IMG/VR virus record: IMGVR_UViG_3300044700_000691
Coordinates: 124,001-188,000 of that record
Length of the DNA: 64,000 nucleotides
Strand: one strand, 5' to 3'
Shown here piece after piece: positions 1-64,000 of the stretch; the stretch's first letter is position 1, and every line of letters begins with the position of its first letter. Under the pieces are notes generated by a model. The model ran no database searches. It was not told the DNA's origin and saw nothing but the letters and a program-made list of their open reading frames with translations. Both the position numbers and the translations under genes were made by a program.

Positions 1-1
1 C

Positions 2-3000
2 GATCAATTTGGTAATTCTGAAACTAAACAGGTTACAGTTAATATTAAAATATCGCCTGAGGATGCTGTGTATGAAACACAAGCTAAAGTTTTTCAAAAA
101 AGAAAGTTAGAAGTTGTTAAATTTGCATCACAGCTATATACTGATACAGCAGCAACTGATATTTTATATCCATTTACTGGCTCACTTGCCGAATTTTATA
201 AAAAGATTGAGGATCCTTTAAAATTATTTACGCTACAGGAAAAAGGTTTAACCACAAGTTCAGCTAACGTTGATAAAAAATTAAAAAAAGAAGGCCTTGA
301 CGGAATAGTTAAAGAAAAAAGATCAAATGGTACAGAGGAACAGTTCTATATTGAAAATACTGAAAAGTATCAGCAGTTTTATGAAAATCTTGAGCCTAAG
401 ATTGAAGCTCGTATTGAAGTAGAGCGTCAGAAATTTAGAAAAGACTTAGTTAGCTCTGGTAAATTTTTAAAATTATCAAATCTTGCCAAAAAACAGGTAT
501 TTGATGTTGTTAATAATGGTAATATAGAGGCAAAACCTACTGAAAAACTTATTGTAAATGGAGTAGAGGTTTTACCAAGCGAATATGGGCAAAATGCTAG
601 AACTGCAATTAAAAACAGCTCAGCTGAAGTATTAGGTTTAATTAAAGACATTGAAACCCGAATCGCTAAGATAAAGGAGGCAAATTCGCCAAAACCAGAC
701 GATTTAGCCAAAGCTCTTGCGGCAACTGGCTGTGTTCCGCCTGATGAAGGCCCCTGTAAAAAATTAGCAAAAGCCGGCTCTGACCCATTGGGTTACAAAT
801 CAATGACCGTGCAGCCAACTGAAGCTAATCCAGATTATACATGTGGCTGTTATTGGAAAGAGGTAACTAAACACCTAAATAAGCTAAACCTATTACCTAT
901 TCCAGATATTATGCGCCTACCCGCATTAAGATATTGGCCAGTTGGATTAATTATCCCAACTCCATATCCAATTAGAATTCCACTACCTCAAATTTGGTTT
1001 CATATAGTAACCTTAAACTTACCATTTGGTACTCTAGTTATTTGGTATGTACAGTGTGGAATCGTTCCATCACCAATTGTTATGTACATTGGACCAGATG
1101 GAAAAAAGATTATCCTATTAAGTTTTAGAGCACTACAAGGTCAATTTGATCCAGTTGGATATACACTAGATGAAGCCAGCGTTTCTCCATTAGGAATAAA
1201 CCAAACATCAATTGGAAAACCTAGCGGAACTGGCGCAAAGACAATTACGTTTGGTAATATCATGGTAAATGCTAAATTGCAAAAAGTAGCAAAAGTTGCA
1301 GCACAAGCGCAAGCCTTATTGGAATTAGCGGATCCTGGTAAATTAATGCCAAACGGTTTTAATATTCCATTTAAACCAGGCGAAAAACCAGACTGGAAAA
1401 CTGGAGATGAAGATTTTTTAGATACTGCAACTGCTTCCTTAAATGATTTTACCGTATTTGTTAAAAATATTAATCGCACAATTTGCGTTAAAATAGATGA
1501 ACTTGGAGATTTTGAATTACCTAATTTTTCAATCGCATTAAAAAGCGCCCAAGACTCTGCTAAAAATCGACAAACTACGCTAGCCGGCCTTCCGTATAAT
1601 TTTGATCAAGCCTGGCTAAACTGCGATCCAGGTAATCTTTATTCAAATATTCCATCTAACTTCTCACACTCAAACTTAAATATTGATTCTAATGAATGTA
1701 AAGAAATGGTATTATCTCTTTCGCTAGATTTAGATAAATTTTTAGATAAACTTAAACTTGGAACCTATACCATTCCAAAAGACAAGGGCAAATCAATTAA
1801 ACCTGAAGCCATGCTTGATGGAGTAATTGATTCTGTTATGGAGTATATGTCAAGAACAAACTTTGGAAAAGCCAAATCTATCAACTTTAATAAGAAGTTT
1901 AGAAAAGCAATGCGAGATTTAGATTTAAATGCCGCAATTGATGCAGCCGCAGCTAAAGTTGATATAACTAAAGTCGAAAGTGTAACCGCATTTAAGAAAA
2001 CTGCAAAAGGTTACGTTGATCAAATATGTGATGTTTTTTCTGGAAAAAACCTAAAGGTAAAAAGAGATTCTCCAGAATTTCAACGAAAGGTTGATGCTGA
2101 AATTGCAAAAAGAAAAAGATTTAACGAAAGAAATGCTGAGTATGATGCAAATCACCCTAAACAAGCAGCTCGCGTACAATCCTATGAAAAAAAGATTGGT
2201 CAAGAAACTCCAAGGGCACTTTCAATTGATAAACTGACTGTTGCAAACTTTGTTTATGAGGCCGAGATTAAAAAAAGAAAACGTTTTGCTGAATTACTGG
2301 GTCACTCTGTTGCTGGATTTACTAAACCAATTAAAGATGCACTGGGTAATTTTACACAAATTGTAAAACCTAAGTGTTGCCCAAGCGATCTAGCAATACC
2401 CCAATTTATTGATCCTCTGGTTCTTGCAATTATTATGTCTTTTAGACAATTGGCTCATACTGCAATTGATGCACTAACAACTGACTTAATCAAATCTATA
2501 TTTGGCGAAGTATTTAGTGTAACAAAGGAAATTATCCAATCAATAACAAATCTTATAGCTAAATCTATTCCAAATATAGATATTCCGCTAAATGGCGCAG
2601 CCGCTCTGCAACTCCTTTTAAGTATATTAAAGCCATTCTTACCTCTGTTAAGAATTCCGCTAGGGCCTCTTCCTAGAATATTAGGTGTGCCACAATTAAC
2701 GATCAACTTAGATTCATTAATTAAACCGTTATTAAAAGCAGGTATTCAGGTGTTAATGGATAAAATATTAAGCCTATTACCTATTAGAATATGTGATTTA
2801 CCAATTACTGCAATTTCAACTGCCTGGATTTCTGCTCTATATAGAGGAATTAAGGTTGCAATTAAAATGGCAATTACTGAACTAATAGAAACTTTACTAG
2901 CGCCGTTACAATCCTTATTTAAATTAATTAACCTATTAAAAGGGGTTAAGGGTGCATTTACAGCTCTTTTTGATATGACCAATCCTTTTCTTAAAATCTA

Positions 3001-3370
3001 TAAAATGATTAAAGAGGCTCTGGAAAGATCTCTCCCAACTCCAGCTTTTATTAAAACGGTTAACCAATTAATCTTGTTAGCTCAATTAGAAATTTTAAAA
3101 GTAATGGACAAAGCTGCTAAGAATTTACCAGAAATTGCCGTATATTTACCGATCGCGGCTGGCCAATCACTAGGTCTTGGAAATATTCTACGAGCAGGCG
3201 TGCACCCAATCCTAAATCAAGATGACCTTCCAACTTGGGATAGGTTAACTATGAAGAACCCTTTATATGTTATGTTTTTGGATGATTTAGCGCATAAAGC
3301 AAAGGCAGCAACCGGTACGATTTTAGGCCAAGATTTTTTAGGTACCCCAGTGTATGTTCCTACTCCATAA
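2..3370 (+). CDS. Large hypothetical protein (>1100 aa), N-terminus cut by the window edge; possibly virion-associated
   Basis: The frame is open from position 2 through the GTG at 68 used in the track. It has Cys clusters (CVPPDEGPC, CGCYW, PKCCP), Pro-rich hydrophobic stretches and long amphipathic helices. No family recognised. Confidence 0.8.
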   Translation, partial: DQFGNSETKQVTVNIKISPEDAVYETQAKVFQKRKLEVVKFASQLYTDTAATDILYPFTGSLAEFYKKIEDPLKLFTLQEKGLTTSSANVDKKLKKEGLDGIVKEKRSNGTEEQFYIENTEKYQQFYENLEPKIEARIEVERQKFRKDLVSSGKFLKLSNLAKKQVFDVVNNGNIEAKPTEKLIVNGVEVLPSEYGQNARTAIKNSSAEVLGLIKDIETRIAKIKEANSPKPDDLAKALAATGCVPPDEGPCKKLAKAGSDPLGYKSMTVQPTEANPDYTCGCYWKEVTKHLNKLNLLPIPDIMRLPALRYWPVGLIIPTPYPIRIPLPQIWFHIVTLNLPFGTLVIWYVQCGIVPSPIVMYIGPDGKKIILLSFRALQGQFDPVGYTLDEASVSPLGINQTSIGKPSGTGAKTITFGNIMVNAKLQKVAKVAAQAQALLELADPGKLMPNGFNIPFKPGEKPDWKTGDEDFLDTATASLNDFTVFVKNINRTICVKIDELGDFELPNFSIALKSAQDSAKNRQTTLAGLPYNFDQAWLNCDPGNLYSNIPSNFSHSNLNIDSNECKEMVLSLSLDLDKFLDKLKLGTYTIPKDKGKSIKPEAMLDGVIDSVMEYMSRTNFGKAKSINFNKKFRKAMRDLDLNAAIDAAAAKVDITKVESVTAFKKTAKGYVDQICDVFSGKNLKVKRDSPEFQRKVDAEIAKRKRFNERNAEYDANHPKQAARVQSYEKKIGQETPRALSIDKLTVANFVYEAEIKKRKRFAELLGHSVAGFTKPIKDALGNFTQIVKPKCCPSDLAIPQFIDPLVLAIIMSFRQLAHTAIDALTTDLIKSIFGEVFSVTKEIIQSITNLIAKSIPNIDIPLNGAAALQLLLSILKPFLPLLRIPLGPLPRILGVPQLTINLDSLIKPLLKAGIQVLMDKILSLLPIRICDLPITAISTAWISALYRGIKVAIKMAITELIETLLAPLQSLFKLINLLKGVKGAFTALFDMTNPFLKIYKMIKEALERSLPTPAFIKTVNQLILLAQLEILKVMDKAAKNLPEIAVYLPIAAGQSLGLGNILRAGVHPILNQDDLPTWDRLTMKNPLYVMFLDDLAHKAKAATGTILGQDFLGTPVYVPTP

Positions 3371-3372
3371 TC

Positions 3373-3401
3373 AAAACTACTAGCCCTTTATCTGTATAAT
3401 A
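3373..3401 (+). promoter_or_regulatory. Putative early/middle promoter AAAAC-N16-GTATAATA
   Basis: Intergenic, upstream of the S1 gene. The same bipartite motif recurs before other replication genes. Confidence 0.6.
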
Positions 3402-3426
3402 TTTTAGATTATTCAAATATAAAAAT

Positions 3427-4605
3427 ATGACTTATACCAACGAGGAACTTGAAATTCTTTTTTCACAAGGAAATTCAAAAATTAACAAATCAGTTAAATT
3501 ATCAGAAGCCGATCGAAAAGCTAATGTTAAAATTTTCTGTAAGGAGCCTTATGCTCAGGACCTATACGATAAATATTTTGGATCAGAAGCTGGTCACCGA
3601 CTACCAACTGCAAGTAAAGATATTCCAGTAGGAGAAATCCGAACAGTTAGCCTTAAGAAAATTGACTTTGCTATGTCAATGGTTGAAATGGAAGACGTTT
3701 CATCAATGACTAGTATTTTTGTACCATTTAGAGAATTTTCTCAGGAACCTTCGTTAAGTCTCCTAAATGAAGATAAAGATCGTAAATATAAAGTTATGGT
3801 CTATAAATCTAACATGAGCGAAATTCTTGGATCAGAGAAAAAATGTGCAGCCCTTACTCTTAGAGAAGACGTTGAATACTTTACTAAGAATAATAAATGG
3901 TTCTATGTTAAAGTGGTTGAGCTTATTAAAGGAGGTTACCTTGCAATCTATAAAAACCAAATTAAATGTTTCTTACCAGGTTCGCACGCTGCAGCCAACG
4001 TAATTAGAGATTTCTCTGAGTATCTACACAAAGAAATTCCAGTTATGGTTGAAAATTATGATTCAGTTAATAACCTATTCATTGTTTCATACAAGAAATA
4101 TATTAAAGAAACCCTTCCACAAAAAGTATCTGATCTATCATTTAGCCAGAAATATACTGGAACTCTTACCAATAATCCTTATGACTTTGGAATATTTGTT
4201 GAATTCCAAAACTACTACACCGGACTTATACACAAGTCAGATTTTGAAAATGACGCAGCCTTTAAGGAATTCTCAAAAGGTTTACGTTCAGGCAATCAAA
4301 TTGACTTCTGGGTTAAAGACGTCGTGCAGAAGAAAGGAGAGTACAGAATTATACTTACCACCAAGCCAGACTCAATTGATCCAGTTAAGAAAAGCTGGCA
4401 AAGCCTTAAGGACGGCATTGAGAACCAAATTTTAAACTATTCATATAGTAAAGGGTCTATGACAATGACTCTACCTGATGAGCAAACTATTTCTGTTTCA
4501 GTATCTGCTACTGTAATGCAAGATCACAACGTTGATGGTCGAGTATTAATACAAAAAGTTGATGTAATAAAACAAAATTTAGGGTTCGAAGTACTGTTAG
4601 ATTAA
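3427..4605 (+). CDS. rpsA: Ribosomal protein S1-like multi-OB-fold RNA-binding protein
   Basis: S1-repeat signatures: VKVVELIKGGY..CFLPGS, EIPVMVENYD..NLFIVSYK, YTGTL..YDFGIFVEF..TGLIHKSD. Confidence 0.8.
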   Translation: MTYTNEELEILFSQGNSKINKSVKLSEADRKANVKIFCKEPYAQDLYDKYFGSEAGHRLPTASKDIPVGEIRTVSLKKIDFAMSMVEMEDVSSMTSIFVPFREFSQEPSLSLLNEDKDRKYKVMVYKSNMSEILGSEKKCAALTLREDVEYFTKNNKWFYVKVVELIKGGYLAIYKNQIKCFLPGSHAAANVIRDFSEYLHKEIPVMVENYDSVNNLFIVSYKKYIKETLPQKVSDLSFSQKYTGTLTNNPYDFGIFVEFQNYYTGLIHKSDFENDAAFKEFSKGLRSGNQIDFWVKDVVQKKGEYRIILTTKPDSIDPVKKSWQSLKDGIENQILNYSYSKGSMTMTLPDEQTISVSVSATVMQDHNVDGRVLIQKVDVIKQNLGFEVLLD

Positions 4606-4614
4606 GTATATTAA

Positions 4615-4622
4615 GATAAATA
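4615..4622 (+). promoter_or_regulatory. T4-type late promoter-like GATAAATA
   Basis: Intergenic match to the (T/A/G)ATAAATA motif, 7 nt before the ATG at 4630. Confidence 0.4.
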
Positions 4623-4629
4623 TCCTTAT

Positions 4630-4770
4630 ATGACACACGGTAAAAGTACACTAGATGTTAAGTTGAAAGCACGTCAAACTACAGAAAACAGCGCAGCTTA
4701 TCACAAATCAACATCCATTTTTAAAGCACAACCGAGTCAATCTTTATTCACATTTAAAAAAATAAATTAA
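4630..4770 (+). CDS. Small hypothetical protein, 46 aa (below the ORF-track cutoff)
   Basis: ATG 4630 to TAA 4770 ([16 protein letters not shown]...) fills the gap and ends 2 nt before the nrdB ATG. Confidence 0.35.
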
Positions 4771-4772
4771 AA

Positions 4773-5735
4773 ATGGAACCGATTCTAACCGAGAATCCGC
4801 ACAGATTCGTCATCTTCCCTATTCAGCATCATGATCTGTGGGACTTTTATAAAAGGTCAGAGGCGTCTTTTTGGACAGCCGAAGAAATTGACTTAGCGGC
4901 GGACTTAACTGACTGGCGAACTAAACTTAACGACGACGAGCGTTATTTTGTTAAAAACATACTAGCTTTCTTTGCCGCATCAGATGGCATTGTAAACGAG
5001 AACTTAGCTGAAAATTTTGTTAGAGAGGTGCAATACCCAGAAGCTAAATTTTTCTATGGTTTTCAAATTATGATGGAGAATATCCATTCTGAAACATATT
5101 CCCTTCTTATTGATACTTATATTAGTGATGAAGAAGAAAAAGCCAACTTATTTAACGCGATTGATACAATTGATGCAGTTAAGAAAAAGGCAGAATGGGC
5201 ATTAAAATGGATTAAAAGTGATTCATTTGCTGAGAGACTAGTTGCATTTGCTGCAGTCGAAGGTATCTTTTTTTCTGGCTCTTTTTGTTCAATATTTTGG
5301 TTAAAGAAAAGAGGCCTTATGCCAGGACTAAGTTTTTCAAATGAACTTATTTCAAGAGATGAGGGTATGCATACAGATTTTGCAGTACACCTACATAATA
5401 ATCATATTGTAAATAAAGTTTCCGAAGAAAAAATCAAAGAGATTATTCTTTCTGCTTTGGAAATTGAAAAAGAATTCATTACAGAGTCTCTTCCAGTTAG
5501 ACTCATCGGTATGAATGCTGACTTAATGAAGCAATATCTGGAATTTGTTACAGATAGATTGCTACTTGACTTAGGTTGCAGTAAAGAGTTTAATGTTAAA
5601 AACCCATTTGACTTTATGACTAATATTGCACTTAAAGGAAAAACTAACTTCTTTGAAAAAAGAGTTGGGGAATACCAAAAGGCCGGCGTAAACTCTGCGA
5701 GTATTCAAGATTTTTCTACCGACGAGGATTTTTAA
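4773..5735 (+). CDS. nrdB: Ribonucleotide reductase class Ia beta subunit
   Basis: [17 protein letters not shown] and SRDEGMH di-iron motifs; C-terminal [12 protein letters not shown]. Confidence 0.97.
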
Positions 5736-5753
5736 AAAATAAGAGATAAGAAC

Positions 5754-8162
5754 ATGAAGGTTACCAAAAGAGATGGCTCGTTAGAGACCCTTAGACTAGA
5801 TAAGATTACCAACCGTATTAAAAAACAAACATATGGTTTAAATTCAGATTTCGTAGATGCGTTAGAGGTTGCTACTAAAGTAGTTTCTGGTATTTATGAT
5901 GGAATTACTACAGCTGAGCTTGATAATTTAGCAGCAGAAACCGCTGCTTCTTTAAATCATGCCCACCCAGATTATTCATACCTTGCTGCAAGAATTGCAA
6001 TTACGCGTTTACATAAAACCGTTAGTAAAAAGTTTTCAGATGTTATTGAATCTTTGTATTCATATATTGATCCTAAAACATTATTACCAGCTGGCTTAAT
6101 TAACGATGACGTAATTAAAGCTGTTCGTAAGCATGCTGATACCCTAAATGAATCTATCCTACACGATAGAGATTTTAATTTTGACTATTTTGGATTTAAG
6201 ACCCTTGAAAAGAGTTACCTATTAAAAATAAACGGTGAAACTGCAGAGGCTCCTCAACATATGTACATGAGAGTAGCAGTTGGTATTTGGGGAGAAGATA
6301 TTCAAAATGTGTTAAAGACATATGAATTATTGTCTACTCACAAAATGACACATGCAACTCCTACGTTATTCAACGCTGGAACAAGACGCCCTCAATTATC
6401 TTCATGCTTTCTATTAACTATGCAGGAAGATTCAATTCAAGGAATTTATAAAACCCTTTCTGATGTTGCAGCGATTTCACAAAATGCAGGTGGAATTGGG
6501 TTATCTATACATAATATTAGAGCAACAGGTTCCTATATTAAAGGAACAAATGGATCCTCTAATGGAATTGTTCCAATGCTTAAAGTATTTAACGAAACAG
6601 CTAGATATGTTGATCAAGGTGGCGGAAAGCGTAAAGGCTCATTTGCAATTTACCTTGAACCTTGGCATGCTGACGTCGAGGATTGGTTAGATCTTCGTAA
6701 AAACCACGGTAAAGAAGAACGCCGAGCTAGGGATCTTTTCTTAGCACTATGGACTCCTGATTTATTTATGGAAAGAGTTGAAGCCGATGCAGATTGGACT
6801 CTATTTTGTCCAGCTGAAATTGGTGTTGAACTTTGGGAAATGCACGGCCAAGAATTTAAAGAAAATTACGAAAGACTTGAAAGTGAAGGAAAGGGTCGTC
6901 GCACAATAAAAGCAAGAGCTCTTTGGCAAAAGGTATTAGAATCTCAAATTGAAACAGGCACGCCTTATATTCTTTATAAAGATGCAGCTAATGAGAAATC
7001 TAATCAAAAAAATCTAGGTACAATTAAGTCTTCAAACTTATGTACAGAGATTATGGAATACACAAGCAAGGACGAGCAAGCTGTTTGTAATCTTGCTTCA
7101 ATTGCAGTTAATCAATTTATCAAGTTTCCAGAGAAAAGATCGTTAAAGCAGCGTAGAGCTCATGCAGAATACGATCATCAAGCACTATACGATGTTACTT
7201 ATCAAACTACCCTAAATCTTAATAAGGTAATTGATATTAATTTCTATCCAACACCAGAGACCAAAGCCTCTAATATGAAACACCGTCCAATTGGAATCGG
7301 TATTCAGGGATTGGCCGATACATTTGCAATCTTAGGCTTACCTTTTACTTCAGATGAAGCTAAATCTCTAAATGAAGACATTTTTGAAACAATTTATTTT
7401 GCTTCAATGAAAGCTTCAGCCGATCTTGCTAAGAAACTTGGTGCATACGAATCGTTTGAAGGCAGTCCTTTAAGTCAAGGCCAATTTCAGTTTAATCTAT
7501 GGCAAGCCGACGAGTCCAAATTTTCTGGAAGATGGGATTGGTCTGCATTAAGAAAGCAGGTTATAAAAACTGGTGCACGCAATTCATTATTATTAGCACC
7601 AATGCCAACTGCGTCAACTGCTCAAATTATGGGTAATAACGAAGCGTTTGAGGCATTTACATCAAATTTGTATACTAGACGAACCCTATCTGGAGAATTT
7701 GTTATTGTTAACAAGCACCTAGTTAGAGACCTAGTTGAATTGGATCTATGGTCAGACAATATAAAGAATAGAATTATTACTGAAAAGGGCTCTGTTCAAA
7801 ATATTGCAGAAATTCCCGTTGAAATTAGAGAAATCTATAAAACAGTTTGGGAATTAAAACAGAAAGACATTATTGATATGTCAGCTGACCGTGGTAAATT
7901 TATATGTCAGTCACAGTCGCTTAACCTTTTTATTAAAGATGCAAATGCTGCTAAATTAACGTCTGCACATTTCCACTCTTGGAGAAAGGGTCTTAAAACT
8001 GGAATGTACTACCTAAGAACCGAATCTGCCGTTGATGCAATAGCGGGTCTTGGGGTTGATTCAGCTGCACTAAAAAAGTCTACCCTAACTGCTGAGCAAA
8101 TTCAAAGTGATTTAACTTGTTCGATTGACAATCCAGACGATTGTATTGCCTGTTCTTCTTAA
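5754..8162 (+). CDS. nrdA: Ribonucleotide reductase class Ia alpha subunit with N-terminal ATP-cone
   Basis: VTKRDG ATP-cone, TPTLFNAG, QLSSCF, SNLCTEI, LAPMPTAS, KTGMYYLR and C-terminal CIAC. Confidence 0.98.
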   Translation: MKVTKRDGSLETLRLDKITNRIKKQTYGLNSDFVDALEVATKVVSGIYDGITTAELDNLAAETAASLNHAHPDYSYLAARIAITRLHKTVSKKFSDVIESLYSYIDPKTLLPAGLINDDVIKAVRKHADTLNESILHDRDFNFDYFGFKTLEKSYLLKINGETAEAPQHMYMRVAVGIWGEDIQNVLKTYELLSTHKMTHATPTLFNAGTRRPQLSSCFLLTMQEDSIQGIYKTLSDVAAISQNAGGIGLSIHNIRATGSYIKGTNGSSNGIVPMLKVFNETARYVDQGGGKRKGSFAIYLEPWHADVEDWLDLRKNHGKEERRARDLFLALWTPDLFMERVEADADWTLFCPAEIGVELWEMHGQEFKENYERLESEGKGRRTIKARALWQKVLESQIETGTPYILYKDAANEKSNQKNLGTIKSSNLCTEIMEYTSKDEQAVCNLASIAVNQFIKFPEKRSLKQRRAHAEYDHQALYDVTYQTTLNLNKVIDINFYPTPETKASNMKHRPIGIGIQGLADTFAILGLPFTSDEAKSLNEDIFETIYFASMKASADLAKKLGAYESFEGSPLSQGQFQFNLWQADESKFSGRWDWSALRKQVIKTGARNSLLLAPMPTASTAQIMGNNEAFEAFTSNLYTRRTLSGEFVIVNKHLVRDLVELDLWSDNIKNRIITEKGSVQNIAEIPVEIREIYKTVWELKQKDIIDMSADRGKFICQSQSLNLFIKDANAAKLTSAHFHSWRKGLKTGMYYLRTESAVDAIAGLGVDSAALKKSTLTAEQIQSDLTCSIDNPDDCIACSS

Positions 8163-8168
8163 TAAATA
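8161..8168 (+). promoter_or_regulatory. Late promoter-like AATAAATA
   Basis: 19 nt before ATG 8188, the same spacing seen at other late genes. Confidence 0.6.
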
Positions 8169-8187
8169 GAATAAAGAGGCCAATACT

Positions 8188-8610
8188 ATGCTTAAGAATT
8201 TTAATTCCTGGTTAACCGAACAAACTGACCCAATGTCAATGGATCCAGCGGTTGCTGCTCCGGCCGTGCCGGTGGCACCTGGCAAACCTGCTCAAATTAG
8301 AGCAATTTTAATATCAAATCCAATTGGTTCAGTCGATATGCCTGGCGATATGTCAACTAAGCAATTTAACGAATATGTTCTAGACCTCGATAGAGTTAAA
8401 GAATGGATTACTAAAAATGCAAAGGAGTCAGAACAAGAAATTTTAGACTACTTATCAGGAAAAGATATTGAAGTTAAAGACGCCCATAAAAAATTCACGA
8501 AAGCTGTACAAGCTGACGAATTTGGAAAAGCTCAAACTGTAATTGATATAGATTTTACTAAAGAAGGCGAACCTACTACCAAAGACATTAACTTAATATT
8601 TTTAGCATAA
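8188..8610 (+). CDS. Hypothetical protein with N-terminal capsid-targeting-like motif; putative internal head protein
   Basis: Starts MLKNFNSWLTE, follows a late-promoter motif, and has a Pro/Ala linker. Confidence 0.75.
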   Translation: MLKNFNSWLTEQTDPMSMDPAVAAPAVPVAPGKPAQIRAILISNPIGSVDMPGDMSTKQFNEYVLDLDRVKEWITKNAKESEQEILDYLSGKDIEVKDAHKKFTKAVQADEFGKAQTVIDIDFTKEGEPTTKDINLIFLA

Positions 8611-9272
8611 TGCAGCTAAGTGAACTTTCACAAAATATAACTAACGATATCTTTCGGTTAATTCAGCAAAATGTTGGAAAACCCGAAAGATATCGTTCTT
8701 TTGATTTAGAATACAAAGATCCAATTTATTTTGACTTAAAGGTCAATATTAAGATTACTGATACTCTGCATCCAACTAAGGACCTATATTTTAAAACAGT
8801 TCCGTCTGAGGTCTTAAAATTTGAAAAGTTTGGATTTGCAATAGATGGAGATTCATTTGGTGGAGATAATGAAGATGGAGCCGAGATTGAAATTTCAGTT
8901 GCAGTTGACCAAACCCAAATTAATTCACCTAAACTTAAAGCCCGAATTCTTGATGTTGCTCGACACGAAGTTGAACACATTTTACAAAGAGGTCCTAACT
9001 TTTCACTAGATCACAAAGTTAAAATACCTAGACCCATAACTAGGGAACTTGCAAAATCCAACTATCGATATTTTATCCTAAGCGACGAAATACCTGCACA
9101 GGTTAGAGGACTTGCAGAAGAGGCTCAGCTATCTGGCCAAACTGTAAAAGAGTGTGCAATTGAATACCTAACCCCATTCCTAGAATTAGGATTTATTACC
9201 CAGAAAGAAATTGAAATGGTTCTTACTACATGGCAAGCCTGGGCATCTCAACATAATATTAAATTCGAGTAA
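8610..9272 (+). CDS. Hypothetical protein with HExxH (possible zinc metallopeptidase)
   Basis: ARHEVEHILQ followed by YFILSDEIPAQ (candidate third ligand Glu). Start overlaps the previous stop (TAATG). Confidence 0.6.
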   Translation: MQLSELSQNITNDIFRLIQQNVGKPERYRSFDLEYKDPIYFDLKVNIKITDTLHPTKDLYFKTVPSEVLKFEKFGFAIDGDSFGGDNEDGAEIEISVAVDQTQINSPKLKARILDVARHEVEHILQRGPNFSLDHKVKIPRPITRELAKSNYRYFILSDEIPAQVRGLAEEAQLSGQTVKECAIEYLTPFLELGFITQKEIEMVLTTWQAWASQHNIKFE

Positions 9273-9299
9273 AACTTTGGCAGTTTATTGGGTAAAATA
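9271..9299 (+). promoter_or_regulatory. Putative early/middle promoter AAAAC-N16-GTAAAATA
   Basis: Upstream of gp32; matches the recurring bipartite motif. Confidence 0.6.
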
Positions 9300-9330
9300 T
9301 CTATAATAAACTTAAAAAACCAAAGAAACA

Positions 9331-10359
9331 ATGGATTTATTCAATTTAAACACCGATGACTTTACCGCGCCGAAAGCCGGCACCGCACGTAGCGTAGATG
9401 AAAACCTCTACAACCCTGGACCAGATCAAGCTCAAAATGGAGTTTACCGTTCAGTAATCAGATTTATTCCTTGGATCGGGGATCCAGCTAAGAGTAAATA
9501 CAAGAAGTATTATGCTCGACTAACAAACCCGTTGACAGGCGAAAGATTTACACTAGACTGCCCATCTTCACTAGGCAAACCGTCTATCTTATGGACGCTT
9601 GATTTAGAGCTTCGTAAATTAGCAAACGAAGAACCTGAAATCGTAAAAGAGATTCAAAAGAATTTCATGAGAGCTTACAATTATTACTCTCTTGTTTACA
9701 TTAAGAAAGACCCTCAGTTTCCACAACTTGAAGGCAAAATTAAAGTGTATAGCTTTGGCTACAATATTGATAATTTGATCCAACAAGAGTTAAACCCAGA
9801 AGCAGAATTGATGAACATTAGAAAAATCAATCCTTATTCTATGCTTGAAGGAAAAGACATGGTACTTGTAGTAAAACGTAAAACTAAGAGCTGGAGAGAT
9901 TACTCTTCTTCTAAATTTATGTCAGAAACAAGCCCATTAATCTTAAAATTAGATGATGGTCGCGAACTTCCAGTAAATGGCGAAGAAAAGGTTCAAACCT
10001 ACGTAAAAGGATTCTTGGAGAAAAACTCTCCAGATTTGAGTCAGTACTTCTACAAAGAGTGGTCAGATTCAGACTATGAGAAAGTTGCAGAATTTATTAA
10101 AGCAATTATTCCTCATAAATCTATTCTTGATCAAGTTTTAGCAAACACAAGAGATGAGAGAATTAAACCTTATTTCTCAGCGATTAAATCAGCTCAACCC
10201 GTAAACAGAGTAGTAGCAGATGATTTAGATTTTGCTGCGCCAGCTAAACCAATTGCAAACAATGCGTTTGATGATTTTGATGCTCCAACACAAGCACCAG
10301 CTGCTCCAGTGAAAGCTGCTCCATCAAATGACTTTGACGATCTATTAGCAGATCTTTAA
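9331..10359 (+). CDS. gp32: Single-stranded DNA-binding protein (T4 gp32 family)
   Basis: VIRFIP, DCPSSLG, YYSLVYIKKDPQFPQLEGKIKVY, NPYSMLEG, and acidic tail ending DFDDLLADL. Confidence 0.9.
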   Translation: MDLFNLNTDDFTAPKAGTARSVDENLYNPGPDQAQNGVYRSVIRFIPWIGDPAKSKYKKYYARLTNPLTGERFTLDCPSSLGKPSILWTLDLELRKLANEEPEIVKEIQKNFMRAYNYYSLVYIKKDPQFPQLEGKIKVYSFGYNIDNLIQQELNPEAELMNIRKINPYSMLEGKDMVLVVKRKTKSWRDYSSSKFMSETSPLILKLDDGRELPVNGEEKVQTYVKGFLEKNSPDLSQYFYKEWSDSDYEKVAEFIKAIIPHKSILDQVLANTRDERIKPYFSAIKSAQPVNRVVADDLDFAAPAKPIANNAFDDFDAPTQAPAAPVKAAPSNDFDDLLADL

Positions 10360-10380
10360 TCTTTAAAATAATTTAAATAC

Positions 10381-10695
10381 ATGTCAAAAGAACAAGTAAA
10401 TACAGAGGAAACTGTTCAGCAAGAAGCTCCCAAGACTTATCTATTGTCAACTATTTCTTACACAGATAAAGCTGATTATAATAAGTTTTTAGAAAACCTA
10501 TCTCCTGAACATGCACTAATCGTGCTAATTTCTGCCGCTAATCACGGCCAACTTAAGGGTGCATATAATTTGGATGAAGCTGAACTTATTGCAAAGGCAA
10601 TTCGTACAATTACTCCAAACTCTGCACAAGAAGAAACCCCTGCTGAAGAGGCTGCTCCTAAAAAAGCAAAGGCTTCTGCTAAAAATCCTAAATAA
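10381..10695 (+). CDS. Hypothetical protein
   Basis: 104-aa ORF in operon context with a Lys/Ala-rich C-terminus. Confidence 0.7.
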   Translation: MSKEQVNTEETVQQEAPKTYLLSTISYTDKADYNKFLENLSPEHALIVLISAANHGQLKGAYNLDEAELIAKAIRTITPNSAQEETPAEEAAPKKAKASAKNPK

Positions 10696-11804
10696 TGAAT
10701 ATAGTAATTGATGGAAATGCTTTTCTTAATGTCTCTGCCTCGATTGTCAAGAATATGTTACAACAAGACAAGCGCATCGGCGAAAAGTACTTTGTCAATG
10801 ATTTGTTTGATGACAGCAAGTTTTTATTAAAACAACAAGCTGCTGTTTCATTTAGGACATTTGTTATCAACTACTTCAGCTCCATTGTCTCTCCTTTTAA
10901 GGGCAGCACTGGAGCTGTTTTCTTCGTTTTTGATTCTAAAAGCTGGCGAAAAGAATATATTAAGCAGTTTTTTAAAGAAGATGATAAACAAGAAGGCCAA
11001 TTTGAATACAAAGGAACCCGTAAATACGACGATAAGATTTATCTATTTTTTGAACTTTTTCAAAATGAGATTATGTCTGAACTAAAGGAAATGGGCGCAG
11101 TTTCTGCCAGAATTCTTGGAGCAGAGGGCGACGATTTAATAGCCCATATTGTTGATAATTTTAATGGAGATATTTGTATTTGGTCAGTAGATAAAGATCT
11201 AATCCAATTGTTGGAAAGCGGCAAGCGCTCAGTTATTTTAGTTACTCCGAAAATGATGACTAAAAATAAACGGGTAATTGTTGCACATAACAAACAGGAA
11301 GAGAAACCTGCCGATATTTTTAATTTTGAATCAGCTGTTGACAATTCTAATCTTGATGAACTTCTTAAAGAATTTACACACAGAAGTTTTGTTAAGTATG
11401 AAGTTGACCCAGCTGAGGAATTAATGTTAAAAATATTAGGCGGTGATCCATCTGATACAATTCCTAGAGTCCATCCAAAGATGACAAAGTCTAAGATTGA
11501 AGCTGTAATTTCTACCCTAAAACAAAACCAAGGCGATTGGTCAATGTTAGTCCATAAGTTAAGAACAAACGATCCATATGTAAAAGACATGATAACTGAA
11601 GCTAGTGTTAAGGAGCTTAAGTTAGCTTCCCAAGAGTTACAGGATCAATTCAGAAAGACTTTAGACTTTAATATTAAGATCATATGTCTATCAATAGATC
11701 ATGTCCCTGCGAAGCTCTCTGGTTCAATCCGAGAGTCGTTTGATTTTAATTCAATAAAGAGATTTGACATTAACGCATTTAAAAAATATCATTCTTCAAA
11801 ATGA
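10695..11804 (+). CDS. rnh: RNase H / 5'-3' flap exonuclease (T4 rnh family)
   Basis: IVIDGN, VFDSKSWRK, YKGTR, GAEGDDLIA, SVDKDLIQL and GGDPSDTIP. Confidence 0.9.
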   Translation: MNIVIDGNAFLNVSASIVKNMLQQDKRIGEKYFVNDLFDDSKFLLKQQAAVSFRTFVINYFSSIVSPFKGSTGAVFFVFDSKSWRKEYIKQFFKEDDKQEGQFEYKGTRKYDDKIYLFFELFQNEIMSELKEMGAVSARILGAEGDDLIAHIVDNFNGDICIWSVDKDLIQLLESGKRSVILVTPKMMTKNKRVIVAHNKQEEKPADIFNFESAVDNSNLDELLKEFTHRSFVKYEVDPAEELMLKILGGDPSDTIPRVHPKMTKSKIEAVISTLKQNQGDWSMLVHKLRTNDPYVKDMITEASVKELKLASQELQDQFRKTLDFNIKIICLSIDHVPAKLSGSIRESFDFNSIKRFDINAFKKYHSSK

Positions 11805-12115
11805 GCTCACCAATAATCCCAATTTACGATCGAGTGGTTATTAAACCAGACGAACAAAACAAAAAAACTGAAACTGGTATAATTCTGCCGCCTGATACTA
11901 GAAAACGCTCTAATAGTGGGGTAGTTATTGCAGTAGGCGGCGGAGCAGAAAGACCTATTCCATTAGAACCAGGAGATAAAGTAATCTATCAGCGTCATGC
12001 TGGATTGGATATGCAATGGAATGGCGAGACTTACTTAGTGGTTCTTGCACATGAAATTGTTGCAAAAATTGTAGCAGACTCTGCTCCAACCTTTCTTGAA
12101 CCTGGCGAAAGATAA
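11801..12115 (+). CDS. groES: Co-chaperonin GroES-like
   Basis: PIYDRVVIK, mobile loop TETGIILP, GVVIAVG, PGDKVIY and YLVV..EIVA. Confidence 0.9.
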   Translation: MSSPIIPIYDRVVIKPDEQNKKTETGIILPPDTRKRSNSGVVIAVGGGAERPIPLEPGDKVIYQRHAGLDMQWNGETYLVVLAHEIVAKIVADSAPTFLEPGER

Positions 12116-12133
12116 TCCCAGTTAATACTACAT

Positions 12134-12160
12134 AAAAAAAGCCGCTATTAGCGGCTTTTC
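12134..12160. terminator. Bidirectional intrinsic terminator
   Basis: AAAAGCCGC-TATTA-GCGGCTTTT hairpin with A/T tracts on both sides, between convergent groES and sheath genes. Confidence 0.85.
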
Positions 12161-12180
12161 TTGTTTATTAAGAGTCGTTC

Positions 12181-15100
12181 TTAGAACGAAGGAATAAATC
12201 CAGTTGCTTCTGAAGAAAGACCTCCACCAACTCTTGTAATTGTAATACGGTTGATGAATTTGTGAATACCTCTTGGGAAATCTAAGAATACATCGATAAT
12301 CGCTGAGTTTGCAGATAATACTTCTGGACCGTTATTGGTCGAGTCAAATACTACTGTATAACTTGCAACACCTTGTGCATTTTTAGCTCTATCTAAATAA
12401 CCTTCAACTAATGTTTTAATTCTTAAACGAGTAATTTCATCGTTAAAATCAAATAAGAAGTTGAATAGGATTCTTTCGATATCTTTTTCGATTGTTGCAA
12501 GAGCTTCTCTAACGTGAGTATTATTAAGAGCTGAATTAATTTTTTGATATGCAGTATTATTTGTAAATACCATGATACCAAATCCTCTACGACGAACGAT
12601 TAAGTTATAACCAACTGGCTCTAAGTAATCTCTATCTTCTTGAGATAATTCATATTCAACATTAACAATTTCAGGATCTCCTAAGATACCATTTTTACCA
12701 GCTACAATTGAGAAAGGTCTGCCTGCTTCGTACTTATTCATAAATGCATTTGCAACGTATGCTGCCGGCGGAACTGACTTGTTTCTACCATTATCATTTA
12801 CAATTAAGTTAGGCATAAAGTATGCTGCGTAAGATGCCATTGGAACTCCATTAACTTCTTCATCTACAAATTTAAATGTAGTAGTTGGATTAAGATCCAA
12901 ATTACCTCCATCTGCAATATGTTTAGCAGAAACTAATTTTGTAGTTAAATCAGAGAATGATGGTTCAACTGAAAGCTCTAATTGTCTGTAAGATGGAGCA
13001 TTTAAGATTGCTAAACACTGACCATTGTCTGCTGCAAGTTTTGCTAAATAATATTTAGATGAACCAGAGATATCACCTTCGTAAGTATCAATAATATATC
13101 TAAAATCTACAGCTTGACCTTCAGCCAATGTGCTTGCAATATTTGTGTTTTCATATAACCAACCTAAAATATCAGCTTGTCTAGTAGCAGTTCCATTAGG
13201 AAGTTGAGCATCTCTCATTACAAATCCGCTTAGCTTAACGCCTTTAGATGAAGTAATATAGTTTCTAATACCTTTATGGAAAATAATATCAGTATCAATG
13301 TCAACTCCAATTATAGTTGAATCGCTTGGTACTAATGTTGTAACTGTAAACTTTTTGTAAGTTTTTGTTGTAACAGTAGTAAACGCTGCAACTAAAGCTT
13401 TAGTAAAAGTATAAGTTCCACCGCTTCCTGCTGTTGTTGCCGCAGATAAAGTTAAGACATTTCCTACTTTATTAGTTACCGTAGTATTAGCTGCAATTCC
13501 TGTACCAGCTACTGTGCATCCAATTACAATATTTGCATTTGCTGCAGTTAAGGTAATTGTAGTTGCGCCTGTGATAAATGAGTTAACTGCAATTGCAGTT
13601 TCGTTAACAGCTGGGACAGCTGCTGTAACAACTGATGCCGAAGAAATTTCGTCTGCTCCAGCAACTGAAACAATTTTTAAGAATCTTGAACGTTTTGCTC
13701 CATTTGCTTTAGCTTTCACATAGTGATTAGGCTTAACAAATTCTGTAACGCTATCTAAATAAGCAGCATTACTTGCTGTTACAGCTGGAGAACCACTTCC
13801 TATTGTTACTGAGGTTGAGCTAAGAACTTTCATCTCAATTTTATTAAGAGCAGTCTTAGTTGTAGTAATTTCAAGACCATTATTGTTTGCAGTTAATTCA
13901 GTTGCAAAATCAAATACCTTTGTTGTTGTGCTAGTTCCATGAATATCTAGTGAAAGCTTAACAAATGTATCAACTACAGTAATTACTGGAATAGTTGCGC
14001 TTTGATTAGTTAAAGCAACGTTATCAAAACATTTAATTTTAATATAGCTTTTAGTAACTAAGTTAACAACTTCAGTAAATCCAGATTCAACTTTAAGATA
14101 TTTAGATGCAACCGTTCCGTTTTGCGTAGTAATAAAACCATTACCAGTTACAATAAATCCATCATACCATGCGTTGTAAAGTTGAGTACCTTCACGAGCA
14201 ATAATAATTTGATTACCGTTTTCTGTTACGACTCTACTAGAATCTGAAACTCCAGTTGTAACTTCAAATACTGCTGTGTTTTTAACTGGTGCTTTATAAC
14301 CAAGTACATCTAATTTAGCATTAGCGTCGGTGTAGTCTCCAATAAAACCATTATCAATAAAGTAATCTTGAAAATCTGCTGCAATAAGGTCTGTATAACC
14401 ATGACCAGCTAAATCGATTCGGTGTGAATCCATTGAAGCATTTGCAAAAACAGTGTCAAGGTCAATCAATTCAATTTTGTTTTCGTCTAGTGCACAAAAT
14501 AATTCGGTTTGAGAAAATAATCTGTTGAATACTCTGTCAATTGAAATATCTGAACCAGTTGCATCTTTAAATTGAGGAATAATTGAGCCGTTTACTCTTG
14601 CAATATTCTTAACTTCTCTTAAATTTAAGAAACCATTAAGTTTAGACATAATTAAACCTTTTTCGTTAAAGTATGTTTTATAAACAGGGTCAGTTGAAAG
14701 TCTCATATTATCTGACCAGTCGCCTTCTACTGCAATTAATTCAATAATATAGTCAGCAACGATATCATCTGGGTGAAGATAACTTGGAATAGTTACTTTG
14801 TCTCCGCCTGTAACCTTGTAGTATTCTTTAACAGTTACATCGTATCCGCTAACGTCTGCAAGCTTGGCCCAAACAGTAACTGGGCGTTTTCCTAAGTTAA
14901 CAATAGAAAAAATCTTATTGTCATCTTCTGAACTTAACGCGTTATTTTTAGTTCTGTTGAACTGGTCTTCGTCAGCATACCATAACTTCTGAGTATTAAA
15001 GAAGCTAGAAAGTGGTTGCTCGAATGCAGATGCATTAAAATCTGAATTAAATGATGCAGATTCAGTGTTGAATGTTGCAAATGTTACTTTGTCTAATGTA

Positions 15101-15393
15101 TCGTCAGTTGGCAATACGTTCAAAGCATAAACTGGGCCTTTTCTTAGAGCTACTTCTAAAGTTCTATGAAAATAACTACCCTTGCTTTCAAGTTTAGTGT
15201 CTCTTTCACCATAAACTGCTAGCGCGCTGTTTAAGTCGCTTAAAGCCACAACAGTATTGATTGGTCCTCTTTTACTCGATCCGATAACTAATCGGCCGGT
15301 TCCTAAAGGTAATGCAATGTTTTGACTCTCATCGATTTCAACTGTGTAAACACCACTTGATTTAAAGCGATTGAGATTTAATTTTTGTGCCAT
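12181..15393 (-). CDS. gp18: Tail sheath protein (gp18-like), enlarged to 1070 aa
   Basis: N-terminal SSGVYTVEIDES and GSSKRGPIN. C-terminal VPPAAYVA, NNTAYQKINSALNNTHVR..IEK, FDFNDEITR and VFDSTNN. Confidence 0.93.
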   Translation of the reverse strand: MAQKLNLNRFKSSGVYTVEIDESQNIALPLGTGRLVIGSSKRGPINTVVALSDLNSALAVYGERDTKLESKGSYFHRTLEVALRKGPVYALNVLPTDDTLDKVTFATFNTESASFNSDFNASAFEQPLSSFFNTQKLWYADEDQFNRTKNNALSSEDDNKIFSIVNLGKRPVTVWAKLADVSGYDVTVKEYYKVTGGDKVTIPSYLHPDDIVADYIIELIAVEGDWSDNMRLSTDPVYKTYFNEKGLIMSKLNGFLNLREVKNIARVNGSIIPQFKDATGSDISIDRVFNRLFSQTELFCALDENKIELIDLDTVFANASMDSHRIDLAGHGYTDLIAADFQDYFIDNGFIGDYTDANAKLDVLGYKAPVKNTAVFEVTTGVSDSSRVVTENGNQIIIAREGTQLYNAWYDGFIVTGNGFITTQNGTVASKYLKVESGFTEVVNLVTKSYIKIKCFDNVALTNQSATIPVITVVDTFVKLSLDIHGTSTTTKVFDFATELTANNNGLEITTTKTALNKIEMKVLSSTSVTIGSGSPAVTASNAAYLDSVTEFVKPNHYVKAKANGAKRSRFLKIVSVAGADEISSASVVTAAVPAVNETAIAVNSFITGATTITLTAANANIVIGCTVAGTGIAANTTVTNKVGNVLTLSAATTAGSGGTYTFTKALVAAFTTVTTKTYKKFTVTTLVPSDSTIIGVDIDTDIIFHKGIRNYITSSKGVKLSGFVMRDAQLPNGTATRQADILGWLYENTNIASTLAEGQAVDFRYIIDTYEGDISGSSKYYLAKLAADNGQCLAILNAPSYRQLELSVEPSFSDLTTKLVSAKHIADGGNLDLNPTTTFKFVDEEVNGVPMASYAAYFMPNLIVNDNGRNKSVPPAAYVANAFMNKYEAGRPFSIVAGKNGILGDPEIVNVEYELSQEDRDYLEPVGYNLIVRRRGFGIMVFTNNTAYQKINSALNNTHVREALATIEKDIERILFNFLFDFNDEITRLRIKTLVEGYLDRAKNAQGVASYTVVFDSTNNGPEVLSANSAIIDVFLDFPRGIHKFINRITITRVGGGLSSEATGFIPSF

Positions 15394-15415
15394 TTCGGTC
15401 CTACTATTTTTAAGT

Positions 15416-15423
15416 TATTTATT
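15416..15423 (-). promoter_or_regulatory. Late promoter-like AATAAATA (sheath)
   Basis: 22 nt upstream of the sheath ATG. Confidence 0.65.
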
Positions 15424-15482
15424 TAACTTCGGACTCAAGATTTTGTCTAGATTGTCCTTTGCTATCATTATTTATCATCGCA

Positions 15483-15513
15483 AAGATCTTAGTATATCTA
15501 AGACAGTATAAGA
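15483..15513 (+). promoter_or_regulatory. Variant early/middle promoter AAGATC-N17-GTATAAGA
   Basis: Precedes the dUTPase-polymerase operon; resembles the site before uvsX. Confidence 0.4.
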
Positions 15514-15539
15514 AATTACGAAAAATCAAATTACTCACC

Positions 15540-16028
15540 ATGAATTCAATGAAAAGAACCCCAAAACCTCTATCTAGAGGAGAATTAATTAGATTTATTA
15601 AGATTAGAGACGTTAAGTCGCCCGAATACGGAACTCCCGGTTCAGCTGGAATAGACTTTTTTGTTCCAAATGATTTTAAAGGCGCAATACTTGAACCAGG
15701 TGAAGCCATTTTAATTCCAAGCGGTATTCGTGCAAGGCTTCCTCTACATACAGCTCTAATTGCATTCAATAAAAGCGGGGTTGCTACAAAGAAGAGACTC
15801 CAAGTTGGTGCCCAAGTAGTAGATTGTGATTACCAAGGGGAAATCCATCTACATCACTATAATTGTGGAACAATCGATGCGTTAGTTTCTCCAGGAGATA
15901 AAATTGTACAGTTTATTCTTACCCCAATTATTAAAGCAAAATTAATTGAGTGTGAAAATGAGTCTGAGGTATTTCCAACACAATCTGATAGAGGTTCTGG
16001 CGGATTTGGTTCCACTGGAACAAATTAA
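15540..16028 (+). CDS. dut: Trimeric dUTPase (start probably ATG 15540 or 15549, not the track's TTG 15459)
   Basis: GSAGIDF, IPSGI, NKSG, VVDCDYQGEI, GDKIVQ and RGSGGFGSTG motifs. Confidence 0.93.
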   Translation: MNSMKRTPKPLSRGELIRFIKIRDVKSPEYGTPGSAGIDFFVPNDFKGAILEPGEAILIPSGIRARLPLHTALIAFNKSGVATKKRLQVGAQVVDCDYQGEIHLHHYNCGTIDALVSPGDKIVQFILTPIIKAKLIECENESEVFPTQSDRGSGGFGSTGTN

Positions 16029-16056
16029 TTGGTATATTAACCCAAAGTAAGATAAA

Positions 16057-17436
16057 ATGATAATAAGCTCTGAATTTAAACAAGAAGATTCTAAACTAGT
16101 AGTTTCATATTATGATGAAGCTGGTAATATTGCATATGCAGTAAAGCATATCCACGATGCTGATCAATTTAATTGGAAGCTGACGGGTCGCCCTTCGGAG
16201 TATCGAAATTGGGATAATAAATTTGTTGATAAAAGTAAAAGCAAATGGCTAAGTCGCTTCCGAATCGAAGAACTTATTCAAACCAGCTTTACTAAAGAAG
16301 AGCTTGATCAAATCTATTCTGAATATACTCCAAAGAAATATTTTCTCGATATTGAGATTCAGTTAACTTCAAACGAGTTCCCCGATCCAGCCAAAGCTGC
16401 CATGCCAGTAAACTTAATTTCATTTTGTGGTCCAGATAATGTAACCTATATTTTATCCACAATGAAAAAGCTAGATAACGAAGCTATTTCTAAAATGGAA
16501 GCAGAGATTAATGAATACCTAAGTGCACAAGGCCAGGTATTTACACTTAAATATATGTTTTTTGAGAAAGAAGAAGACTTAATGTCAACCTTCTTCCATC
16601 GAATACTTCCAAAGCTTCCATTTATTACAGGTTGGAATGTAATTGAATTTGACTGGAAATATCTAATTAATCGATGCAAGCGCCTTAATATTAAACCAAT
16701 GGAATCTATGGTTTGTGATAGGCTAATCGGTAAAGGTCAAGCGCCAGTTCATTTAGGTCTACTCGATTATCTTGAAGTATTTATGAACCTTAAACCAATT
16801 AAAGTTGTTGAAAATTACAAGCTTGATTACATTTCTCAATTAGTGCTTGGAGTAAGTAAATTACATCACGAATATGGTTCAATGATGGAAGCTCAACAAG
16901 ATGTTGAAAACTTCGTAAAGTATAACGCAATTGACGTAATGCTTGTTAAATTAATTGAAGATAAGCTAAGTCTACTTGATGTAGCCTTCGCTATTTCCAA
17001 AACTGCACAAGTTGATGTATCGAAAGTCTTTAGTGCAGTGTTTATTACAGAATCCCTAATGTGTCGCCACTTTTTACGAGATGGTAAGAAAATGGCATCA
17101 GACAAAAGAGATTTAGCCGAACAGGTAACATACGAAGGTGCCTATGTAAGTAAGCCTATTCCAGGTCACCATAAATATGTTTCATGCTTTGACTTTTCGT
17201 CAATGTACCCTAACGTTCAAATCCAGTTTAATATTTCTCCTGATACATACTTAGGTAAAATGAAACCTGGTCATATTCTTAAAGAGGATGAAATTTATAC
17301 AAAAAATGGTACCCTTTTTACTAAGAAGAAAGACTCAGCTGCTCGAGTTATACTAAAATCAATGTACGATCGACGTATGGGTATTAAAGGGCATATCACT
17401 GAATTAAAACAAGCAGCGAAAAAAGCCGCACACTAA
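16057..17436 (+). CDS. gp43A: Family B DNA polymerase, N-terminal half (exonuclease + motif A), ending in the fingers
   Basis: ExoI FLDIEI, ExoII GWNVIEFDWKYL, ExoIII YNAIDV, then YEGAYV and motif A FDFSSMYP. Stops after ILKSMYDRR, lacking motifs B and C. Confidence 0.92.
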   Translation: MIISSEFKQEDSKLVVSYYDEAGNIAYAVKHIHDADQFNWKLTGRPSEYRNWDNKFVDKSKSKWLSRFRIEELIQTSFTKEELDQIYSEYTPKKYFLDIEIQLTSNEFPDPAKAAMPVNLISFCGPDNVTYILSTMKKLDNEAISKMEAEINEYLSAQGQVFTLKYMFFEKEEDLMSTFFHRILPKLPFITGWNVIEFDWKYLINRCKRLNIKPMESMVCDRLIGKGQAPVHLGLLDYLEVFMNLKPIKVVENYKLDYISQLVLGVSKLHHEYGSMMEAQQDVENFVKYNAIDVMLVKLIEDKLSLLDVAFAISKTAQVDVSKVFSAVFITESLMCRHFLRDGKKMASDKRDLAEQVTYEGAYVSKPIPGHHKYVSCFDFSSMYPNVQIQFNISPDTYLGKMKPGHILKEDEIYTKNGTLFTKKKDSAARVILKSMYDRRMGIKGHITELKQAAKKAAH

Positions 17437-18026
17437 TGATAAAATGGTTAAAAAACAAAATAAACAAATATATGTACGATATTGATGCACTCGCCCAAAC
17501 TAGAGATTTTATTATGGGCAAAGATTACCAATGGGTAAATACCCCAGATAATACCAAAATGTCAACAATTACCAAGGTAGTTGACGTATTTAGTAGAGGA
17601 GGCCTAATGGCTGTAAAATTAGCTGATGGCTCTAGTATAAGTTTAGAAGAACTTAATACTAAATTAATGGCAATTATGGATGGACAAGAAGCTTTAACTA
17701 GAGCCGAATGTATGTCTATTAGAGGGCCAGTAATTGATCCAAATATAACTAACGCAGAAGCCTTGCCTAAAGTTAGTCAACCTGTTCAAGCTGAGGTCCA
17801 AGCTACGTTAAAATCTGCAGGTATATTTGAAATGTTTGCGACTGAGGAGTCTTTACTAAACCTAAATTTAAGAGTAAACTTGCCTTCACTTAACTTATTG
17901 AAGATGATGTACAAGAACTCACAGAACAAGTCAGAATTTTTAACAGAGTTAGCAAACCATATAAATAATCAAATAACAGCAGATCATATTAAAGATGCCT
18001 TGCTGAAAAAACTTGATTCTAAATAG
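17436..18026 (+). CDS. Hypothetical protein
   Basis: 196-aa ORF whose start overlaps the polymerase N-half stop (TAATG). Confidence 0.75.
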   Translation: MIKWLKNKINKYMYDIDALAQTRDFIMGKDYQWVNTPDNTKMSTITKVVDVFSRGGLMAVKLADGSSISLEELNTKLMAIMDGQEALTRAECMSIRGPVIDPNITNAEALPKVSQPVQAEVQATLKSAGIFEMFATEESLLNLNLRVNLPSLNLLKMMYKNSQNKSEFLTELANHINNQITADHIKDALLKKLDSK

Positions 18027-18376
18027 TGGAGCTAATTATTTTACCAATTGAAGTCTCGGATTCAGAAAAAATACGAGCAATTTACTGTAAGCCAGATGGC
18101 GAACCAGTTACAATAAAAATTGATCATGCTAAAGATGCGTCGAGTTTTTCTGCAATTAAACGCATGTATCAAGAGATTGGGGTAGAAGACTTAGAACAAT
18201 CTAGAATATTTAAATTAGGAAAAATAGACAAGGACCTGTGTTTTGCTGTTAATGTTAGCGGGCTAAAAGCTGACTCAGATTTAACCAGAGTACCTTTCTA
18301 TAAAGTAATGCAAGGCGAGCATTCAAATTCAAAATTACTTGCTGCAAGCTTCCTAACTATATCATACTTTGCCTAA
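18026..18376 (+). CDS. Hypothetical protein, possibly degenerate Nudix fold
   Basis: DASSFSAIKRMYQEIGV loosely resembles a Nudix box but lacks the canonical REuxEE. Confidence 0.5.
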   Translation: MELIILPIEVSDSEKIRAIYCKPDGEPVTIKIDHAKDASSFSAIKRMYQEIGVEDLEQSRIFKLGKIDKDLCFAVNVSGLKADSDLTRVPFYKVMQGEHSNSKLLAASFLTISYFA

Positions 18377-18404
18377 GATCCTTTATCCCCTTCTGTGTAA
18401 AAGA
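18375..18404 (+). promoter_or_regulatory. Variant early/middle promoter AAGATC-N16-GTAAAAGA
   Basis: Intergenic, upstream of uvsX. Confidence 0.45.
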
Positions 18405-18430
18405 GGATATAACAAAAGGATTAAATATTT

Positions 18431-19624
18431 ATGGCAAAATCTACACTAGATGCATTCGCAAAATTTAATGATTTACTTGAAAAGAAAGTAAAATCTAAAA
18501 TTGAAATTCGTGGCTTCTCCGATATCGAGGAGTATATTCCAACAGGCAACTTTTTACTAAACGCACAAATGTCAGGCTCCTTGTTTGGAGGTTATCCAAA
18601 TACTCGAAGTATTGGAATTGCTGGAGACTCTGGTGCTGGTAAAACCTTCCTCTGCTTAAATGCAGTTCGTGAATTACAGAAAAAAGATTACATGGTTATC
18701 TACATTGATACCGAAGGCGCAATCGATTCACATGACTATGTAAAATTTGGAGTAGACCTTTCTAAATTAAAATATCTACGTATGGGTCTTATTAGCGAGG
18801 TAAAATTCTATATTAATGACCTAATTGACACAATCAAAGAAAATCCAGGTCTTAAAATCGCGCTATTTGTTGACTCAGTTGGAATGTTAGACACAGACAA
18901 GAGCAAACGAGATATGGATGCAGGTAAAAATGCTTCAGATATGGGTCTTCGTGCAAAGGAAATGCGATCCCTTTTTAAATCTTTAACACTAGATCTTTCG
19001 AATTATAAAGTTCCCTTCATTTTTACAAATCACACCTATGCGTCAATGGATCAGTATACGCCAAAGGGTATGTCAGGCGGTGGTGGTCCAGAGTTTTCAG
19101 CTTCAATTATTTTAATGCTAAGCAAAGGAACACTTCGTGACGAAAACAAAACTACAACTGGAATTATTGTTCGCAGTAAAACCAAAAAGAATCGTTTAGC
19201 TCGTCCGCTTGATATTGAATTCCATATCTCTTTTCATAAAGGTATGAATCCATTTGTTGGATTAGAACAATATGTAAATTGGGAAAACTGTGGAGTTGGC
19301 AGAGGCGTAATTATAACTCAAAAAGAGTTTGATAAGATGAAGCCAGAGGAGCAAGAAATTGTTTCACCATTTGAATTAAATGGAGAGACTGTCTATTTTT
19401 ATCCTAAAAAACTTGGAAAAACTTATATTGTAAGACACAATGGAGATGCCGTTCCAGTTAAAGAATTTTTCTCAGCTAGGCTTTTTACAAATGAGGTTCT
19501 ACATGAACTTGATGAAAACATTATTAAGCCAACCTTTAAATTCCCTGAAACTCAAGACGGTATTGTCGATATGGAAACTGATGAACTAACAGAAATTACA
19601 GATTTAGATGGAGCCGAAGATTAG
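18431..19624 (+). CDS. uvsX: RecA-like recombinase UvsX
   Basis: IPTG..LLN..MSG, Walker A GDSGAGKT, IDTEGA, VDSVG, FTNHTY and SGGGG..FSAS. Confidence 0.93.
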   Translation: MAKSTLDAFAKFNDLLEKKVKSKIEIRGFSDIEEYIPTGNFLLNAQMSGSLFGGYPNTRSIGIAGDSGAGKTFLCLNAVRELQKKDYMVIYIDTEGAIDSHDYVKFGVDLSKLKYLRMGLISEVKFYINDLIDTIKENPGLKIALFVDSVGMLDTDKSKRDMDAGKNASDMGLRAKEMRSLFKSLTLDLSNYKVPFIFTNHTYASMDQYTPKGMSGGGGPEFSASIILMLSKGTLRDENKTTTGIIVRSKTKKNRLARPLDIEFHISFHKGMNPFVGLEQYVNWENCGVGRGVIITQKEFDKMKPEEQEIVSPFELNGETVYFYPKKLGKTYIVRHNGDAVPVKEFFSARLFTNEVLHELDENIIKPTFKFPETQDGIVDMETDELTEITDLDGAED

Positions 19625-19952
19625 TTTTAAACTTAAGTCGGAGCTTCCAATTAAATATGAGTTAGGTTTACACAGAGTGCTTCCGTCATATCCAACCGAA
19701 ACTGATTTTATGGTTGATATTATTCAATATATTATTAAGGTTTGTGAAATAAAGGATAAAAACTTCAATCCAGCTGATTTGAAATTTTCAGCAAAAACCC
19801 TTAAGTATGTATTTAATGAAAACGAGGTAACTCCAGGTTTCAAAGATAAACTACGAATTGTAATTAAAAAATTAATGGATGCAGAAACTCTGATTAAAAG
19901 AGGAGAATTTTTGTATATTAATAAAGCAGTATTTAACGAACTGTATAACTAA
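19608..19952 (+). CDS. Hypothetical protein, possible winged-helix
   Basis: C-terminal LRIVIKKLMDAETLIKRGEFLYI resembles a wHTH helix plus wing. Lies between uvsX and the helicase. Confidence 0.6.
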   Translation: MEPKISFKLKSELPIKYELGLHRVLPSYPTETDFMVDIIQYIIKVCEIKDKNFNPADLKFSAKTLKYVFNENEVTPGFKDKLRIVIKKLMDAETLIKRGEFLYINKAVFNELYN

Positions 19953-19957
19953 AAAAT

Positions 19958-21445
19958 ATGATAGACTTTAAAGAAAATATTGAGTTACTGGAGAAAGTTA
20001 TTCTTAACTTCATTCTAATGGATGATAATAACGAAACACTAATTCGCCCAAAGAATGTGGAGGCTCTTGATATACGGGAAGTAATTCCTAAAATGAAGAC
20101 CCAGTACTTCAATAATGATGATCTTGGTAATATTTTTAAAGTAGTAAAAAACTATTATAAAGAATATCATAAAGTTCCGTCTAAAACAGAAATTCGTCAA
20201 CTACTTAACCTAGCTAGTTATGAAATATCTGACGAGCATTTTGATACTCTATTGAGTGTAAACTTAGGAGAATACAATTATGAATTCTTAACTAAATATA
20301 CAAAGTCGTTTATTTTAATTAAGAATCTTAACTCTTCGATTATTGATATTTTATCATTTTTAAAGACTACTGAAATTAGTCCAGAGAATGTTAATATTAT
20401 TACAGATCAAGTTAGGACTAAGCTAAATACAAACCTAAATGTTTCTTTTAGTAATGCTGAATCTGGTCTAAACTTTTTTAATGCAGTAGATCACGTTCAA
20501 GTTTCTAAAATAGGTACTCCAACTGGCTTTCCGTTTCTTGATAAAACGCAGGGCGGCGGCTGGAACCCTAAAACCCTAGTTGTTTTCCAAGGTAGACCTA
20601 AAGTTGGTAAATCCATGGTTCTTTCTAATATTGCAGCTCGTGCATTTATGACAGGTTGTCAAACTGGAGTTGCAACACTAGAATTATCCGATACTAAATA
20701 TATGAAGAGACTAGGTTCGAATATCTTAAATATTCAATCTAATCACTATAATGATATTACTTCAGCGGATCGTACCCAGTTAATTGAAGCTAAAATTGAA
20801 CAATTTAAACAAAGCGGCTCCAATCCTGGAGAACTTTGGATTAAAGAGTTTGCAACCGGTAGCGCAACCGCAGTTGATATTGAGAACTATTTCCTAAAGG
20901 TACAGGAAAGTACAGGTCAACACATGCAAATTATAATAGTTGACTATATTAATTTAATGAGACCTATGCGTGAGCAGGGAAATACTTACGAGAAAATCAA
21001 AGTAATTTCTGAAGAATTAAGAGCAGTAGCTCAACGAAATGAATGGACTATTATTACTGCAACTCAAATTAAACGTGATGCAGTAGACGATCAAAATATT
21101 GGAATGTCAGATATTGCAGAATCATTTGGTCTTGTCCATACAGTTGACTCTCTTTATGGATTGATGCGAGGTCCAATGGAAAAACGAATTAAAATTAAGG
21201 TTATTGCTAACCGTGATGAAGGCTATACGGAAAGCTTTAAAATGTATCGAATGAATTACGATTTCTCTAGACTTGTCGAAGAAACTGATCCAGCTAGCGA
21301 ATACTACTCGGATGACGATGATATTTCTGCAATCGAAGATGATTTACGTCTACAGTATGCAAATGTCCAACCTAAACCGCAGTTGACCATTGCGCCTACT
21401 ATCAAGCAGTTTGGAGAACATAGCGACATTTTAGAAAATTTATAA
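19958..21445 (+). CDS. gp41: Replicative DnaB-like helicase (gp41)
   Basis: PTGFPFLD..GG, Walker A GRPKVGKS, TLEL, IIVDYINLM, TATQ and IAESFG. Confidence 0.93.
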   Translation: MIDFKENIELLEKVILNFILMDDNNETLIRPKNVEALDIREVIPKMKTQYFNNDDLGNIFKVVKNYYKEYHKVPSKTEIRQLLNLASYEISDEHFDTLLSVNLGEYNYEFLTKYTKSFILIKNLNSSIIDILSFLKTTEISPENVNIITDQVRTKLNTNLNVSFSNAESGLNFFNAVDHVQVSKIGTPTGFPFLDKTQGGGWNPKTLVVFQGRPKVGKSMVLSNIAARAFMTGCQTGVATLELSDTKYMKRLGSNILNIQSNHYNDITSADRTQLIEAKIEQFKQSGSNPGELWIKEFATGSATAVDIENYFLKVQESTGQHMQIIIVDYINLMRPMREQGNTYEKIKVISEELRAVAQRNEWTIITATQIKRDAVDDQNIGMSDIAESFGLVHTVDSLYGLMRGPMEKRIKIKVIANRDEGYTESFKMYRMNYDFSRLVEETDPASEYYSDDDDISAIEDDLRLQYANVQPKPQLTIAPTIKQFGEHSDILENL

Positions 21446-21462
21446 AAAAACTACAATAAGTT

Positions 21463-22119
21463 ATGTGGAAGAAAAAAGTTAAAGAGGAAGAACTATTTAC
21501 AAACGAAGGCGACAATTGGTCAGCCTTAGATGGAGAAGATAGTGAAGTCTCTAGTCACGACGATTCTGAAGAAATTGATTTAGCTGAAGACTCTGAAATT
21601 GATGATGGCGATGAAGCAAGGTATCAACAACACTTAAAATTAAAGAGAGAAGATAAAATCTTCAATAACTCTTGGAATAGTGGAGATGGAGGTAGCGATG
21701 AGATTTATCAAAACAATGGAATTAGGTTAGATCCAAGTCATACTGATAGTCATCTACTGGATGCAGCATCATTTGATCGATATACTGATAAGATGATTAT
21801 CGAACGAGACCTAAATAATATTGCACTAGCAGATGAAGTTATGATTGGCTTAATGGAAATATCGTCACAGGGTCGCAAATTTACTAAACCTGAATTAAAT
21901 CTAGCGTTTGCTAGACTATGCGAACTGGTTAGAACTAATAGAAAAACAACATTCATTGGACCAATCGATGTATTAGATTTCGTGTCAATGATTTCTCAAC
22001 TAGATTTTAAACGACTGTTTGAATCAATGGAATACGAACATAAAGAGGTTCTTTTATTAGAACTTAATAATAAATTTGGAATACTAGACGGTAAGGTTCG
22101 ATTTAAAAAGTTATTTTAA
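21463..22119 (+). CDS. Hypothetical protein with very acidic N-terminal region
   Basis: 218-aa ORF with an Asp/Glu-rich first ~55 aa; its stop overlaps the gp47 start. Confidence 0.75.
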   Translation: MWKKKVKEEELFTNEGDNWSALDGEDSEVSSHDDSEEIDLAEDSEIDDGDEARYQQHLKLKREDKIFNNSWNSGDGGSDEIYQNNGIRLDPSHTDSHLLDAASFDRYTDKMIIERDLNNIALADEVMIGLMEISSQGRKFTKPELNLAFARLCELVRTNRKTTFIGPIDVLDFVSMISQLDFKRLFESMEYEHKEVLLLELNNKFGILDGKVRFKKLF

Positions 22120-23243
22120 TGAAGTTAAACAATATAGACAAAATCTTTTTAGTAGGTGATCTCCATCTTGGAATTAGAAACAATTCTGTAGAGTGGGCAG
22201 ATATTCAAAAAGAATTTTTATTAGAAGTTTTACCAAAAACGGCAGCTGACAATGGATTTAATCCAGAAACAGATATTCTTATTTTAGAGGGCGATATTTT
22301 TCATTCTAGAGAATCTATTAATGTTAGAATTCAAAATGATTCAATGGAAATTTTTGAAAATCTGGCTAAAGTATTTAAAAGAGGTGTCTTTATTATATTA
22401 GGTAATCATGATGTCTATTACAAAGATTCAAATCAAGTTAACTCAGTTCGCCACCTAAAACACCTTGCTGAAAATATCCATGTATTTGAGAGCCCAGAGA
22501 TTTTAACAATTAACGAAACTGAGAATTGGCTAATGCTACCTTGGGTTGAAGATACTAAAACTCTAGGAGGCCATGTTGCAGACTATGCAGGTATGTGTAA
22601 TCGTATTGTATGTCATGCAGATATTAAGGGTCTTAAATTTAATAGATGGACCAAAGTTGAACATGGATTAGAAATTACCGCCCTATCCCAGTATAACAGG
22701 GTTTACTCTGGCCACATCCATCACAGACAAGAACAAGATAATATATTGTATACCGGAACGCCCTACCAGATGGACCGTGGTGATCGAGGGAACGCTAAGG
22801 GGTATTACATAATAGATGCTAAAAACAATTATACAGAAACCTTTATTGAAAACCTAACATCGCCAAATTATGTCAAATACGATATATGCGAGTTATTAGA
22901 TATGAATATTGATCAGCTAAAAGGATTATTAACCAATAATTTTGTTGATGTTATGATTGAGATTAATTTATCCAATAAAATTCCGCTTAGTCAGTTCTTA
23001 GCTGTATTAGAGCAGATAAAATATAGAAAAATTGAATTTTTTACCTATACAAGTAGTGATTCATCCGAAGCTAAGCCGGCTGATATTTTGTTAGACCTAT
23101 CAAGTTCAGATAAGTTTGATGCGTTTGAAATTTTTAAAACCTACTTAAATTCAAAACAATACACTCCAGTTATGAAAAAGGATCTTATTACAAAATTCTT
23201 TGAAATACAGGAAAGAGCAAAACAAGATAAAGACTATGTTTAA
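22119..23243 (+). CDS. gp47: Recombination nuclease, Mre11/SbcD-like (gp47)
   Basis: GDLHLG, GDIFH, GNHD, CH and SGHIH metallophosphoesterase motifs; YTGTPYQ. Confidence 0.93.
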   Translation: MKLNNIDKIFLVGDLHLGIRNNSVEWADIQKEFLLEVLPKTAADNGFNPETDILILEGDIFHSRESINVRIQNDSMEIFENLAKVFKRGVFIILGNHDVYYKDSNQVNSVRHLKHLAENIHVFESPEILTINETENWLMLPWVEDTKTLGGHVADYAGMCNRIVCHADIKGLKFNRWTKVEHGLEITALSQYNRVYSGHIHHRQEQDNILYTGTPYQMDRGDRGNAKGYYIIDAKNNYTETFIENLTSPNYVKYDICELLDMNIDQLKGLLTNNFVDVMIEINLSNKIPLSQFLAVLEQIKYRKIEFFTYTSSDSSEAKPADILLDLSSSDKFDAFEIFKTYLNSKQYTPVMKKDLITKFFEIQERAKQDKDYV

Positions 23244-23745
23244 TATTGGAATTACAAATAAAGTTAAAATACAGCTTGACCCGGTCGAAGGTTTTCCTAA
23301 GATTATAGCTACCAATAGAATTTTACAAGGTGAACCTATTGAAACAGTTTGTGCACACGATTTAAATATGATTCAGGCAAAACTTGTATTTAGTTTAGCA
23401 CCAGCATTTTCAAATACAATTCAGACCAATCCAATCAAATTAAAGCAATTAAATTCTGAGATGGATAAGTTAGTTAATGATTTAAGAAATGAATTACTTG
23501 AGTCAAACTCCGATGCTACGCCAGAAGATCTTAAAAATATTCAAGATGATCCACGATTGGTTGATAAATTACATGCATATCACTGGCTGGACTTTTTAAC
23601 AGGTAATATTTCAAGCTATACTGTATCAGACTATCCAAACGCTAGTATTGAATGGAATGATCAAATTAAAACTTGGCAAGTTATTGCTTCTACTGAAATT
23701 TTGACAGATCAGGTAATAAGCTTGCCTAAACCAAAAGACTTATGA
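23236..23745 (+). CDS. SET-domain-like protein, apparently degenerate (start ATG 23236)
   Basis: KIIATNRILQGEPIE resembles the SET N-motif. YTVSDYPNASIEW..WQVIASTEILTDQVISL resembles NHSxxPN..A.RDI..GEEI, but NH is replaced. Confidence 0.55.
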   Translation: MFNIGITNKVKIQLDPVEGFPKIIATNRILQGEPIETVCAHDLNMIQAKLVFSLAPAFSNTIQTNPIKLKQLNSEMDKLVNDLRNELLESNSDATPEDLKNIQDDPRLVDKLHAYHWLDFLTGNISSYTVSDYPNASIEWNDQIKTWQVIASTEILTDQVISLPKPKDL

Positions 23746-25406
23746 AAATAAAGGAATTTGCATTTAAAAATATTTGCTCGTATGGAAATAAGATACAAAC
23801 TTTTAAATTTTCAGATGAGCCAAATTTAATTCTTGTTCAAGGAACAAACGGGTCTGGTAAATCCAGTATATCGGATGCCTTGACTGTTTCTATATATGGA
23901 AAATCTGGTATTAGAAAAATCAAAGAGATTCCAAATAGAATCAATAAAAATGCCTATACTTTAGTAAAGTTTACCGCAAACAATGGTGATGAAGTTGAAA
24001 TAGAAAGAGGACTTGAACCAAATTTCTCTAAAATTCTAATTAACGGAAATGACTATAATTTACCTGATAAAAGAAGAGTTGATGAATTTATTGAAGAAGA
24101 ACTTGTTAAAATTCCATTTAATGTTTTTTCAAATACGATTTCTCTTTCAGTAAATGACTTTAAGAGTTTTGTTAAATTGAGCCCAGCTGATAAACGAAAA
24201 ATTATTGATAAGATCTTTGGATTAGATCTAGTTAATGATATGAATCAATTGGTTAAAGAAGACGCAAAAACAGTAAAGGGCAAGCAATTCGCTAGTCAAA
24301 CTGCTCTTACTAAAAATCAACATCTATTAGAGCAAGCAGTGCAACAATTATTAGCTCTGCAACAAGACTTAACTCAAGAAAAGGAAAGCAGAATTATTCA
24401 ACTAAACGATATTTTAACTAGAGCCAAGTCTAAACAAGACGAAGTTAAGCTATCATATGCTGATCTTAAAACCGAATTGGACGCTACTAAGAATAAGTTA
24501 AAGGCTGCCAGAGAATCTAAATCTTCGTGCACATTTAATATTGCTGAGATCGATAAAAAATTAGCAATATATGCAAAAAACAAGTGTCCACACTGCTTAA
24601 GCGATTTAACTGATACTGTTCATATTGGAATTAAGCAGCAACTGGAAGATAATAAAGCCAATTTTCAAGAAGAACTTTTGCCAATAGCAACTAAGATTTC
24701 AGAAATAGAAACTGGAGCTAGGGATCTTGAAGCATCTCAAGAAAAATTTAGAAACGACCATGCAAAACTTTCGTCAGCAATCGATTCTGCAAAAATAGAA
24801 TTGGATTCGCTAACGCAATCGCAAGACTCAGAAAAACAAACTCAATATCTACAAAAGATTATTGATCAGTTAAACGAAGATATTGAATCGACTAACACCG
24901 ATCTAGGCGAATTAGATAAGGAACTTTCAGTTAATCAAGAGCTTGAAGTAATTCTTTCAGATAACGGAATGAAACGTATCCTAATGAATCAAATTATTCC
25001 TCTACTTAATAAGAATATTCTAAGAACTTCTAAAATGCTTGAGTTTAAGTTTGCATTTGAATTTGATTTGGAATTTAATCCTATTATTACACACCTTGGA
25101 ATGCAAATTTCGCCAGAGTCACTATCAGCCGGCGAACAAAAGAAAATGAATCTAATTGTACTATTGTGTATATTAGAATTAATTAAAATGAAAAATAATA
25201 AAATTAATCTACTTTTTCTAGATGAAATATTTTCTTCTCTAGATTCTGTAAGTATTTACAAAGTAGTTGATTTGTTAAAAACTTTTGCTAAGAAGCACAA
25301 TATGACAGTGTTTGTAATCTCGCATGATCCATTACCGGAAGAGTTTTTTGATATTAAGGTGTTTGTCGAAAACAAAGACCATTTTTCTGATATAAGAGTA
25401 AATTAA
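23742..25406 (+). CDS. gp46: Recombination ATPase, Rad50/SbcC-like (gp46)
   Basis: Walker A GTNGSGKS, coiled coil with zinc hook CPHC, signature LSAGE and Walker B LFLDE. Confidence 0.95.
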   Translation: MKIKEFAFKNICSYGNKIQTFKFSDEPNLILVQGTNGSGKSSISDALTVSIYGKSGIRKIKEIPNRINKNAYTLVKFTANNGDEVEIERGLEPNFSKILINGNDYNLPDKRRVDEFIEEELVKIPFNVFSNTISLSVNDFKSFVKLSPADKRKIIDKIFGLDLVNDMNQLVKEDAKTVKGKQFASQTALTKNQHLLEQAVQQLLALQQDLTQEKESRIIQLNDILTRAKSKQDEVKLSYADLKTELDATKNKLKAARESKSSCTFNIAEIDKKLAIYAKNKCPHCLSDLTDTVHIGIKQQLEDNKANFQEELLPIATKISEIETGARDLEASQEKFRNDHAKLSSAIDSAKIELDSLTQSQDSEKQTQYLQKIIDQLNEDIESTNTDLGELDKELSVNQELEVILSDNGMKRILMNQIIPLLNKNILRTSKMLEFKFAFEFDLEFNPIITHLGMQISPESLSAGEQKKMNLIVLLCILELIKMKNNKINLLFLDEIFSSLDSVSIYKVVDLLKTFAKKHNMTVFVISHDPLPEEFFDIKVFVENKDHFSDIRVN

Positions 25407-25415
25407 TATAGACCT

Positions 25416-26294
25416 ATGCATACTTACAAAGGAACATCATTCGCAGAAGCTTACCAAAAATCACTAATTGATTTATTTGATAATGGCGACTTGTGTGAAA
25501 CCCGAGGAACTACCAGTAAAGAATTACTAAATGTTTCATTAGAAATTACTGATCCAAGTCAGTGTATGTATACTAATATGACCAGGTCAACCCAGACCAA
25601 ATATATTGCAGCTGAATTATTATGGTATTATGCCGGACGTAATGACGTTGCGTTTATTTCAAAGTATGCTAAATTTTGGGAACAGATACAAAATCCAAAT
25701 GGAACTGTAAACTCAGCATACGGTAACTTAATATTTAAGCCAAAGTCGCTAGGCGGTCTTACTCAATATGAATGGGCAGTTGCTTCCTTAGCAAAAGATA
25801 AGGACAGTCGACAGGCGATACTTCACTTTAATACGCCAGAACATCAATATAACGGAAATAAAGATTTTGTTTGTACAATGTATGGAATTTTTCATATTAG
25901 ACATAATAAACTAAATTTCAGTGTCTATATGAGATCCAATGATGCAATTTGGGGTACTCCAACTGATGTTGCATTTTTCTGTTCTCTTCAAATGCAAGCC
26001 CTAGCACATCTAAAAGAATTTTATCCAGAATTGGAACTTGGTACATACACTCACCATGCAAATTCATATCACATATATGATAGACACTATGAGTTAGTTA
26101 GTAAAATGCTGCTTGGCGAGTTTATCCCAACTAGACTACCATCAGTTAAAACTAATCTAGTATCAATGTCTGGCCATCCAACTCAAGATTTTACAGATAT
26201 TTTTGAATTTGTTGAACAGGACCAAGATGATATTTTAATTCTACAAGAAAAAGACGATCTTTTAACCTGGATTGTAAACCAATTTGAAGTATGA
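25416..26294 (+). CDS. Thymidylate-synthase-fold enzyme, probably dCMP (hydroxy)methylase-like
   Basis: AELLWY, NSAYG, DSRQA, catalytic DFVCT (C153), MRSNDAIWGTPTD (D184) and SYHIY. The Asp at the E. coli ThyA N177 position matches T4 gp42. Confidence 0.8.
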   Translation: MHTYKGTSFAEAYQKSLIDLFDNGDLCETRGTTSKELLNVSLEITDPSQCMYTNMTRSTQTKYIAAELLWYYAGRNDVAFISKYAKFWEQIQNPNGTVNSAYGNLIFKPKSLGGLTQYEWAVASLAKDKDSRQAILHFNTPEHQYNGNKDFVCTMYGIFHIRHNKLNFSVYMRSNDAIWGTPTDVAFFCSLQMQALAHLKEFYPELELGTYTHHANSYHIYDRHYELVSKMLLGEFIPTRLPSVKTNLVSMSGHPTQDFTDIFEFVEQDQDDILILQEKDDLLTWIVNQFEV

Positions 26295-26737
26295 TAACTA
26301 GATATGATATAGTATACATGAAAATGGCGTCACAATGGGGCCAGTTATCCAATGCTCGTCGTAAAAAGGTTGGAGCTCTATTGGTAAAAAACAATACTAT
26401 TATTGCAGATGGTTATAATGGAACCCCTTCTGGATTTGAAAACGAGTGCGAAACTCCAATCTTTGATAAAGATAATAACTTTTTAGACTATGAAACTAAG
26501 TGGTACGTTTTGCATGCTGAATCAAATGCATTAGCTAAAGTTGCAAAATCCACACAATCTTCTGAGGGATCTACTCTTTATGTTACAATGTCTCCGTGTA
26601 GAGAATGTAGCAAATTAATTCTACAAGCTGGAATTAACCGAGTAGTTTATTCAGAAACATACAGAGACTCTGCCGGTCTCGACTTATTAAAAAAGGCAGG
26701 GGTTGATGTAGTTCAGATTCTAACCGAGTCTGAATAA
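26291..26737 (+). CDS. dCMP deaminase
   Basis: KVGALLV, GYNGTPSG, HAESNA and SPCRECSK zinc motifs. Confidence 0.93.
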   Translation: MITRYDIVYMKMASQWGQLSNARRKKVGALLVKNNTIIADGYNGTPSGFENECETPIFDKDNNFLDYETKWYVLHAESNALAKVAKSTQSSEGSTLYVTMSPCRECSKLILQAGINRVVYSETYRDSAGLDLLKKAGVDVVQILTESE

Positions 26738-26754
26738 AAAAAGTTATCCACATT

Positions 26755-27156
26755 TTGACAGAAGATATTGCAACCAGAGAATTAACTATTGTTTTCGTAA
26801 GAGATTATAAAACATTCGTTGAGCGCTTTTCTAAAAAAAGTAAAAGCGACTATGTTCTTAATATTAATAAGATCGTAAAGGAAAAATTTCAAACTGAAAT
26901 CTTTATTCCAAATAAAGTCCAAGCGTTTCTATTAAATTATGAAATTTCTAAATTGATTGATAAAGTTATTAAGATAAAGAACCAGAAATATTCCAGGCTA
27001 ATTTATCTAAATACTGAGCTTTCGCCAACTGGCATCTTGAATTCAATTAATTTCTTAAAGACCACATATACTTGGGTCGAGTTTGATTTTACCGTAATTG
27101 ATCCAGACCAAGAATTTCAAGCCGTTCTAAAAGACATAAAAAAAGGAGATCATTGA
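26755..27156 (+). CDS. Hypothetical protein
   Basis: 133-aa ORF with a TTG start; last gene of the + strand block. Confidence 0.6.
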   Translation: MTEDIATRELTIVFVRDYKTFVERFSKKSKSDYVLNINKIVKEKFQTEIFIPNKVQAFLLNYEISKLIDKVIKIKNQKYSRLIYLNTELSPTGILNSINFLKTTYTWVEFDFTVIDPDQEFQAVLKDIKKGDH

Positions 27157-27165
27157 TCTCCTTTT
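27141..27165. terminator. Bidirectional intrinsic terminator
   Basis: Perfect 11-bp stem AAAAGGAGATC-ATT-GATCTCCTTTT at a convergent junction. Confidence 0.85.
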
Positions 27166-27185
27166 CTATTTAAGTAAATTTAATA

Positions 27186-27764
27186 TTATTCTTCGTCTTC
27201 GTCAGTTAATTCTTCCGACTCGTCCTCTTCTGGCATTTCTGCAACTCTTTGAATAGCTGCTTTAAATATTTCAACACATTCGTCTTTTTCGATTTCCATT
27301 TTTTCGCAAGCAATTTCTAAAATTTCTTTTAGTTCATCACTAAACTCTTCCATAAACATTTCAAGAGCTTCTTCGTCGATTTCTGGAGTTTCTTCTATTT
27401 CAGTGTCTTTAATTTCTTCGTCTTCTTCAAACATATAGTTTTCAAATTGAGGAACATGACTTTCTTTTACTATTGTAACGCCCATTGCTGGAGTCGTATT
27501 TAAAGGTTCTTCGATTTTAATCTTAGCTGCACGACTTGGTACATCACTATTAAAAGCTTTCCAATAACTATCGTTATTATGATTCTTTCCGCCATTTTCA
27601 AAGTTAGCGTCTCTTTTTGCAATATTAGTCCATTCTTTTAAAGACTTTCTTTTAGATTTATCAAATGACTCAGTTTCGTTAGGTCCACCAAACGACGGAG
27701 CCTTTATATCCATAAATCTTTTAAAGTCTTTAACAGCGCTGCTTTTTAGGTTAAAAATATCCAT
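27186..27764 (-). CDS. Acidic hypothetical protein; putative internal head/core protein
   Basis: Follows the tail tube gene. Carries VKDFKRFM and VPQFENYMFEE motifs and has a very acidic C-terminal half. Confidence 0.75.
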   Translation of the reverse strand: MDIFNLKSSAVKDFKRFMDIKAPSFGGPNETESFDKSKRKSLKEWTNIAKRDANFENGGKNHNNDSYWKAFNSDVPSRAAKIKIEEPLNTTPAMGVTIVKESHVPQFENYMFEEDEEIKDTEIEETPEIDEEALEMFMEEFSDELKEILEIACEKMEIEKDECVEIFKAAIQRVAEMPEEDESEELTDEDEE

Positions 27765-27785
27765 TTAGCTTTAGGTTTTTAATTT

Positions 27786-28373
27786 TTAGAATTGTCCGTT
27801 TCTGGTTTCAGTATAGCTATCTGCAACGAATTGGAATGCTGTTGTATAGATTGCATCACCTTCGTATTTCAAATCCATTTCACCAGTTAAATTATCTCCG
27901 TAAACAAATACTGGAGAGAATGTGAATTCTCTATAGATATCGCCGGCTCTGTTGTGTATACCTACATAAATGTTGGCACCGTTTGGAGCATAGTCCTTTT
28001 TAAGACCTTGACGACCAGTTAATGGATCGTATACTAGGTTACCCCATGCTCTAAATTGATTGTAAATATACATTTCATTTGCGTCATTTAAGTTGACTTC
28101 AAACTCAATTGTAAGTTTTGCACCAGTTTCCTTAGGAGCTGCTGCCGCGAAATATCTTTTAGAGAATCTGTACTTTTGTTCAGCCAATGTACCGGTACCA
28201 GCTTGTTCTGGTAAACCTTTAATTGATTTTACGTGCTCAACCAATAATGGGGTAATTGTATTATTGTTGATTGATGCAGGAGGGGTAATAATTACCGTGA
28301 ACTGGTTAAGGTATAACGGTTCAAATAGATTACGACCTACTGTTGAATTTTTAAAATGTGGTAAACCTGCCAT
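27786..28373 (-). CDS. gp19: Tail tube protein (gp19-like)
   Basis: MAGLPHF..FEPLYLNQF, LTIEFEVN, FRAWGNLVYDPLTG..GLKKDY; 195 aa, after a late promoter. Confidence 0.8.
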   Translation of the reverse strand: MAGLPHFKNSTVGRNLFEPLYLNQFTVIITPPASINNNTITPLLVEHVKSIKGLPEQAGTGTLAEQKYRFSKRYFAAAAPKETGAKLTIEFEVNLNDANEMYIYNQFRAWGNLVYDPLTGRQGLKKDYAPNGANIYVGIHNRAGDIYREFTFSPVFVYGDNLTGEMDLKYEGDAIYTTAFQFVADSYTETRNGQF

Positions 28374-28393
28374 TTATATTGGACCTTTTTGTT

Positions 28394-28401
28394 TATTTAT
28401 T
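28394..28401 (-). promoter_or_regulatory. Late promoter-like AATAAATA (tube)
   Basis: 20 nt upstream of the tube ATG. Confidence 0.65.
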
Positions 28402-28408
28402 CTTTGAG

Positions 28409-29587
28409 TTATGCATTATCTCTACGCTCGTCTTCCTCCCATTTGGTAAGAAGCTTTTTAAACTCAGCTTCTTTTTGTTCTGGAGTCATGGTTTTTGTTC
28501 TATTGAACTCTAACTCATTTATTCTACGCTTTAACTCTCTTGCACTAACTTCGTTATAAGTCTTTGCGGTTTGAGTTGATGGTAGAGATTCGTTTCCAAC
28601 AATATCTAAATCTAACGTTGGAATAACTGCAACAATTAAGTTTCCAGCATAGACTGGATCATCGCTTTGAAAATCTTCAAGCTTCATATCAAAGCTTGCA
28701 CCAAATAATTTAGTTAATCTAGTAGAAGCTGGTGTAATTGAAATAGTAAATTTATCGGCGTTTGCTATTTTATCGCCGCCTAATTCCTTTAACATGTTAT
28801 TTGACATTAAATATCTAAATTTAATGTTTTTTTCGCCAGAACCTTCTTCAATCATTCGTAACTTATTTGTTTTAATAGTTACATAATAATTACAGCAGTC
28901 TTCTTCTGGTTTTTCTTCAATTGTACACTCTTTTTCAACTTCCTCTAGCGTTTTGTATGGGCCAGACGCAAGTTTTATCTTACCCTTAGCTTCAATATCA
29001 GTTCCAATTAAAGATTCTATAGTTGGAGCAGTTTCGCCAGACTTAACCTCGATTGTATGTATTACTTTATTCTCGTCTTCCATTGTTAAACAATAAAAAA
29101 GAGATTCGGCCGGAGCCGGTAGCAATTTTTGATCTTCTGGATCTTCTTTTGTATATTGAGCTGCATCATATGGAATAGTTGCAGGCAAGCCTGGTTTTTG
29201 TATAACAGCAGGTAGTCCTGGTTTTTGAGTAACTGCAGGCAATCCAGGTTTCTGAATAGTCGCAAGTTCCTTACTTCCTTGAACAGCAGGTAGATTAGAT
29301 CCTCCGGCTGGAAGCTCAAGAGCTTCGTTTTTAGTAGACTTGCTCTTCTTTTCATTAACATAACCACAAATAACTTTGTGTATTGCAAGTAAAAGGTCAC
29401 GTATTTTATCTGCACCTGTATACTTTACATAGGTAGAATTTCCATAGGCATCTACAAAATCTAGGTCAGGGTACACATTAAAGTTGTGCAAAACGGTTTT
29501 TTGATCGTTTTGGTTCCAAACTGGCTCGCAGTCTTTAACTTGCCATTTAAGTTCGTGACTTTGAAAAATTTCGCAGATTACTCCCAT
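28409..29587 (-). CDS. Hypothetical protein with internal 9-aa repeats
   Basis: 392-aa ORF containing (I/T)QKPGLPA(V/T) repeats. Confidence 0.75.
   Translation of the reverse strand: MGVICEIFQSHELKWQVKDCEPVWNQNDQKTVLHNFNVYPDLDFVDAYGNSTYVKYTGADKIRDLLLAIHKVICGYVNEKKSKSTKNEALELPAGGSNLPAVQGSKELATIQKPGLPAVTQKPGLPAVIQKPGLPATIPYDAAQYTKEDPEDQKLLPAPAESLFYCLTMEDENKVIHTIEVKSGETAPTIESLIGTDIEAKGKIKLASGPYKTLEEVEKECTIEEKPEEDCCNYYVTIKTNKLRMIEEGSGEKNIKFRYLMSNNMLKELGGDKIANADKFTISITPASTRLTKLFGASFDMKLEDFQSDDPVYAGNLIVAVIPTLDLDIVGNESLPSTQTAKTYNEVSARELKRRINELEFNRTKTMTPEQKEAEFKKLLTKWEEDERRDNA
29181..29261 (-). repeat. 27-bp imperfect coding tandem repeat x3
   Basis: Units start at 29181, 29208 and 29235 (gcaggcaagcctggtttttgtataaca and variants); a degenerate fourth unit follows. 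Confidence 0.85.
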
Positions 29588-29591
29588 TTAA

Positions 29592-30077
29592 TTATGCTTG
29601 TGGTTTTTCTCCTCTAAAGGCTTTACCTTTATTGGAATCTTTTCTTTCTGGATCAACTGTTTTATAGTTTGCCCAAATTTCATTGTATATTCGACAGCTT
29701 GCTCCCATAAAATTAATAATGCCGACAAATTTCTTACGATCATCGCCAGTCATCTTGGAAACTTTTCTTCCAATACGTCGAGCATCGTCAAGATCTAATT
29801 CTTCTTCGTCATCTTTACCAACTAATTCTTTAAGAGAATTTCTTTTCTTTTCATTTAGTTGAATAAAAGACTCAAACGTCATTGATCTTGAGTCTTCAGC
29901 ATATGCTGACTCATGGTCAGCTGCATATGATTCAAATCGATCAAGCTCGTCGCCAGTCATTAGACCAGTTGCATACATAACAAATCTTTCATAAAGATCT
30001 GCTCTTTCCTGCATAGGAATACCTGCTTCATCCATATATTGAATTATGCTAGGAGGTACGCTTAGTGTAATCCTCAT
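29592..30077 (-). CDS. Hypothetical protein with internal capsid-targeting-like motif
   Basis: SMTFESFIQLNE-KKR in mid-protein. Confidence 0.75.
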   Translation of the reverse strand: MRITLSVPPSIIQYMDEAGIPMQERADLYERFVMYATGLMTGDELDRFESYAADHESAYAEDSRSMTFESFIQLNEKKRNSLKELVGKDDEEELDLDDARRIGRKVSKMTGDDRKKFVGIINFMGASCRIYNEIWANYKTVDPERKDSNKGKAFRGEKPQA

Positions 30078-30088
30078 CGAGTTTTTAA

Positions 30089-30442
30089 TTATTTTTGTTT
30101 GCTAGCCATCTTAGGATCAACTGACTTAGTGATAGCTGTACCTTTAATAACTAATTTGCCAAATGCTGGATCAACTGACTTAGTGATAGCTTTACCTTTA
30201 GGCGCAGCTTCTGCTAAGTTTTGGTTAACAGACTTAGTGATTTTAGCACCTTTAGCGGCTTTAAGATCAGTCATTTTAGTGTCAACTGATTTTTTAATGC
30301 TAGAACCTTTAGGCATATCTAATTTAGCCATTTTAGGATCAACGCTTTTTCCTAATCTAGAACCTGCAGCAGGCATAGATGCTAAGTTTTGGTTAACTTT
30401 TTCAGTTAGGAATTCTGTGTAAGACAATACTTGGTTTGCCAT
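30089..30442 (-). CDS. Basic Lys/Ala-rich repeat protein; putative DNA-condensing internal protein
   Basis: N-terminal VLSYTEFLTE, then six 17-19-aa KSV(D/N)-type repeats. An exact 24-bp duplicate lies at 30114-30137 and 30168-30191. Confidence 0.8.
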   Translation of the reverse strand: MANQVLSYTEFLTEKVNQNLASMPAAGSRLGKSVDPKMAKLDMPKGSSIKKSVDTKMTDLKAAKGAKITKSVNQNLAEAAPKGKAITKSVDPAFGKLVIKGTAITKSVDPKMASKQK

Positions 30443-30600
30443 TTCATTGTTTCATTTTTTTAATTACTCGATCTTCTCTGATCACTCCTGGTCTCTCCAA
30501 TCCTGTAATATGAGTATTCATATTAAAAATAAGTTAAGGCCGTTAGAGGGTCTCAGATTAAATAGTTGTTATAATTACCTAATTAGACAATTATTTTAGT

Positions 30601-30608
30601 TATTTATC
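30601..30608 (-). promoter_or_regulatory. Late promoter-like GATAAATA
   Basis: Just downstream of the capsid terminator, about 160 nt ahead of the 30442 gene. Confidence 0.5.
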
Positions 30609-30625
30609 TGACCTCTTAAAATAAG

Positions 30626-30647
30626 AAAGCCCTCCGAAGAGGGCTTT
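30626..30647 (-). terminator. Intrinsic terminator with UUCG tetraloop after the major capsid gene
   Basis: On the minus strand: AAAGCCCTC-TTCG-GAGGGCTTT, then a U-rich tract. C(UUCG)G loops are typical of T4 terminators. Confidence 0.9.
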
Positions 30648-30676
30648 ACTTTATTGAGATATTAATCTATTAAAGA

Positions 30677-32266
30677 CTAAGCAACATACTCACCAGTTAA
30701 GTGTTTAACACCCGTTGCATTAGCACCGTCAACAATATTAAATTGTACGTACTGAGTTTGTGGATGCCATCCAGCTTCAACTAGAGCATATCTTGACTTC
30801 ATTCCGATTTTCGGAGAGAATGTACCCTCTGAAATAGTTTGAAGAGATTCAGCCATGATGTAAGGCATGAATTTAAGTCCTGGCTCTTCGTCAGCACCTT
30901 TACGTCCGATAAGAACAGTGTTGTTATCAAAACGTAAGTTTGGATCAACATAGATAGTTAAACCGTGAACTTTACCAGCAGGGTAAAGAGTTCCAGCAGT
31001 AGAACCTAAATCATTGTTGAATGGAGCGATTGAATAACCAGCAGCATCAGCCATAGCAGATGCAACTTTAGCAGAAACTACTGCGAAAGTACCAGCTCCG
31101 AAACGAGCTCTGTGATAAATTAAGTTAGCAGATTCAAGAATCTTAGTAACTAATTTTCTTTGAGAAGTCGTTACGTTTTCAAAAGTACCAGAACCTGGTT
31201 GAACGTTAACGTTAGCAACATAACCTTCAGTTGCGTTAGCAAGTGTAGCATTAGTTGTAGCTAAGTTTTTAACTTTAGAAACGATTTCTTTGTTGATTGT
31301 TTGAGCAAGCTCATTAACAGCAACGTTCTCCAACATAGAGATTGCATCGAAATTCCAAACTCTGTTAAGATCTTGGATTTGTTCAACAGTTGCAGAGATA
31401 GAAACTTGAGAAGTTTTAGCCTCAACGAACTTAGTAAACATTTTAAGACCCATTTGACGGAATTTAGAACCTTCACCAGCTGCTCTATCCATAGATTGAG
31501 TATACTCATTTCCAGAAAGGAAAGGACCAGAGAAATCTGTGTGAGCTTCAGTTGAAGTCGAAGTGAATCCAGAGATGTGGTTTTCTAAAGCAGATACTAA
31601 ATCAACTTTGTTAGCCGCATCTAAAGTTACACTGTTTAACACTTTACCAGCACCTAAGTAAGTAGCTAAAGTGATAGAATCATCAGAAGTAACTACTTTG
31701 AAGATCAATTGACCGTCAATACGTGAAGCACCTACGAATTGTAGTGTAAGTACTGCAGCTGTTCCAGCTCCATCACCATCAACTGTGTACTCAGTACCAG
31801 CTGTGAATGTAGCCTTTTCACCTGTAGTGAAATCAGCGATTTTGATCAAATATGGTTCGAATTCAGTACCTAAGTTACCACCTTGGTAAACATAATCTAG
31901 GTAAGGAAGGAAACCAACTGGAGAGTCCATAGGAACTACACCAACTAGGTCGAAACCAATTGTTTTTGCTGCTACTTGAATAGCAACTGGCAATAAACTT
32001 GGGAATTTATCACCTGAACCGTTTGCACCTGTTGTAGGAGCTAATGGGTTACCGATTCCACTGATAGAACCTGGTTGTTGATAGAATAAGCCTGGAGCAA
32101 CTGTAGCTTCATTGATTGAACCTGCGTTTTCGAACATTGCGTGATAGTGGCAATAATCTACTAACCAAGGACGTGAATCTGCGTTTACACCATAGCTTTC
32201 TAAAACTGGAGCCCAAGTTGACTTAATCGAAGAATCGTTTAGTCTTTTAAATACTTTTGTAGACAT
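30677..32266 (-). CDS. gp23: Major capsid protein (gp23-like)
   Basis: KSTWAPVLE, IGFDLVGVVPMDSPVG, ELAQTINKEI, GAGTFAVVSAKVASA, YMPYI-like FMPYI and KIGMKSRYAL. Confidence 0.95.
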   Translation of the reverse strand: MSTKVFKRLNDSSIKSTWAPVLESYGVNADSRPWLVDYCHYHAMFENAGSINEATVAPGLFYQQPGSISGIGNPLAPTTGANGSGDKFPSLLPVAIQVAAKTIGFDLVGVVPMDSPVGFLPYLDYVYQGGNLGTEFEPYLIKIADFTTGEKATFTAGTEYTVDGDGAGTAAVLTLQFVGASRIDGQLIFKVVTSDDSITLATYLGAGKVLNSVTLDAANKVDLVSALENHISGFTSTSTEAHTDFSGPFLSGNEYTQSMDRAAGEGSKFRQMGLKMFTKFVEAKTSQVSISATVEQIQDLNRVWNFDAISMLENVAVNELAQTINKEIVSKVKNLATTNATLANATEGYVANVNVQPGSGTFENVTTSQRKLVTKILESANLIYHRARFGAGTFAVVSAKVASAMADAAGYSIAPFNNDLGSTAGTLYPAGKVHGLTIYVDPNLRFDNNTVLIGRKGADEEPGLKFMPYIMAESLQTISEGTFSPKIGMKSRYALVEAGWHPQTQYVQFNIVDGANATGVKHLTGEYVA

Positions 32267-32283
32267 TTTGTTTTAAAAATTTT

Positions 32284-33630
32284 TTAGTTTTGTGCTCTTC
32301 TTTTTAGAGCGTCGAGGTATGTGTTACCATAGCCTCTTTGATGTTCCGCAACTTTCTCAATCGAGATAAAACCTTCTCTACCTTGGCTTTCGTTGATGTG
32401 TTGCGCATTTTTATTTTGTTTTTCGAAATAAATTCTTTCATTAATTCCTCTTAGATCTCTGCTCTCCCAGAAGTTTTTAACTTGGTAAGGAGTGTTAAGA
32501 ACAGTTAGGGAAGCTTGTGCTTCTAAGCGGCTCTTTTCTGCAGGGGTCATGCTTTCAAAAATATCTTTGAATTTAGTAGGCATGAATTTGATTAAGGTAG
32601 GAACGTTTTCTTGTTGTTTGTTAAGAACTGACTCAATAATTTGGATAACGTCTTCTTCTTTAAAATAAACTGCTCCAGAAAGAGCTTCTATAATAGCAGT
32701 TTTTTGTGTTTGATCTAAATTAAAGAATCTTGATTTATTATCTTCGTTAAGAAGTTTTAGGAATGGATATCTGCTTTCTAATACAGATTTAGCTGAGTTA
32801 TCTTTAATATGCTTAACAATTGCATTTACTGAACCAACTATATCGTTAACTTTAGAACCTTCAGCAACTTGGTAGTTTACTGATTCGTCTAATTTTTCGA
32901 TTTGGCTAAATGCAGAGGCAGATTTGGTAGAAAGACCAGATTTACCGTCATTTAGTGATTCTGCAATATACTCAGAATATTTAATTCCTTTTTCAAGGTT
33001 TTCAGCAAGATAATTAGCGTAACCAACTGAGTGCTTTAAGTTTTCAGCAACGTATTCAGTGTATCTGATACCTTGTTCTGATTTTTCAGCAACATACTCA
33101 GTGTATTGAATTCCTTTATCAAGGTTTTCTGCTAAGTATTCTGTGTACTTAATATTTTTGTTTACGTTTTCTGCGATATGCTCAGAGTAATCAATTGCAT
33201 TATTTAAGTTTTCGCCAACGTATTCAGAGTAACCGATACCTTGTTCAACTTTTTCAGCAAGATAATCCGAGTAATCGATTACCTTATTAACTTTCTCAGC
33301 AACATGCTCAGAATAGTCAATTGATTTGTTTAACATGCCAGAAAGGTAATTGTTATATTCAATTACTTTGCCAAGCTCGCTTGAAAGATAGTTAACGTAC
33401 TCAACTAATTGGTTATTAGTTGCAGGTGTGTTTTCTTCTTCAGCATTTAGATCTGTAACCAAATTCGGATCTTCATCTGTTTGGTCTTCTTCGGTAACTG
33501 CGAAGTTATCAACCATTTTATCTACACTCTCCTTAAGAGAATCAAACTTGCCTTTAACAAGTTCAGAATATTGGTTGAACGCTTCTTTCGTTACAAACTC
33601 ATTAGTCATGTGTTTGTTATTATTTTCCAT
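32284..33630 (-). CDS. Putative nested, in-frame scaffold protein (448 aa, MENNNKH...)
   Basis: In-frame ATG at 33630 lies 20 nt downstream of an internal GATAAATA (33651-33658), with an A-rich leader. Confidence 0.6.
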   Translation of the reverse strand: MENNNKHMTNEFVTKEAFNQYSELVKGKFDSLKESVDKMVDNFAVTEEDQTDEDPNLVTDLNAEEENTPATNNQLVEYVNYLSSELGKVIEYNNYLSGMLNKSIDYSEHVAEKVNKVIDYSDYLAEKVEQGIGYSEYVGENLNNAIDYSEHIAENVNKNIKYTEYLAENLDKGIQYTEYVAEKSEQGIRYTEYVAENLKHSVGYANYLAENLEKGIKYSEYIAESLNDGKSGLSTKSASAFSQIEKLDESVNYQVAEGSKVNDIVGSVNAIVKHIKDNSAKSVLESRYPFLKLLNEDNKSRFFNLDQTQKTAIIEALSGAVYFKEEDVIQIIESVLNKQQENVPTLIKFMPTKFKDIFESMTPAEKSRLEAQASLTVLNTPYQVKNFWESRDLRGINERIYFEKQNKNAQHINESQGREGFISIEKVAEHQRGYGNTYLDALKRRAQN

Positions 33631-34314
33631 AGGTTTTACTATCTCTTCATTATTTATCTTATAAACTTTGATCGATTCTGCGAGGTTTAAGCTTTCAGAA
33701 ATATCTACCAATTTGTTTATAATTGAGCTTGATTTAATATTATCCAAAGATTCGAAAAGCATAGAATAATTGCTTTGGAAACTTTCGTTAACTGATCTTC
33801 TAAGAACTGCTTCGCTAAAACCAGGCTCAGCGACTAAGTCGTATGTGAATATTCTTTGGATTTTTACTTTACCCTCATTTGCTACTTGACCAGCAGCTCT
33901 TGAAGAGGTTGAAATTGTACAGCCTGACTCAACTAGAGTTTTTGCAATCTGACCAGCCGGTGTATTTAGCAGACGTACTTTAATTTTTACGTTATTAGAA
34001 TCTTGATCGTACCATAATTTCTCAATTACGTGAGAAACATTCTTAAGTGAAACATCAAAATTTTGTGGATGATCTAACTCACCAAATAGTTGACCCTTTT
34101 CGATTTTCTCGTTTAGGTATTCTAGGTGTGGAAGATACTCAGCTTTTTCGTAGATTCGGTTGTTGTTATTCTTTGTGTCAAATACTGCACAAACCCCTTC
34201 CATAACAATGTCACCATTCTCTGACTTAACTGTGTTTAGACCTTCATTTACTCTTTCAATAATGAAGAGCATATCTGAGGTATTTGTAATTTCGTTTACG
34301 TCTGTAAGGACCAC
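32284..34314 (-). CDS. gp21: Prohead protease (gp21-like) fused to scaffold/core domain
   Basis: N-terminal ~200 aa: NNNNRIY, GELDHP, VSHVI, LNTPAG, SSRAAG, DLVAEPGF. About 450 aa of coiled-coil and repeat sequence follows. The alternative start is ATG 34272. Confidence 0.9.
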   Translation of the reverse strand: MVLTDVNEITNTSDMLFIIERVNEGLNTVKSENGDIVMEGVCAVFDTKNNNNRIYEKAEYLPHLEYLNEKIEKGQLFGELDHPQNFDVSLKNVSHVIEKLWYDQDSNNVKIKVRLLNTPAGQIAKTLVESGCTISTSSRAAGQVANEGKVKIQRIFTYDLVAEPGFSEAVLRRSVNESFQSNYSMLFESLDNIKSSSIINKLVDISESLNLAESIKVYKINNEEIVKPMENNNKHMTNEFVTKEAFNQYSELVKGKFDSLKESVDKMVDNFAVTEEDQTDEDPNLVTDLNAEEENTPATNNQLVEYVNYLSSELGKVIEYNNYLSGMLNKSIDYSEHVAEKVNKVIDYSDYLAEKVEQGIGYSEYVGENLNNAIDYSEHIAENVNKNIKYTEYLAENLDKGIQYTEYVAEKSEQGIRYTEYVAENLKHSVGYANYLAENLEKGIKYSEYIAESLNDGKSGLSTKSASAFSQIEKLDESVNYQVAEGSKVNDIVGSVNAIVKHIKDNSAKSVLESRYPFLKLLNEDNKSRFFNLDQTQKTAIIEALSGAVYFKEEDVIQIIESVLNKQQENVPTLIKFMPTKFKDIFESMTPAEKSRLEAQASLTVLNTPYQVKNFWESRDLRGINERIYFEKQNKNAQHINESQGREGFISIEKVAEHQRGYGNTYLDALKRRAQN
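32944..33405 (-). repeat. 11 tandem 14-aa (42-bp) coiled-coil repeats in the scaffold
   Basis: VEYVNYLSSELGKV / IEYNNYLSGMLNKS / IDYSEHVAEKVNKV ... IKYSEYIAESLNDG; consensus IxYSEYxAExxxxG. Confidence 0.9.
33651..33658 (-). promoter_or_regulatory. Internal late promoter-like GATAAATA
   Basis: Lies in the protease-scaffold linker at the canonical ~20-nt distance from an in-frame ATG. Confidence 0.6.
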
Positions 34315-34333
34315 GTTGCCTGATTTTTTTTAT

Positions 34334-34341
34334 TATTTATA
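34334..34341 (-). promoter_or_regulatory. T4 late promoter consensus TATAAATA
   Basis: Exact T4 late consensus 19 nt upstream of the protease GTG. Confidence 0.75.
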
Positions 34342-34384
34342 TCGTATCAGTACAAATAATTTATAACAGATGACAACTTGTCAT

Positions 34385-35239
34385 CTATATAGTTTTATTT
34401 ATTAAGCGTAGTAGGTCCTGCTTCTCGAGATCAGTTAGTTTATCAAAATTAGGTACCCTTGTATGAATTTTAAAGACATATGCACCTTTATTTTGAAACC
34501 CAGTAGCTAATCCTCGGCCTGGAATGGTTATTTGAATATCGCTAAAGGACTTAGCGCTAAGAGATTTTATCTTAAATTTTGTGCCAGACACAGATTTAAA
34601 GATTAGATTTTCAATATTAATTAACTCGGTTAAGTCTACTTCTCTGTTATCTATAATATTACCGGCTGCATCCATAACAATACCAGATGGTATTACTATT
34701 TCTAATAGGACATATAGATTACCAATAAATGTGCGATTAAACATTGCACCTCCACCAAGTTTACCAGTATTTCCCATATTTTGGAAAGTTAATCTAGAAA
34801 ATGCTCGATTACCATCAAAAATTAATTGGTGTTTGGTTTTGTCTGGGCTAAGCTCTACACTAAAACGATTTGGGGTAGACTCGCCCTTTTTATTATAGAC
34901 TACTTCAATAGTCTTACCAGTTAAAAGGTCTTTAAGATCGATTTTTTGATTAACTACTATATCAAGATCAATACCCCAATTTTGGGTAAAAATATCGGTT
35001 GAGCCAAATCCGCTAAACATGTCACGAAGGTCCTCAAAGTTAGCACCGCCTTTATCGTAACCTTTACGCTTTTCTACATCTCCTAATACACCATAAGCTT
35101 CGGCGATTTCCTTAAATTTGGAATCACCGTCAGGATTTTTATCAGGGTGATATTTAATGGCAAGTTTTCGATATGCCTTTTTAATATCTGCCTGATTGCA
35201 TCCGCGCTCAACTTCTAGTATATTATAATAGTCTTTCAC
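34385..35239 (-). CDS. dnaJ: J-domain chaperone (DnaJ/CbpA-like, no zinc finger)
   Basis: [25 protein letters not shown]-domain; C-terminal GNLYV and IPGRGL..GAYVF. Confidence 0.88.
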
Positions 35240-35258
35240 TATAATTAATATACCTAAA

Positions 35259-36062
35259 TTACTTACCCACGGTAACTGTATCTGATAAAATTAATGGTTT
35301 TGCTAAACTTACAACGCCTTTAGCTAGGCCTGGGGTCGACGGCATTTTGCCATCGATCATTGATGCAAGGGACTCAATTGTTGCCATAAGTGCATCTCCC
35401 ATAACAGCTGGCTCAGTTAAGCCGCTTGCTCCAAGTCTAGTAAAGTCTCCTCTAAGCCATACTTGCTCAGATGTTACCCTAACCTCAGAGGTTGCTGTAA
35501 TATCAACAGTTGAATTTGCAATAATTTTAATAGTAGGACCCTCTAGTTCAATAATAGACTCAGTGTCTTTATGCTCAATTGTAATAGTTGAATCCTGAGC
35601 AATATTAATTCGGGATTTTTTATTTTCGAATGTTAAGCCTTTGCCTACAGTAAACCACAATTTAAGCTGTTCATCGCCATCCCATAGGATAAAATGCGAA
35701 CCTAAATATTCACCATCCTTTTTTAATTCTTCCTGTAAGTCTGCCGCAAGTTCCTGTAACTGAGAATACTCAGGCGAATAAATGTCGCCTTGATCAAATG
35801 TTACAACTACAAGGGCTCCGTTTTTTGGAATAGAAATACTGGCAGCACCCTCTTTACCAAAAAATGTAGGTTTTGCCATTGGATTTGCCCAAGGAAGATC
35901 CTCAGTTTTTAGTGTATCAAATACTCCATGCACTAAAATTTTACATCGACCCTGTTTAAGAGGATCGTTTGCATCAACAACTGTACCCATATACTTTTTT
36001 AAAATATAGTCAATCGTTGTGTCTGACGAGCGTTTAATATCTAGGTCTCTGTTTACAATCAT
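35259..36062 (-). CDS. gp5: Baseplate central spike (gp5/gpV-like OB-fold, no lysozyme domain)
   Basis: [39 protein letters not shown]-fold, then a short beta-strand-rich region. Confidence 0.82.
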
Positions 36063-37765
36063 TATGGCTTAAGTGGATTTTGACTAGTTATTTTACCTCC
36101 AACTTTCCTTTGGTTTACCGCTTTCATAATTGGAACGTCTCCTGGGAAAATATCAGTATTAATTTTTCCAATTTGGGTAATCTCCTTTCCAGGAAACATA
36201 TCATTCTTGATTGGTGAAGCTGTTCTGGTGTCTTTACCTGGAAATATATCATTTTTAATTGGTAAAACAGTTCTAATGTCTTTGCCTGGGAAAGTGTCTT
36301 TTGTAATTGTACCACCGGCCTTTCGTTCAGTTAATATCTGTACTAGCGATCCATCATATAAGTCATCATTAATTGGAGCAGCTCCTCTTTCTTTGGTAAC
36401 TGCGGTTAAATCTGTTGGCGAAAACTTTTCAAATGGCCTAGAATTAAGAGGACCATTTGATAGTGCACCATCAACGGCTGCATCAAACTGTCTTTCTAGA
36501 CCAAGTAGAGCATCATTTAGGGCTCGTTGAGGAGCTCCTAATATATTAGTTAGAGCTCGACGGCCCGCGGATAACACTCTAGTTATTCCTCCAGTAAAAG
36601 GACCAAGATCAAGAGCACCGCCCAATCCTCCAAATAGTGGATTTAAGCCAGCTTCATCATCAAAGAAACCAGCTGTGCCAAATGCTTTATCGCCAAAATA
36701 TGTGGCTGGCATTACTCGATCAACAATAATTTTAATTTTAGGTTGTAGGTTACTGGAAGATTCGCCAGTCGACGATTTAGTTTGAGTTCCTGCATTTTCT
36801 AAAAAGTCTGAAAAATCAAATTTGCAGCCCATGCATCTAAATGCAATTCCACCAAAGTTTACCTGGCCACTGAACGTTTCATCGTATTGTGCACTGGGTC
36901 CGCCAAAGCCTAAATTAATATTAAGTCCAACATTTTCACCATTTTTTAGGAAACGTAAATCCATAAAATAGATATCCATTGAGAACTTTTCAAGATTCGG
37001 AGGCAATACCTTTCTACCATTAAACGAATCATAACTCAATAGACGATATGCTTCGGCAAGGCGGGTTAATCTAAGATCTACTGTCTCATCTCCAGTTATT
37101 GTAAGTGTAATTGGTTCAAATTTGTAGCCTGCTTGGCAAGCTTTCCATAGGTTAGGTATTCCATCTAGTTCTTTAAATGCCCATGGAGATTTTTCTTGAA
37201 TATGATTTAAAGTTTTAATAAATTCCATTAAATAGAAACCTCGGTTTAATTCGCCAGCCGGTCTATTTGTGATAGTAGAGGCTGCTGCCGAATTCAATAG
37301 TAGATTTTTAGGTAAAATTTCGTCGTTAGTTTCACTAAGTTTAAGAGAAAAACTATTCAAGTATTGAATTGCACAGGCTTCGCTGGCATTTGCAAGTAGG
37401 TCAGGAAAATTTGTTCCAGTGTTTACTTCAGTAATACCGCTTCCATCTGATGACATTTTTGCCCAGTCTGGCAAATAGAACAGTGGATTTGCTTTAAGCC
37501 CAGTGTATGGGTTTATAGTTCCTTTAGCTTCACTTAATTGACTATGTATGTCTAGTGCAAATCCAAAATAGGTAGGTTCATCATATCCAGTCGAAAGCCT
37601 AGAATTTCTAAATGATTGAATAATATTAGGTAATGATCTAGTATCTTTATCATTTACAACAGATGCTACCCAAGAGCTTCTTTTATCACCAGCTGTTGCG
37701 TCAGCACCCAAGGCACTGCTATTAACATATGGATCTGGTTGTGGTTCAAAATCTGGTAATGACAT
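36062..37765 (-). CDS. Putative baseplate/tail-associated protein with C-terminal repeats
   Basis: 567 aa, within the baseplate operon (context only). Confidence 0.6.
   Translation of the reverse strand: MSLPDFEPQPDPYVNSSALGADATAGDKRSSWVASVVNDKDTRSLPNIIQSFRNSRLSTGYDEPTYFGFALDIHSQLSEAKGTINPYTGLKANPLFYLPDWAKMSSDGSGITEVNTGTNFPDLLANASEACAIQYLNSFSLKLSETNDEILPKNLLLNSAAASTITNRPAGELNRGFYLMEFIKTLNHIQEKSPWAFKELDGIPNLWKACQAGYKFEPITLTITGDETVDLRLTRLAEAYRLLSYDSFNGRKVLPPNLEKFSMDIYFMDLRFLKNGENVGLNINLGFGGPSAQYDETFSGQVNFGGIAFRCMGCKFDFSDFLENAGTQTKSSTGESSSNLQPKIKIIVDRVMPATYFGDKAFGTAGFFDDEAGLNPLFGGLGGALDLGPFTGGITRVLSAGRRALTNILGAPQRALNDALLGLERQFDAAVDGALSNGPLNSRPFEKFSPTDLTAVTKERGAAPINDDLYDGSLVQILTERKAGGTITKDTFPGKDIRTVLPIKNDIFPGKDTRTASPIKNDMFPGKEITQIGKINTDIFPGDVPIMKAVNQRKVGGKITSQNPLKP
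36138..36305 (-). repeat. 48-bp (16-aa) coding repeat x4, motif D(T/I/M)FPG
   Basis: cc(t/a)gg(g)aaa cores at 36141, 36189, 36237 and 36285. Confidence 0.85.
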
Positions 37766-37770
37766 TGTAT

Positions 37771-39303
37771 TTAAATATTTTTTTCCGAGTCTAATTTATT
37801 ATCATCACTAATTTCAAGCCATTCGCGTCTAACTAAAATAAGTTCAGTTGAATATTTAAATTCAGACGCTTCTGGGCTTCCATTAAATTCATATATTATA
37901 TCTTTTACAATATATGGTCCAGTCAAGTATAAATCAATTACTTCCCCTGATCCTTTGATTGAGGTGACGGGTTGTTCAAAGTTTGAATCTGGCGCAATTG
38001 CATCTGCTTCACCTGATAATTGTCTCTTAATTAACACATCAACTTTACCACCTCGATAGATAGCTTGAGTTACTCCAGGCAGCTTAACAACCAAATAATT
38101 TTTTCCAAGTTCATCAGTATTATGGCTATTTAGTAATCTAGCAAATTTATAGTTTGCATGGCCGTTATTATAGTCAACTCCAACCCACCTACTAGTTTGT
38201 TCCTTTGAAAATGTAGCAAGCTTGGGTTTTTGATAAGTAGCATTTTTATTCTCAATTGTTTTTTCGCTCAATGGCTCAATATAGTGATTGATTGGCAGCT
38301 TATTTTCTAAATAAAACTTTCTATCGTGCCACGTAATACTTTTCCTAAAGCTTTGTTTTGATAAAACCTCGCCGTGGTTAGAATACATTGCATAGTGTGC
38401 AATGTTGAATCCAGAATGGGTGTCCGTGATTGACGAAGATAATAGTACATCGATTAACTCTGTGTCTTTAGGTTTATCGTCTTTTGATTCAGTCTTACTT
38501 ACACTATTGACTGCACTATATTGAGACTCCATTCCATCGCCGGCTGTTTGCATAACTTTAGTTTCTTTGCTAAGGGCTTTTTCATAATTAACAAAATTTA
38601 AAATATAATTAGTGTCGATAAAACATCCAAAAAAGCTCTTTTCGTTTTTATAGGCTCTAGCACAAATATCTTGTATGAAAGTTTCAATCGTTCCGTTTGG
38701 ATTAATCCAAGTCATTAGATCATCAGTTGAAGTTTCGTTTGTTGCAAAACCTAATTTTAGGTGATCGGCCAAACTTTTTAGTGCCTCCCATGATTTCTTT
38801 TTTGGAATACTTTGTACAGTATTTCCATATATTCCAGGAACATATAGCTTTGCAGTAATTGTATAGATACTTTCAATGCGGCCTGCTCCAGTGTAAAGTG
38901 TACTTAACTCAGAGCTTACAATATTAGTAATTAAATAATCAGATCTAATTGGTTTTATTGCTGGCGAAAGGGACTTTATGTATAGTTTTAAAATAGGGTT
39001 GGTTCTTGGAAAATACATTCCAGAAAATACTCCAGTATTATCAATAACACTTAGCGTCAGCTCTGGCAAAAATCCATTTTGATTTATAGAAAGAGACACT
39101 AGCCTATTTTGTGGAACAACATAGTTATCAATTTCAACATAGGGTGCAATCAACCCAGTTACAGTTTGAATATTTGCGTTATTTGCGCGCTCGGTGGTTA
39201 CTTCTGACTCTGACTCAAAACTTTCTGGATTTATATGAGAAATCCTTCTAATTTCTAAATTAGGTTGAGTAATCGCTAATATTGAATTTGGATCCAGTGC
39301 CAT
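37771..39303 (-). CDS. Putative baseplate hub protein (gp27-like)
   Basis: 510 aa, between the gp53-like gene and the spike. Has a beta-rich C-terminus (LTGPYIVKDIIYEF..YSTELILVRREW) like hub proteins. Confidence 0.55.
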   Translation of the reverse strand: MALDPNSILAITQPNLEIRRISHINPESFESESEVTTERANNANIQTVTGLIAPYVEIDNYVVPQNRLVSLSINQNGFLPELTLSVIDNTGVFSGMYFPRTNPILKLYIKSLSPAIKPIRSDYLITNIVSSELSTLYTGAGRIESIYTITAKLYVPGIYGNTVQSIPKKKSWEALKSLADHLKLGFATNETSTDDLMTWINPNGTIETFIQDICARAYKNEKSFFGCFIDTNYILNFVNYEKALSKETKVMQTAGDGMESQYSAVNSVSKTESKDDKPKDTELIDVLLSSSITDTHSGFNIAHYAMYSNHGEVLSKQSFRKSITWHDRKFYLENKLPINHYIEPLSEKTIENKNATYQKPKLATFSKEQTSRWVGVDYNNGHANYKFARLLNSHNTDELGKNYLVVKLPGVTQAIYRGGKVDVLIKRQLSGEADAIAPDSNFEQPVTSIKGSGEVIDLYLTGPYIVKDIIYEFNGSPEASEFKYSTELILVRREWLEISDDNKLDSEKNI

Positions 39304-39872
39304 TATTTAAATATTTTTGATTCAATTAGGTTTTTTAACACATTTGATCTTGAAATTGGGGTAGGACAGTCCTGTTTATTAACCTTTGTAACATCTGCAC
39401 CAAATATAACCTTTCCATTTTGAACTTTAATATTTTTATCGTTAGGCAGAGTCAAATTTGGCTGCGTCAAACTTGTTCCAAGCTTCTTTAAATATGAAAG
39501 TCTAGTTGAATCCCTTTTTGTAGCTAAAATTACGTTCGGCAAAGCTTTAACTGTGCCCTTATCTATAATATCTTCGGTTTTAACGAAATATGCATCAGGT
39601 GTATTTGGAACCCTAATTAATTGATCTCTAACCAAACTAAATGGATTTGATATACCATTATATTTACACAAGATATCTGCATAGTTTTCAGTTCCATAAT
39701 ATAGAATTGATATTAAATCTGGTCGCATTTCTTCAATAGGATCAACTTTATGTAAAGTATAGTCGCTAGTTAACTGCTTACTATCAAACCTAACTGTACC
39801 TTTGCTAAGGATTTTTTGAGTAAAACTTCCTGAAAAAAATGGTTTATTTGATATAGTTTTAAATAATAACAT
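39303..39872 (-). CDS. gp53: Baseplate wedge protein gp53-like (LysM-like)
   Basis: EEMRPDLISILYYG..YADILCKYNGISNPFSL..IRVP. Confidence 0.85.
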   Translation of the reverse strand: MLLFKTISNKPFFSGSFTQKILSKGTVRFDSKQLTSDYTLHKVDPIEEMRPDLISILYYGTENYADILCKYNGISNPFSLVRDQLIRVPNTPDAYFVKTEDIIDKGTVKALPNVILATKRDSTRLSYLKKLGTSLTQPNLTLPNDKNIKVQNGKVIFGADVTKVNKQDCPTPISRSNVLKNLIESKIFK

Positions 39873-39888
39873 GGTTTACTTTATATTT

Positions 39889-41700
39889 TTATCTAGATCC
39901 GCCGACTGTACCAACTTCAGGCGGCACATAGAAGTATACGTCCTTTAGAAATACTGCGCCTTCTCCGTCCGCTGTGCCTGCGCCATATCGATTATTTAAC
40001 CAATTTGCAACTTGTCCTTGTCTGGCGTCGCTTGCGCTCTGCTTTTTCGGCTCCTCCGTGGTTCCTCTACTAGCTAATTCCTGACCTTTATTTTCTATTC
40101 CGTATGTATTAGCCTGATCATATGTGTGTCCTACAAATGTTTCAACATAATCGGTTCGACCTAAGTTAAACGTTTGTCTAATATCAGCACTATCTCTTGG
40201 TCTGGTTGGAGAAAGAGTTACTGTAAATTTTAAATCAATTGGAAAATCTTCTGGACCCAATTCTTCGCCAAAATCCAATGAACAGCTTCTAACAATAACA
40301 TCTCCAATTCTCATAATTGGATTCATTGGGTTGCCTATTGTTAAGTGCCAGTTCCCAGTTGGCATGTCTGGAACATTTGCTCTCTGTTGAACAAATGCAG
40401 GAAAACTGTCGGCTAGTGCCTTTGTTATTTCAACATTAAGAGCTGCCTCCATGGAAGCTTTGTCTGCTGCTGACATACCTTCATATGGGTTAACATTAAA
40501 ATCACCACTTAATACAGATTTAGCAGTACCCACTACTACATTGGTAGCAGTCTTTGCCAAAGCCGGCGCTAATTTGCCTGCCAATTTTAAAATTGAACCT
40601 GCCCTGGCCTTGGCGATATCGGTAAATGCAGCAAGTAACTTATCTGGATTTAATCCGCCTGAAACAAAGGCACTTTCTAGTAGAGCCTGTTCAGTTGGTG
40701 CAAGTGCAAGTCCTAGTTTTTTATAGTAGACGTTTAGTGACTGCAACCATTCTCCATCAGAATAGGTTAAAGCTAGCATGTTTGCAATAATGTCTAGTGC
40801 AACTCTTTTTTGACTCATCCCAAAATACGAATCAGTTTTATATTCAAATATAATTACCCAATTGGCATCTTGAGCAGTAGTCGAAAGCCCTCTATCCCTA
40901 ATTAAAAAATCTTTTTTAACATTAACTGGACCTTGTATTTGATTAAAAAAGGCGCCATTATCTGCCCATAATCCCTTTAAATAAATTTGTTCATTTTCTT
41001 CAATTTTAGCCCTACCGTATTGGTCAGCGGTTCCGCCACCAGCTATTCCATCTGCCTGATTTGCTAGATTTTCTACCGCTGCTATGAGAGCTTTATTCGC
41101 GCCGCTTGCACTTAAACCTTTAACTAGGGATTGTGTAAAATTAGTAACATTATTTCCCGCAACTTCCTTAGGCGCAGTGTCCTTTTTTGTCCAAGCCAGC
41201 GACCATGTACTTTGCCAAATTTTGTTTAGGTCATTACCCGTTCCAGCCCCAAACCAAGTTACAGCCTGTGCGACTGGTATATTTTGAACCGGTTTTGCTC
41301 TTTTAATTGCAGCATCGTCATTTGATGCTAACGGAAATTTTCTAAGGGTTATAAGTCGGTTGTTTGGCACAATTCCATACCATTTACAAAATAGGAAATC
41401 TGACCATGTGTATGGCGAGTTTTTTATGCCATACTTACTATTATCTTGATTGACTGGAATAGTTTTAGCCCAGTCAACAATAGCAGATGCAGTTGGATTA
41501 CTAATAATATGAGGCGCGGCCCCATGTCTTGAACTTTGATTATTGGATGAATAGGTTGATTCATCAATTATATCAACTCCACCACTATACTTAAACACAT
41601 AAAATGCATTAAATAGAGAAGTGGCTCCGCCCGATGACTGTGGAGCACCGGTTTTGGTATCTATAACTGGAACTTCTTGTCCTTTACTGCCTGTTGCCAT
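39889..41700 (-). CDS. Putative baseplate tube-cap/initiator protein
   Basis: 603 aa. The C-terminal WHLTIGNP..DVIVRSCSLDF..PIDLKFTVTL resembles tube-fold gp48/gp54-type proteins, and the gene sits in the baseplate context. Confidence 0.5.
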   Translation of the reverse strand: MATGSKGQEVPVIDTKTGAPQSSGGATSLFNAFYVFKYSGGVDIIDESTYSSNNQSSRHGAAPHIISNPTASAIVDWAKTIPVNQDNSKYGIKNSPYTWSDFLFCKWYGIVPNNRLITLRKFPLASNDDAAIKRAKPVQNIPVAQAVTWFGAGTGNDLNKIWQSTWSLAWTKKDTAPKEVAGNNVTNFTQSLVKGLSASGANKALIAAVENLANQADGIAGGGTADQYGRAKIEENEQIYLKGLWADNGAFFNQIQGPVNVKKDFLIRDRGLSTTAQDANWVIIFEYKTDSYFGMSQKRVALDIIANMLALTYSDGEWLQSLNVYYKKLGLALAPTEQALLESAFVSGGLNPDKLLAAFTDIAKARAGSILKLAGKLAPALAKTATNVVVGTAKSVLSGDFNVNPYEGMSAADKASMEAALNVEITKALADSFPAFVQQRANVPDMPTGNWHLTIGNPMNPIMRIGDVIVRSCSLDFGEELGPEDFPIDLKFTVTLSPTRPRDSADIRQTFNLGRTDYVETFVGHTYDQANTYGIENKGQELASRGTTEEPKKQSASDARQGQVANWLNNRYGAGTADGEGAVFLKDVYFYVPPEVGTVGGSR

Positions 41701-41763
41701 TTAGTTAATCCTTTTTATTATCTATTTGTGACAATAAAAGAGTTCGTATGCGGAGGTAATGGA

Positions 41764-42483
41764 TTATCCGTGAAACGGATCGAGATCTGGATTAGGAATC
41801 ATTTTCCAGCGTCTTTCTAGGTTCATGCCTTGGCCTCTAGCTAATTGAATCTCTGTTGAGTGATCTTTAATTGCATTTAGTGCACCAATATAATCACGTC
41901 GATCAACAAACGATTGAACATAGTCAGCAACATCATCAGTTAAAGAAACTCTATAAACAACTGGATGGCGCTGTTGATTAAAGCTGCAGCGCATCATCAT
42001 CATATTTAGCTGACCATTGTATGCTTGCATTACGCTCTTTCGGGTCGGGGCAGTTTCATCAGCAAGACCTAAATCATGGATTCTATCTAATTGATTTAGG
42101 TAATTATGATCAATATTTTCTTTAGTAAAAGATTCTACACCATGACAATCTGCAATACCAAAGTACCAACTAGCTGGCTTCTTTGCTTCATTTAAAAAAG
42201 AAGAAAAGGTTAGTACTCTACTTTCAGGCAACGGCTCATTTACATCAATTAGGTCTAGATCTGCATCGCGAAGATCGTAAATCTCGTCAAAGGTTGTACC
42301 TTCGAACTCAATAGGTTCTTCTAAATCGACCATGTATAAAGTTTGATCTGGTGCATAGTCTAATCTATAGACTTTGCCAATAGTAACAATTTTATTATCA
42401 ATTGGGGCGCCTACCAGATTGAGACGGTCCATTGTATCTTTAGATAATCTAAGCTTAACTTTATCGCCGATTTCAAATGCCAT
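41764..42483 (-). CDS. Two-domain hypothetical protein (SH3/KOW-like N-domain; internal targeting-like motif)
   Basis: FEIGDKVKL at the N-terminus; RVLTFSSFLNE-AKK between the domains. Confidence 0.75.
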   Translation of the reverse strand: MAFEIGDKVKLRLSKDTMDRLNLVGAPIDNKIVTIGKVYRLDYAPDQTLYMVDLEEPIEFEGTTFDEIYDLRDADLDLIDVNEPLPESRVLTFSSFLNEAKKPASWYFGIADCHGVESFTKENIDHNYLNQLDRIHDLGLADETAPTRKSVMQAYNGQLNMMMMRCSFNQQRHPVVYRVSLTDDVADYVQSFVDRRDYIGALNAIKDHSTEIQLARGQGMNLERRWKMIPNPDLDPFHG

Positions 42484-42484
42484 T

Positions 42485-42751
42485 TTATGATTTATAGATT
42501 TTTACAACCAAATTACCATCGCCTTTAATTAGTCGATGCCAATCGTGCTTTTTAATATTTATTCGATTGGTTTGATTTAACTCTATAGGTAGTGAGTTAT
42601 CTAATTGGATTTTCCAGCCATTACCCTCAATCAATTCAAGAGCACGATCTTCATCATCCCTATGCCATAATAGTTCAATTGGATCCACTGCTTGGGTGAA
42701 TTTTCGTATTACCCAGTTATCACCAGATGCTATATCTTTATATGGATGCAT
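42485..42751 (-). CDS. Small cupin-like protein (start probably ATG 42751)
   Basis: WHRDDEDR and WHRLIKG His motifs spaced like a cupin. The ATG directly follows the upstream stop. Confidence 0.6.
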   Translation of the reverse strand: MHPYKDIASGDNWVIRKFTQAVDPIELLWHRDDEDRALELIEGNGWKIQLDNSLPIELNQTNRINIKKHDWHRLIKGDGNLVVKIYKS

Positions 42752-42752
42752 G

Positions 42753-43229
42753 TTACCTAGTCTTTTTGACATCTGCCCAAGATTTACTTGGACCTGCCGC
42801 ATTTACTCTAGCCATTGCCCATTGATGAGCAGTCATTCCTGGTCTGGAACCAGAAGAGTAGAATGCACCTAGACCTTTGGAATATTCTCGTTTTAAATCA
42901 GCAAACGAATAACCCTTTTTAGTAGCAACTGCCCTAATTTTAGCTAGGGTTTCTTTGCTAAGGTTAGAAGATTTTTTCTTATCCGCCTCAGTTACCTTTG
43001 AATCAGGTCTTGGCGTATTTTTCCAACCAGATTTCTTTCGTTCAGCGGCCTCCATCTCATCTCTAAGTTTATATGCAGCATCCTTTTTACCGCTATCTAA
43101 TAAACTCTTCGCTTTATCTAGCTTTTTATCTCTAGAACTTCCTTCTGGGGCTTTATATTGAGCTGGATTTTCAAGAGTCGACTTTTTCTCAAGTAAACTT
43201 ATGTATTCATTAAATGGTTTTACGTACAT
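42753..43229 (-). CDS. Conserved phage hypothetical protein with N-terminal targeting-like motif
   Basis: MYVKPFNEYISLLE at the start. C-terminal GSRPGMTAHQWAMARVN is recalled as DUF5824-like (unverified). Confidence 0.75.
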   Translation of the reverse strand: MYVKPFNEYISLLEKKSTLENPAQYKAPEGSSRDKKLDKAKSLLDSGKKDAAYKLRDEMEAAERKKSGWKNTPRPDSKVTEADKKKSSNLSKETLAKIRAVATKKGYSFADLKREYSKGLGAFYSSGSRPGMTAHQWAMARVNAAGPSKSWADVKKTR

Positions 43230-43232
43230 CGT

Positions 43233-43520
43233 TTATGACTTTTTATTTAGTTGGCGCTTTACCTCGGCTCTAACCTTTTCCATCTTTTTAGCATAGGCTG
43301 GATTATCATTACGATTAAATACAATTTGCTGGTTAAGGCTACCTGTAATTTTTCTCATATCGCCGCCTCTAGTTTTAATTAACCATGAAGCTAAGGCTTT
43401 GATTCCAAGGCTTTTAAATCTACCATTTGCATCAGGGGCATTTGAATCGTGCCAATCTGGTGAGTTTTTGGTTTTTCTTGCCTCTGTAATAAATTCTGTG
43501 TATGTAAGTATATTATTCAT
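43233..43520 (-). CDS. Basic hypothetical protein with N-terminal targeting-like motif (start probably ATG 43520)
   Basis: MNNILTYTEFITE-ARK. Confidence 0.75.
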   Translation of the reverse strand: MNNILTYTEFITEARKTKNSPDWHDSNAPDANGRFKSLGIKALASWLIKTRGGDMRKITGSLNQQIVFNRNDNPAYAKKMEKVRAEVKRQLNKKS

Positions 43521-43524
43521 ATAA

Positions 43525-44052
43525 TTACCAGTACCCCGGATAAGTTTTACCGCCCCAAAGATGAGCATATCGATTTATTCGGCAAGCCCAATATCCAGCT
43601 TTGGTTTTGTCTTTCTTTAGGTGACATTGATGTCTAGCTGCAAATGATGCTCTAGCCTTTGGATTGCTTACCTTTGCGGTAAGGCCTCCATGGATATCGC
43701 CGAATGCAATTTTAATGATTTTGCCAGTTTTTGGATTTTTAACGTAGACATGATACTTTTTAGCACCACCTCGTTTTGGATAGTTTAGGTCAACTTCTCG
43801 ACCTTTATATTCAGCCTCATTAAGTTCTTCAATTGGAAAATCTAGTGGCACTGGCTCCCCTAAATATTCTCCAATAAAACCTAAATCAGTTTTTATGAAT
43901 AATTCCTCTGTAATAGAATCAAATGTAACCCCATTTTCAAAATAAAACCTAGCCTCAGTTAATAACGAAATATGTGCATCACTGCCCGGCCTAAAGGCGG
44001 ATTCGGCAATACATATATTTTCATTTAAATGATACTGTAGATTAGGCGACAT
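43525..44052 (-). CDS. Conserved phage hypothetical protein, basic C-domain with His/Cys cluster
   Basis: LNE-AEYKGREVDL..KKYHVYVKN..FGD..SFAARHQC..GYWAC. Confidence 0.75.
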   Translation of the reverse strand: MSPNLQYHLNENICIAESAFRPGSDAHISLLTEARFYFENGVTFDSITEELFIKTDLGFIGEYLGEPVPLDFPIEELNEAEYKGREVDLNYPKRGGAKKYHVYVKNPKTGKIIKIAFGDIHGGLTAKVSNPKARASFAARHQCHLKKDKTKAGYWACRINRYAHLWGGKTYPGYW

Positions 44053-44066
44053 TTAATAATTAGATT

Positions 44067-44411
44067 TTAGTATTCCTTTGGGTCTTCTTGAATTAGTTCC
44101 TTATCTTGAGAATCGTTAACTTCATTAATTAAAAAGTTAAATACCTCTTCTACGTCATCTTTTGATGTAGCAATATGGTCAGCTGCCCATGCGTGTCCGT
44201 TTTTCAAAATTTCATCAACACTAGACTCGTCCATTTCTAATAAAAGATCAACACATCTTTTAATTGTTTTAAGATTTCCAAAAAACATATAATTTTCATA
44301 TTCAGCTTCATGTGAATCTTCTTTGCTGTGTATTGGTTCAGCTGCTAGTTGAATTTGAGTTGGCTCGAAATCTTCTTGTGAAAATGATTCGAAAGTTTTA
44401 ATTTTTTGCAT
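44067..44411 (-). CDS. Hypothetical protein with N-terminal targeting-like motif
   Basis: MQKIKTFESFSQE; NGHAWAADHI. Confidence 0.75.
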   Translation of the reverse strand: MQKIKTFESFSQEDFEPTQIQLAAEPIHSKEDSHEAEYENYMFFGNLKTIKRCVDLLLEMDESSVDEILKNGHAWAADHIATSKDDVEEVFNFLINEVNDSQDKELIQEDPKEY

Positions 44412-44412
44412 T

Positions 44413-46026
44413 TTACTTTTTATTTAAATTTTTATAAAAGCTAGTAAAGTCTAAAATATTTCTATTAGCTTTTTTAGATTTCTTTGGTTGAAAATTATCA
44501 CCAGAACCTGGTGAAGTTTGAGTTGGCGCAATTGGATTACCCATGCCGCCGATACTTGCTGGTGTTTGCATTGCTACACCTGGTGATGCAACATCCTCTT
44601 TAACTTGACCGGATCCAACTTTAGTTGCTCCTTTAATTTTACTTTGTGGTGCATCTAGTCCGCTTTCTGCACTTGTAAATAAGAAGCGTGTCCACTTTTC
44701 AGCTTTTAATTGAGCCTCTTTACCACCAGTCACCTTGGCAGTTCTTGAAATGGTTCTTCCAATAATAGGTAAAGTTGCTTGTCTAAATCTTGCGAGTTGA
44801 GCTCCAAGATTCTTTTGCTCTTCTCCTTGATATTCGACAGTTGCCGATAGCGTACCAAGATAGGTTCCAATCTTTAGTAGATAATTAATTCGGCTGGAGT
44901 CTAACATTTGTTTAGACGTAATTGCAATTTTAGTTCTTTCAAATAGAGGAAGCTTAATTTCTGGAGAATAGGCAACTCCCTTATAACGACTTATGTCAAG
45001 GTCAGTTTTATATTTTCCAAGACGAGTCCTTGCCTCTAAGTATGCCTCAATTGCCTCAACCATATATTGTTTCTTGGCCGAATCGTCGAGAGTCTGTAAC
45101 ATAGTTCGACGTTTTGTAATAGCATCAATTTCGCCTCGCTCATCCGTCATAATCATAATACGAACTTTTACAAATTGAGACTCTAATGTATTTAGGTCTG
45201 GCCAATTTCTAAGTTCTTCGATTGCATTTCTAATAATAACGTCACGTTTAACTAATTTCTCAGCCTTACCGCCAGTTCGCTTATTAAAATCCTCTGACGA
45301 TTTCTTGAAGTCGTCAACATCATTATCCATTTCCGTTTGAACTTCTTCCCATTCAACATCAATAATATCTGGTTCAGGCTTCTTTTTATCCTCATCTTTA
45401 TTTGAAAAGTCTGAAATAATATAGGCTACCTTTACCGAGTCTTCTGCTGTTTTTCTAAAGTCTTCAGAATCTGCAGTCGTACCATCCATTTTTTCCTTGG
45501 CAGAGCTAACTAATGTTTTAGTAACCTCAGCTTCAGTTTTCTTTTGATCAGTAAATGAAATTTTAATTTTATCAAGCAGGTCATTAACCTCGGCTGTCCA
45601 ATTGCTCTCCTCAATGGTTTGATATGCTTCCCATACAATAGCCATTCGACCTTTGTATGCTCGTATTCTCTCTAACTGTAATTCAATGTCTTCGCCATCT
45701 TTAATCATTTGATCAAGAACTTCGGTTTCAATTTTTAAAGTTTGAGAAATAAAATCAATATACTTATTTAAAATATCAATCCATTCTTTATTAAGAAAAG
45801 CTTGGCTTAATTGCTGAAGAACCTGAGGATCAGTCTTTGCCTTATTTAAAATATCATTTTCGATAAGTCTTGATAAAAACTCATCGACCTTCTTCATGAT
45901 ATCCTCCTCCTTTTTATTGGAGCCTTTGGCAAATGTGATAATATCAGAAATTTCATTTCCAATAATAATTAATTCAGATTCTAATAGAAGCTGTTCGAGG
46001 ATATGTATGTGTTTAAATTTCAGCAT
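44413..46026 (-). CDS. Large helical hypothetical protein; putative internal head protein
   Basis: N-terminal LEQLLLE-S and C-terminal NILDFTSFYKNL; 537 aa. Confidence 0.75.
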   Translation of the reverse strand: MLKFKHIHILEQLLLESELIIIGNEISDIITFAKGSNKKEEDIMKKVDEFLSRLIENDILNKAKTDPQVLQQLSQAFLNKEWIDILNKYIDFISQTLKIETEVLDQMIKDGEDIELQLERIRAYKGRMAIVWEAYQTIEESNWTAEVNDLLDKIKISFTDQKKTEAEVTKTLVSSAKEKMDGTTADSEDFRKTAEDSVKVAYIISDFSNKDEDKKKPEPDIIDVEWEEVQTEMDNDVDDFKKSSEDFNKRTGGKAEKLVKRDVIIRNAIEELRNWPDLNTLESQFVKVRIMIMTDERGEIDAITKRRTMLQTLDDSAKKQYMVEAIEAYLEARTRLGKYKTDLDISRYKGVAYSPEIKLPLFERTKIAITSKQMLDSSRINYLLKIGTYLGTLSATVEYQGEEQKNLGAQLARFRQATLPIIGRTISRTAKVTGGKEAQLKAEKWTRFLFTSAESGLDAPQSKIKGATKVGSGQVKEDVASPGVAMQTPASIGGMGNPIAPTQTSPGSGDNFQPKKSKKANRNILDFTSFYKNLNKK

Positions 46027-46445
46027 TAGTCTAGGGTTAATCTGTATGCAAGTTTATTCTTTAATGATAAAAACTCGTCTCTTACATTGTATAATTCAGT
46101 GTTTGTTTCTTGATCAAATATTTCACAAAAATCTTGTTGAAATACTCTTTCGATATTTTGAATAAAAATTGGCATTGCTTGATCGTAGTCCATAACTAGA
46201 ATTGCGCAGCCTCCAACTTTAAATCTGCCAAATTTACCAATGATCTGTTCAGCAATTTCATCAACTAATCCTAAGAAATCATCATAAAATGCACCAAATG
46301 CATTGTGTTGAGCTTCGTTTGTAGTTTGCCAATGTAAAATATGAGCCTGGTCTCTAATTTGCAGTAGACTTAACATAAATGTAGATACATCCATGGCATC
46401 AGTCTGTGGCTCGTCTAACCCGCTTTGTAATTCAAATGGAATCAT
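46026..46445 (-). CDS. Dps/ferritin-like four-helix protein (start probably ATG 46445)
   Basis: QAHILHWQT..AQHNAFGAFYDDF..LVDEIAEQ matches ferritin-like HxxHW...H...Y...D..AE. The ATG overlaps the upstream stop (ATGA). Confidence 0.7.
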   Translation of the reverse strand: MIPFELQSGLDEPQTDAMDVSTFMLSLLQIRDQAHILHWQTTNEAQHNAFGAFYDDFLGLVDEIAEQIIGKFGRFKVGGCAILVMDYDQAMPIFIQNIERVFQQDFCEIFDQETNTELYNVRDEFLSLKNKLAYRLTLD

Positions 46446-46621
46446 TTCTTTGTAGTATGTTTTTTCCAATCGGCGAATGGTTTAATCCAAAAGGTCCGAT
46501 TAGTTTCCTTTTGTAAAAGATCCATAATCTTATTGTCTCCACTTGGATGCTGCATAACTGCATTTTCCAATCTGGCTTTACCCTGAAGATAAGCTTTGTA
46601 GTTTTTCTGAGAAGAATTCAC
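46442..46621 (-). CDS. Small hypothetical protein, 59 aa (not in the track)
   Basis: GTG 46621 to TGA 46442, 19 nt after a late promoter, with an ATGA overlap into the next gene. Confidence 0.6.
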   Translation of the reverse strand: MNSSQKNYKAYLQGKARLENAVMQHPSGDNKIMDLLQKETNRTFWIKPFADWKKHTTKK

Positions 46622-46640
46622 AAGTTTCGCCCTTTTAGGA

Positions 46641-46648
46641 TATTTATT
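46641..46648 (-). promoter_or_regulatory. Late promoter-like AATAAATA
   Basis: Heads the minus-strand run 46621 to 41764. Confidence 0.6.
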
Positions 46649-46663
46649 AGAGCAAGGCTAGAC

Positions 46664-49558
46664 TTATTCTTGAGGAGCAGTTGAGAATGAATCCATGTTA
46701 AGATCTATTCCCAATAGAGAGTCAGATGAAGTAGATTTAGGTCTAATATTATTAGCCTGTTCAATCTTAAAGTATTTAAGCTGATCATCTGTAATCTTTC
46801 CGTTAATTAAAACATAGTCTCCTGTGTGTTTACTAACTGCCATAAAATATGTGCCGTCCTGTAAATATCGATCAAACTCAATCTTTAATACTCCATTTAA
46901 ATAGACACCAGTATTAAATGTACCGTCTTCTGCGATTGCACCGTTAAATACAGCAGTCAACTCATCTTTGTAGTTCTTATAGATTAGGTTGAATCCGGCT
47001 GCTAAAATTTCAACAACCTCTTCTTTAGTTGAAGCTTGAACAGCAGCTGTAATTCCTTGGCTAAAATATTCTTTTCTTGGAGTAGCAGAAGCTGATGGTG
47101 TAAATGCCGTAGAGTTTTCAAAATACTCTGGCACTTCCTGTTTAGCTGCAGTAAATAGATCGGCTAAACCTTTTCTAATATAGTTTCCAGTATCTGCTCC
47201 CATACCAGTACCGCTTTGTCCAGTTAATCTAAAATTATCTCCGCTTGATTTAATTTCAATTAAATCTGTCTTAATTTTAATATCGCCCTTATCTCTATTT
47301 CCAGCGTTTACCGCATCCTTAATTAAGATTGACATTAAAATTTCGCCGCGACCAATGTTTACATTACCAACTGACCCAATTAAATTAAAAAGCTGATCAT
47401 ATAGTGCTGGGCTAAGACCTGTCGTATCAAATAAGGTTTTTAGATTGCCGTTTGGGCTATTTGTAATATCTTCAAATGTAATAGTTGGATTATCTAAATA
47501 CACCAATAGGTCATCGTCTTGATCAAGATCGTCCGCAATTGAAACAATGGTTTTTGCTAAATCTTTATAGCCTTTACCTGTGCCGAGAATATCAAATAAC
47601 TCTTTATTTACGTCGTTATGGGTTCTCTTTAATAGTTTTTCAATCTTTTTATAGAGAGCCTCATTATATGGTGCATCAATAATTAAATCAAGCAGGTCAC
47701 TTTTCTTTTTATCAAGCTCTGCAACTGAAATCGACTCAGTTAAAAGGGATTCTTCAATCTCCTTTGTCATATTATAAAACTCTGAGTGTAGAGGCTTACT
47801 GGTTATGTTTTTATACAAAACAAAATCTTGGTTTTTAACTGAATTAACAAGCTCTGCTTCTAGTTCAATTTTAGGTACTTCTACTACCTTTAACTGAGAT
47901 GGAATTTTTGCGTATGGAGCTCTCTTATTAATACGATTTAGGTCAATTACTAAATCTGGCACAAACTCTAAGTTGGTTGCAATTGCTTTAATTGAATAAC
48001 CTTGGCCAATTGCACCAATTAATTCATCTATTCCAACTGAATCTACAGTTGAACCGCCTACTACATAATCTGAAGTTTTTGATAATCGGTCAATTGAATT
48101 TTTGACTGTTTCCGAAGACATTGGAAAAGCTGAACTTCTTTGTCCAGGGTGATACGCTACCATTAAACAAGGAACATCATACTTTCCTTTAATATTAGCT
48201 GCGATTTTTTCGTGTTCTTTACTTAGAGGTTGAAATTTATCTAGGTAAATAACGATTTCAATATCTTTTTTTTTAGTTTGATTTGCTTGAAATTGACTAA
48301 AAAAATCTGAGGCATCCTCATCTGTACCAAAAAATTGATTAAATGTTGGAAAAAATGCCTCGTTTAATTTATCCTCTGCTGCAAGTTGAACTTTAGCAAT
48401 TTGGGATTTTAGAGTTTCTTTCATAGTTTTATTAAAAAAGGTTGAGCTAACTCTAATATTTTTCTTTCTAAATGTATTTAAGAAAACTCTGTACAATTCC
48501 TTAAGAGTTTTATCTGAATCGATTAATCTAATTACCATATCATCATTGATCAAGACACGATTAACATCAAACTCCGGCTTATTTAGGAATTCTGGAGTTG
48601 TTATTTCAAGACCGCGATATTTGCTACCGTGCTCCTGTATAAAATCTTTAAATATTGCATTTATAATTTGAATATAACGTCTTTCAAATGTTGTACCATC
48701 TGGCTTAATTGCATCAAGGTCTGCTTGTGAATAGGTTTCAATAAAATTCATTAAGTCAGCTGTCATAATCCAAATGTAATCATCAGTCTTTGGTGCAGCT
48801 ACTCTGTCTTGTGCCTTTTCCTTTGCTCTTGCTTGGAAAACCGGGTCAACTAATTTTGCTAAAAATACTGAATCTTCTCCGCCTGGTTCATAGAATCTAA
48901 AAACAATACCTTCGATATCTTTGTCAGCGGTGTCTCTTAAAAAAGAGGTTCTAAGTTCAGGATTAAGAACATTAATAATGTATTTGGTAAAAGATGCAGT
49001 TTTAAATTTTCCAACTAACTCATCAAGCGGAGTATAGACAAAATCTAAAATTTTCTCTTTTTGATCATCTGTTAGTTTTCCTTGAAAAATAATTGGTGGG
49101 CGCTCGATATCTAAAATATCCGCCCATTTGTCTAATTCTGCCTTATCTTGGATAGTCTCAGCCTGTTCGCCAGCTTTATCCAATATATGAATATAACTTA
49201 GGATCAAGTGGTTTTTAGGTAATCTATCGTATTGTATTGATTGAGCAGTCGGTGAACTAAAATACTCCATTCCAAAATGATAGTTACATGGAAGTTTTTC
49301 AATTGAGTCAGCCGATAATTCATCGAAGTGTTTAAGTGCAGGGTTATAGTATGAACTTAGGACACGATCTACACCTGTTAATTTAGTATTACGTTTAAAA
49401 AATTCAAATGGTTCTTCGGAATTTCCACAATTTCTTTGTGCACCAAAAAATGCACCGTCCATTTTTTCGTTAACAATAACTTCTTTATTAAGAAGAGCCT
49501 CTAAAAATTCTTTGCCCTTTTTTTCGTAAATGTCCTTTAAGTGGTTTAGTCCTGCCAT
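46664..49558 (-). CDS. Multidomain protein: Rnl2-like nucleotidyltransferase/ligase + degenerate HxGH NTase + PD-(D/E)xK nuclease-like
   Basis: EKMDG (motif I), FGMEY, IEGIVFR (IV), LAKLVDP (V); YLDKFQPLSKEHEKI; GRGEIL..GDIKI..IEIKS. Confidence 0.7.
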   Translation of the reverse strand: MAGLNHLKDIYEKKGKEFLEALLNKEVIVNEKMDGAFFGAQRNCGNSEEPFEFFKRNTKLTGVDRVLSSYYNPALKHFDELSADSIEKLPCNYHFGMEYFSSPTAQSIQYDRLPKNHLILSYIHILDKAGEQAETIQDKAELDKWADILDIERPPIIFQGKLTDDQKEKILDFVYTPLDELVGKFKTASFTKYIINVLNPELRTSFLRDTADKDIEGIVFRFYEPGGEDSVFLAKLVDPVFQARAKEKAQDRVAAPKTDDYIWIMTADLMNFIETYSQADLDAIKPDGTTFERRYIQIINAIFKDFIQEHGSKYRGLEITTPEFLNKPEFDVNRVLINDDMVIRLIDSDKTLKELYRVFLNTFRKKNIRVSSTFFNKTMKETLKSQIAKVQLAAEDKLNEAFFPTFNQFFGTDEDASDFFSQFQANQTKKKDIEIVIYLDKFQPLSKEHEKIAANIKGKYDVPCLMVAYHPGQRSSAFPMSSETVKNSIDRLSKTSDYVVGGSTVDSVGIDELIGAIGQGYSIKAIATNLEFVPDLVIDLNRINKRAPYAKIPSQLKVVEVPKIELEAELVNSVKNQDFVLYKNITSKPLHSEFYNMTKEIEESLLTESISVAELDKKKSDLLDLIIDAPYNEALYKKIEKLLKRTHNDVNKELFDILGTGKGYKDLAKTIVSIADDLDQDDDLLVYLDNPTITFEDITNSPNGNLKTLFDTTGLSPALYDQLFNLIGSVGNVNIGRGEILMSILIKDAVNAGNRDKGDIKIKTDLIEIKSSGDNFRLTGQSGTGMGADTGNYIRKGLADLFTAAKQEVPEYFENSTAFTPSASATPRKEYFSQGITAAVQASTKEEVVEILAAGFNLIYKNYKDELTAVFNGAIAEDGTFNTGVYLNGVLKIEFDRYLQDGTYFMAVSKHTGDYVLINGKITDDQLKYFKIEQANNIRPKSTSSDSLLGIDLNMDSFSTAPQE

Positions 49559-49573
49559 AAATTTAAATTAGTA

Positions 49574-50074
49574 TTAGTCCAAAGATCCGTATTTTCCTGC
49601 TCCCATATCCTTTGCAAAATCTTTGCCAGCCTTTGAAGAAACGCTAAGGCTAATGCCTTTTAGTAAACCAGCATCCTCTGGGTTCTCTTCAAAATAGGTA
49701 ATTAAGCTAGCTAGGTTAACATTTTGATATGGTTGAATTGTTCCTTCTGGTAGTTTTTTTTCTAATTCTCTACCAGATGAATAGTCTTTCCAGTTAAGAT
49801 TCCAACAATAAAATCTAACTTCTTCTTTCATTTTTGTTGTATAGTAACGGTCAACATCTGCAAGTCTGGCTTGAACTTCAGAAAGATCAGTTTTATATGA
49901 AGTCGAGTGGCCATAGATATCAGCTGGTGTTCCAATGCTTAAACTATCTGATGTAATATCAGTCAATTTAACTAGTTGGTCCATAAGTTCCTGAAATGGT
50001 AATCCTTTAAGTGCCTCAGATTCTTCTGCTTCGTTTAGGAACTGCTTAAAGTTTCCAATAGTGCGTTTTGTCAT
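49574..50074 (-). CDS. Hypothetical protein with N-terminal targeting-like motif
   Basis: MTKRTIGNFKQFLNE-AEE, after a late promoter. Confidence 0.75.
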   Translation of the reverse strand: MTKRTIGNFKQFLNEAEESEALKGLPFQELMDQLVKLTDITSDSLSIGTPADIYGHSTSYKTDLSEVQARLADVDRYYTTKMKEEVRFYCWNLNWKDYSSGRELEKKLPEGTIQPYQNVNLASLITYFEENPEDAGLLKGISLSVSSKAGKDFAKDMGAGKYGSLD

Positions 50075-50095
50075 TTTATAGTTGCCTATTTCTGA

Positions 50096-50695
50096 TTATT
50101 TATCCCGAACTAATCTTTGGATTAACTCGCAAAACTCATCAACTGAGTCTTGACTAAAATTATTTGTAAAATGGTCAAAGGAATTACCTTCACGAGCATC
50201 TTTAAATCTAAATGGCGCATCTTCAATCAATTTTAGCATAAGTCGCTTTTCTTCTTTTGCTGAAACTAATCCATCCCATAGGTCTTTTTTGCGAGCCTGA
50301 TCCTGTTTAAATTCATCTGGTGCATCAATCATAATAGTTTTGCAGTTTTGGTAGCCCGGTCTTTTAATTAAGCCATATAGCTCAGATTGAGCTTGACTAA
50401 ATTCCAAGCGATTCCAAATGGTTGCCCAAGTAGCTGCGGTAATATGAGCTCTATCAAATACAAAAATCTTATCGGGAAAATGCTCATGTAGATCAAGTAT
50501 TGTCATAATATTACCCATACTAAAATAGTGAATACCAGAATCAGATTTATCCCATTCTTTAACTATTGCTGAATATTCATCAGCTAGGTAAAATTTATAA
50601 TAAAATAGATTTAATTCATCACCGTGTAGCTTAACCAGTTGATTAAGTAAATGGGTTTTGCCTGAGTGACGGGTACCTTCAATAAAAATTATCAT
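50096..50695 (-). CDS. P-loop nucleoside monophosphate kinase (thymidylate-kinase-like)
   Basis: IIFIEGTRHSGKT Walker A and VFDRAH (the TMPK DR motif). Confidence 0.75.
   Translation of the reverse strand: MIIFIEGTRHSGKTHLLNQLVKLHGDELNLFYYKFYLADEYSAIVKEWDKSDSGIHYFSMGNIMTILDLHEHFPDKIFVFDRAHITAATWATIWNRLEFSQAQSELYGLIKRPGYQNCKTIMIDAPDEFKQDQARKKDLWDGLVSAKEEKRLMLKLIEDAPFRFKDAREGNSFDHFTNNFSQDSVDEFCELIQRLVRDK
50097..50104 (-). promoter_or_regulatory. Late promoter-like GATAAATA
   Basis: 22 nt upstream of ATG 50074. Confidence 0.6.
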
Positions 50696-51222
50696 GAGTA
50701 TTTAAGTTGTATTCTTTCTCTTGATAATATACCAATATTTCCATTAATTTGGAGCAATTCGGTCTTATCAACAAACCAATATTCAATTGATTTTGTAATC
50801 TTACTTAGGTATGGATCTTTAGTGTATTTGTCTATTTGAACTAGAGAATCTTCAAATATTCGGATTTTATCAAAAGACGGCCCGACTGTATCTAAATATT
50901 CAAGTAGCATTTGCGGCTTATCTGTATTACGCTCGCATAGAATAATTTGGTTAAATGTTTTGGTAATTCCAAAATTATCTAAAACTGCCTCCATTGCCTT
51001 TCTGGTTGCAGCTACCCGGTGGCTTAGAATTATTGTAGTGTGATCCTTATCCAGTTTGTTAAAAACCGACTCGATTAGTTGCAATCTATATAGATTGGTA
51101 TTTAGGGATTTTGGATTATCGAACCACTCATATGGTTTTTTGAACTCTGTACCAGCATGGGTAAATGGGGGAACCCTAAATAAGGTTTCATCAAAATCTA
51201 CGACGTTTAAAACTTTCTCCAT
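50692..51222 (-). CDS. HAD-superfamily phosphatase (start probably ATG 51222)
   Basis: VVDFDETLF..P, IILSHR, DK and IRIFEDS; the pattern resembles the RNA-repair-associated HAD family. Confidence 0.75.
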   Translation of the reverse strand: MEKVLNVVDFDETLFRVPPFTHAGTEFKKPYEWFDNPKSLNTNLYRLQLIESVFNKLDKDHTTIILSHRVAATRKAMEAVLDNFGITKTFNQIILCERNTDKPQMLLEYLDTVGPSFDKIRIFEDSLVQIDKYTKDPYLSKITKSIEYWFVDKTELLQINGNIGILSRERIQLKYS

Positions 51223-51226
51223 ATGA

Positions 51227-51234
51227 AATAAATA
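51227..51234 (+). promoter_or_regulatory. Late promoter-like AATAAATA
   Basis: 25 nt before TTG 51260; divergent from and overlapping the opposite promoter region. Confidence 0.4.
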
Positions 51235-51246
51235 ACTTTGAAATAA

Positions 51247-51275
51247 TATTATACTAAAATTGAACTTAGAGTTTA
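51247..51275 (-). promoter_or_regulatory. Putative early/middle promoter TAAAC-N16-GTATAATA
   Basis: Upstream of the HAD-kinase pair. Confidence 0.6.
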
Positions 51276-51721
51276 TAAAAGGGGAGTACGAAGGTAACAG
51301 AGTTAACTTGGTTAGGGAAACTATCCAAAGAAAACAGCCATTTTCCATCTTTACTTTCAGCAACCCAAAGATTTATCGTCAATTTTTAACAGATTTATCC
51401 AAATTTGCAACCTTGCCGTATGTTCGTCAAACATTTATGACAAATCATCAAATGGGAGGCTATCCTATCATCTATCCAAGCATCTTTATAACTAATGTTG
51501 GATCAGCCGTATCTGATCAAGACTTTAAAAATATGATGCTAGGCAGTTTAAAACAGTACCATATCGATTCTATAATTTGTCTCTATGCAGGTCAAATTAG
51601 TTCCTATTATAAAAATGGAGACAGGCACTCCATTGGAACAGATATCTACACTTCACTCAATCCACAAGAATTTGATACATATTATTTTAAGGTTGAGAGT
51701 ACTTGTTACACCTTTGTTTAA
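51260..51721 (+). CDS. Hypothetical protein
   Basis: 153-aa ORF with a TTG start. Confidence 0.65.
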   Translation: MNLEFIKGEYEGNRVNLVRETIQRKQPFSIFTFSNPKIYRQFLTDLSKFATLPYVRQTFMTNHQMGGYPIIYPSIFITNVGSAVSDQDFKNMMLGSLKQYHIDSIICLYAGQISSYYKNGDRHSIGTDIYTSLNPQEFDTYYFKVESTCYTFV

Positions 51722-51748
51722 ACCTTAGGGCCAGTACCAAGTAAAAGA
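51719..51748 (+). promoter_or_regulatory. Putative early/middle promoter TAAAC-N17-GTAAAAGA
   Basis: Immediately upstream of uvsY. Confidence 0.55.
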
Positions 51749-51752
51749 AGAT

Positions 51753-52202
51753 ATGGAATTCGAACAACAATCACCAGAAGTTAAAAAGAGTTTATCTGAT
51801 GTTTTTTCAGCAAAGCGTAAAGCTGTGTCTGAAGAGGTACAGGAAGGAATTGGTTATATGAGTAATATAAAGCGACTCGCTGATGCCCAAGTCTACTTTT
51901 TAAGCTTGCGTCAACGATTGCTTGAGGAAAACCATACCCTAATTGAACACTTCAATCGCTACAAAAAGAAATATAGAGAACAAAAAGGAGACGAGTGGGA
52001 AGCAGTCTCCAGAACATCCCAGCTAAGATACAATTCTAACGAAAAGACTACTATTGTCGACGGAAAAACGTCTATTATCAAAGAAACGATCGACCAGATC
52101 GAAAGCCAAATTCAATTTTATCAAGACACAATCAAGACAGTAGACGCCGCGCTTTTTGGTACAAAAACTAGACTTGATATTGAAAAGATGCTGGGTGTGT
52201 AA
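51753..52202 (+). CDS. uvsY: Recombination mediator UvsY-like
   Basis: 149-aa helical protein ending QIQFYQDTIKTVDAALFGTKTRLDIEK, directly upstream of uvsW as in T4. Confidence 0.65.
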   Translation: MEFEQQSPEVKKSLSDVFSAKRKAVSEEVQEGIGYMSNIKRLADAQVYFLSLRQRLLEENHTLIEHFNRYKKKYREQKGDEWEAVSRTSQLRYNSNEKTTIVDGKTSIIKETIDQIESQIQFYQDTIKTVDAALFGTKTRLDIEKMLGV

Positions 52203-52217
52203 AAACATCCAAAGAGT

Positions 52218-53780
52218 TTGCTAAAGTTTAAGTTAACACCAGATAAAAGATATTTTCAATTAATACATAATGACCTTAAAAAAGAACTGGTTGATCTTAA
52301 GAACTTTTTTAAAAAACGAGCTAAAGGCTATCACTTCAGTCCGCTATTTCAGCGTCGCCTTTGGGACGGTTACGATAAATTTATTGATCGTGAAAACCGA
52401 ATTGGCGTAGGGTTATGGTATCAAATCAAACAGTTTAGCCAAATTTATGGTCATGAAATTGAGTTAGATGGCTTAGATTCTCTGCTTAATCTTGAATTTA
52501 CAAAGGATCAACTTGATAAATTTGCAAGCGTCCTATTAGATGGAGTTGATCTTACTCCATACGATTACCAAATGGAAGCTGCCTACCGTGCACTTAAATT
52601 TAAGTTTAGCGCTCAGGAATTAGCAACATCAGCCGGTAAAACCCTAATCCTATTTTTATATCTAAGTTTCCTTAAACGTAAGGGAATTATTAATGGTAAA
52701 GATAAAAAGGCTCTAATCGTAGTGCCTAATATCTCACTAGTTGGCCAAACTGCAGAAAAATTTATGAAAGACTATCATACTGGTCTAATTAACTGGAATA
52801 TCCTTGAAGTTGGTGGTAAAAACAAATACTCAGACAAGAAATTTGAAGATGCTGACCTGGTTATTTCAACATATCAAAGTTTAGCAAAACGCGATGGAGA
52901 TTTTTTTAAGAAATTTACCGTACTGTGTATTGATGAGTGCCATACTTCAAGAGGCGATACAATTAAAGATATTCTTCTAGCCTCAACCAATGTTGAATAT
53001 AAGCTGGGTCTATCTGGAACAATTCAAGTAGATGAAGATTTTTCTGATTTCTATAAAATCCAAGAATACATTGGCCCTCTAAGCATGACTCTTAAATCAA
53101 GCTTTTTAATTGAAAACAAACATTCGCCTGATGTTTACATCAAGATGCTTTTCTTAAAATATCCTGAAACTGAACCTTTTATCCAAAACTATAAGTATAT
53201 GCAGGAGCACGGTAAAAGTCAATTTCATCGTATTGAAGACTATGGCAAAAACATGTTTCAAATGGAAAAGGATTTTATTATTTCATATGAACCGCGTGTA
53301 GATTTTATTTCGTCACTAGTCCAAAAACTAGGCGGCAACTCACTGATACTATTCATTAATGTGAAGGACAAATATGGTCAACGTATTAAAGAAAGAATTT
53401 TAGAATGGAATCCAAATTCATTCTATATTGATGGTGAAGTAAGTGGAGATCATCGAGCCGAATATAAAGATGCAATGGAAGCTGGGTCTAATGTGGCCCT
53501 AGTTGCAAGCTATGCAACCTTTGCGACTGGTATTGACTTAAAGAATGTGCAAAATATTATTTTTGCAGAAAGCTATAAATCTGAAATTACTATTCGACAA
53601 GCAGTCGGTCGTGGAATGCGAAAGTTGGCTGGAAAAAGCAAGGTAACAATTTACGATCTAGTTGATGATCTAAGTGGTTATATTGTAAAGCACGGTAAAG
53701 TTCGTGAGAAAATTTATGAAAAGGAACAGTGGATTGTGTCTAAACACAGCTACGATTTAAGTAAATTTCTTAAGGATTAA
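52218..53780 (+). CDS. uvsW: SF2 DNA helicase UvsW
   Basis: PYDYQ, ATSAGKT, ISTYQSL, IDECH, GLSGT, FATGID and QAVGRGMR. Confidence 0.93.
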   Translation: MLKFKLTPDKRYFQLIHNDLKKELVDLKNFFKKRAKGYHFSPLFQRRLWDGYDKFIDRENRIGVGLWYQIKQFSQIYGHEIELDGLDSLLNLEFTKDQLDKFASVLLDGVDLTPYDYQMEAAYRALKFKFSAQELATSAGKTLILFLYLSFLKRKGIINGKDKKALIVVPNISLVGQTAEKFMKDYHTGLINWNILEVGGKNKYSDKKFEDADLVISTYQSLAKRDGDFFKKFTVLCIDECHTSRGDTIKDILLASTNVEYKLGLSGTIQVDEDFSDFYKIQEYIGPLSMTLKSSFLIENKHSPDVYIKMLFLKYPETEPFIQNYKYMQEHGKSQFHRIEDYGKNMFQMEKDFIISYEPRVDFISSLVQKLGGNSLILFINVKDKYGQRIKERILEWNPNSFYIDGEVSGDHRAEYKDAMEAGSNVALVASYATFATGIDLKNVQNIIFAESYKSEITIRQAVGRGMRKLAGKSKVTIYDLVDDLSGYIVKHGKVREKIYEKEQWIVSKHSYDLSKFLKD

Positions 53781-54559
53781 TTAATATGACCGTCTGCAAC
53801 TTCCTCTTCTAAAAAATCTAGAAAATACTGCTTTGCATTTTGCTCAAATTCTCTGTGTTGACGTTGGATTGACTTAAGATCATCTTCAATCTGTTCAAGT
53901 TTAGAGTATTCTGCCTTAAACCATTTAATAGATTCAGTTAATTTATCAGTAATATCCTTTACTGCGTCTTCATCTTCAACTAAACCAAGTTCAGCAAGAC
54001 GTTTCCATTCAGCACTATTAATTGCATTAGCAACGTCTGCAATAGTTTCTTCATCGTAATATTCTTTAGTATCTAAATATTCCTGAATGGTTTCTTCAGC
54101 GTATTCTAATAGACGATCTGCTCCATTATCTGGTGAAAGGTGAATCCAACCGCCGCTATTGCCGCCCCAACCAACATGTCCAACCCAATCATAAGATTGT
54201 TCAATGTCTTCTTGGAACATTTCGGCTTGGTCCTGTAGCCATCTATACCAAATATCAGAGAGTCTTTCTTCGTCCAGCTCTATGCCAACCTTTGCCAAAA
54301 CCTCTTCATTATCTGGCGAATTATAAACCTTTACGTTTAGGGCAAAAAAGTCTCCATTGTATTGATTACGACCTCTGTTTAGATTCCAACCATCTGAAAA
54401 TATCGAATCGATCTTGGCCTCAAATAATTCTAGTTTTTCAAGTAAGTCCTTTTCCAACCAAAAATCTCCAAGCTGCTCTGTATAAAAGGCAACTAGCGAA
54501 TTATTATTTGCCTTTACGTATTCTCTACTAAAATTTTCAAATAGTTTAATATGTTTCAT
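53777..54559 (-). CDS. Acidic hypothetical protein with N-terminal targeting-like motif
   Basis: MKHIKLFENFSRE; GWGGNSGGW. Confidence 0.75.
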   Translation of the reverse strand: MKHIKLFENFSREYVKANNNSLVAFYTEQLGDFWLEKDLLEKLELFEAKIDSIFSDGWNLNRGRNQYNGDFFALNVKVYNSPDNEEVLAKVGIELDEERLSDIWYRWLQDQAEMFQEDIEQSYDWVGHVGWGGNSGGWIHLSPDNGADRLLEYAEETIQEYLDTKEYYDEETIADVANAINSAEWKRLAELGLVEDEDAVKDITDKLTESIKWFKAEYSKLEQIEDDLKSIQRQHREFEQNAKQYFLDFLEEEVADGHIN

Positions 54560-54560
54560 G

Positions 54561-55013
54561 TTATTCTACTCGACCATCATTTCCATCCATTGCATCATGC
54601 ACTGAATTTAAATTGTCCAGGGATGTAGTTAATTGAGAATACATCCAAGACTCTAGTTGCTCGCCTTTAGCCATTCGGTCTTTAATCATATTTGCATAGT
54701 CTGCAATTCTTTCAAGTTGGCCAAATGTCATTTCATTTAATTCAGCTAGGGTATCTCTGCCCTCTGCTTTATTTGTAAATTCTTCAAAAAGAAGTATTGA
54801 AGATTCATTAACTGGTTGGTAAGCTAAGGTTTTGGTTTTTTCTTTAACCGCAGTAGATTTAATTTGTGTAGTTTGACCTTGAGACACCTTAACCGCTAAT
54901 TCTGTAACCTTGTCTCTAATCGCACAAATTTTTTGATAGTCCCGTTTAGTTATCTGAGTCGTTGATTCGTTAATTGTAGACAAATAGGTTAAAAACTGGT
55001 CGATTTGCGACAT
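54561..55013 (-). CDS. Hypothetical protein (start probably ATG 55013)
   Basis: MSQIDQFLTYLSTINE-S and internal ILLFEEFTN. C-terminal QLERIADYA..LESWMYSQLT is a pattern recalled from T4-like head-region proteins. Confidence 0.72.
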   Translation of the reverse strand: MSQIDQFLTYLSTINESTTQITKRDYQKICAIRDKVTELAVKVSQGQTTQIKSTAVKEKTKTLAYQPVNESSILLFEEFTNKAEGRDTLAELNEMTFGQLERIADYANMIKDRMAKGEQLESWMYSQLTTSLDNLNSVHDAMDGNDGRVE

Positions 55014-55015
55014 AT

Positions 55016-55630
55016 TTAAAGAGATATTTTTGCAGCAATAATTATCCCAAGCACCAATTTGCAATAAATCATTTGGAAATCGTAATACGTCATAATAATA
55101 TCGTATTGCTTTTTATCCATTTTTATTACGTTTGCGCCAGAAGATAATTTATTAATGTTATTTATTAATTGTACAGTCTCTTTGAGTTGAGTTACGCCAA
55201 TTAGACGCATCAAAATATCATTAAACGTACTGTAATTTAGGGTAGAGCGCTCGTCCGCGATCTTTTTTAGCCAGTGTTCAATTACCAGGACAGCATCACG
55301 TTTTTTAATAATGTCCCCAGCGGGTAAAGCCTCATTTATTATATGAACAATATCATCAAGCTCAGTAATTAGGTCTGCCCTAGTACTTAACCAGTCCAGT
55401 TCTCTGTCAAAAACTGAAATTGCAGTAGTTTGCTTTTCTCTAGAATAGACAAAGTTAATAACAAAAGGATTTGTCATTGAATTTGCTGTAATTACAAACT
55501 CCCCGTCATCGGCCTGAGGTCTTTTTAGCTCCTCGGCTTCAATCTGGAAGTCTTGGAATGGAAAGTTTCGCAAAAAAGGATAATTTGCGTAAACTTTAGA
55601 TAGAGTTCTGTCTTGTGCTACCAATGCCAT
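55016..55630 (-). CDS. Hypothetical protein
   Basis: 204 aa, after a late-promoter motif. Confidence 0.7.
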   Translation of the reverse strand: MALVAQDRTLSKVYANYPFLRNFPFQDFQIEAEELKRPQADDGEFVITANSMTNPFVINFVYSREKQTTAISVFDRELDWLSTRADLITELDDIVHIINEALPAGDIIKKRDAVLVIEHWLKKIADERSTLNYSTFNDILMRLIGVTQLKETVQLINNINKLSSGANVIKMDKKQYDIIMTYYDFQMIYCKLVLGIIIAAKISL

Positions 55631-55642
55631 GCTAATTTTTAT

Positions 55643-55650
55643 TATTTATT
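55643..55650 (-). promoter_or_regulatory. Late promoter-like AATAAATA
   Basis: 12 nt upstream of ATG 55630. Confidence 0.5.
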
Positions 55651-55668
55651 AGTATTATACTAGTAGGT

Positions 55669-55697
55669 TAAACTAAGAACACCAACCGAGTAAAACA
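55669..55697 (+). promoter_or_regulatory. Putative early/middle promoter TAAAC-N16-GTAAAACA
   Basis: 7 nt before the ATG of the polymerase C-half. Confidence 0.6.
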
Positions 55698-55704
55698 CTT
55701 AAGT

Positions 55705-57135
55705 ATGCAAACAAAAGAACAATTAGACAAAGAGATTAAACGTCTTAATCTAGAGCAAAACGCTCTAAAAATCTTGATTAACTCGTTTTACGGAGCCTTC
55801 GGTAATAAGTATTTCTATTTTCACGATACAGATATTGCACAATCGATCACCCTACAAGGACAAGACCTTATTAAATTTTCAATTAAAGCAATTAATCACT
55901 ACTTTACAGAAAAGTGGCACCTTGATACAGAATTACATGAAAAGCTTGGCATATCCAATCTAAAGATTAATCAAGTTAAAGAAGAATCTGCAATTTATAC
56001 TGACACAGACTCATGTTATGTTAGTTTTCATCCAGCGATTAACTCAATCGAAGGTTTTCCTTTAAATGATACAGAAGCTCTTAAGTTTTGCTTGGCAATC
56101 AATCGCGAAAGACTAAGTGCCTATTTCAAAGCAGCCTTTCAAAAATATGCAACTGCATTTAATACTGATAATTGCCAAGAGTTTGAAATGGAAAATCTTT
56201 CTAGAGCCGCAATTTGGTGTGCTAAAAAGAAATACGTTCTTAAAGTAAGTTATGAAGACAATCCAGCTGAAGAGTTATCAGAAAAAGAAAGTCAAGTAGT
56301 AAAAGGTCTTGAAAAAGTTCAATCATCATATCCTATTTGGGCAAGAACCCATCTTGAAAAACTATACGACTTCTTTTTAGATCGCGGTTATGACTTAGAT
56401 CTTGAAGATGAGCTTATTCCTAAATTACAGGCCCTACGTGCTGAAATGGAAACTCTTTCGCCCGATGATATTTGTTTCTCGTTTTCTGTTCGTACCTATG
56501 ATAAGTATGTTAAGAGTGAACATCCTTTAAAATTAGATAAAGGTGTTCCAATTTATACTAGAGCTGCAGCTTATCATAATTTCATGTTAAAAGAAACAGG
56601 TAATATAAAATATAATCGTGTGCTAAGCGGTAAAGTTAAATTTTACTATGCTGCGCCCAATCCATACGAATTTGATATTTTTGCATTTTCTCCAGGAGTT
56701 TATCCAACTGAATTTGCTCTACCGATGGATAAAGATCAGCAGTTCTTTCGTTTAATTTGTGAACCTTTAAATAAGCTGCTTCTTGCAATGGGATTACCTC
56801 AAATTAATCCACAATTACGTCGTGCAATTGAAGTAGTTAAACACAGACCTAAAAAAGGTCAAGATATACAGTCTTTTCCGATTCATATCGTCGACTCTGA
56901 GACATTTGAAAATACCCTAGTTCCAGAGTCTCTTCAAGAGTTTATTGCAAATCCAGATTCAGCAATTCCACCTCAATTGATGCCACAATACTTAAGTATT
57001 GTATCTAAATATGGTTTAAATACAGTGGTTGTCCCAGATGCTGAACTTGCAAAATATATTGATAAAATTAAGAAAAAGAAAGCTACAAAAGCCGTTGTTG
57101 TCGAAGAAGATGAGATGGAGGAAGTAGAAGACTAA
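55705..57135 (+). CDS. gp43B: Family B DNA polymerase, C-terminal half (motifs B and C, thumb)
   Basis: QNALKILINSFYGAFG (motif B), SITLQGQ, IYTDTDSCY (motif C), KKKYVL, VKGLE..SS.P. Confidence 0.93.
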   Translation: MQTKEQLDKEIKRLNLEQNALKILINSFYGAFGNKYFYFHDTDIAQSITLQGQDLIKFSIKAINHYFTEKWHLDTELHEKLGISNLKINQVKEESAIYTDTDSCYVSFHPAINSIEGFPLNDTEALKFCLAINRERLSAYFKAAFQKYATAFNTDNCQEFEMENLSRAAIWCAKKKYVLKVSYEDNPAEELSEKESQVVKGLEKVQSSYPIWARTHLEKLYDFFLDRGYDLDLEDELIPKLQALRAEMETLSPDDICFSFSVRTYDKYVKSEHPLKLDKGVPIYTRAAAYHNFMLKETGNIKYNRVLSGKVKFYYAAPNPYEFDIFAFSPGVYPTEFALPMDKDQQFFRLICEPLNKLLLAMGLPQINPQLRRAIEVVKHRPKKGQDIQSFPIHIVDSETFENTLVPESLQEFIANPDSAIPPQLMPQYLSIVSKYGLNTVVVPDAELAKYIDKIKKKKATKAVVVEEDEMEEVED

Positions 57136-57139
57136 TTAA

Positions 57140-58246
57140 ATGGAGATAACTGAAGTTTCAAAGTTTGTAAAAAGTGTCATGAGCGCCAGATTTCCTGGCA
57201 TTCACGATAAACAGACTATTGATGAGAGCGATGGCAAATTAAATTTTGCATGTCCATTTTGCGGAGACTCTAAGGTTAAAGCTTCCAAAAAAAGAGGACA
57301 CCTCTATATGGAAACTAAAACCTATAAGTGTTTTAACGATGGTTGCATGGCATGGATGAGTCTTGCTGAATTTGTTGCAAGCCTAAGCAATCAATATGGA
57401 ATTATATCGTCTCTGTTCTTAGACGAAGCTGATCTTGATATTAATTACAAAAAAACTACTGAAAATCACCTTGTTAGATTCTTAACATCTAACAGAAAAG
57501 GTATGATTTCAATTAGTGATGTAATTAACCGTTTTTCGCTAAAGAGATTAGACCAAATTTCAGAAAATTCTGCTGCATATAGCTTTGCTCAATCTAGAGG
57601 CTTAACTAAAGTTAAAAACTTTGGCGATATTATGTATGCTGATGCAATGGATAATAAAGTTTATATTTTTAACTTTGATCACCGTTCTGGTAAAATTCTA
57701 GGCCTTGCAACTAGAAGTTTAGACCCATTTACCGATAGAAAATACCTGATTAAATCCTATAATGAGGTTTCTAAAATCTTTACAAATGGAGATACTCCAG
57801 AAATTATTGATGATGCCAATTATCTTAATAACTATTTTAATATCCTAAATGTTGATTTTACGCAGCCGCTAATGGTTGCAGAAGGTCAAATTGACTCAAT
57901 GTTTTTAAAGAACGGTTTAGCAACATCTGGTGTTTCCAAAGCTAAATCTATCTTAAAAGCAATGGGTGCAGTCGATATTAAAATTATATTTGACCGAGAC
58001 AAAGCCGGTAAAGATTCAATGCTAGCTTTTATTAAAGATGGATATTCTGTATTTTTATGGAATAGTTTAATGGATGAATTAAAGAAAAAGTTTCCAACTC
58101 AAATTATTAAGCTTTCAAAAATTAAAGATATTAATGACCTATTTCTTTTCCTAAATAAACAGGATCCATCATTTACAATTTCTCAATTTCAAGACTTAAT
58201 AGGTAAGCACTTTAGTAATTCAGTATATGATATAGTCTACCTATAA
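57140..58246 (+). CDS. gp61: DNA primase (gp61-like)
   Basis: Zinc finger FACPFCGDS..RGH..YKCFNDGC; TOPRIM VAEGQIDSMF, IIFDRDKAG and KDINDL. Confidence 0.92.
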   Translation: MEITEVSKFVKSVMSARFPGIHDKQTIDESDGKLNFACPFCGDSKVKASKKRGHLYMETKTYKCFNDGCMAWMSLAEFVASLSNQYGIISSLFLDEADLDINYKKTTENHLVRFLTSNRKGMISISDVINRFSLKRLDQISENSAAYSFAQSRGLTKVKNFGDIMYADAMDNKVYIFNFDHRSGKILGLATRSLDPFTDRKYLIKSYNEVSKIFTNGDTPEIIDDANYLNNYFNILNVDFTQPLMVAEGQIDSMFLKNGLATSGVSKAKSILKAMGAVDIKIIFDRDKAGKDSMLAFIKDGYSVFLWNSLMDELKKKFPTQIIKLSKIKDINDLFLFLNKQDPSFTISQFQDLIGKHFSNSVYDIVYL

Positions 58247-58249
58247 ATA
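58242..58249 (+). promoter_or_regulatory. T4 late promoter consensus TATAAATA
   Basis: Exact consensus 5 nt before the gp4 ATG. Confidence 0.6.
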
Positions 58250-58254
58250 TTAAT

Positions 58255-58767
58255 ATGAAAGATCCCAATCAAAAAAAGAATATAAAAACATTTCTTAAAC
58301 CTAGAATCGGCGGATCTGTTAAACAGGGGTATTTTAGACCTCAACAGCCAGATCGTTATATGGGCGATCCGGGTCAAATTATCTATCGATCCAGTTGGGA
58401 ATATAAATTTCTAAAATGGTTAGATTCAAGCCCGTCAGTTCTTAAGTATTCGTCTGAACCATTTGGTATTCCATACTATAATCCAATGGACAAGCGCGGT
58501 CATATTTACTATATTGATTTTTTTGTTAAATTAGCTGGGCCAACCGGTAACGAAGAAAATTGGTTAATTGAAGTTAAGCCAAACAAATATGTTTCGCCAC
58601 CAACTAAACCTAAACGCATGACAGATAAGCAAACTGCAAGTTATGTCTATGCAGCAAAGCAGTTTATTACAAATCAGGCAAAATTTGAAGCAGCCAGAGA
58701 CTATGCTGCACAAAAAGGAATTAAGTTTGGAATTATTACCGAAAACTTCTTGTTTAAAAGTTTGTAG
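58255..58767 (+). CDS. gp4: Head completion nuclease (gp4, TnsA-like)
   Basis: GYFRP..PDRYMGD..IIYRSSWE..SSEP..IPY..YYIDF..LIEVKP. Confidence 0.9.
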   Translation: MKDPNQKKNIKTFLKPRIGGSVKQGYFRPQQPDRYMGDPGQIIYRSSWEYKFLKWLDSSPSVLKYSSEPFGIPYYNPMDKRGHIYYIDFFVKLAGPTGNEENWLIEVKPNKYVSPPTKPKRMTDKQTASYVYAAKQFITNQAKFEAARDYAAQKGIKFGIITENFLFKSL

Positions 58768-58771
58768 AATA
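58742..58771 (+). promoter_or_regulatory. Putative early/middle promoter AAAAC-N17-GTAGAATA
   Basis: Overlaps the gp4 end, 5 nt before ATG 58777. Confidence 0.45.
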
Positions 58772-58776
58772 TAAAG

Positions 58777-59442
58777 ATGATAAAAACAACATTTAGTTCC
58801 CAAATAGACGATTTTAGAAGTAAAGGTGAAAAACTAGAGGATCCTTTCTTTAGCGAACTTTCGCCATTACCAGACTCAGTTTTTATTCCAGCTCATATCT
58901 ATACTTTCTTTGCCTTACCAGTTGACGATCAACAAATCCCAACGGCTGATCAATATCTTGATGCAAAGGCAATGACTAACTATTCAATTAAGCGACCTTA
59001 TTATGACCAGAGACCAATCGGCATCTGTTTAGCAAATGACGCAGAGTCTGTTACCATATTAAATCTTAAAATAATGCCATTAGGGGCTACCCAAGTTATC
59101 CTGAATATACTCTGGCAGACTCTTAATAGTATCATACGTAAATCATATGATGATAAAGGACAATTCATCAATGATACCCGAAAGTTATATCAACTTCCTG
59201 AATATGCCCCACTTATGGGATTTAATTCAAATCCATTTGCAATGGTGGATCTTTTTCAAAACGCGAGCGGCGGAAAATTTAACGTGCGTTACGCAGTAAA
59301 TAAATATCAAAAAGAAGCTATTACCAATCCAAAGCTTATACCCTTTCACCTGGTACCCAGAATTGCTCAAACTAATATTTTTGACGGCATTCAGACAAGA
59401 TCAATAAGCATGGAATCAGTAATATCACAATTTAACGCATAA
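58777..59442 (+). CDS. gp2: DNA end protector (gp2-like)
   Basis: HIYTFF..PYYDQRPI..ILNLKIMP pattern, adjacent to gp4. Confidence 0.6.
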   Translation: MIKTTFSSQIDDFRSKGEKLEDPFFSELSPLPDSVFIPAHIYTFFALPVDDQQIPTADQYLDAKAMTNYSIKRPYYDQRPIGICLANDAESVTILNLKIMPLGATQVILNILWQTLNSIIRKSYDDKGQFINDTRKLYQLPEYAPLMGFNSNPFAMVDLFQNASGGKFNVRYAVNKYQKEAITNPKLIPFHLVPRIAQTNIFDGIQTRSISMESVISQFNA

Positions 59443-59444
59443 TT

Positions 59445-61154
59445 ATGGCAGGATTTCTAGACAATATCGGCTTAGGAGGACTTAAATCAAGACTATCAGA
59501 TTTAAGCCGAGTTGGTATGAAGTACGAGGATCTTTTAATTAAGAACTCACAATCGATAGGTTTTATTGAAAGTCAATTAATGCAAGCTCGAGGCAGTGTT
59601 TTACCAGGAGGTCAGACTGACTCTTTAGCAAGAGCAACTATGGCAATCTCAGATACAACATCTGCTCTTAGAACTAAAGCTATTGCATTTTTCCAATTGG
59701 ATTATGCAACAAAACGCGAAAGACTTAGAGACCTTGCATCAAATGGTGAAATTGAATTTGTAATTGAGTCTATTACAGACGACGTTATTGTATTTGATGA
59801 AGATAACAGATTTGCTTATCCAAATGACCTAGTTGGCGAAATGCTCTACAAAGGTAAAAACAAAGAGCAGCGTCTTAAATATCAAGAGAAAGTTATTGAC
59901 AAATACAATGAAAACTTTGAAAAAATCTACAATGCATGGGGTTTCAACGAAGGAATTTCAGCATGGCAGTATTTCTTTCAATGGTTAATTGAAGGTCACT
60001 TAGCATTTGAAATTCTCTATGATGACTTACAAAATCCAAGAGAAATTATTGGATTTAAGGAGATTGACCCTTCTACACTATATCCACAAATTAAAAAGGA
60101 TGCAGCTGGAAAGATCTTTTTAGAATGGGCACAAAAAGTTCCTGGCGAATCTAAAGTAAGAACACTTACTGATTCTCAGGTTTTATACCTATCATATTCA
60201 AACCACTTTAGAACAAAACGTATCTCGTTTGTTGAAAGAATGGTTAGATCATTTAACTTAATGCGTGTTATTGAACACTCTAAAGTTATTTGGCATACAA
60301 TGAACGCTCCGATTCGTTTAACAACTAAAGTTCCAATTGGAAGTAAGTCACTAAACAAAGCAAAAGAAGATGTTCGTGAATTTGCAAACCAATTAAAAGA
60401 AGATATTTTCTTTGATACTAATACTGGTGAAATTCAGGTAGACGGTCGTCCAAATCTACTATTCTACAAGAATTATATTTTACCAGTTAATGACCAAAAC
60501 CAGTCAATTGAAATTGCACCACTAGAATACGCAGGTCCTAATATGTCTGGCTCTGAACTTCTTAACTACTTTAAAGAAAAGTTAAAGATGGATTCAAAAA
60601 TCCCTTATTCACGATGGGATTCAGCAAATGGCTCAGGTCAATATACAATGAATGCTGAAGGTATTCGTCGAGAAGAGATTCGTTATAATAAATTTGTAAC
60701 GCGTTTGCGCTCTGCATTTAAGGAACTTTTAACTAAGCCTCTATATTTACAAATGTGTCTTGATTTTAAAGACTTAAAAGATGATTATCGTTTTAAAAAT
60801 GCAGTTGGTATTAACTGGCATGATGATAACGTCTTTGAAGAAATTAAACAACAGGACTTACTTAATAAACGTCTTGCAACAATTAACGCTCTTAAAGGAG
60901 TTGTTGATGATGAAGGCAAACCATACTTCTCTACTGAATACTTGGTTAAAGAGTATTTACGTATGAGTGATGAAGATCTTCAAAAGAATAGAGACTATAT
61001 GAATCAAACTCCAACTGGAGAAGGCGAAGCTGGAGAAGCAGCCGCACCTGGAGCTGCTCCTGAAGCAGGTACTGCACCGGAAGGTGGAGCTGGCGCTGAA
61101 GCCGCAGCTGGCAAAGAAACTGCATCTGAATTAGGCGCGCCTGGAGCTCTATAA
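59445..61154 (+). CDS. gp20: Portal vertex protein (gp20)
   Basis: EIEFVIESITDD, WLIEGHLAF, RISFVE, EDIFF, LKMDSKIPYSR, IRREEIRYNKFVTRLRSAF and F.EIKQ.DLL..RL. Confidence 0.92.
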   Translation: MAGFLDNIGLGGLKSRLSDLSRVGMKYEDLLIKNSQSIGFIESQLMQARGSVLPGGQTDSLARATMAISDTTSALRTKAIAFFQLDYATKRERLRDLASNGEIEFVIESITDDVIVFDEDNRFAYPNDLVGEMLYKGKNKEQRLKYQEKVIDKYNENFEKIYNAWGFNEGISAWQYFFQWLIEGHLAFEILYDDLQNPREIIGFKEIDPSTLYPQIKKDAAGKIFLEWAQKVPGESKVRTLTDSQVLYLSYSNHFRTKRISFVERMVRSFNLMRVIEHSKVIWHTMNAPIRLTTKVPIGSKSLNKAKEDVREFANQLKEDIFFDTNTGEIQVDGRPNLLFYKNYILPVNDQNQSIEIAPLEYAGPNMSGSELLNYFKEKLKMDSKIPYSRWDSANGSGQYTMNAEGIRREEIRYNKFVTRLRSAFKELLTKPLYLQMCLDFKDLKDDYRFKNAVGINWHDDNVFEEIKQQDLLNKRLATINALKGVVDDEGKPYFSTEYLVKEYLRMSDEDLQKNRDYMNQTPTGEGEAGEAAAPGAAPEAGTAPEGGAGAEAAAGKETASELGAPGAL

Positions 61155-61172
61155 TAACTAACAATTTTTCAT

Positions 61173-61200
61173 AAAAAAAGCCGCAATTTGCGGCTTTTTC
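61173..61200. terminator. Bidirectional intrinsic terminator
   Basis: AAAAAGCCGCA-ATT-TGCGGCTTTTT between the convergent portal and gp25-like genes. Confidence 0.85.
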
Positions 61201-61217
61201 TTTTTATATCGAGTCCG

Positions 61218-61595
61218 TTATTTGTATGCAATAACAAATCTAGCCTTACCATCAATTGTTAATAATAGGTGTATAGAATCTTTAAATTGATCTATTCCGT
61301 CTGGTACAAGATAAGCCTTAACTTCAAAGTTTCTATTCTTTAATAGTGAACAATATTGTTTTAATTGGTAGCGTACGCCGATTTCTAATCCAGCTAAATC
61401 TACTGAGTCTGAAAAATCAAATAAGAACGACTCTTCATCTACTCCATAATCGGACCCACCGAGTACAGTTTTAGTTGGAGTTAATAGCGTCATTTTAATT
61501 TGAGCCAATAACACCTGTAATTCTTCCCTTTCAATAAATGAAAGTTCTTCGTATCCTGGATCGTTTTCGTGTTTTAAGTAAATATCAGTAATCAT
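61218..61595 (-). CDS. gp25: Baseplate wedge subunit gp25-like
   Basis: QIKMTLLTP..VLG..DYGVD..FLF gp25/GPW pattern; 125 aa. Confidence 0.7.
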   Translation of the reverse strand: MITDIYLKHENDPGYEELSFIEREELQVLLAQIKMTLLTPTKTVLGGSDYGVDEESFLFDFSDSVDLAGLEIGVRYQLKQYCSLLKNRNFEVKAYLVPDGIDQFKDSIHLLLTIDGKARFVIAYK

Positions 61596-61596
61596 A

Positions 61597-62331
61597 TTAG
61601 AATCTCATTGTATACATCCAACCGGCAGAGTTTTCGCCTTTAATTGCTTCCAAAACAGCTGCCATTTCAGTATCAGCCTTTGTTACTAGGTTGGTGTAAT
61701 TTATTTTAACATCTCCAGGTAGTACATAGTCAAATGTAGTAATCATTTCCCCAAGTCTCTGTTTAGACTTTGCTCTGCAATAGCGTTGAAACATTTCATC
61801 TTCATATAGATTAGATGGATCAATTTTCTTAGCAACTTCTAGCACAGCGCCTCTCTTAGGGGTTCTGCCAAGAACAGTTATTTGTTTAGTGTTTTTGTTA
61901 TAATCATATGCAATTGTATCTAACAGAAAGGCTTTAGTTAAATCCAGGAATGAAAACATTACTGTTCTATACATTAAAGATTCTCCAACAAACGGTGTTA
62001 AGAAAGTTTCGGCTCCAATAAATTTGTTTTCGCCAAAGTCTCTATCCACTGTTGAAAATACTGAAGCTCCAGTCGGCTCAACTGCTTTGTGAACAAATTG
62101 TACGCAATCTGGTAAAGTAATAGTACGGCTTGCTTTAAATTGAGCAGCACTAAACACATCAATTGGAATTTGCAAATACGCTTTATCTAGAGCATATTGC
62201 CAATTATCATAGAAGAAAACCTCAGCATTCTTTATAACCCTTTCTACTTCTTTGGTTGGAAGTTGATAGGGAAGGGCTCCTGAAAAAGTTACTTCATCAA
62301 TAATATCTGATATTAATTCTTGTCTAGTCAC
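61597..62331 (-). CDS. gp13: Neck protein gp13-like
   Basis: GALPYQL..VERVI.NA..FFYD at the N-terminus; YCRAKSKQRLG..LPGDVKINY at the C-terminus. Confidence 0.85.
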   Translation of the reverse strand: MTRQELISDIIDEVTFSGALPYQLPTKEVERVIKNAEVFFYDNWQYALDKAYLQIPIDVFSAAQFKASRTITLPDCVQFVHKAVEPTGASVFSTVDRDFGENKFIGAETFLTPFVGESLMYRTVMFSFLDLTKAFLLDTIAYDYNKNTKQITVLGRTPKRGAVLEVAKKIDPSNLYEDEMFQRYCRAKSKQRLGEMITTFDYVLPGDVKINYTNLVTKADTEMAAVLEAIKGENSAGWMYTMRF

Positions 62332-62350
62332 GCAGTTTGCGTTATTTTAA

Positions 62351-62578
62351 TTAGGCAGTTGGTGCCTGTGCAGCAGCCATTTTAGCAGCTTCTGCTTTCT
62401 TTTTATCCTCTTCGGTTTTTGCAGCAGTAGCATCAGCAATTTTTAATTTAATTGCATCAAGTTCTTTTTGAGAATCTAGTACCTTTTGCATAGCAGTTGC
62501 TTCTTGTTGGTTTAACGCAACTAGGTCTGCTGAAGCATCTTCATTTAGACCAAAGTAGTTTTGAAATGACTTAATCAT
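62351..62578 (-). CDS. Small coiled-coil protein with N-terminal targeting-like motif
   Basis: MIKSFQNYFGLNE-DA; late promoter 20 nt upstream. Confidence 0.75.
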   Translation of the reverse strand: MIKSFQNYFGLNEDASADLVALNQQEATAMQKVLDSQKELDAIKLKIADATAAKTEEDKKKAEAAKMAAAQAPTA

Positions 62579-62597
62579 TTTATTGTAGTTCTTTTTG

Positions 62598-63941
62598 TTA
62601 TTTATCGGAAATATAGTCCGAAAAAGTTTTTATACGGGTTGTGCCAGAACCAGGATTTGCTCCAAGTTCTTGACGACTTGCTTTATATGAACCCCATTGA
62701 GATGGTACGCGAATAGTTCCGGAAACTCGTTGTGGATTTCTTTCCGGTTGCAGGTCATCCATATCTGGATTGCTTTTCGTGCGGTCTCTGAATAACTCTG
62801 GTGTTAGCAGGTCCTCTTCAATCTTTCCACCTAATATCATCCATACCTTTTTAGGGTCCTTTCCTTCAGGGATCCCCTGTGAAAAGCTATCAAAGTCTTG
62901 TGCTAACCAAAACTCTCTCATTAGAGTGCCAGATACGCCATCTTCATCTCCGTCTGCACCAGAGTTTCCTCCAAATTCAGGGCGTTCAGTTTCTATTCTA
63001 TTAATTTTAGAAATTGAGCCTTGCCATTTTTCCATAGCAGCCCATCTGGGCATATCCTCATCTGTAGCATAAAGATTAACTACCGTATTTGGTGCATATT
63101 GTGTTTGGCCAAGAGCTTCAACAAATTCATATCCACTTCTGACTGGAGTAACGTTTGATAGGTGCAATTCAACATTATCAAAGTCTTCTAAATAGTAATC
63201 TAATACATCCATTGCAGATTTGCCGCTAATTCCAGCCATTTCTGTCTTGGAAATAAACACATGTACCTCGTCGTTTTCTTCTGCAATTTTTGCAATTGCA
63301 TCATAGTGACCGGCATGTGGTGGTTTAAATTTACCACTAAATATTCCGACGGTTTTAATATTTAATTTTGGAACTTGAGTACGACCAATTTTTCTGGTCT
63401 TCATTGTAATTTCTGCAAACTCAGTCTCTAGACTCTTTGCAAGTGCTAGGTTTTTGCGATCATCATCATAAAAAGTAAAATGAGTAAAGCCTTTTGCCAT
63501 TAGTTTACGAAAGGCTTCTTTTTTCTTTTCTGCAATAGTGCCGTCGAATCCAAATTCTGGATCACTTACTGCATAAATTAGGTTGGGGTGAATATCTATA
63601 CCGTGGGATAATAGAAATTCTCTGACTAGTTTCTTATTATCTCTAGCTGTAATAATCCCGACAGCAGTCCCGGATTCGTATGCAGAACGTAATATGTTAA
63701 GTACCCATTCAACTAATCTTCCAGCCTTTAAAATATTAGCATCATTGAATTGGGTATAGTTAACCTCATGATGAGGTTCCTTTTCATAATCGTTAAACTC
63801 CTGTGGAGTAAGATCAAATTTCTCGCCAGTCAAGGCATCCTTAACAAGGATCTTTGCATTGGTAACAACTAGCGTGTCATCCAAATCAAATACGATAATT
63901 GAATTGTCTCTAGAAAATGCCATTTCGTTTACTGTTTGCAC
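62598..63941 (-). CDS. HAD phosphatase fused to HxGH nucleotidyltransferase (cytidylyltransferase/NMNAT-like fold)
   Basis: IVFDLDDTL..IITAR..KK..FYDDD, then IFSGKFKPPHAGH..SGTLMR; C-terminal RIKTFSDYISDK. Confidence 0.8.
   Translation of the reverse strand: MQTVNEMAFSRDNSIIVFDLDDTLVVTNAKILVKDALTGEKFDLTPQEFNDYEKEPHHEVNYTQFNDANILKAGRLVEWVLNILRSAYESGTAVGIITARDNKKLVREFLLSHGIDIHPNLIYAVSDPEFGFDGTIAEKKKEAFRKLMAKGFTHFTFYDDDRKNLALAKSLETEFAEITMKTRKIGRTQVPKLNIKTVGIFSGKFKPPHAGHYDAIAKIAEENDEVHVFISKTEMAGISGKSAMDVLDYYLEDFDNVELHLSNVTPVRSGYEFVEALGQTQYAPNTVVNLYATDEDMPRWAAMEKWQGSISKINRIETERPEFGGNSGADGDEDGVSGTLMREFWLAQDFDSFSQGIPEGKDPKKVWMILGGKIEEDLLTPELFRDRTKSNPDMDDLQPERNPQRVSGTIRVPSQWGSYKASRQELGANPGSGTTRIKTFSDYISDK
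62599..62606 (-). promoter_or_regulatory. Late promoter-like GATAAATA
   Basis: 20 nt upstream of ATG 62578. Confidence 0.6.
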
Positions 63942-63958
63942 TGGCCATTATTTTTTAT

Positions 63959-63966
63959 TATTTATT
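63959..63966 (-). promoter_or_regulatory. Late promoter-like AATAAATA
   Basis: 17 nt upstream of GTG 63941. Confidence 0.55.
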
Positions 63967-64000
63967 TAGCCAGTATATCAATGTAAATATACTAATCCTG

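What the first reader, a model, noticed from the sequence alone, without database searches (positions are those of the whole stretch)
32284..34341. Protease-scaffold fusion with a nested gene driven by its own internal late promoter
Seen: a gp21-type protease is continuous with about 450 aa of scaffold-like sequence containing 11 tandem 14-aa repeats. An exact TATAAATA lies 19 nt before the full gene. A second GATAAATA (33651-33658) lies 20 nt before an in-frame ATG (33630), right at the domain boundary. Established: T4 encodes gp21 and gp22 separately, while nested protease/scaffold genes are known from lambda (C/Nu3) and herpesviruses. Inference: this T4-like phage makes a minor protease-scaffold and an abundant stand-alone scaffold from one locus by transcriptional nesting. 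The repeat (YSEYxAE) also resembles the cargo tag and supplies many x-x-E cleavage sites.
Basis: partly seen in the sequence, partly recalled or inferred. Interest (0 to 1): 0.75.

Follow-up and report, generated by a model that had tools for sequence, protein, structure and literature searches.

The report
Nested scaffold gene inside phage protease gene
A freshwater T4-like phage fuses its head-maturation protease to its scaffolding protein, and a strictly conserved internal late-promoter motif and start codon probably let it also make the scaffold alone, as herpesviruses do.

Summary
ORF 32284-34314 (-), 676 aa, is a gp21-type (Pfam S77) prohead protease fused in frame to about 440 aa of helical, repeat-rich scaffold. 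The major capsid gene follows directly. TATAAATA lies 19 nt before its GTG start. GATAAATA (33651-33658) lies 20 nt before in-frame ATG 33630 and 41 nt before ATG 33609.

The 8-mers are not enriched as plain words. The core ATAAATA is this genome's gene-upstream signal: 40 of 82 copies lie 4-28 nt before an ORF start, mostly at structural genes. The genome encodes a gp55-type late sigma factor.

The key evidence is comparative. In 39 distinct relatives (54-100% aa identity) the internal ATAAATA is invariant at DNA level. Ile220 is the rare codon ATA in 39/39, against 0-2/39 at other invariant Ile columns. Synonymous diversity reaches its gene-wide minimum there. Met236 is conserved in nearly all relatives down to 34% identity. 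All full-length genes start with GTG or TTG, never ATG.

Metatranscriptome contigs support the upstream transcript start but cannot resolve an internal one. The most likely reading (about 0.65) is transcriptional and translational nesting, like herpesvirus UL26/UL26.5. It is a new variant of a known kind.

The parts
32284..34314 (-). Full-length protease-scaffold ORF, 676 aa, GTG start
   Evidence: More than 5000 relatives, many of 640-680 aa. The start codon is GTG or TTG in all 39 distinct relatives.
34334..34341 (-). P1: the upstream late-promoter motif TATAAATA, followed by AT and an A-run, 19 nt before the GTG
   Evidence: Invariant in the 54-100% clade. PWM score 15.6 bits. RNA contig depth drops sharply upstream of it in 4 of 4 metatranscriptomes.
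33868..34212 (-). Protease core (Pfam S77, aa 35-149). Catalytic His82 is at 34071-34069 and Ser137 at 33906-33904.
   Evidence: The alignment to T4 gp21 structure 5JBL places His82 and Ser137 at its two Ala-substituted positions. Both are invariant in 33 relatives.
33694..33702 (-). Ile205-Ser206-Glu207, a candidate I-x-E self-release site between protease and scaffold
   Evidence: I205 and E207 are invariant and S206 nearly so. The T4 gp21 cleavage consensus comes from established knowledge. Cleavage here is inferred, not tested.
33637..33663 (-). P2: the internal late-promoter block. The core GATAAATA is at 33658-33651 and is encoded by Lys219-Ile220-Asn221-Asn222.
   Evidence: ATAAATA is invariant in 39/39 ORFs, with R at position -1. 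ATA is used 39/39 and AAT 39/39. Synonymous diversity is at its minimum here. PWM score 12.5 bits, rank 49 in the genome.
33628..33630 (-). ATG of Met229 (MENNN...), 20 nt after P2. It would give a nested 448-aa product.
   Evidence: Present only in the clade of 77% identity or more. The spacing equals the genome's typical motif-to-start distance.
33607..33609 (-). ATG of Met236 (MTNEF...), 41 nt after P2. It would give a nested 441-aa product and is the family-wide conserved start candidate.
   Evidence: Met is at this column in 62 of the 65 relatives, down to 34% identity; L083-L085 have it two residues downstream. It is invariant in alignment A1. It has the best start-context score among the gene's internal Mets.
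32284..33609 (-). Scaffold part shared by both products. It is almost entirely helical and has a conserved C-terminal domain.
   Evidence: Secondary structure from the AF2 model, which has low confidence. No detectable homology to T4 gp22.
32947..33408 (-). Eleven tandem 14-aa repeats (x-I-x-Y-S/T-E-Y-L/V-A-E-x-x-x-x), aa 303-456
   Evidence: [LIV]-x-E sites in the whole protein number 36 against 17 +/- 3.4 in shuffles.
32359..32454 (-). Second zone of synonymous constraint (codons 621-652), 90-190 nt before the capsid gene ATG. Most relatives carry a third embedded TATAAATAAT here ('P3'). In the window it is degenerate (AAAATAAAAAT).
30677..32266 (-). gp23-type major capsid protein gene, 17 nt after the scaffold stop, with no promoter motif of its own in the gap
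30626..30647 (-). Intrinsic-terminator-like hairpin (9 pairs plus a T-run) that closes the two-gene unit
34368..34386 (.). Palindromic hairpin straddling the end of the DnaJ gene (stop codon 34385-34387), upstream of P1. It may end the upstream unit.
   Evidence: RNA depth is low upstream of P1.

Best explanation
The locus is a two-gene late head-assembly unit: protease-scaffold, then major capsid protein, closed by a terminator.

The first gene encodes a T4 gp21-type serine protease fused in frame, through a disordered linker, to a long helical scaffold.

- A late promoter P1 (TATAAATAAT) drives the whole unit. The full-length protein starts at a weak GTG codon, so little protease-scaffold is made.
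- A second late promoter P2 (GATAAATAAT) is written into codons 219-222 at the domain boundary.
- I infer that P2 starts a shorter mRNA near 33644. Its first in-frame ATGs are Met229, 20 nt after the motif, and the family-wide Met236, 41 nt after it. Either gives a stand-alone scaffold of 448 or 441 aa with the same C-terminus.
- The P2 transcript also runs into the capsid gene. Transcription would then rise from 5' to 3': protease, then scaffold, then capsid protein.
- The fused copy would bring the protease into the prohead through the shared scaffold domain. The protease would then free itself, with I-S-E207 as the candidate site, and cut the scaffold at its many [LIV]-x-E sites.

Shown here: the architecture, the genome-wide motif, the DNA-level conservation, the conserved Met, the non-ATG full-length start, and the transcript boundary at P1. 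Inferred: the P2 start site, the nested product, the stoichiometry and the cleavage.
For: 1. Motif identity. The core ATAAATA lies 4-28 nt before ORF starts in 40 of 82 copies. The consensus is R-ATAAATA-A-Y-W-AAAAA. About 36 of the 49 best PWM sites precede a start codon.
2. The motif marks structural genes such as the tail sheath. The 24-gene replication block has only one copy.
3. The genome encodes a gp55-type late sigma factor (phrog_234, E 3e-15). NATAAATA is the reported late promoter of T4-like cyanophages (PMC2984593).
4. Comparative DNA evidence came from loci fetched with protease-domain patterns only, so there is no selection bias at the site. ATAAATA is invariant in 39/39 ORFs of 54-100% identity, while the flanking codons vary.
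5. Of 189 invariant degenerate amino-acid columns, only 9 use a single codon. These include I220 = ATA, N221 = AAT and N231 = AAT. ATA is used 0-2/39 at the 8 other invariant Ile columns.
6. Synonymous diversity is 0.12 at codons 220-241 against a gene mean of 0.43, the minimum of the whole gene. In the close clade, 18-19 of 20 third positions are invariant there, against a mean of 36%.
7. Sense-strand ATAAATA occurs nowhere else in the 39 ORFs except at P1 and at the P3 site.
8. Met236 lies in a variable linker and is conserved in 62 of the 65 relatives, down to 34% identity.
9. The full-length start codon is GTG or TTG in 39/39.
10. No separate gp22-family scaffold gene is found in the genome.
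11. RNA contig depth falls upstream of P1 in 4 of 4 runs: 89 to 10, 38 to 0, 108 to 0 and 15.6 to 7. Contigs just downstream of P2 are 1.3 to 1.7 times deeper than those just upstream in two runs.
12. Precedent: the T4 record itself annotates internal transcription plus in-frame translation within gene 17.
Against: - No internal transcript start is shown. Logan contig depths are contig means. Their steps fall at different places in different runs (about 33150, 32500, 31920 and 33540), which fits mixed strains better than promoters.
- The one contig end near P2 (33664) is explained by a nearby strain variant at 33633-33636.
- P2 scores lower than most gene-upstream sites (12.5 bits), because its downstream part is only partly A-rich.
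- In relatives without Met229 the motif-to-ATG distance is 38-41 nt, longer than the usual 16-26 nt.
- The start-context scores of Met229 and Met236 are only moderate, at the 9th and 19th percentile of real starts.
- The 34-38% clade keeps the Met but shows no clear copy of its own promoter motif there. The promoter may therefore be younger than the nested start.
- Tenacibaculum phage PTm1 has the fusion but no boundary Met.
- No gp45 homologue was found with the T4 protein; the search is insensitive and the genome is about 84% complete.
Confidence: 0.65

Rival explanations
1. Translational nesting only, as in lambda C/Nu3. The stand-alone scaffold is made by internal initiation at Met236 or Met229 on the full-length P1 mRNA. 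The ATAAATA word is not a promoter.
For: The Met is conserved even in the 34-38% clade, which lacks a recognisable promoter there. An A-rich AAAATAA block 10-20 nt before the ATG is conserved family-wide, as expected for a start site without a Shine-Dalgarno sequence. RNA data show no clear step at P2.
Against: It does not explain why the exact genome-wide promoter word, including R at position -1, is frozen at DNA level 38-41 nt upstream of the ATG with a rare Ile codon in 39/39 sequences. It also does not explain why that word is avoided everywhere else in the gene.
Confidence: 0.12
2. P2 is a real internal promoter, but its job is only to raise transcription of the downstream capsid gene. 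No separate scaffold protein is made, and the conserved Met is a protein-level feature.
For: The capsid gene has no motif in its 17-nt gap. The window's clade lacks the P3 site that 23 of 39 relatives carry before the capsid gene. Capsid-gene contigs are 3-5 times deeper than protease contigs.
Against: A transcript from P2 would begin 14-35 nt before two in-frame ATGs in an A-rich context, so translation is hard to avoid. Met is conserved across 34-100% identity in an otherwise variable linker, and synonymous constraint extends about 40 nt past the ATG. A 1:1 protease-to-scaffold ratio would be unusual (established knowledge of T4, lambda and herpesviruses).
Confidence: 0.13
3. There is no nucleic-acid function. 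The word is kept by amino-acid constraint, codon bias or a rare-codon pause at a domain boundary, and the in-frame ATG is chance.
For: In-frame ATGs within 8-45 nt of internal ATAAATA sites are not rare. I estimate about 25% expected, and several are seen. GATAAATA as a word is at chance level in the window.
Against: Other invariant Ile and Asn columns mix codons freely at this divergence. The constraint covers about 25 codons, not one. Position -1 varies only between G and A although the amino acid there varies among K, R and Q.
Confidence: 0.05

Closest known systems
Herpesvirus UL26 / UL26.5 (assemblin-scaffold gene with a nested, separately transcribed scaffold gene)
   Same: An N-terminal serine protease of the same structural clan is fused to a C-terminal scaffold. 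A shorter in-frame product shares the C-terminus and is proposed to come from a promoter inside the long ORF. The long form is expected to be the minor one. This architecture is reported as conserved across Herpesvirales, with about 10-fold more scaffold transcript (PMC11565193).
   Different: Here the promoter is a bacterial-phage gp55-type -10 word, and the transcript probably also carries the capsid gene. The internal transcript and product are not yet shown. Whether the likeness is inherited or convergent is open.
Phage lambda C / Nu3, and similar nested or fused protease-scaffold genes (Mu I/Z, P2 gpO); from my own knowledge
   Same: The protease and scaffold share one reading frame and C-terminus. 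A shorter scaffold arises from an internal in-frame start (lambda, Mu).
   Different: Those proteases belong to other families. Nesting there is translational on one mRNA, and no internal promoter is involved. P2 gpO has no nested product.
T4 genes 21 (protease) and 22 (scaffold), and T4 internal late promoters (gene 17)
   Same: The protease family is the same (phrog_207 and Pfam S77). The position next to gene 23 is the same. The late-promoter core and the gp55-type factor are the same. T4 gene 17 is annotated with internal transcription and in-frame translation.
   Different: T4 has separate genes 21 and 22. The scaffold here has no detectable similarity to gp22. The preferred first base of the motif is A or G rather than T.
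Tenacibaculum phage PTm1 ORF-300 and Sphingomonas phage PAU gp151/gp152
   Same: The PTm1 gene is a 564-aa protease-scaffold fusion directly before the capsid gene. The PAU protease is the closest relative among cultured phages.
   Different: PTm1 has no Met at the domain boundary and uses another upstream word. PAU keeps the protease and scaffold as two adjacent genes.

Membership tests
T4 gp21-type prohead protease (Pfam PF03420 Peptidase_S77 / phrog_207) | Profile match above the curated threshold | tested here: met
   PF03420 scores 47.5 bits against a cut-off of 27. phrog_207 matches at E 3.5e-35, and T4 gp21 falls in the same PHROG.
T4 gp21-type prohead protease (Pfam PF03420 Peptidase_S77 / phrog_207) | Catalytic His and Ser present | tested here: met
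   The alignment to 5JBL places His82 and Ser137 opposite its two Ala positions in the LN-A-PP and GV-A-SR motifs. I take these to be the inactivating substitutions. Both residues are invariant in 33 relatives. The third triad residue was not assigned.
T4 gp21-type prohead protease (Pfam PF03420 Peptidase_S77 / phrog_207) | Proteolytic activity with L/I-x-E specificity | not testable with these tools
   Only indirect evidence: [LIV]-x-E sites are enriched at 36 against 17 +/- 3.4.
gp55-dependent T4-type late promoter | TATAAATA-like -10 word at a fixed short distance before late genes | tested here: met
   The core ATAAATA lies 4-28 nt before 40 ORF starts. It is found at structural genes and is rare in the replication block.
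gp55-dependent T4-type late promoter | Phage encodes a gp55-type sigma factor | tested here: met
   A 139-aa ORF at about 119.6-120.1 kb of the genome matches phrog_234 'late sigma transcription factor' at E 3.2e-15.
gp55-dependent T4-type late promoter | gp45 clamp and gp33 co-activator present | tested here: inconclusive
   T4 gp45 found no match. The single-sequence search is insensitive and the genome is about 84% complete. gp33 was not searched.
gp55-dependent T4-type late promoter | Transcript 5' end a few nt downstream of the word | tested here: inconclusive
   At P1, RNA contigs end at 34315-34333 and depth drops upstream in 4 of 4 runs. At P2 there is no resolvable start.
Nested protease/scaffold gene pair (UL26/UL26.5 type) | Long ORF with protease plus scaffold, and a shorter in-frame ORF sharing the C-terminus | tested here: met
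   The boundary Met is conserved in 62 of the 65 relatives.
Nested protease/scaffold gene pair (UL26/UL26.5 type) | Separate transcript from a promoter inside the long ORF | tested here: inconclusive
   Comparative evidence for the promoter word is strong. There is no direct mapping of a start site.
Nested protease/scaffold gene pair (UL26/UL26.5 type) | Two protein products, with the short one in excess | not testable with these tools
   The phage is uncultured and no proteome was available.
T4 gp22 scaffold family (phrog_237) | Sequence homology to gp22 | tested here: not met
   BLASTP gives E 0.14. phrog_237 and T4 gp22 find nothing in the genome. The C-terminal part is called a scaffold from its position, helical repeats and cleavage sites only.

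The most novel reading that the evidence does not exclude
One coding sequence carries a staircase of embedded gp55-type late promoters: P1 before the gene, P2 at the protease/scaffold boundary and, in most relatives, P3 near the 3' end before the capsid gene. Combined with a weak non-ATG first start codon, this hard-wires the order protease, then scaffold, then capsid protein in a large clade of uncultured freshwater T4-like phages. It would be the bacterial-virus counterpart of the UL26/UL26.5 expression architecture found across Herpesvirales. It would also raise the possibility that transcriptional nesting of the assemblin-scaffold module is older than the split between tailed phages and herpesviruses.
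Probability: 0.35. Interest if true: 0.75.

Novelty: new variant of a known kind. Interest (0 to 1): 0.62.

Why it matters
Head assembly needs few protease molecules and many scaffold and capsid molecules. T4 solves this with separate genes, lambda with an internal translation start, and herpesviruses with an internal promoter.

This locus suggests that a widespread group of environmental T4-like phages uses the herpesvirus solution, with a protease of the same structural clan. More than 5000 relatives were found in metagenomes.

- It bears on the shared history of tailed phages and herpesviruses.
- It gives a clean case of promoter signals conserved inside coding sequence. Such signals constrain codon choice and are missed by gene callers, which annotate one product where there may be two.
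- It gives a testable promoter consensus (R-ATAAATA-A plus an A-run) for an uncultured phage group.

Tried and rejected
1. Bare word statistics. TATAAATA and GATAAATA are not enriched in the window, so I did not use them as evidence. Positional and comparative tests replaced them.
2. RNA evidence. Depth steps lie at different places in each run and probably reflect k-mers shared by co-occurring strains. I use only the consistent drop upstream of P1. The contig end at 33664 is explained by the variant at 33633-33636.
3. The first set of relatives was fetched with patterns that included KVYKINNE and MENNNKHM, so it is biased at the site. I repeated the search with protease-domain patterns.
4. 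The AlphaFold2 model of the full protein has mean pLDDT 45. I used it only for secondary structure and made no fold search.
5. Homology of the C-terminal part to T4 gp22 was not found.
6. A T4 gp45 homologue was not found, which is uninformative.
7. The start-context PWM gives only moderate scores for Met229 and Met236.
8. I looked for the distant clade's own upstream word (GATATATAA) before its conserved Met and found no convincing copy.
9. PTm1 was checked as a cultured example. It is a fusion without a boundary Met.
10. Literature searches found no description of a transcriptionally nested protease-scaffold gene in a T4-like phage. The library is incomplete, so this is not proof of absence.
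Full report
**What is there**

The window is part of a 216,815-bp viral contig of 36% G+C (window = 124001-188000 of it). The contig is found in many freshwater metagenomes and metatranscriptomes.

On the minus strand lies an ORF at 32284..34314 (676 aa, GTG start). A gp23-type major capsid gene (30677..32266) follows it after 17 nt. A complete DnaJ gene (34385..35239) precedes it.

- Residues 35-149 match Pfam Peptidase_S77 (47.5 bits against a cut-off of 27). Residues 20-390 match phrog_207, the PHROG that also holds T4 gp21.
- The alignment to the solved T4 gp21 structure 5JBL places His82 and Ser137 at the two catalytic positions. Both are invariant in relatives.
- After a linker predicted as coil (aa 207-242), the rest is almost all helix. 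The AlphaFold2 model has low confidence (pLDDT 45), so I use it for secondary structure only.
- The helical part holds eleven 14-aa tandem repeats at aa 303-456.
- [LIV]-x-E triplets fit the T4 gp21 cleavage consensus, which I take from established knowledge. They number 36 against 17 +/- 3.4 in shuffles.
- The C-terminal part has no detectable similarity to T4 gp22. No gp22-family gene is found elsewhere in the genome. It is therefore a scaffold by position and character, not by homology.

**The two motifs**

TATAAATA (34341-34334) lies 19 nt before the GTG. GATAAATA (33658-33651) lies 20 nt before in-frame ATG 33630 (Met229) and 41 nt before in-frame ATG 33609 (Met236).

As words they are not above chance. 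TATAAATA occurs 3 times against 9.5 expected, and GATAAATA 7 times against 6.2. The core ATAAATA, however, is the genome's gene-upstream signal.

- 40 of its 82 copies lie 4-28 nt before an ORF start, 30 of them at 16-28 nt. I estimate about one by chance.
- A matrix built from 32 such sites, excluding the two under test, gives R-ATAAATA-A-Y-W-AAAAA. Position -1 is A in 51%, G in 43% and T in 4%.
- Scanning the genome ranks the upstream site 34th (15.6 bits) and the internal site 49th (12.5 bits). About 36 of the 49 sites at or above that score precede a start codon.
- The motif stands before structural genes such as the tail sheath.
- The 24-gene plus-strand block has one copy only. That block encodes ribonucleotide reductase, gp32, DNA polymerase B, a RecA-like protein, a helicase, Mre11/Rad50-like proteins and thymidylate synthase.
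- The genome encodes a gp55-type late sigma factor (phrog_234, E 3e-15).
- NATAAATA is the late promoter reported for T4-like cyanophages (PMC2984593).

I conclude that this is a gp55-type late promoter whose preferred first base is a purine.

**Comparative test**

A protein search found more than 5000 relatives. Many are of 640-680 aa, so the fusion is common in uncultured phages.

I fetched DNA of relatives with patterns taken only from the protease domain, which avoids selection at the site under test. This gave 39 distinct ORFs of 54-100% amino-acid identity and a second clade of 34-38%.

In the 39 ORFs:

- The internal ATAAATA is invariant. The preceding codon varies (AAG, AGG, AGA, AAA, CAA, CGA) but always ends in a purine.
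- Of 189 invariant amino-acid columns with degenerate codons, only 9 use one codon throughout. Among them are the adjacent Ile220 (ATA, 39/39) and Asn221 (AAT, 39/39), and also Asn231.
- The eight other invariant Ile columns use ATA in 0-2 of 39 sequences. Other invariant Asn columns mix AAT and AAC freely.
- Synonymous diversity averages 0.43. It falls to 0.12 at codons 220-241, the lowest value in the gene.
- Within the close clade, 18-19 of 20 third positions are invariant at 33667-33595, against a mean of 36%.
- Sense-strand ATAAATA occurs nowhere else in these 39 ORFs, apart from the upstream promoter and one further site described below.
- The upstream promoter, gTATAAATAAT plus an A-run, is also invariant. 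It is followed about 20 nt later by GTG (16 sequences) or TTG (23 sequences), never ATG.

**Which Met**

Met229 exists only in the clade of 77% identity or more. Met236 is invariant in alignment A1 and sits at the same column in 62 of the 65 relatives, down to 34% identity, within an otherwise variable linker. The other three (L083-L085) carry a Met two residues downstream.

It is preceded family-wide by an A-rich block containing AAAATAA. Its start-context score is the best among the gene's internal Mets, but only moderate: the 96.7th percentile of internal ATGs and the 19th percentile of real starts.

In the 34-38% clade the gene-upstream word is GATATATAA. No clear copy precedes the conserved Met there. 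The nested start thus looks older than the internal promoter.

**RNA**

One call laid Logan contigs of four lake metatranscriptomes on 30000-35900.

- Depth falls sharply upstream of 34334 in all four runs: 89 to 10, 38 to 0, 108 to 0 and 15.6 to 7. One contig ends at 34315. This fits a transcript start at P1.
- Across P2, contigs just downstream are 1.3 and 1.7 times deeper than those just upstream in two runs.
- Larger steps lie at about 33150, 32500, 31920 and 33540 in the four runs. Contig depths are means, and related strains share k-mers unevenly, so I treat this as uninformative for P2.
- A terminator-like hairpin follows the capsid gene at 30626-30647. The unit is therefore P1, the protease-scaffold gene with P2 inside it, the capsid gene, then the terminator.

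**Most likely mechanism (confidence about 0.65)**

- P1 plus a weak GTG start gives a little full-length protease-scaffold.
- P2 gives a shorter mRNA. Its first ATGs yield a stand-alone scaffold of 448 or 441 aa, and the same mRNA continues into the capsid gene.
- The fusion carries the protease into the prohead through the shared scaffold domain.
- The protease frees itself, with the invariant Ile205-Ser206-Glu207 as candidate site. It then degrades the repeats.

The rival readings are translational nesting only (0.12), a P2 that serves only the capsid gene (0.13), and no nucleic-acid function (0.05).

**Comparison with known systems**

- It works like herpesvirus UL26/UL26.5, whose transcriptional nesting is reported as conserved across Herpesvirales (PMC11565193).
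- It resembles lambda C/Nu3 in the shared frame, but adds a promoter (my own knowledge of lambda).
- T4 keeps genes 21 and 22 apart. T4 does have internal late transcription with in-frame translation in gene 17.
- Among cultured phages, PAU has separate protease and scaffold genes. Tenacibaculum phage PTm1 has a 564-aa fusion without a boundary Met.
- I found no paper describing this arrangement in a T4-like phage, in an incomplete library.

I rate it a new variant of a known kind.

**A second embedded element**

Codons 621-652 (32454-32359) form the second synonymous-constraint minimum, at 0.15. In 23 of the 39 relatives this zone starts with an exact ATAAATA about 150 nt before the capsid ATG: TATAAATAAT in 21 and GATAAATAAC in 2.

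In the window's clade the word is degenerate (AAAATAAAAAT), while the block downstream of it stays conserved. This suggests a third embedded promoter or leader for the capsid gene in most of the family. It also makes P2 more important for capsid expression in the window's own clade.

Noticed in passing
window 32359-32454 (-): Second zone of strong synonymous constraint, inside the 3' end of the scaffold gene. 23 of 39 relatives carry an exact ATAAATA here, about 150 nt before the capsid ATG (TATAAATAAT in 21, GATAAATAAC in 2). The window's clade has a degenerate AAAATAAAAAT, but the block downstream of it is conserved (AACGAAAGCCAAGGTAGAGAAGG in the window). It may be the capsid gene's promoter or leader.
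   Followed up: partly
window 50097-50104 and 62599-62606 (-); also genome 14318, 25548, 32561, 87920: At several gene junctions the promoter word [AG]ATAAATAA overlaps the stop codon (TAA) of the preceding gene. One 9-mer thus both ends a gene and starts the next transcript.
   Followed up: partly
window 30089-30442, 43233-43568, 49574-50074 (-); six more outside the window: Nine proteins carry, within their first 30 residues, a tag of the form [YF]-x-[EQD]-[FY]-[LI]-[NTA]-E, for example MKNQVKQFSEFINE. It resembles the T4 capsid-targeting sequence and the scaffold repeat Y-S/T-E-Y-L/V-A-E. They are probably protease-processed internal head proteins.
   Followed up: partly
genome 18367, 33122, 205281 (outside the window); window 58242-58249 (+): In one class of genes, several of them with the N-terminal tag, ATAAATA lies only 4-6 nt before the ATG. 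If transcription starts 6-8 nt after the word, these mRNAs would be leaderless or nearly so.
   Followed up: no
genome 80272-80279 (-), inside the 2240-aa ORF 75287-82009 (outside the window): Another deep-internal sense-strand TATAAATAA, with an in-frame ATG 26 nt downstream. It is a possible second nested gene. Its conservation was not examined.
   Followed up: no
window 34385-35239 (-): The phage encodes a DnaJ with a full J domain (E 1e-24) and a weak match to the DnaJ C-terminal domain (below Pfam's cut-off). It sits directly upstream of the head-assembly unit. RNA depth over it is 10 to 50 times lower than over the head genes in the metatranscriptomes.
   Followed up: no
window 30601-30608 (-): A high-scoring promoter site (21.9 bits) right after the capsid-gene terminator lies 158 nt before the next called ORF (30442). 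This implies a long leader or an uncalled small gene.
   Followed up: no
window 16057-18376 (+): The family-B DNA polymerase match stops at profile position 147 of 453 at the end of a 459-aa ORF, and short ORFs follow. The polymerase gene may be split, as in some T4-like phages. Not checked.
   Followed up: no
genome 381, 1723, 9439 (-), outside the window: A repeated stretch of about 40 nt (AAAATAAGTAACAAAAAGTTTTTTACTGTCAA...) near the left end of the contig. It may be an early-promoter or regulatory repeat.
   Followed up: no
whole window and genome: ATAAATA is depleted outside gene-upstream positions. About 42 non-promoter copies are seen, against roughly 150 expected from base composition alone (my estimate). 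This fits selection against stray late promoters.
   Followed up: partly

What the first reader, a model, noticed from the sequence alone, without database searches (positions are those of the whole stretch)
46664..49558. 964-aa ligase-NTase-nuclease fusion that looks like a processed, packaged polyprotein
Seen: an N-domain with ordered covalent-nucleotidyltransferase motifs (K32-x-DG, FGMEY, EGIVFR, LAKLVDP), resembling Rnl2-type RNA ligases. A tag-like FPTFNQFF (about 48328-48352) precedes a HxGH-fold domain whose motif has decayed (KFQPLSKEH versus KFKPPHAGH in the 62598 gene). A gp21-type site (ESLLTE-S, about 47730-47750) precedes a PD-(D/E)xK-like domain (GE...GD...IEIK). It is downstream of a late promoter. 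Inference: an injected break-and-seal or RNA-repair enzyme that may counter host tRNA/RNA-cleaving defences. I know no described protein with this three-domain layout.
Basis: partly seen in the sequence, partly recalled or inferred. Interest (0 to 1): 0.75.

Follow-up and report, generated by a model that had tools for sequence, protein, structure and literature searches.

The report
Phage RNA ligase fused to nuclease
A freshwater T4-like jumbo phage encodes a 964-residue protein that joins an RNA-sealing ligase, a catalytically dead copy of an NAD-synthesis-type enzyme fold and a probable restriction-enzyme-like nuclease; it belongs to a large, unstudied phage family and may hint at what T4-type RNA ligase 2 does in nature.

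The parts
46664..49558 (-). Whole ORF, 964 aa plus stop (protein P0001)
   Evidence: Homologues at 99% to 30% identity. dN/dS is 0.02-0.18 in all segments. Present in 4 metatranscriptome assemblies.
48845..49558 (-). Ligase adenylyltransferase domain, residues 1-238. Motif I is NEK32MDG (K32 = nt 49463-49465), motif III FGME98Y, motif IV E216GIVFR, motif V LAK235LVDP.
   Evidence: Pfam PF09414, E 2.8e-7. Foldseek matches T4 Rnl2 2hvr (E 1.2e-6), 1s68, REL1 1xdn and NgrRnl. Motif conservation; T4 RnlB motifs for comparison.
48368..48844 (-). All-helical domain following the ligase core, residues 239-397, analogous in position to the Rnl2 C-domain
   Evidence: The AF2 model has helices 239-394. 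The Foldseek alignment to full-length T4 Rnl2 spans 364 columns. Conserved in stand-alone forms of about 400 aa.
48269..48367 (-). Disordered linker 1, residues 398-430, with the conserved motif L-N-E400|A-F-F-P-T-F-N-Q-F-F (nt 48329-48367) and an acidic stretch
   Evidence: pLDDT under 50 at 398-430. Alignment. [LIVM]xE in 59/60 sequences. The same motif lies near the C-terminus of the stand-alone ligases.
47744..48268 (-). NMNAT-fold (HIGH-superfamily) nucleotidyltransferase-like domain, residues 431-605. HxGH is replaced by S446-K-E-H449 (nt 48212-48223) and the second motif (TPRxxSATEVR in distant relatives) is absent.
47639..47743 (-). Linker 2, residues 606-640. Tandem I-E-E|S and L-T-E608|S sites lie at residues 601-609 (nt 47732-47758).
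   Evidence: pLDDT under 50 at 607-642. Alignment. [LIVM]xE in 46/55 sequences, followed by S, A or G.
46805..47638 (-). Helical subdomain plus PD-(D/E)xK-like core, residues 641-918. Catalytic candidates are E739, D759, E768 and K770 (nt 47249-47344).
46664..46804 (-). Conserved C-terminal tail, residues 919-964, and the stop codon
   Evidence: Low pLDDT in the full-length model, partly beta-stranded in the domain model. dN/dS 0.04-0.10.
49574..50074 (-). Upstream gene of 166 aa, with a T4-type capsid-targeting-like N-terminus MTKRTIGNFKQFLNE|A. It is conserved directly upstream of the ligase in relatives.
   Evidence: (E15 invariant). T4 IPII and IPIII start MKTYQEFIAE|A. RNA contigs bridge the junction with the ligase gene.
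50096..50695 (-). P-loop kinase, 199 aa (GTRHSGKT), conserved next to the ligase down to about 44% ligase identity
   Evidence: Atlas look-alikes are of the Thymidylate_kin, dNK and AAA_28 type. The L033 homologue gives weak PF02223, E 2.6e-5.
50692..51222 (-). HAD phosphatase, 176 aa (DFDET motif). The likely start is ATG 51222, not TTG 51363. It is the first gene of the minus-strand operon.
   Evidence: Sequence. Atlas look-alikes are PF10307 HAD_SAK_1 (0.95), and also T5 dNMPase (0.93). No Pfam or NCBIfam hit.

Best explanation
The gene encodes a working, cytoplasmic multidomain enzyme that acts on nucleic-acid ends. It is built on an Rnl2-type ATP-dependent ligase and is the positional counterpart of T4 rnlB.

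Mechanism.
- Ligation (inferred from the family chemistry). K32 takes AMP from ATP, AMP passes to a 5'-phosphate end, and a 3'-OH attacks to seal a nick in duplex RNA or an RNA:DNA hybrid. The helical domain (239-397) helps to hold the duplex.
- Cleavage (inferred). The C-terminal PD-(D/E)xK-like domain keeps a complete metal-binding signature (E739, D759, E768, K770). It most likely cuts phosphodiesters to leave 5'-phosphate and 3'-OH. Those are the ends the ligase can seal without prior healing, so the two ends of the protein form a chemically matched break-and-seal pair.
- The middle domain (loss of motifs shown, consequences inferred). It is an NMNAT-fold domain that was probably active in ancestral family members. 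In this clade it has lost both nucleotide-binding motifs and is retained under purifying selection as a non-catalytic spacer or binding module.

Status of the claims. Shown: the domain architecture, motif states, family distribution, synteny, selection, and presence in RNA libraries. Inferred: substrates, activity, and whether the nuclease and ligase act on the same molecule.
For: - Ligase: Pfam hit; Foldseek matches T4 Rnl2, REL1 and NgrRnl; motifs conserved in order.
- Nuclease-like domain: six invariant residues forming G-x-GE...GD...ExK. The model is confident and has the canonical order of secondary structure. All the top non-family structural matches are type II restriction enzymes.
- Link between ligase and nuclease: fused in 9 of 27 long cluster representatives; fused without the NTase in P0190; encoded as a separate gene directly downstream in L001 and L059 (hhalign probability 100%, E 1e-42).
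- Selection: dN/dS 0.02-0.18 in every segment, including the dead NTase domain.
- Synteny: uvsW lies within about 4 kb in all 82 loci compared (80 viral-contig loci plus L001 and L002). T4 has the order uvsW | inh hoc 24.3 24.2 rnlB | head genes.
- The genome has its own ATP-dependent DNA ligase and a separate Rnl5-type ligase, so this is a third, specialised ligase.
Against: - No activity has been measured for any family member.
- Pairwise sequence similarity to T4 RnlB is undetectable, and the curated Rnl2 model TIGR02307 does not hit.
- Motif V has one lysine where Rnl2 has K-x-K.
- Most ligase-NTase loci have no nuclease-like gene within 7 kb, so the nuclease is an accessory and not a core partner.
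- The conserved protease-type sites and the neighbouring gene with a targeting peptide leave virion delivery open.
Confidence: 0.55

Rival explanations
1. The protein is carried into the prohead and cut by the T4-type prohead protease at the two linkers into ligase, pseudo-NTase and nuclease. The pieces are injected with the DNA and act before any phage gene is expressed.
For: - The two best conserved non-catalytic [LIVM]xE sites of the family lie in the two disordered linkers, each followed by A, S, G or N.
- T4 gp23 is cut at FLTE|A, and T4 IPII and IPIII start MKTYQEFIAE|A.
- This phage's capsid protein has SINE|A, and its protease-scaffold gene has about 10 Y-x-E-Y-[LIV]-A-E repeats.
- The pattern [FY].[QED][FYW][LIVM].E[SAG] occurs 12 times against 0.27 expected. 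Ten of these lie at N-termini, one of them in the gene directly upstream.
- The linker motif F-N-Q-F resembles the core of those peptides. In stand-alone ligases it lies in a C-terminal tail after an NES-like site.
- The same-strand cluster runs on into baseplate and head genes.
Against: - The protein has no N-terminal targeting peptide. Residues 1-25 are nearly invariant and belong to the ligase fold.
- A matrix built from the phage's own targeting peptides scores the linker windows at rank 190-220 of 64,401. Site and core are in reverse order.
- The site-then-core pattern is not clearly enriched genome-wide: 7 against 2.1, and 3 of the 7 are scaffold repeats.
- T4 Rnl2 is not known as a virion protein (my own knowledge).
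- The strongly conserved aromatic residues after E400 are not needed for a cleavage site and fit a docking motif better.
- The complex prediction with the upstream protein gave no answer.
Confidence: 0.2
2. A dedicated RNA or tRNA repair pathway against host ribonucleases. The upstream HAD phosphatase and P-loop kinase heal 2',3'-cyclic-phosphate and 5'-OH ends, and the ligase seals them.
For: - The operon order is HAD, kinase, 166-aa gene, ligase, with a 4-nt overlap between HAD and kinase.
- The nearest look-alikes of the HAD protein are PF10307, the 'Swiss Army Knife RNA repair' HAD family. The jumbo-phage survey links this family to RNA ligases (PMC7824862).
- The kinase stays next to the ligase down to about 44% ligase identity.
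Against: - The kinase looks like thymidylate or deoxynucleoside kinases.
- The HAD protein equally resembles T5 dNMPase. Neither reaches any curated cut-off.
- HAD and kinase are absent from the distant clade.
- The genome has an Rnl5-type ligase next to an AAA_33 kinase among its six tRNA genes, a better candidate for tRNA repair.
- A metal-dependent nuclease has no obvious role in repair.
Confidence: 0.25
3. Attack plus repair on different targets, as proposed for HNH-Rnl2 fusions. The nuclease degrades host or competitor DNA while the ligase independently mends phage or host RNA. The fusion serves only co-expression.
For: - There is a precedent for Rnl2 fused to HNH nucleases in jumbo phages, read in this way (PMC7824862).
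- The nearest folds are DNA restriction enzymes.
- The nuclease module comes and goes among relatives like an accessory weapon.
Against: There is no methyltransferase or other self-protection gene nearby. The nuclease is always downstream of this ligase family, either fused or immediately adjacent, and no copy was found elsewhere in the genome. That argues for a functional link.
Confidence: 0.2
4. The C-terminal domain is not a nuclease. It would be a nucleic-acid-binding or protein-binding module that only mimics the PD-(D/E)xK signature.
Against: The only invariant residues over sequences down to 14-20% identity are exactly the acidic and lysine residues of the motif plus the flanking glycines. 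That is the pattern expected of a catalytic site.
Confidence: 0.15

Closest known systems
T4 RNA ligase 2 (RnlB, gp24.1; PDB 2HVR, 1S68) and the Rnl2 family, including trypanosome REL1
   Same: An N-terminal adenylyltransferase domain followed by a helical domain. Motifs I, III, IV and V lie in the same order and spacing. It is the best Foldseek match. The genomic position between uvsW and the virion genes is the same.
   Different: No pairwise or profile-to-sequence similarity. No hit to TIGR02307. Motif V is LAK-L-V and not K-x-K. About 560 extra residues carry two further domains.
HNH-Rnl2 fusions of jumbo phages (Iyer et al. 2021, PMC7824862)
   Same: An Rnl2-type ligase and a metal-dependent nuclease in one phage polypeptide.
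   Different: Here the nuclease is C-terminal and of the PD-(D/E)xK type, not N-terminal HNH. An NMNAT-fold domain lies between ligase and nuclease.
Archaeal-type NMN adenylyltransferase (PDB 1HYB, 1F9A) and the NadD, PPAT and NadM HIGH-superfamily enzymes
   Different: In the window protein both signature motifs are gone (SKEH; no S-x-T-x-x-R). No specific equivalog model is reached even by intact relatives, so the ancestral substrate is unknown.
Monomeric type II restriction endonucleases HhaI, HinP1I and MspI (PD-(D/E)xK)
   Same: An E...D...ExK signature on a helix-strand-strand-strand core. They are the top structural matches.
T4 internal proteins, Alt and other gp21 substrates
   Same: [LI]xE-small sites in exposed segments. 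The neighbouring genes carry MK..F.QF[IL]NE|[SA] N-termini very like T4's MKTYQEFIAE|A.
   Different: The target has no N-terminal targeting peptide and scores poorly against the phage's own consensus.
Multidomain RNA repair enzymes (bacterial Pnkp with Hen1, T4 Pnk with Rnl1) and the kinetoplastid editosome
   Same: End-processing activities combined with a ligase of the same superfamily. The editosome pairs an endonuclease, a nucleotidyltransferase and an Rnl2-type ligase in a cut, modify and seal cycle (my own knowledge; PMC4411300 and PMC3675462 listed).
   Different: The polypeptide has no kinase or phosphatase domain. The NTase fold is HIGH-type and not Pol-beta-type, and it is inactive here.

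Membership tests
Rnl2-type ATP-dependent RNA ligase | Covalent nucleotidyltransferase motifs I (KxDG/KxHG), III, IV and V in order | tested here: met
   K32, E98, E216 and K235 are conserved. Spacing is like T4 RnlB. Pfam PF09414 is just over its cut-off (31.3 against 27 bits). Motif V has a single lysine.
Rnl2-type ATP-dependent RNA ligase | A signature all-helical C-terminal domain after the adenylyltransferase domain, with no N-terminal OB as in Rnl5 | tested here: inconclusive
   Helical domain at 239-397 in the model. The Foldseek alignment to full-length 2hvr spans 364 columns, but rmsd is 21.8 A and TM 0.39. The domain-level fit was not measured separately.
Rnl2-type ATP-dependent RNA ligase | Recognised by the curated Rnl2 model (TIGR02307) or by direct similarity to T4 RnlB | tested here: not met
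   No NCBIfam hit at E 0.05 or better. hhalign of the family profile against T4 RnlB gives probability 0.1%.
Rnl2-type ATP-dependent RNA ligase | Self-adenylylation and sealing of 3'-OH/5'-phosphate nicks with an RNA 3'-OH strand | not testable with these tools
   Needs biochemistry.
HIGH-superfamily nucleotidyltransferase (NMNAT, NadD, PPAT) | Rossmann-like fold of the family | tested here: met
HIGH-superfamily nucleotidyltransferase (NMNAT, NadD, PPAT) | (H/T)xGH motif | tested here: not met
   S446-K-E-H449 in the window clade. HxGH or NNGH in the other 56 aligned homologues.
HIGH-superfamily nucleotidyltransferase (NMNAT, NadD, PPAT) | Second nucleotide-binding motif (ISxTxxR type) | tested here: not met
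   EVPKIELEAELV stands where distant relatives have TPRxxSATEVR.
PD-(D/E)xK nuclease (restriction-endonuclease fold) | Catalytic signature E / (P)D / (D/E)xK on helix, strand 2 and strand 3 | tested here: met
   E739 at a helix start, D759 before a strand, E768-x-K770 in the next strand. All are invariant in 42 sequences.
PD-(D/E)xK nuclease (restriction-endonuclease fold) | Significant structural similarity to solved members | tested here: inconclusive
T4-type prohead-protease substrate or packaged internal protein | Accessible [LI]xE-small cleavage site | tested here: met
   E400 and E608 lie in low-pLDDT linkers and are conserved in 59/60 and 46/55 sequences. Such sites are common by chance in any single protein.
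T4-type prohead-protease substrate or packaged internal protein | N-terminal capsid-targeting sequence (T4: MKTYQEFIAE) | tested here: not met
   The N-terminus is part of the ligase fold. The matrix scan finds no full match in the protein, whereas about a dozen other proteins of the phage have one.
T4-type prohead-protease substrate or packaged internal protein | Presence in virions as processed fragments | not testable with these tools
   The phage is uncultured. It needs virus-fraction proteomics.
Polyvalent proteins (Iyer et al. 2017, PMC5512222) | Many effector domains with hallmark modules (MuF, portal fusion, ART, MPTase peptidase and others), encoded with packaging genes | tested here: not met
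   None of these domains was detected. That paper reports no RNA-ligase association for its 2H domains.

The most novel reading that the evidence does not exclude
An Rnl2-type ligase family uses an internal (or, in the short forms, C-terminal) capsid-targeting-like motif flanked by prohead-protease sites. The window protein would then be loaded into the head as one chain and cut into a ligase, a pseudo-NMNAT and a restriction-fold nuclease. The pieces would be injected with the DNA as a ready-made break-and-seal kit. This would be the first packaged RNA ligase and would point to a physiological role for Rnl2-type enzymes.
Probability: 0.2. Interest if true: 0.85.

Novelty: new variant of a known kind. 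Interest (0 to 1): 0.55.

Why it matters
- The physiological role of T4 RNA ligase 2 has remained unclear since the enzyme was described (my own knowledge). Here its positional counterpart in a large group of aquatic T4-like and jumbo phages is tied to two partners, by fusion or by adjacent genes. One is an NMNAT-fold nucleotidyltransferase and the other a restriction-fold nuclease. These associations give testable hypotheses for what such ligases act on.
- The clade-specific, stepwise loss of the NTase motifs under continued purifying selection is a clean natural example of an enzyme domain turning into a pseudo-enzyme.
- The nuclease-like domain is an orphan family with no Pfam, PHROG or PDB relative by sequence.
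- The abundant T4-style targeting peptides in this phage would let the packaging hypothesis be tested by metaproteomics, even though the phage is uncultured.

Tried and rejected
- PHROGs and NCBIfam on the whole protein: no hit.
- phmmer and profile searches of PDB sequences: nothing relevant.
- Pfam on 42 C-terminal domains and on 29 long relatives: no nuclease family or any other extra domain.
- Megablast against phage records: no match. tblastn hit only six uncultured huge-phage records, and only over the ligase part.
- Family profile against T4 RnlB by hhalign: no signal.
- BLASTP of the ligase part against the genome's other RNA ligase, and of the NTase part against the 62598 gene: unrelated at this level.
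- Late promoter search: negative.
- The idea that the FPTFxxF motif binds a sliding clamp: no gp45-type clamp was found by Pfam in the 84%-complete genome, so it was dropped untested.
- Complex prediction of residues 1-640 with the upstream 166-aa protein: "no answer", which counts neither way.
- Profile search of the big protein collection with the nuclease alignment: returned mostly fragments of close relatives.
- The idea that this is the phage's replicative ligase: rejected, because an ATP-dependent DNA ligase gene exists elsewhere.
- Pfam on the conserved neighbours in distant loci: all orphans.
- The key review of RNA repair systems (Burroughs and Aravind 2016, PMC5062991) is not held. 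I therefore cannot exclude that it mentions this fusion.
Full report
**What is there**

The window is part of a single 216,815-bp viral contig (IMG/VR record, estimated 84% complete). The phage is T4-like. Its capsid protein matches gp23-type proteins, nearest to Lak and other huge phages at 33-40% identity. It has a gp21-type head protease, a tail sheath, UvsX, UvsW, a DnaB-type helicase, SbcCD and a ribonucleotide reductase. It comes from freshwater lakes.

The ORF at 46664-49558 on the minus strand gives 964 residues.

It is a real gene, for three reasons:
- Homologues run from 99% down to about 27% identity. There are 417 clusters at 50% identity with E of 1e-3 or better.
- dN/dS against five relatives is 0.02-0.18 in every segment, although dS is near saturation.
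- Contigs from four metatranscriptome libraries cover the gene and bridge the junction with the upstream gene. DNA carry-over in those libraries cannot be excluded.

**Domain 1: ligase (residues 1-397)**

- Pfam RNA_ligase matches residues 25-235.
- The full-length AlphaFold model (pLDDT 75) finds T4 Rnl2 first (2hvr, E 1.2e-6, 364 aligned columns). The Rnl2 catalytic domain, T. brucei REL1 and Naegleria Rnl5 follow.
- Motifs I, III, IV and V are present in order and conserved. Their spacing is close to that of T4 RnlB.
- There are deviations. Motif V has one lysine, the curated Rnl2 model does not hit, and the family profile does not align to T4 RnlB.
- I therefore call it Rnl2-type by architecture and fold, not a proven member of that family.

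**Domain 2: NMNAT-fold domain (residues 431-605)**

Distant relatives have GRFQPFHxGH plus TPRxxSATEVR. A middle clade keeps HxGH but has lost the second motif. Only the window clade (71% identity or more) reads S-K/Q-E-H.
- The domain is still under purifying selection (dN/dS 0.04-0.10). It is a pseudo-enzyme that is still in use, not debris.
- Intact relatives reach only the generic HIGH-family model and no specific equivalog, so the ancestral substrate is unknown.
- The domain is not specifically related to the NTase of the 62598 gene.

**Domain 3: nuclease-like domain (residues 641-918)**

- It has no sequence relative in Pfam, PHROGs, NCBIfam or the PDB.
- The domain model is confident (pLDDT 88, pTM 0.80).
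- The only invariant columns in 42 sequences, which go down to about 15% identity, are G736, G738, E739, D759, E768 and K770. They sit on a helix start, the start of a strand and the next strand. That is the canonical PD-(D/E)xK layout.
- I rate "restriction-fold nuclease" as probable, not proven.

**Family anatomy**

- Family members are about 400 aa (ligase only), about 640 aa (ligase plus NTase) or about 1000 aa.
- The nuclease-like domain is found in 9 of 27 long cluster representatives. In one of them it is fused directly to the ligase with no NTase between.
- In L001 and L059 it is a separate gene that starts at the ligase gene's stop (hhalign probability 100%, E 1e-42).
- Most ligase-NTase loci lack it. 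The other long forms carry other orphan extensions.
- The sources name these proteins hypothetical, cytidyltransferase-like or NMNAT.
- No cultured phage in the phage collection has the family.

**Genomic context**

- The gene lies in a minus-strand cluster that starts about 51,260 and diverges from UvsW. The order is HAD phosphatase, P-loop kinase, a 166-aa gene, the ligase, a 59-aa gene and DUF5856. A run of small genes follows, then baseplate genes, the protease and the capsid gene.
- uvsW lies within about 4 kb of the ligase in all 82 loci compared, the 80 fetched viral loci plus L001 and L002.
- T4 itself has uvsW | inh hoc 24.3 24.2 rnlB | 24 23 .... The gene is therefore the positional counterpart of T4 rnlB.
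- The HAD protein looks most like the "Swiss Army Knife" RNA-repair HAD family, but almost as much like T5 dNMPase.
- The kinase looks like thymidylate or deoxynucleoside kinases. The context therefore does not settle RNA repair.
- The genome also has an ATP-dependent DNA ligase.
- It further has an Rnl5-type ligase (OB domain plus RNA_ligase; TIGR02306, E 1e-28) next to an AAA_33 kinase. The pair lies among six tRNA genes. This is the more orthodox tRNA-repair module.

**The polyprotein and packaging idea**

- There is no late promoter.
- The number of [LI]xE sites in the protein is at chance.
- Across the family, however, the two most conserved non-catalytic [LIVM]xE sites are E400 and E608. 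Both lie in predicted disordered linkers and both are followed by a small residue.
- From the T4 record itself, gp23 is cut at FLTE|A and IPII and IPIII begin MKTYQEFIAE|A.
- This phage has a striking set of such peptides. The pattern [FY].[QED][FYW][LIVM].E[SAG] occurs 12 times against 0.27 expected, and 10 of these lie at N-termini. Examples are MKIKRFNQFINE|S and, in the gene directly upstream, MTKRTIGNFKQFLNE|A.
- Relatives' loci show the same peptides. One bearer is a NUDIX hydrolase.
- The ligase linker motif (L-N-E|A-F-F-P-T-F-N-Q-F-F) contains both elements, but in reverse order. A matrix built from the phage's own peptides ranks it only about 200th of 64,401 windows.
- In the stand-alone ligases the motif lies in the C-terminal tail. 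That fits either a removable tag or a docking peptide.
- A complex prediction with the upstream protein gave no answer.
- I put processing and packaging at about 0.2.

**Mechanism I commit to**

- The protein is a cytoplasmic enzyme. Its ligase module seals 3'-OH/5'-phosphate breaks through a K32-AMP intermediate.
- Its C-terminal domain makes or trims breaks with the same end chemistry.
- The dead NMNAT-fold domain serves as spacer or binding module.
- Whether the nuclease and the ligase act on one substrate (cut and reseal) or on different ones (attack plus repair, as proposed for HNH-Rnl2 fusions in PMC7824862) cannot be decided here.

**Novelty**

The parts are known kinds. What is new is their combination, the orphan nuclease family and the stepwise inactivation of the NTase domain. 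I found no description of these in the sources I could search. The main RNA-repair survey, PMC5062991, could not be read.

Noticed in passing
window 49574-50074(-), 43233-43568(-), 30089-30442(-), 54561-55013(-), 42753-43229(-), 44413-46026(-); genome C1:43859-46426(-), 41150-41632(-), 11533-11958(+), 18379-18936(+), 22754-23389(+), 24704-25555(+): About a dozen proteins begin with a peptide very like the T4 internal-protein capsid-targeting sequence. The consensus is M-x-K-x-x-F-x-Q-F-[IL]-N-E|[SA], and the pattern occurs 12 times against 0.27 expected. The bearers include an 855-aa protein and a NUDIX hydrolase. The phage probably packages many proteins. The same N-termini occur in relatives' loci.
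   Followed up: partly
window 32284-34314(-), residues about 330-440: The head-protease gene carries a long C-terminal extension with about 10 tandem repeats of Y-x-E-Y-[LIV]-A-E-[NSK]. These look like reiterated protease sites in a fused scaffold domain. VNE|S and INE|S sites flank the protease and the C-terminus.
   Followed up: partly
genome C1:209447-211040 (L004:1447-3040, minus strand), outside the window: A second RNA ligase of the Rnl5 type (OB domain plus RNA_ligase, TIGR02306-like) overlaps an AAA_33 kinase gene. The pair lies inside a cluster of six tRNA genes (C1:201767-216566). It is a likely tRNA repair module.
   Followed up: partly
window 62598-63941(-): A 447-aa fusion of a HAD/polynucleotide-kinase-phosphatase-like N-terminal half with a HIGH-family NTase that has an intact HxGH (KFKPPHAGH). 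It is not specifically related to the target's NTase domain.
   Followed up: partly
window 34334-34341(-): The only exact T4 late-promoter octamer (TATAAATA) on the minus strand of the window lies just upstream of the head-protease gene. The octamer is rarer in the window than chance would give (3 against 9.5).
   Followed up: no
window 34385-35239(-): The N-terminus reads like a J-domain (…[14 protein letters not shown]…), so this is a DnaJ-like co-chaperone gene directly upstream of the head protease. PHROGs gives only families of unknown function.
   Followed up: no
proteins P0118 and P0120 (family members from elsewhere): In this lineage the ligase nucleophile is lost (TENLDG where the family has NEKMDG) and HxGH reads NNGH. 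The ligase part can therefore also become a pseudo-enzyme in this family.
   Followed up: no
window 50692-51363(-): The listed ORF starts at TTG 51363, but the likely start is ATG 51222. That codon is preceded by a TATAAT-like box in the divergent region shared with the UvsW-side genes.
   Followed up: no
window 46026-46469(-) and 46442-46621(-): A DUF5856 protein (phrog_858, annotated 'starvation-inducible transcriptional regulator') and a 59-aa gene follow the ligase. They keep that position in relatives with 54-64% identity in the ligase domain.
   Followed up: no
genome C1:63997-64463: ARAGORN calls a tmRNA here with an odd tag peptide. This may be a false positive.
   Followed up: no
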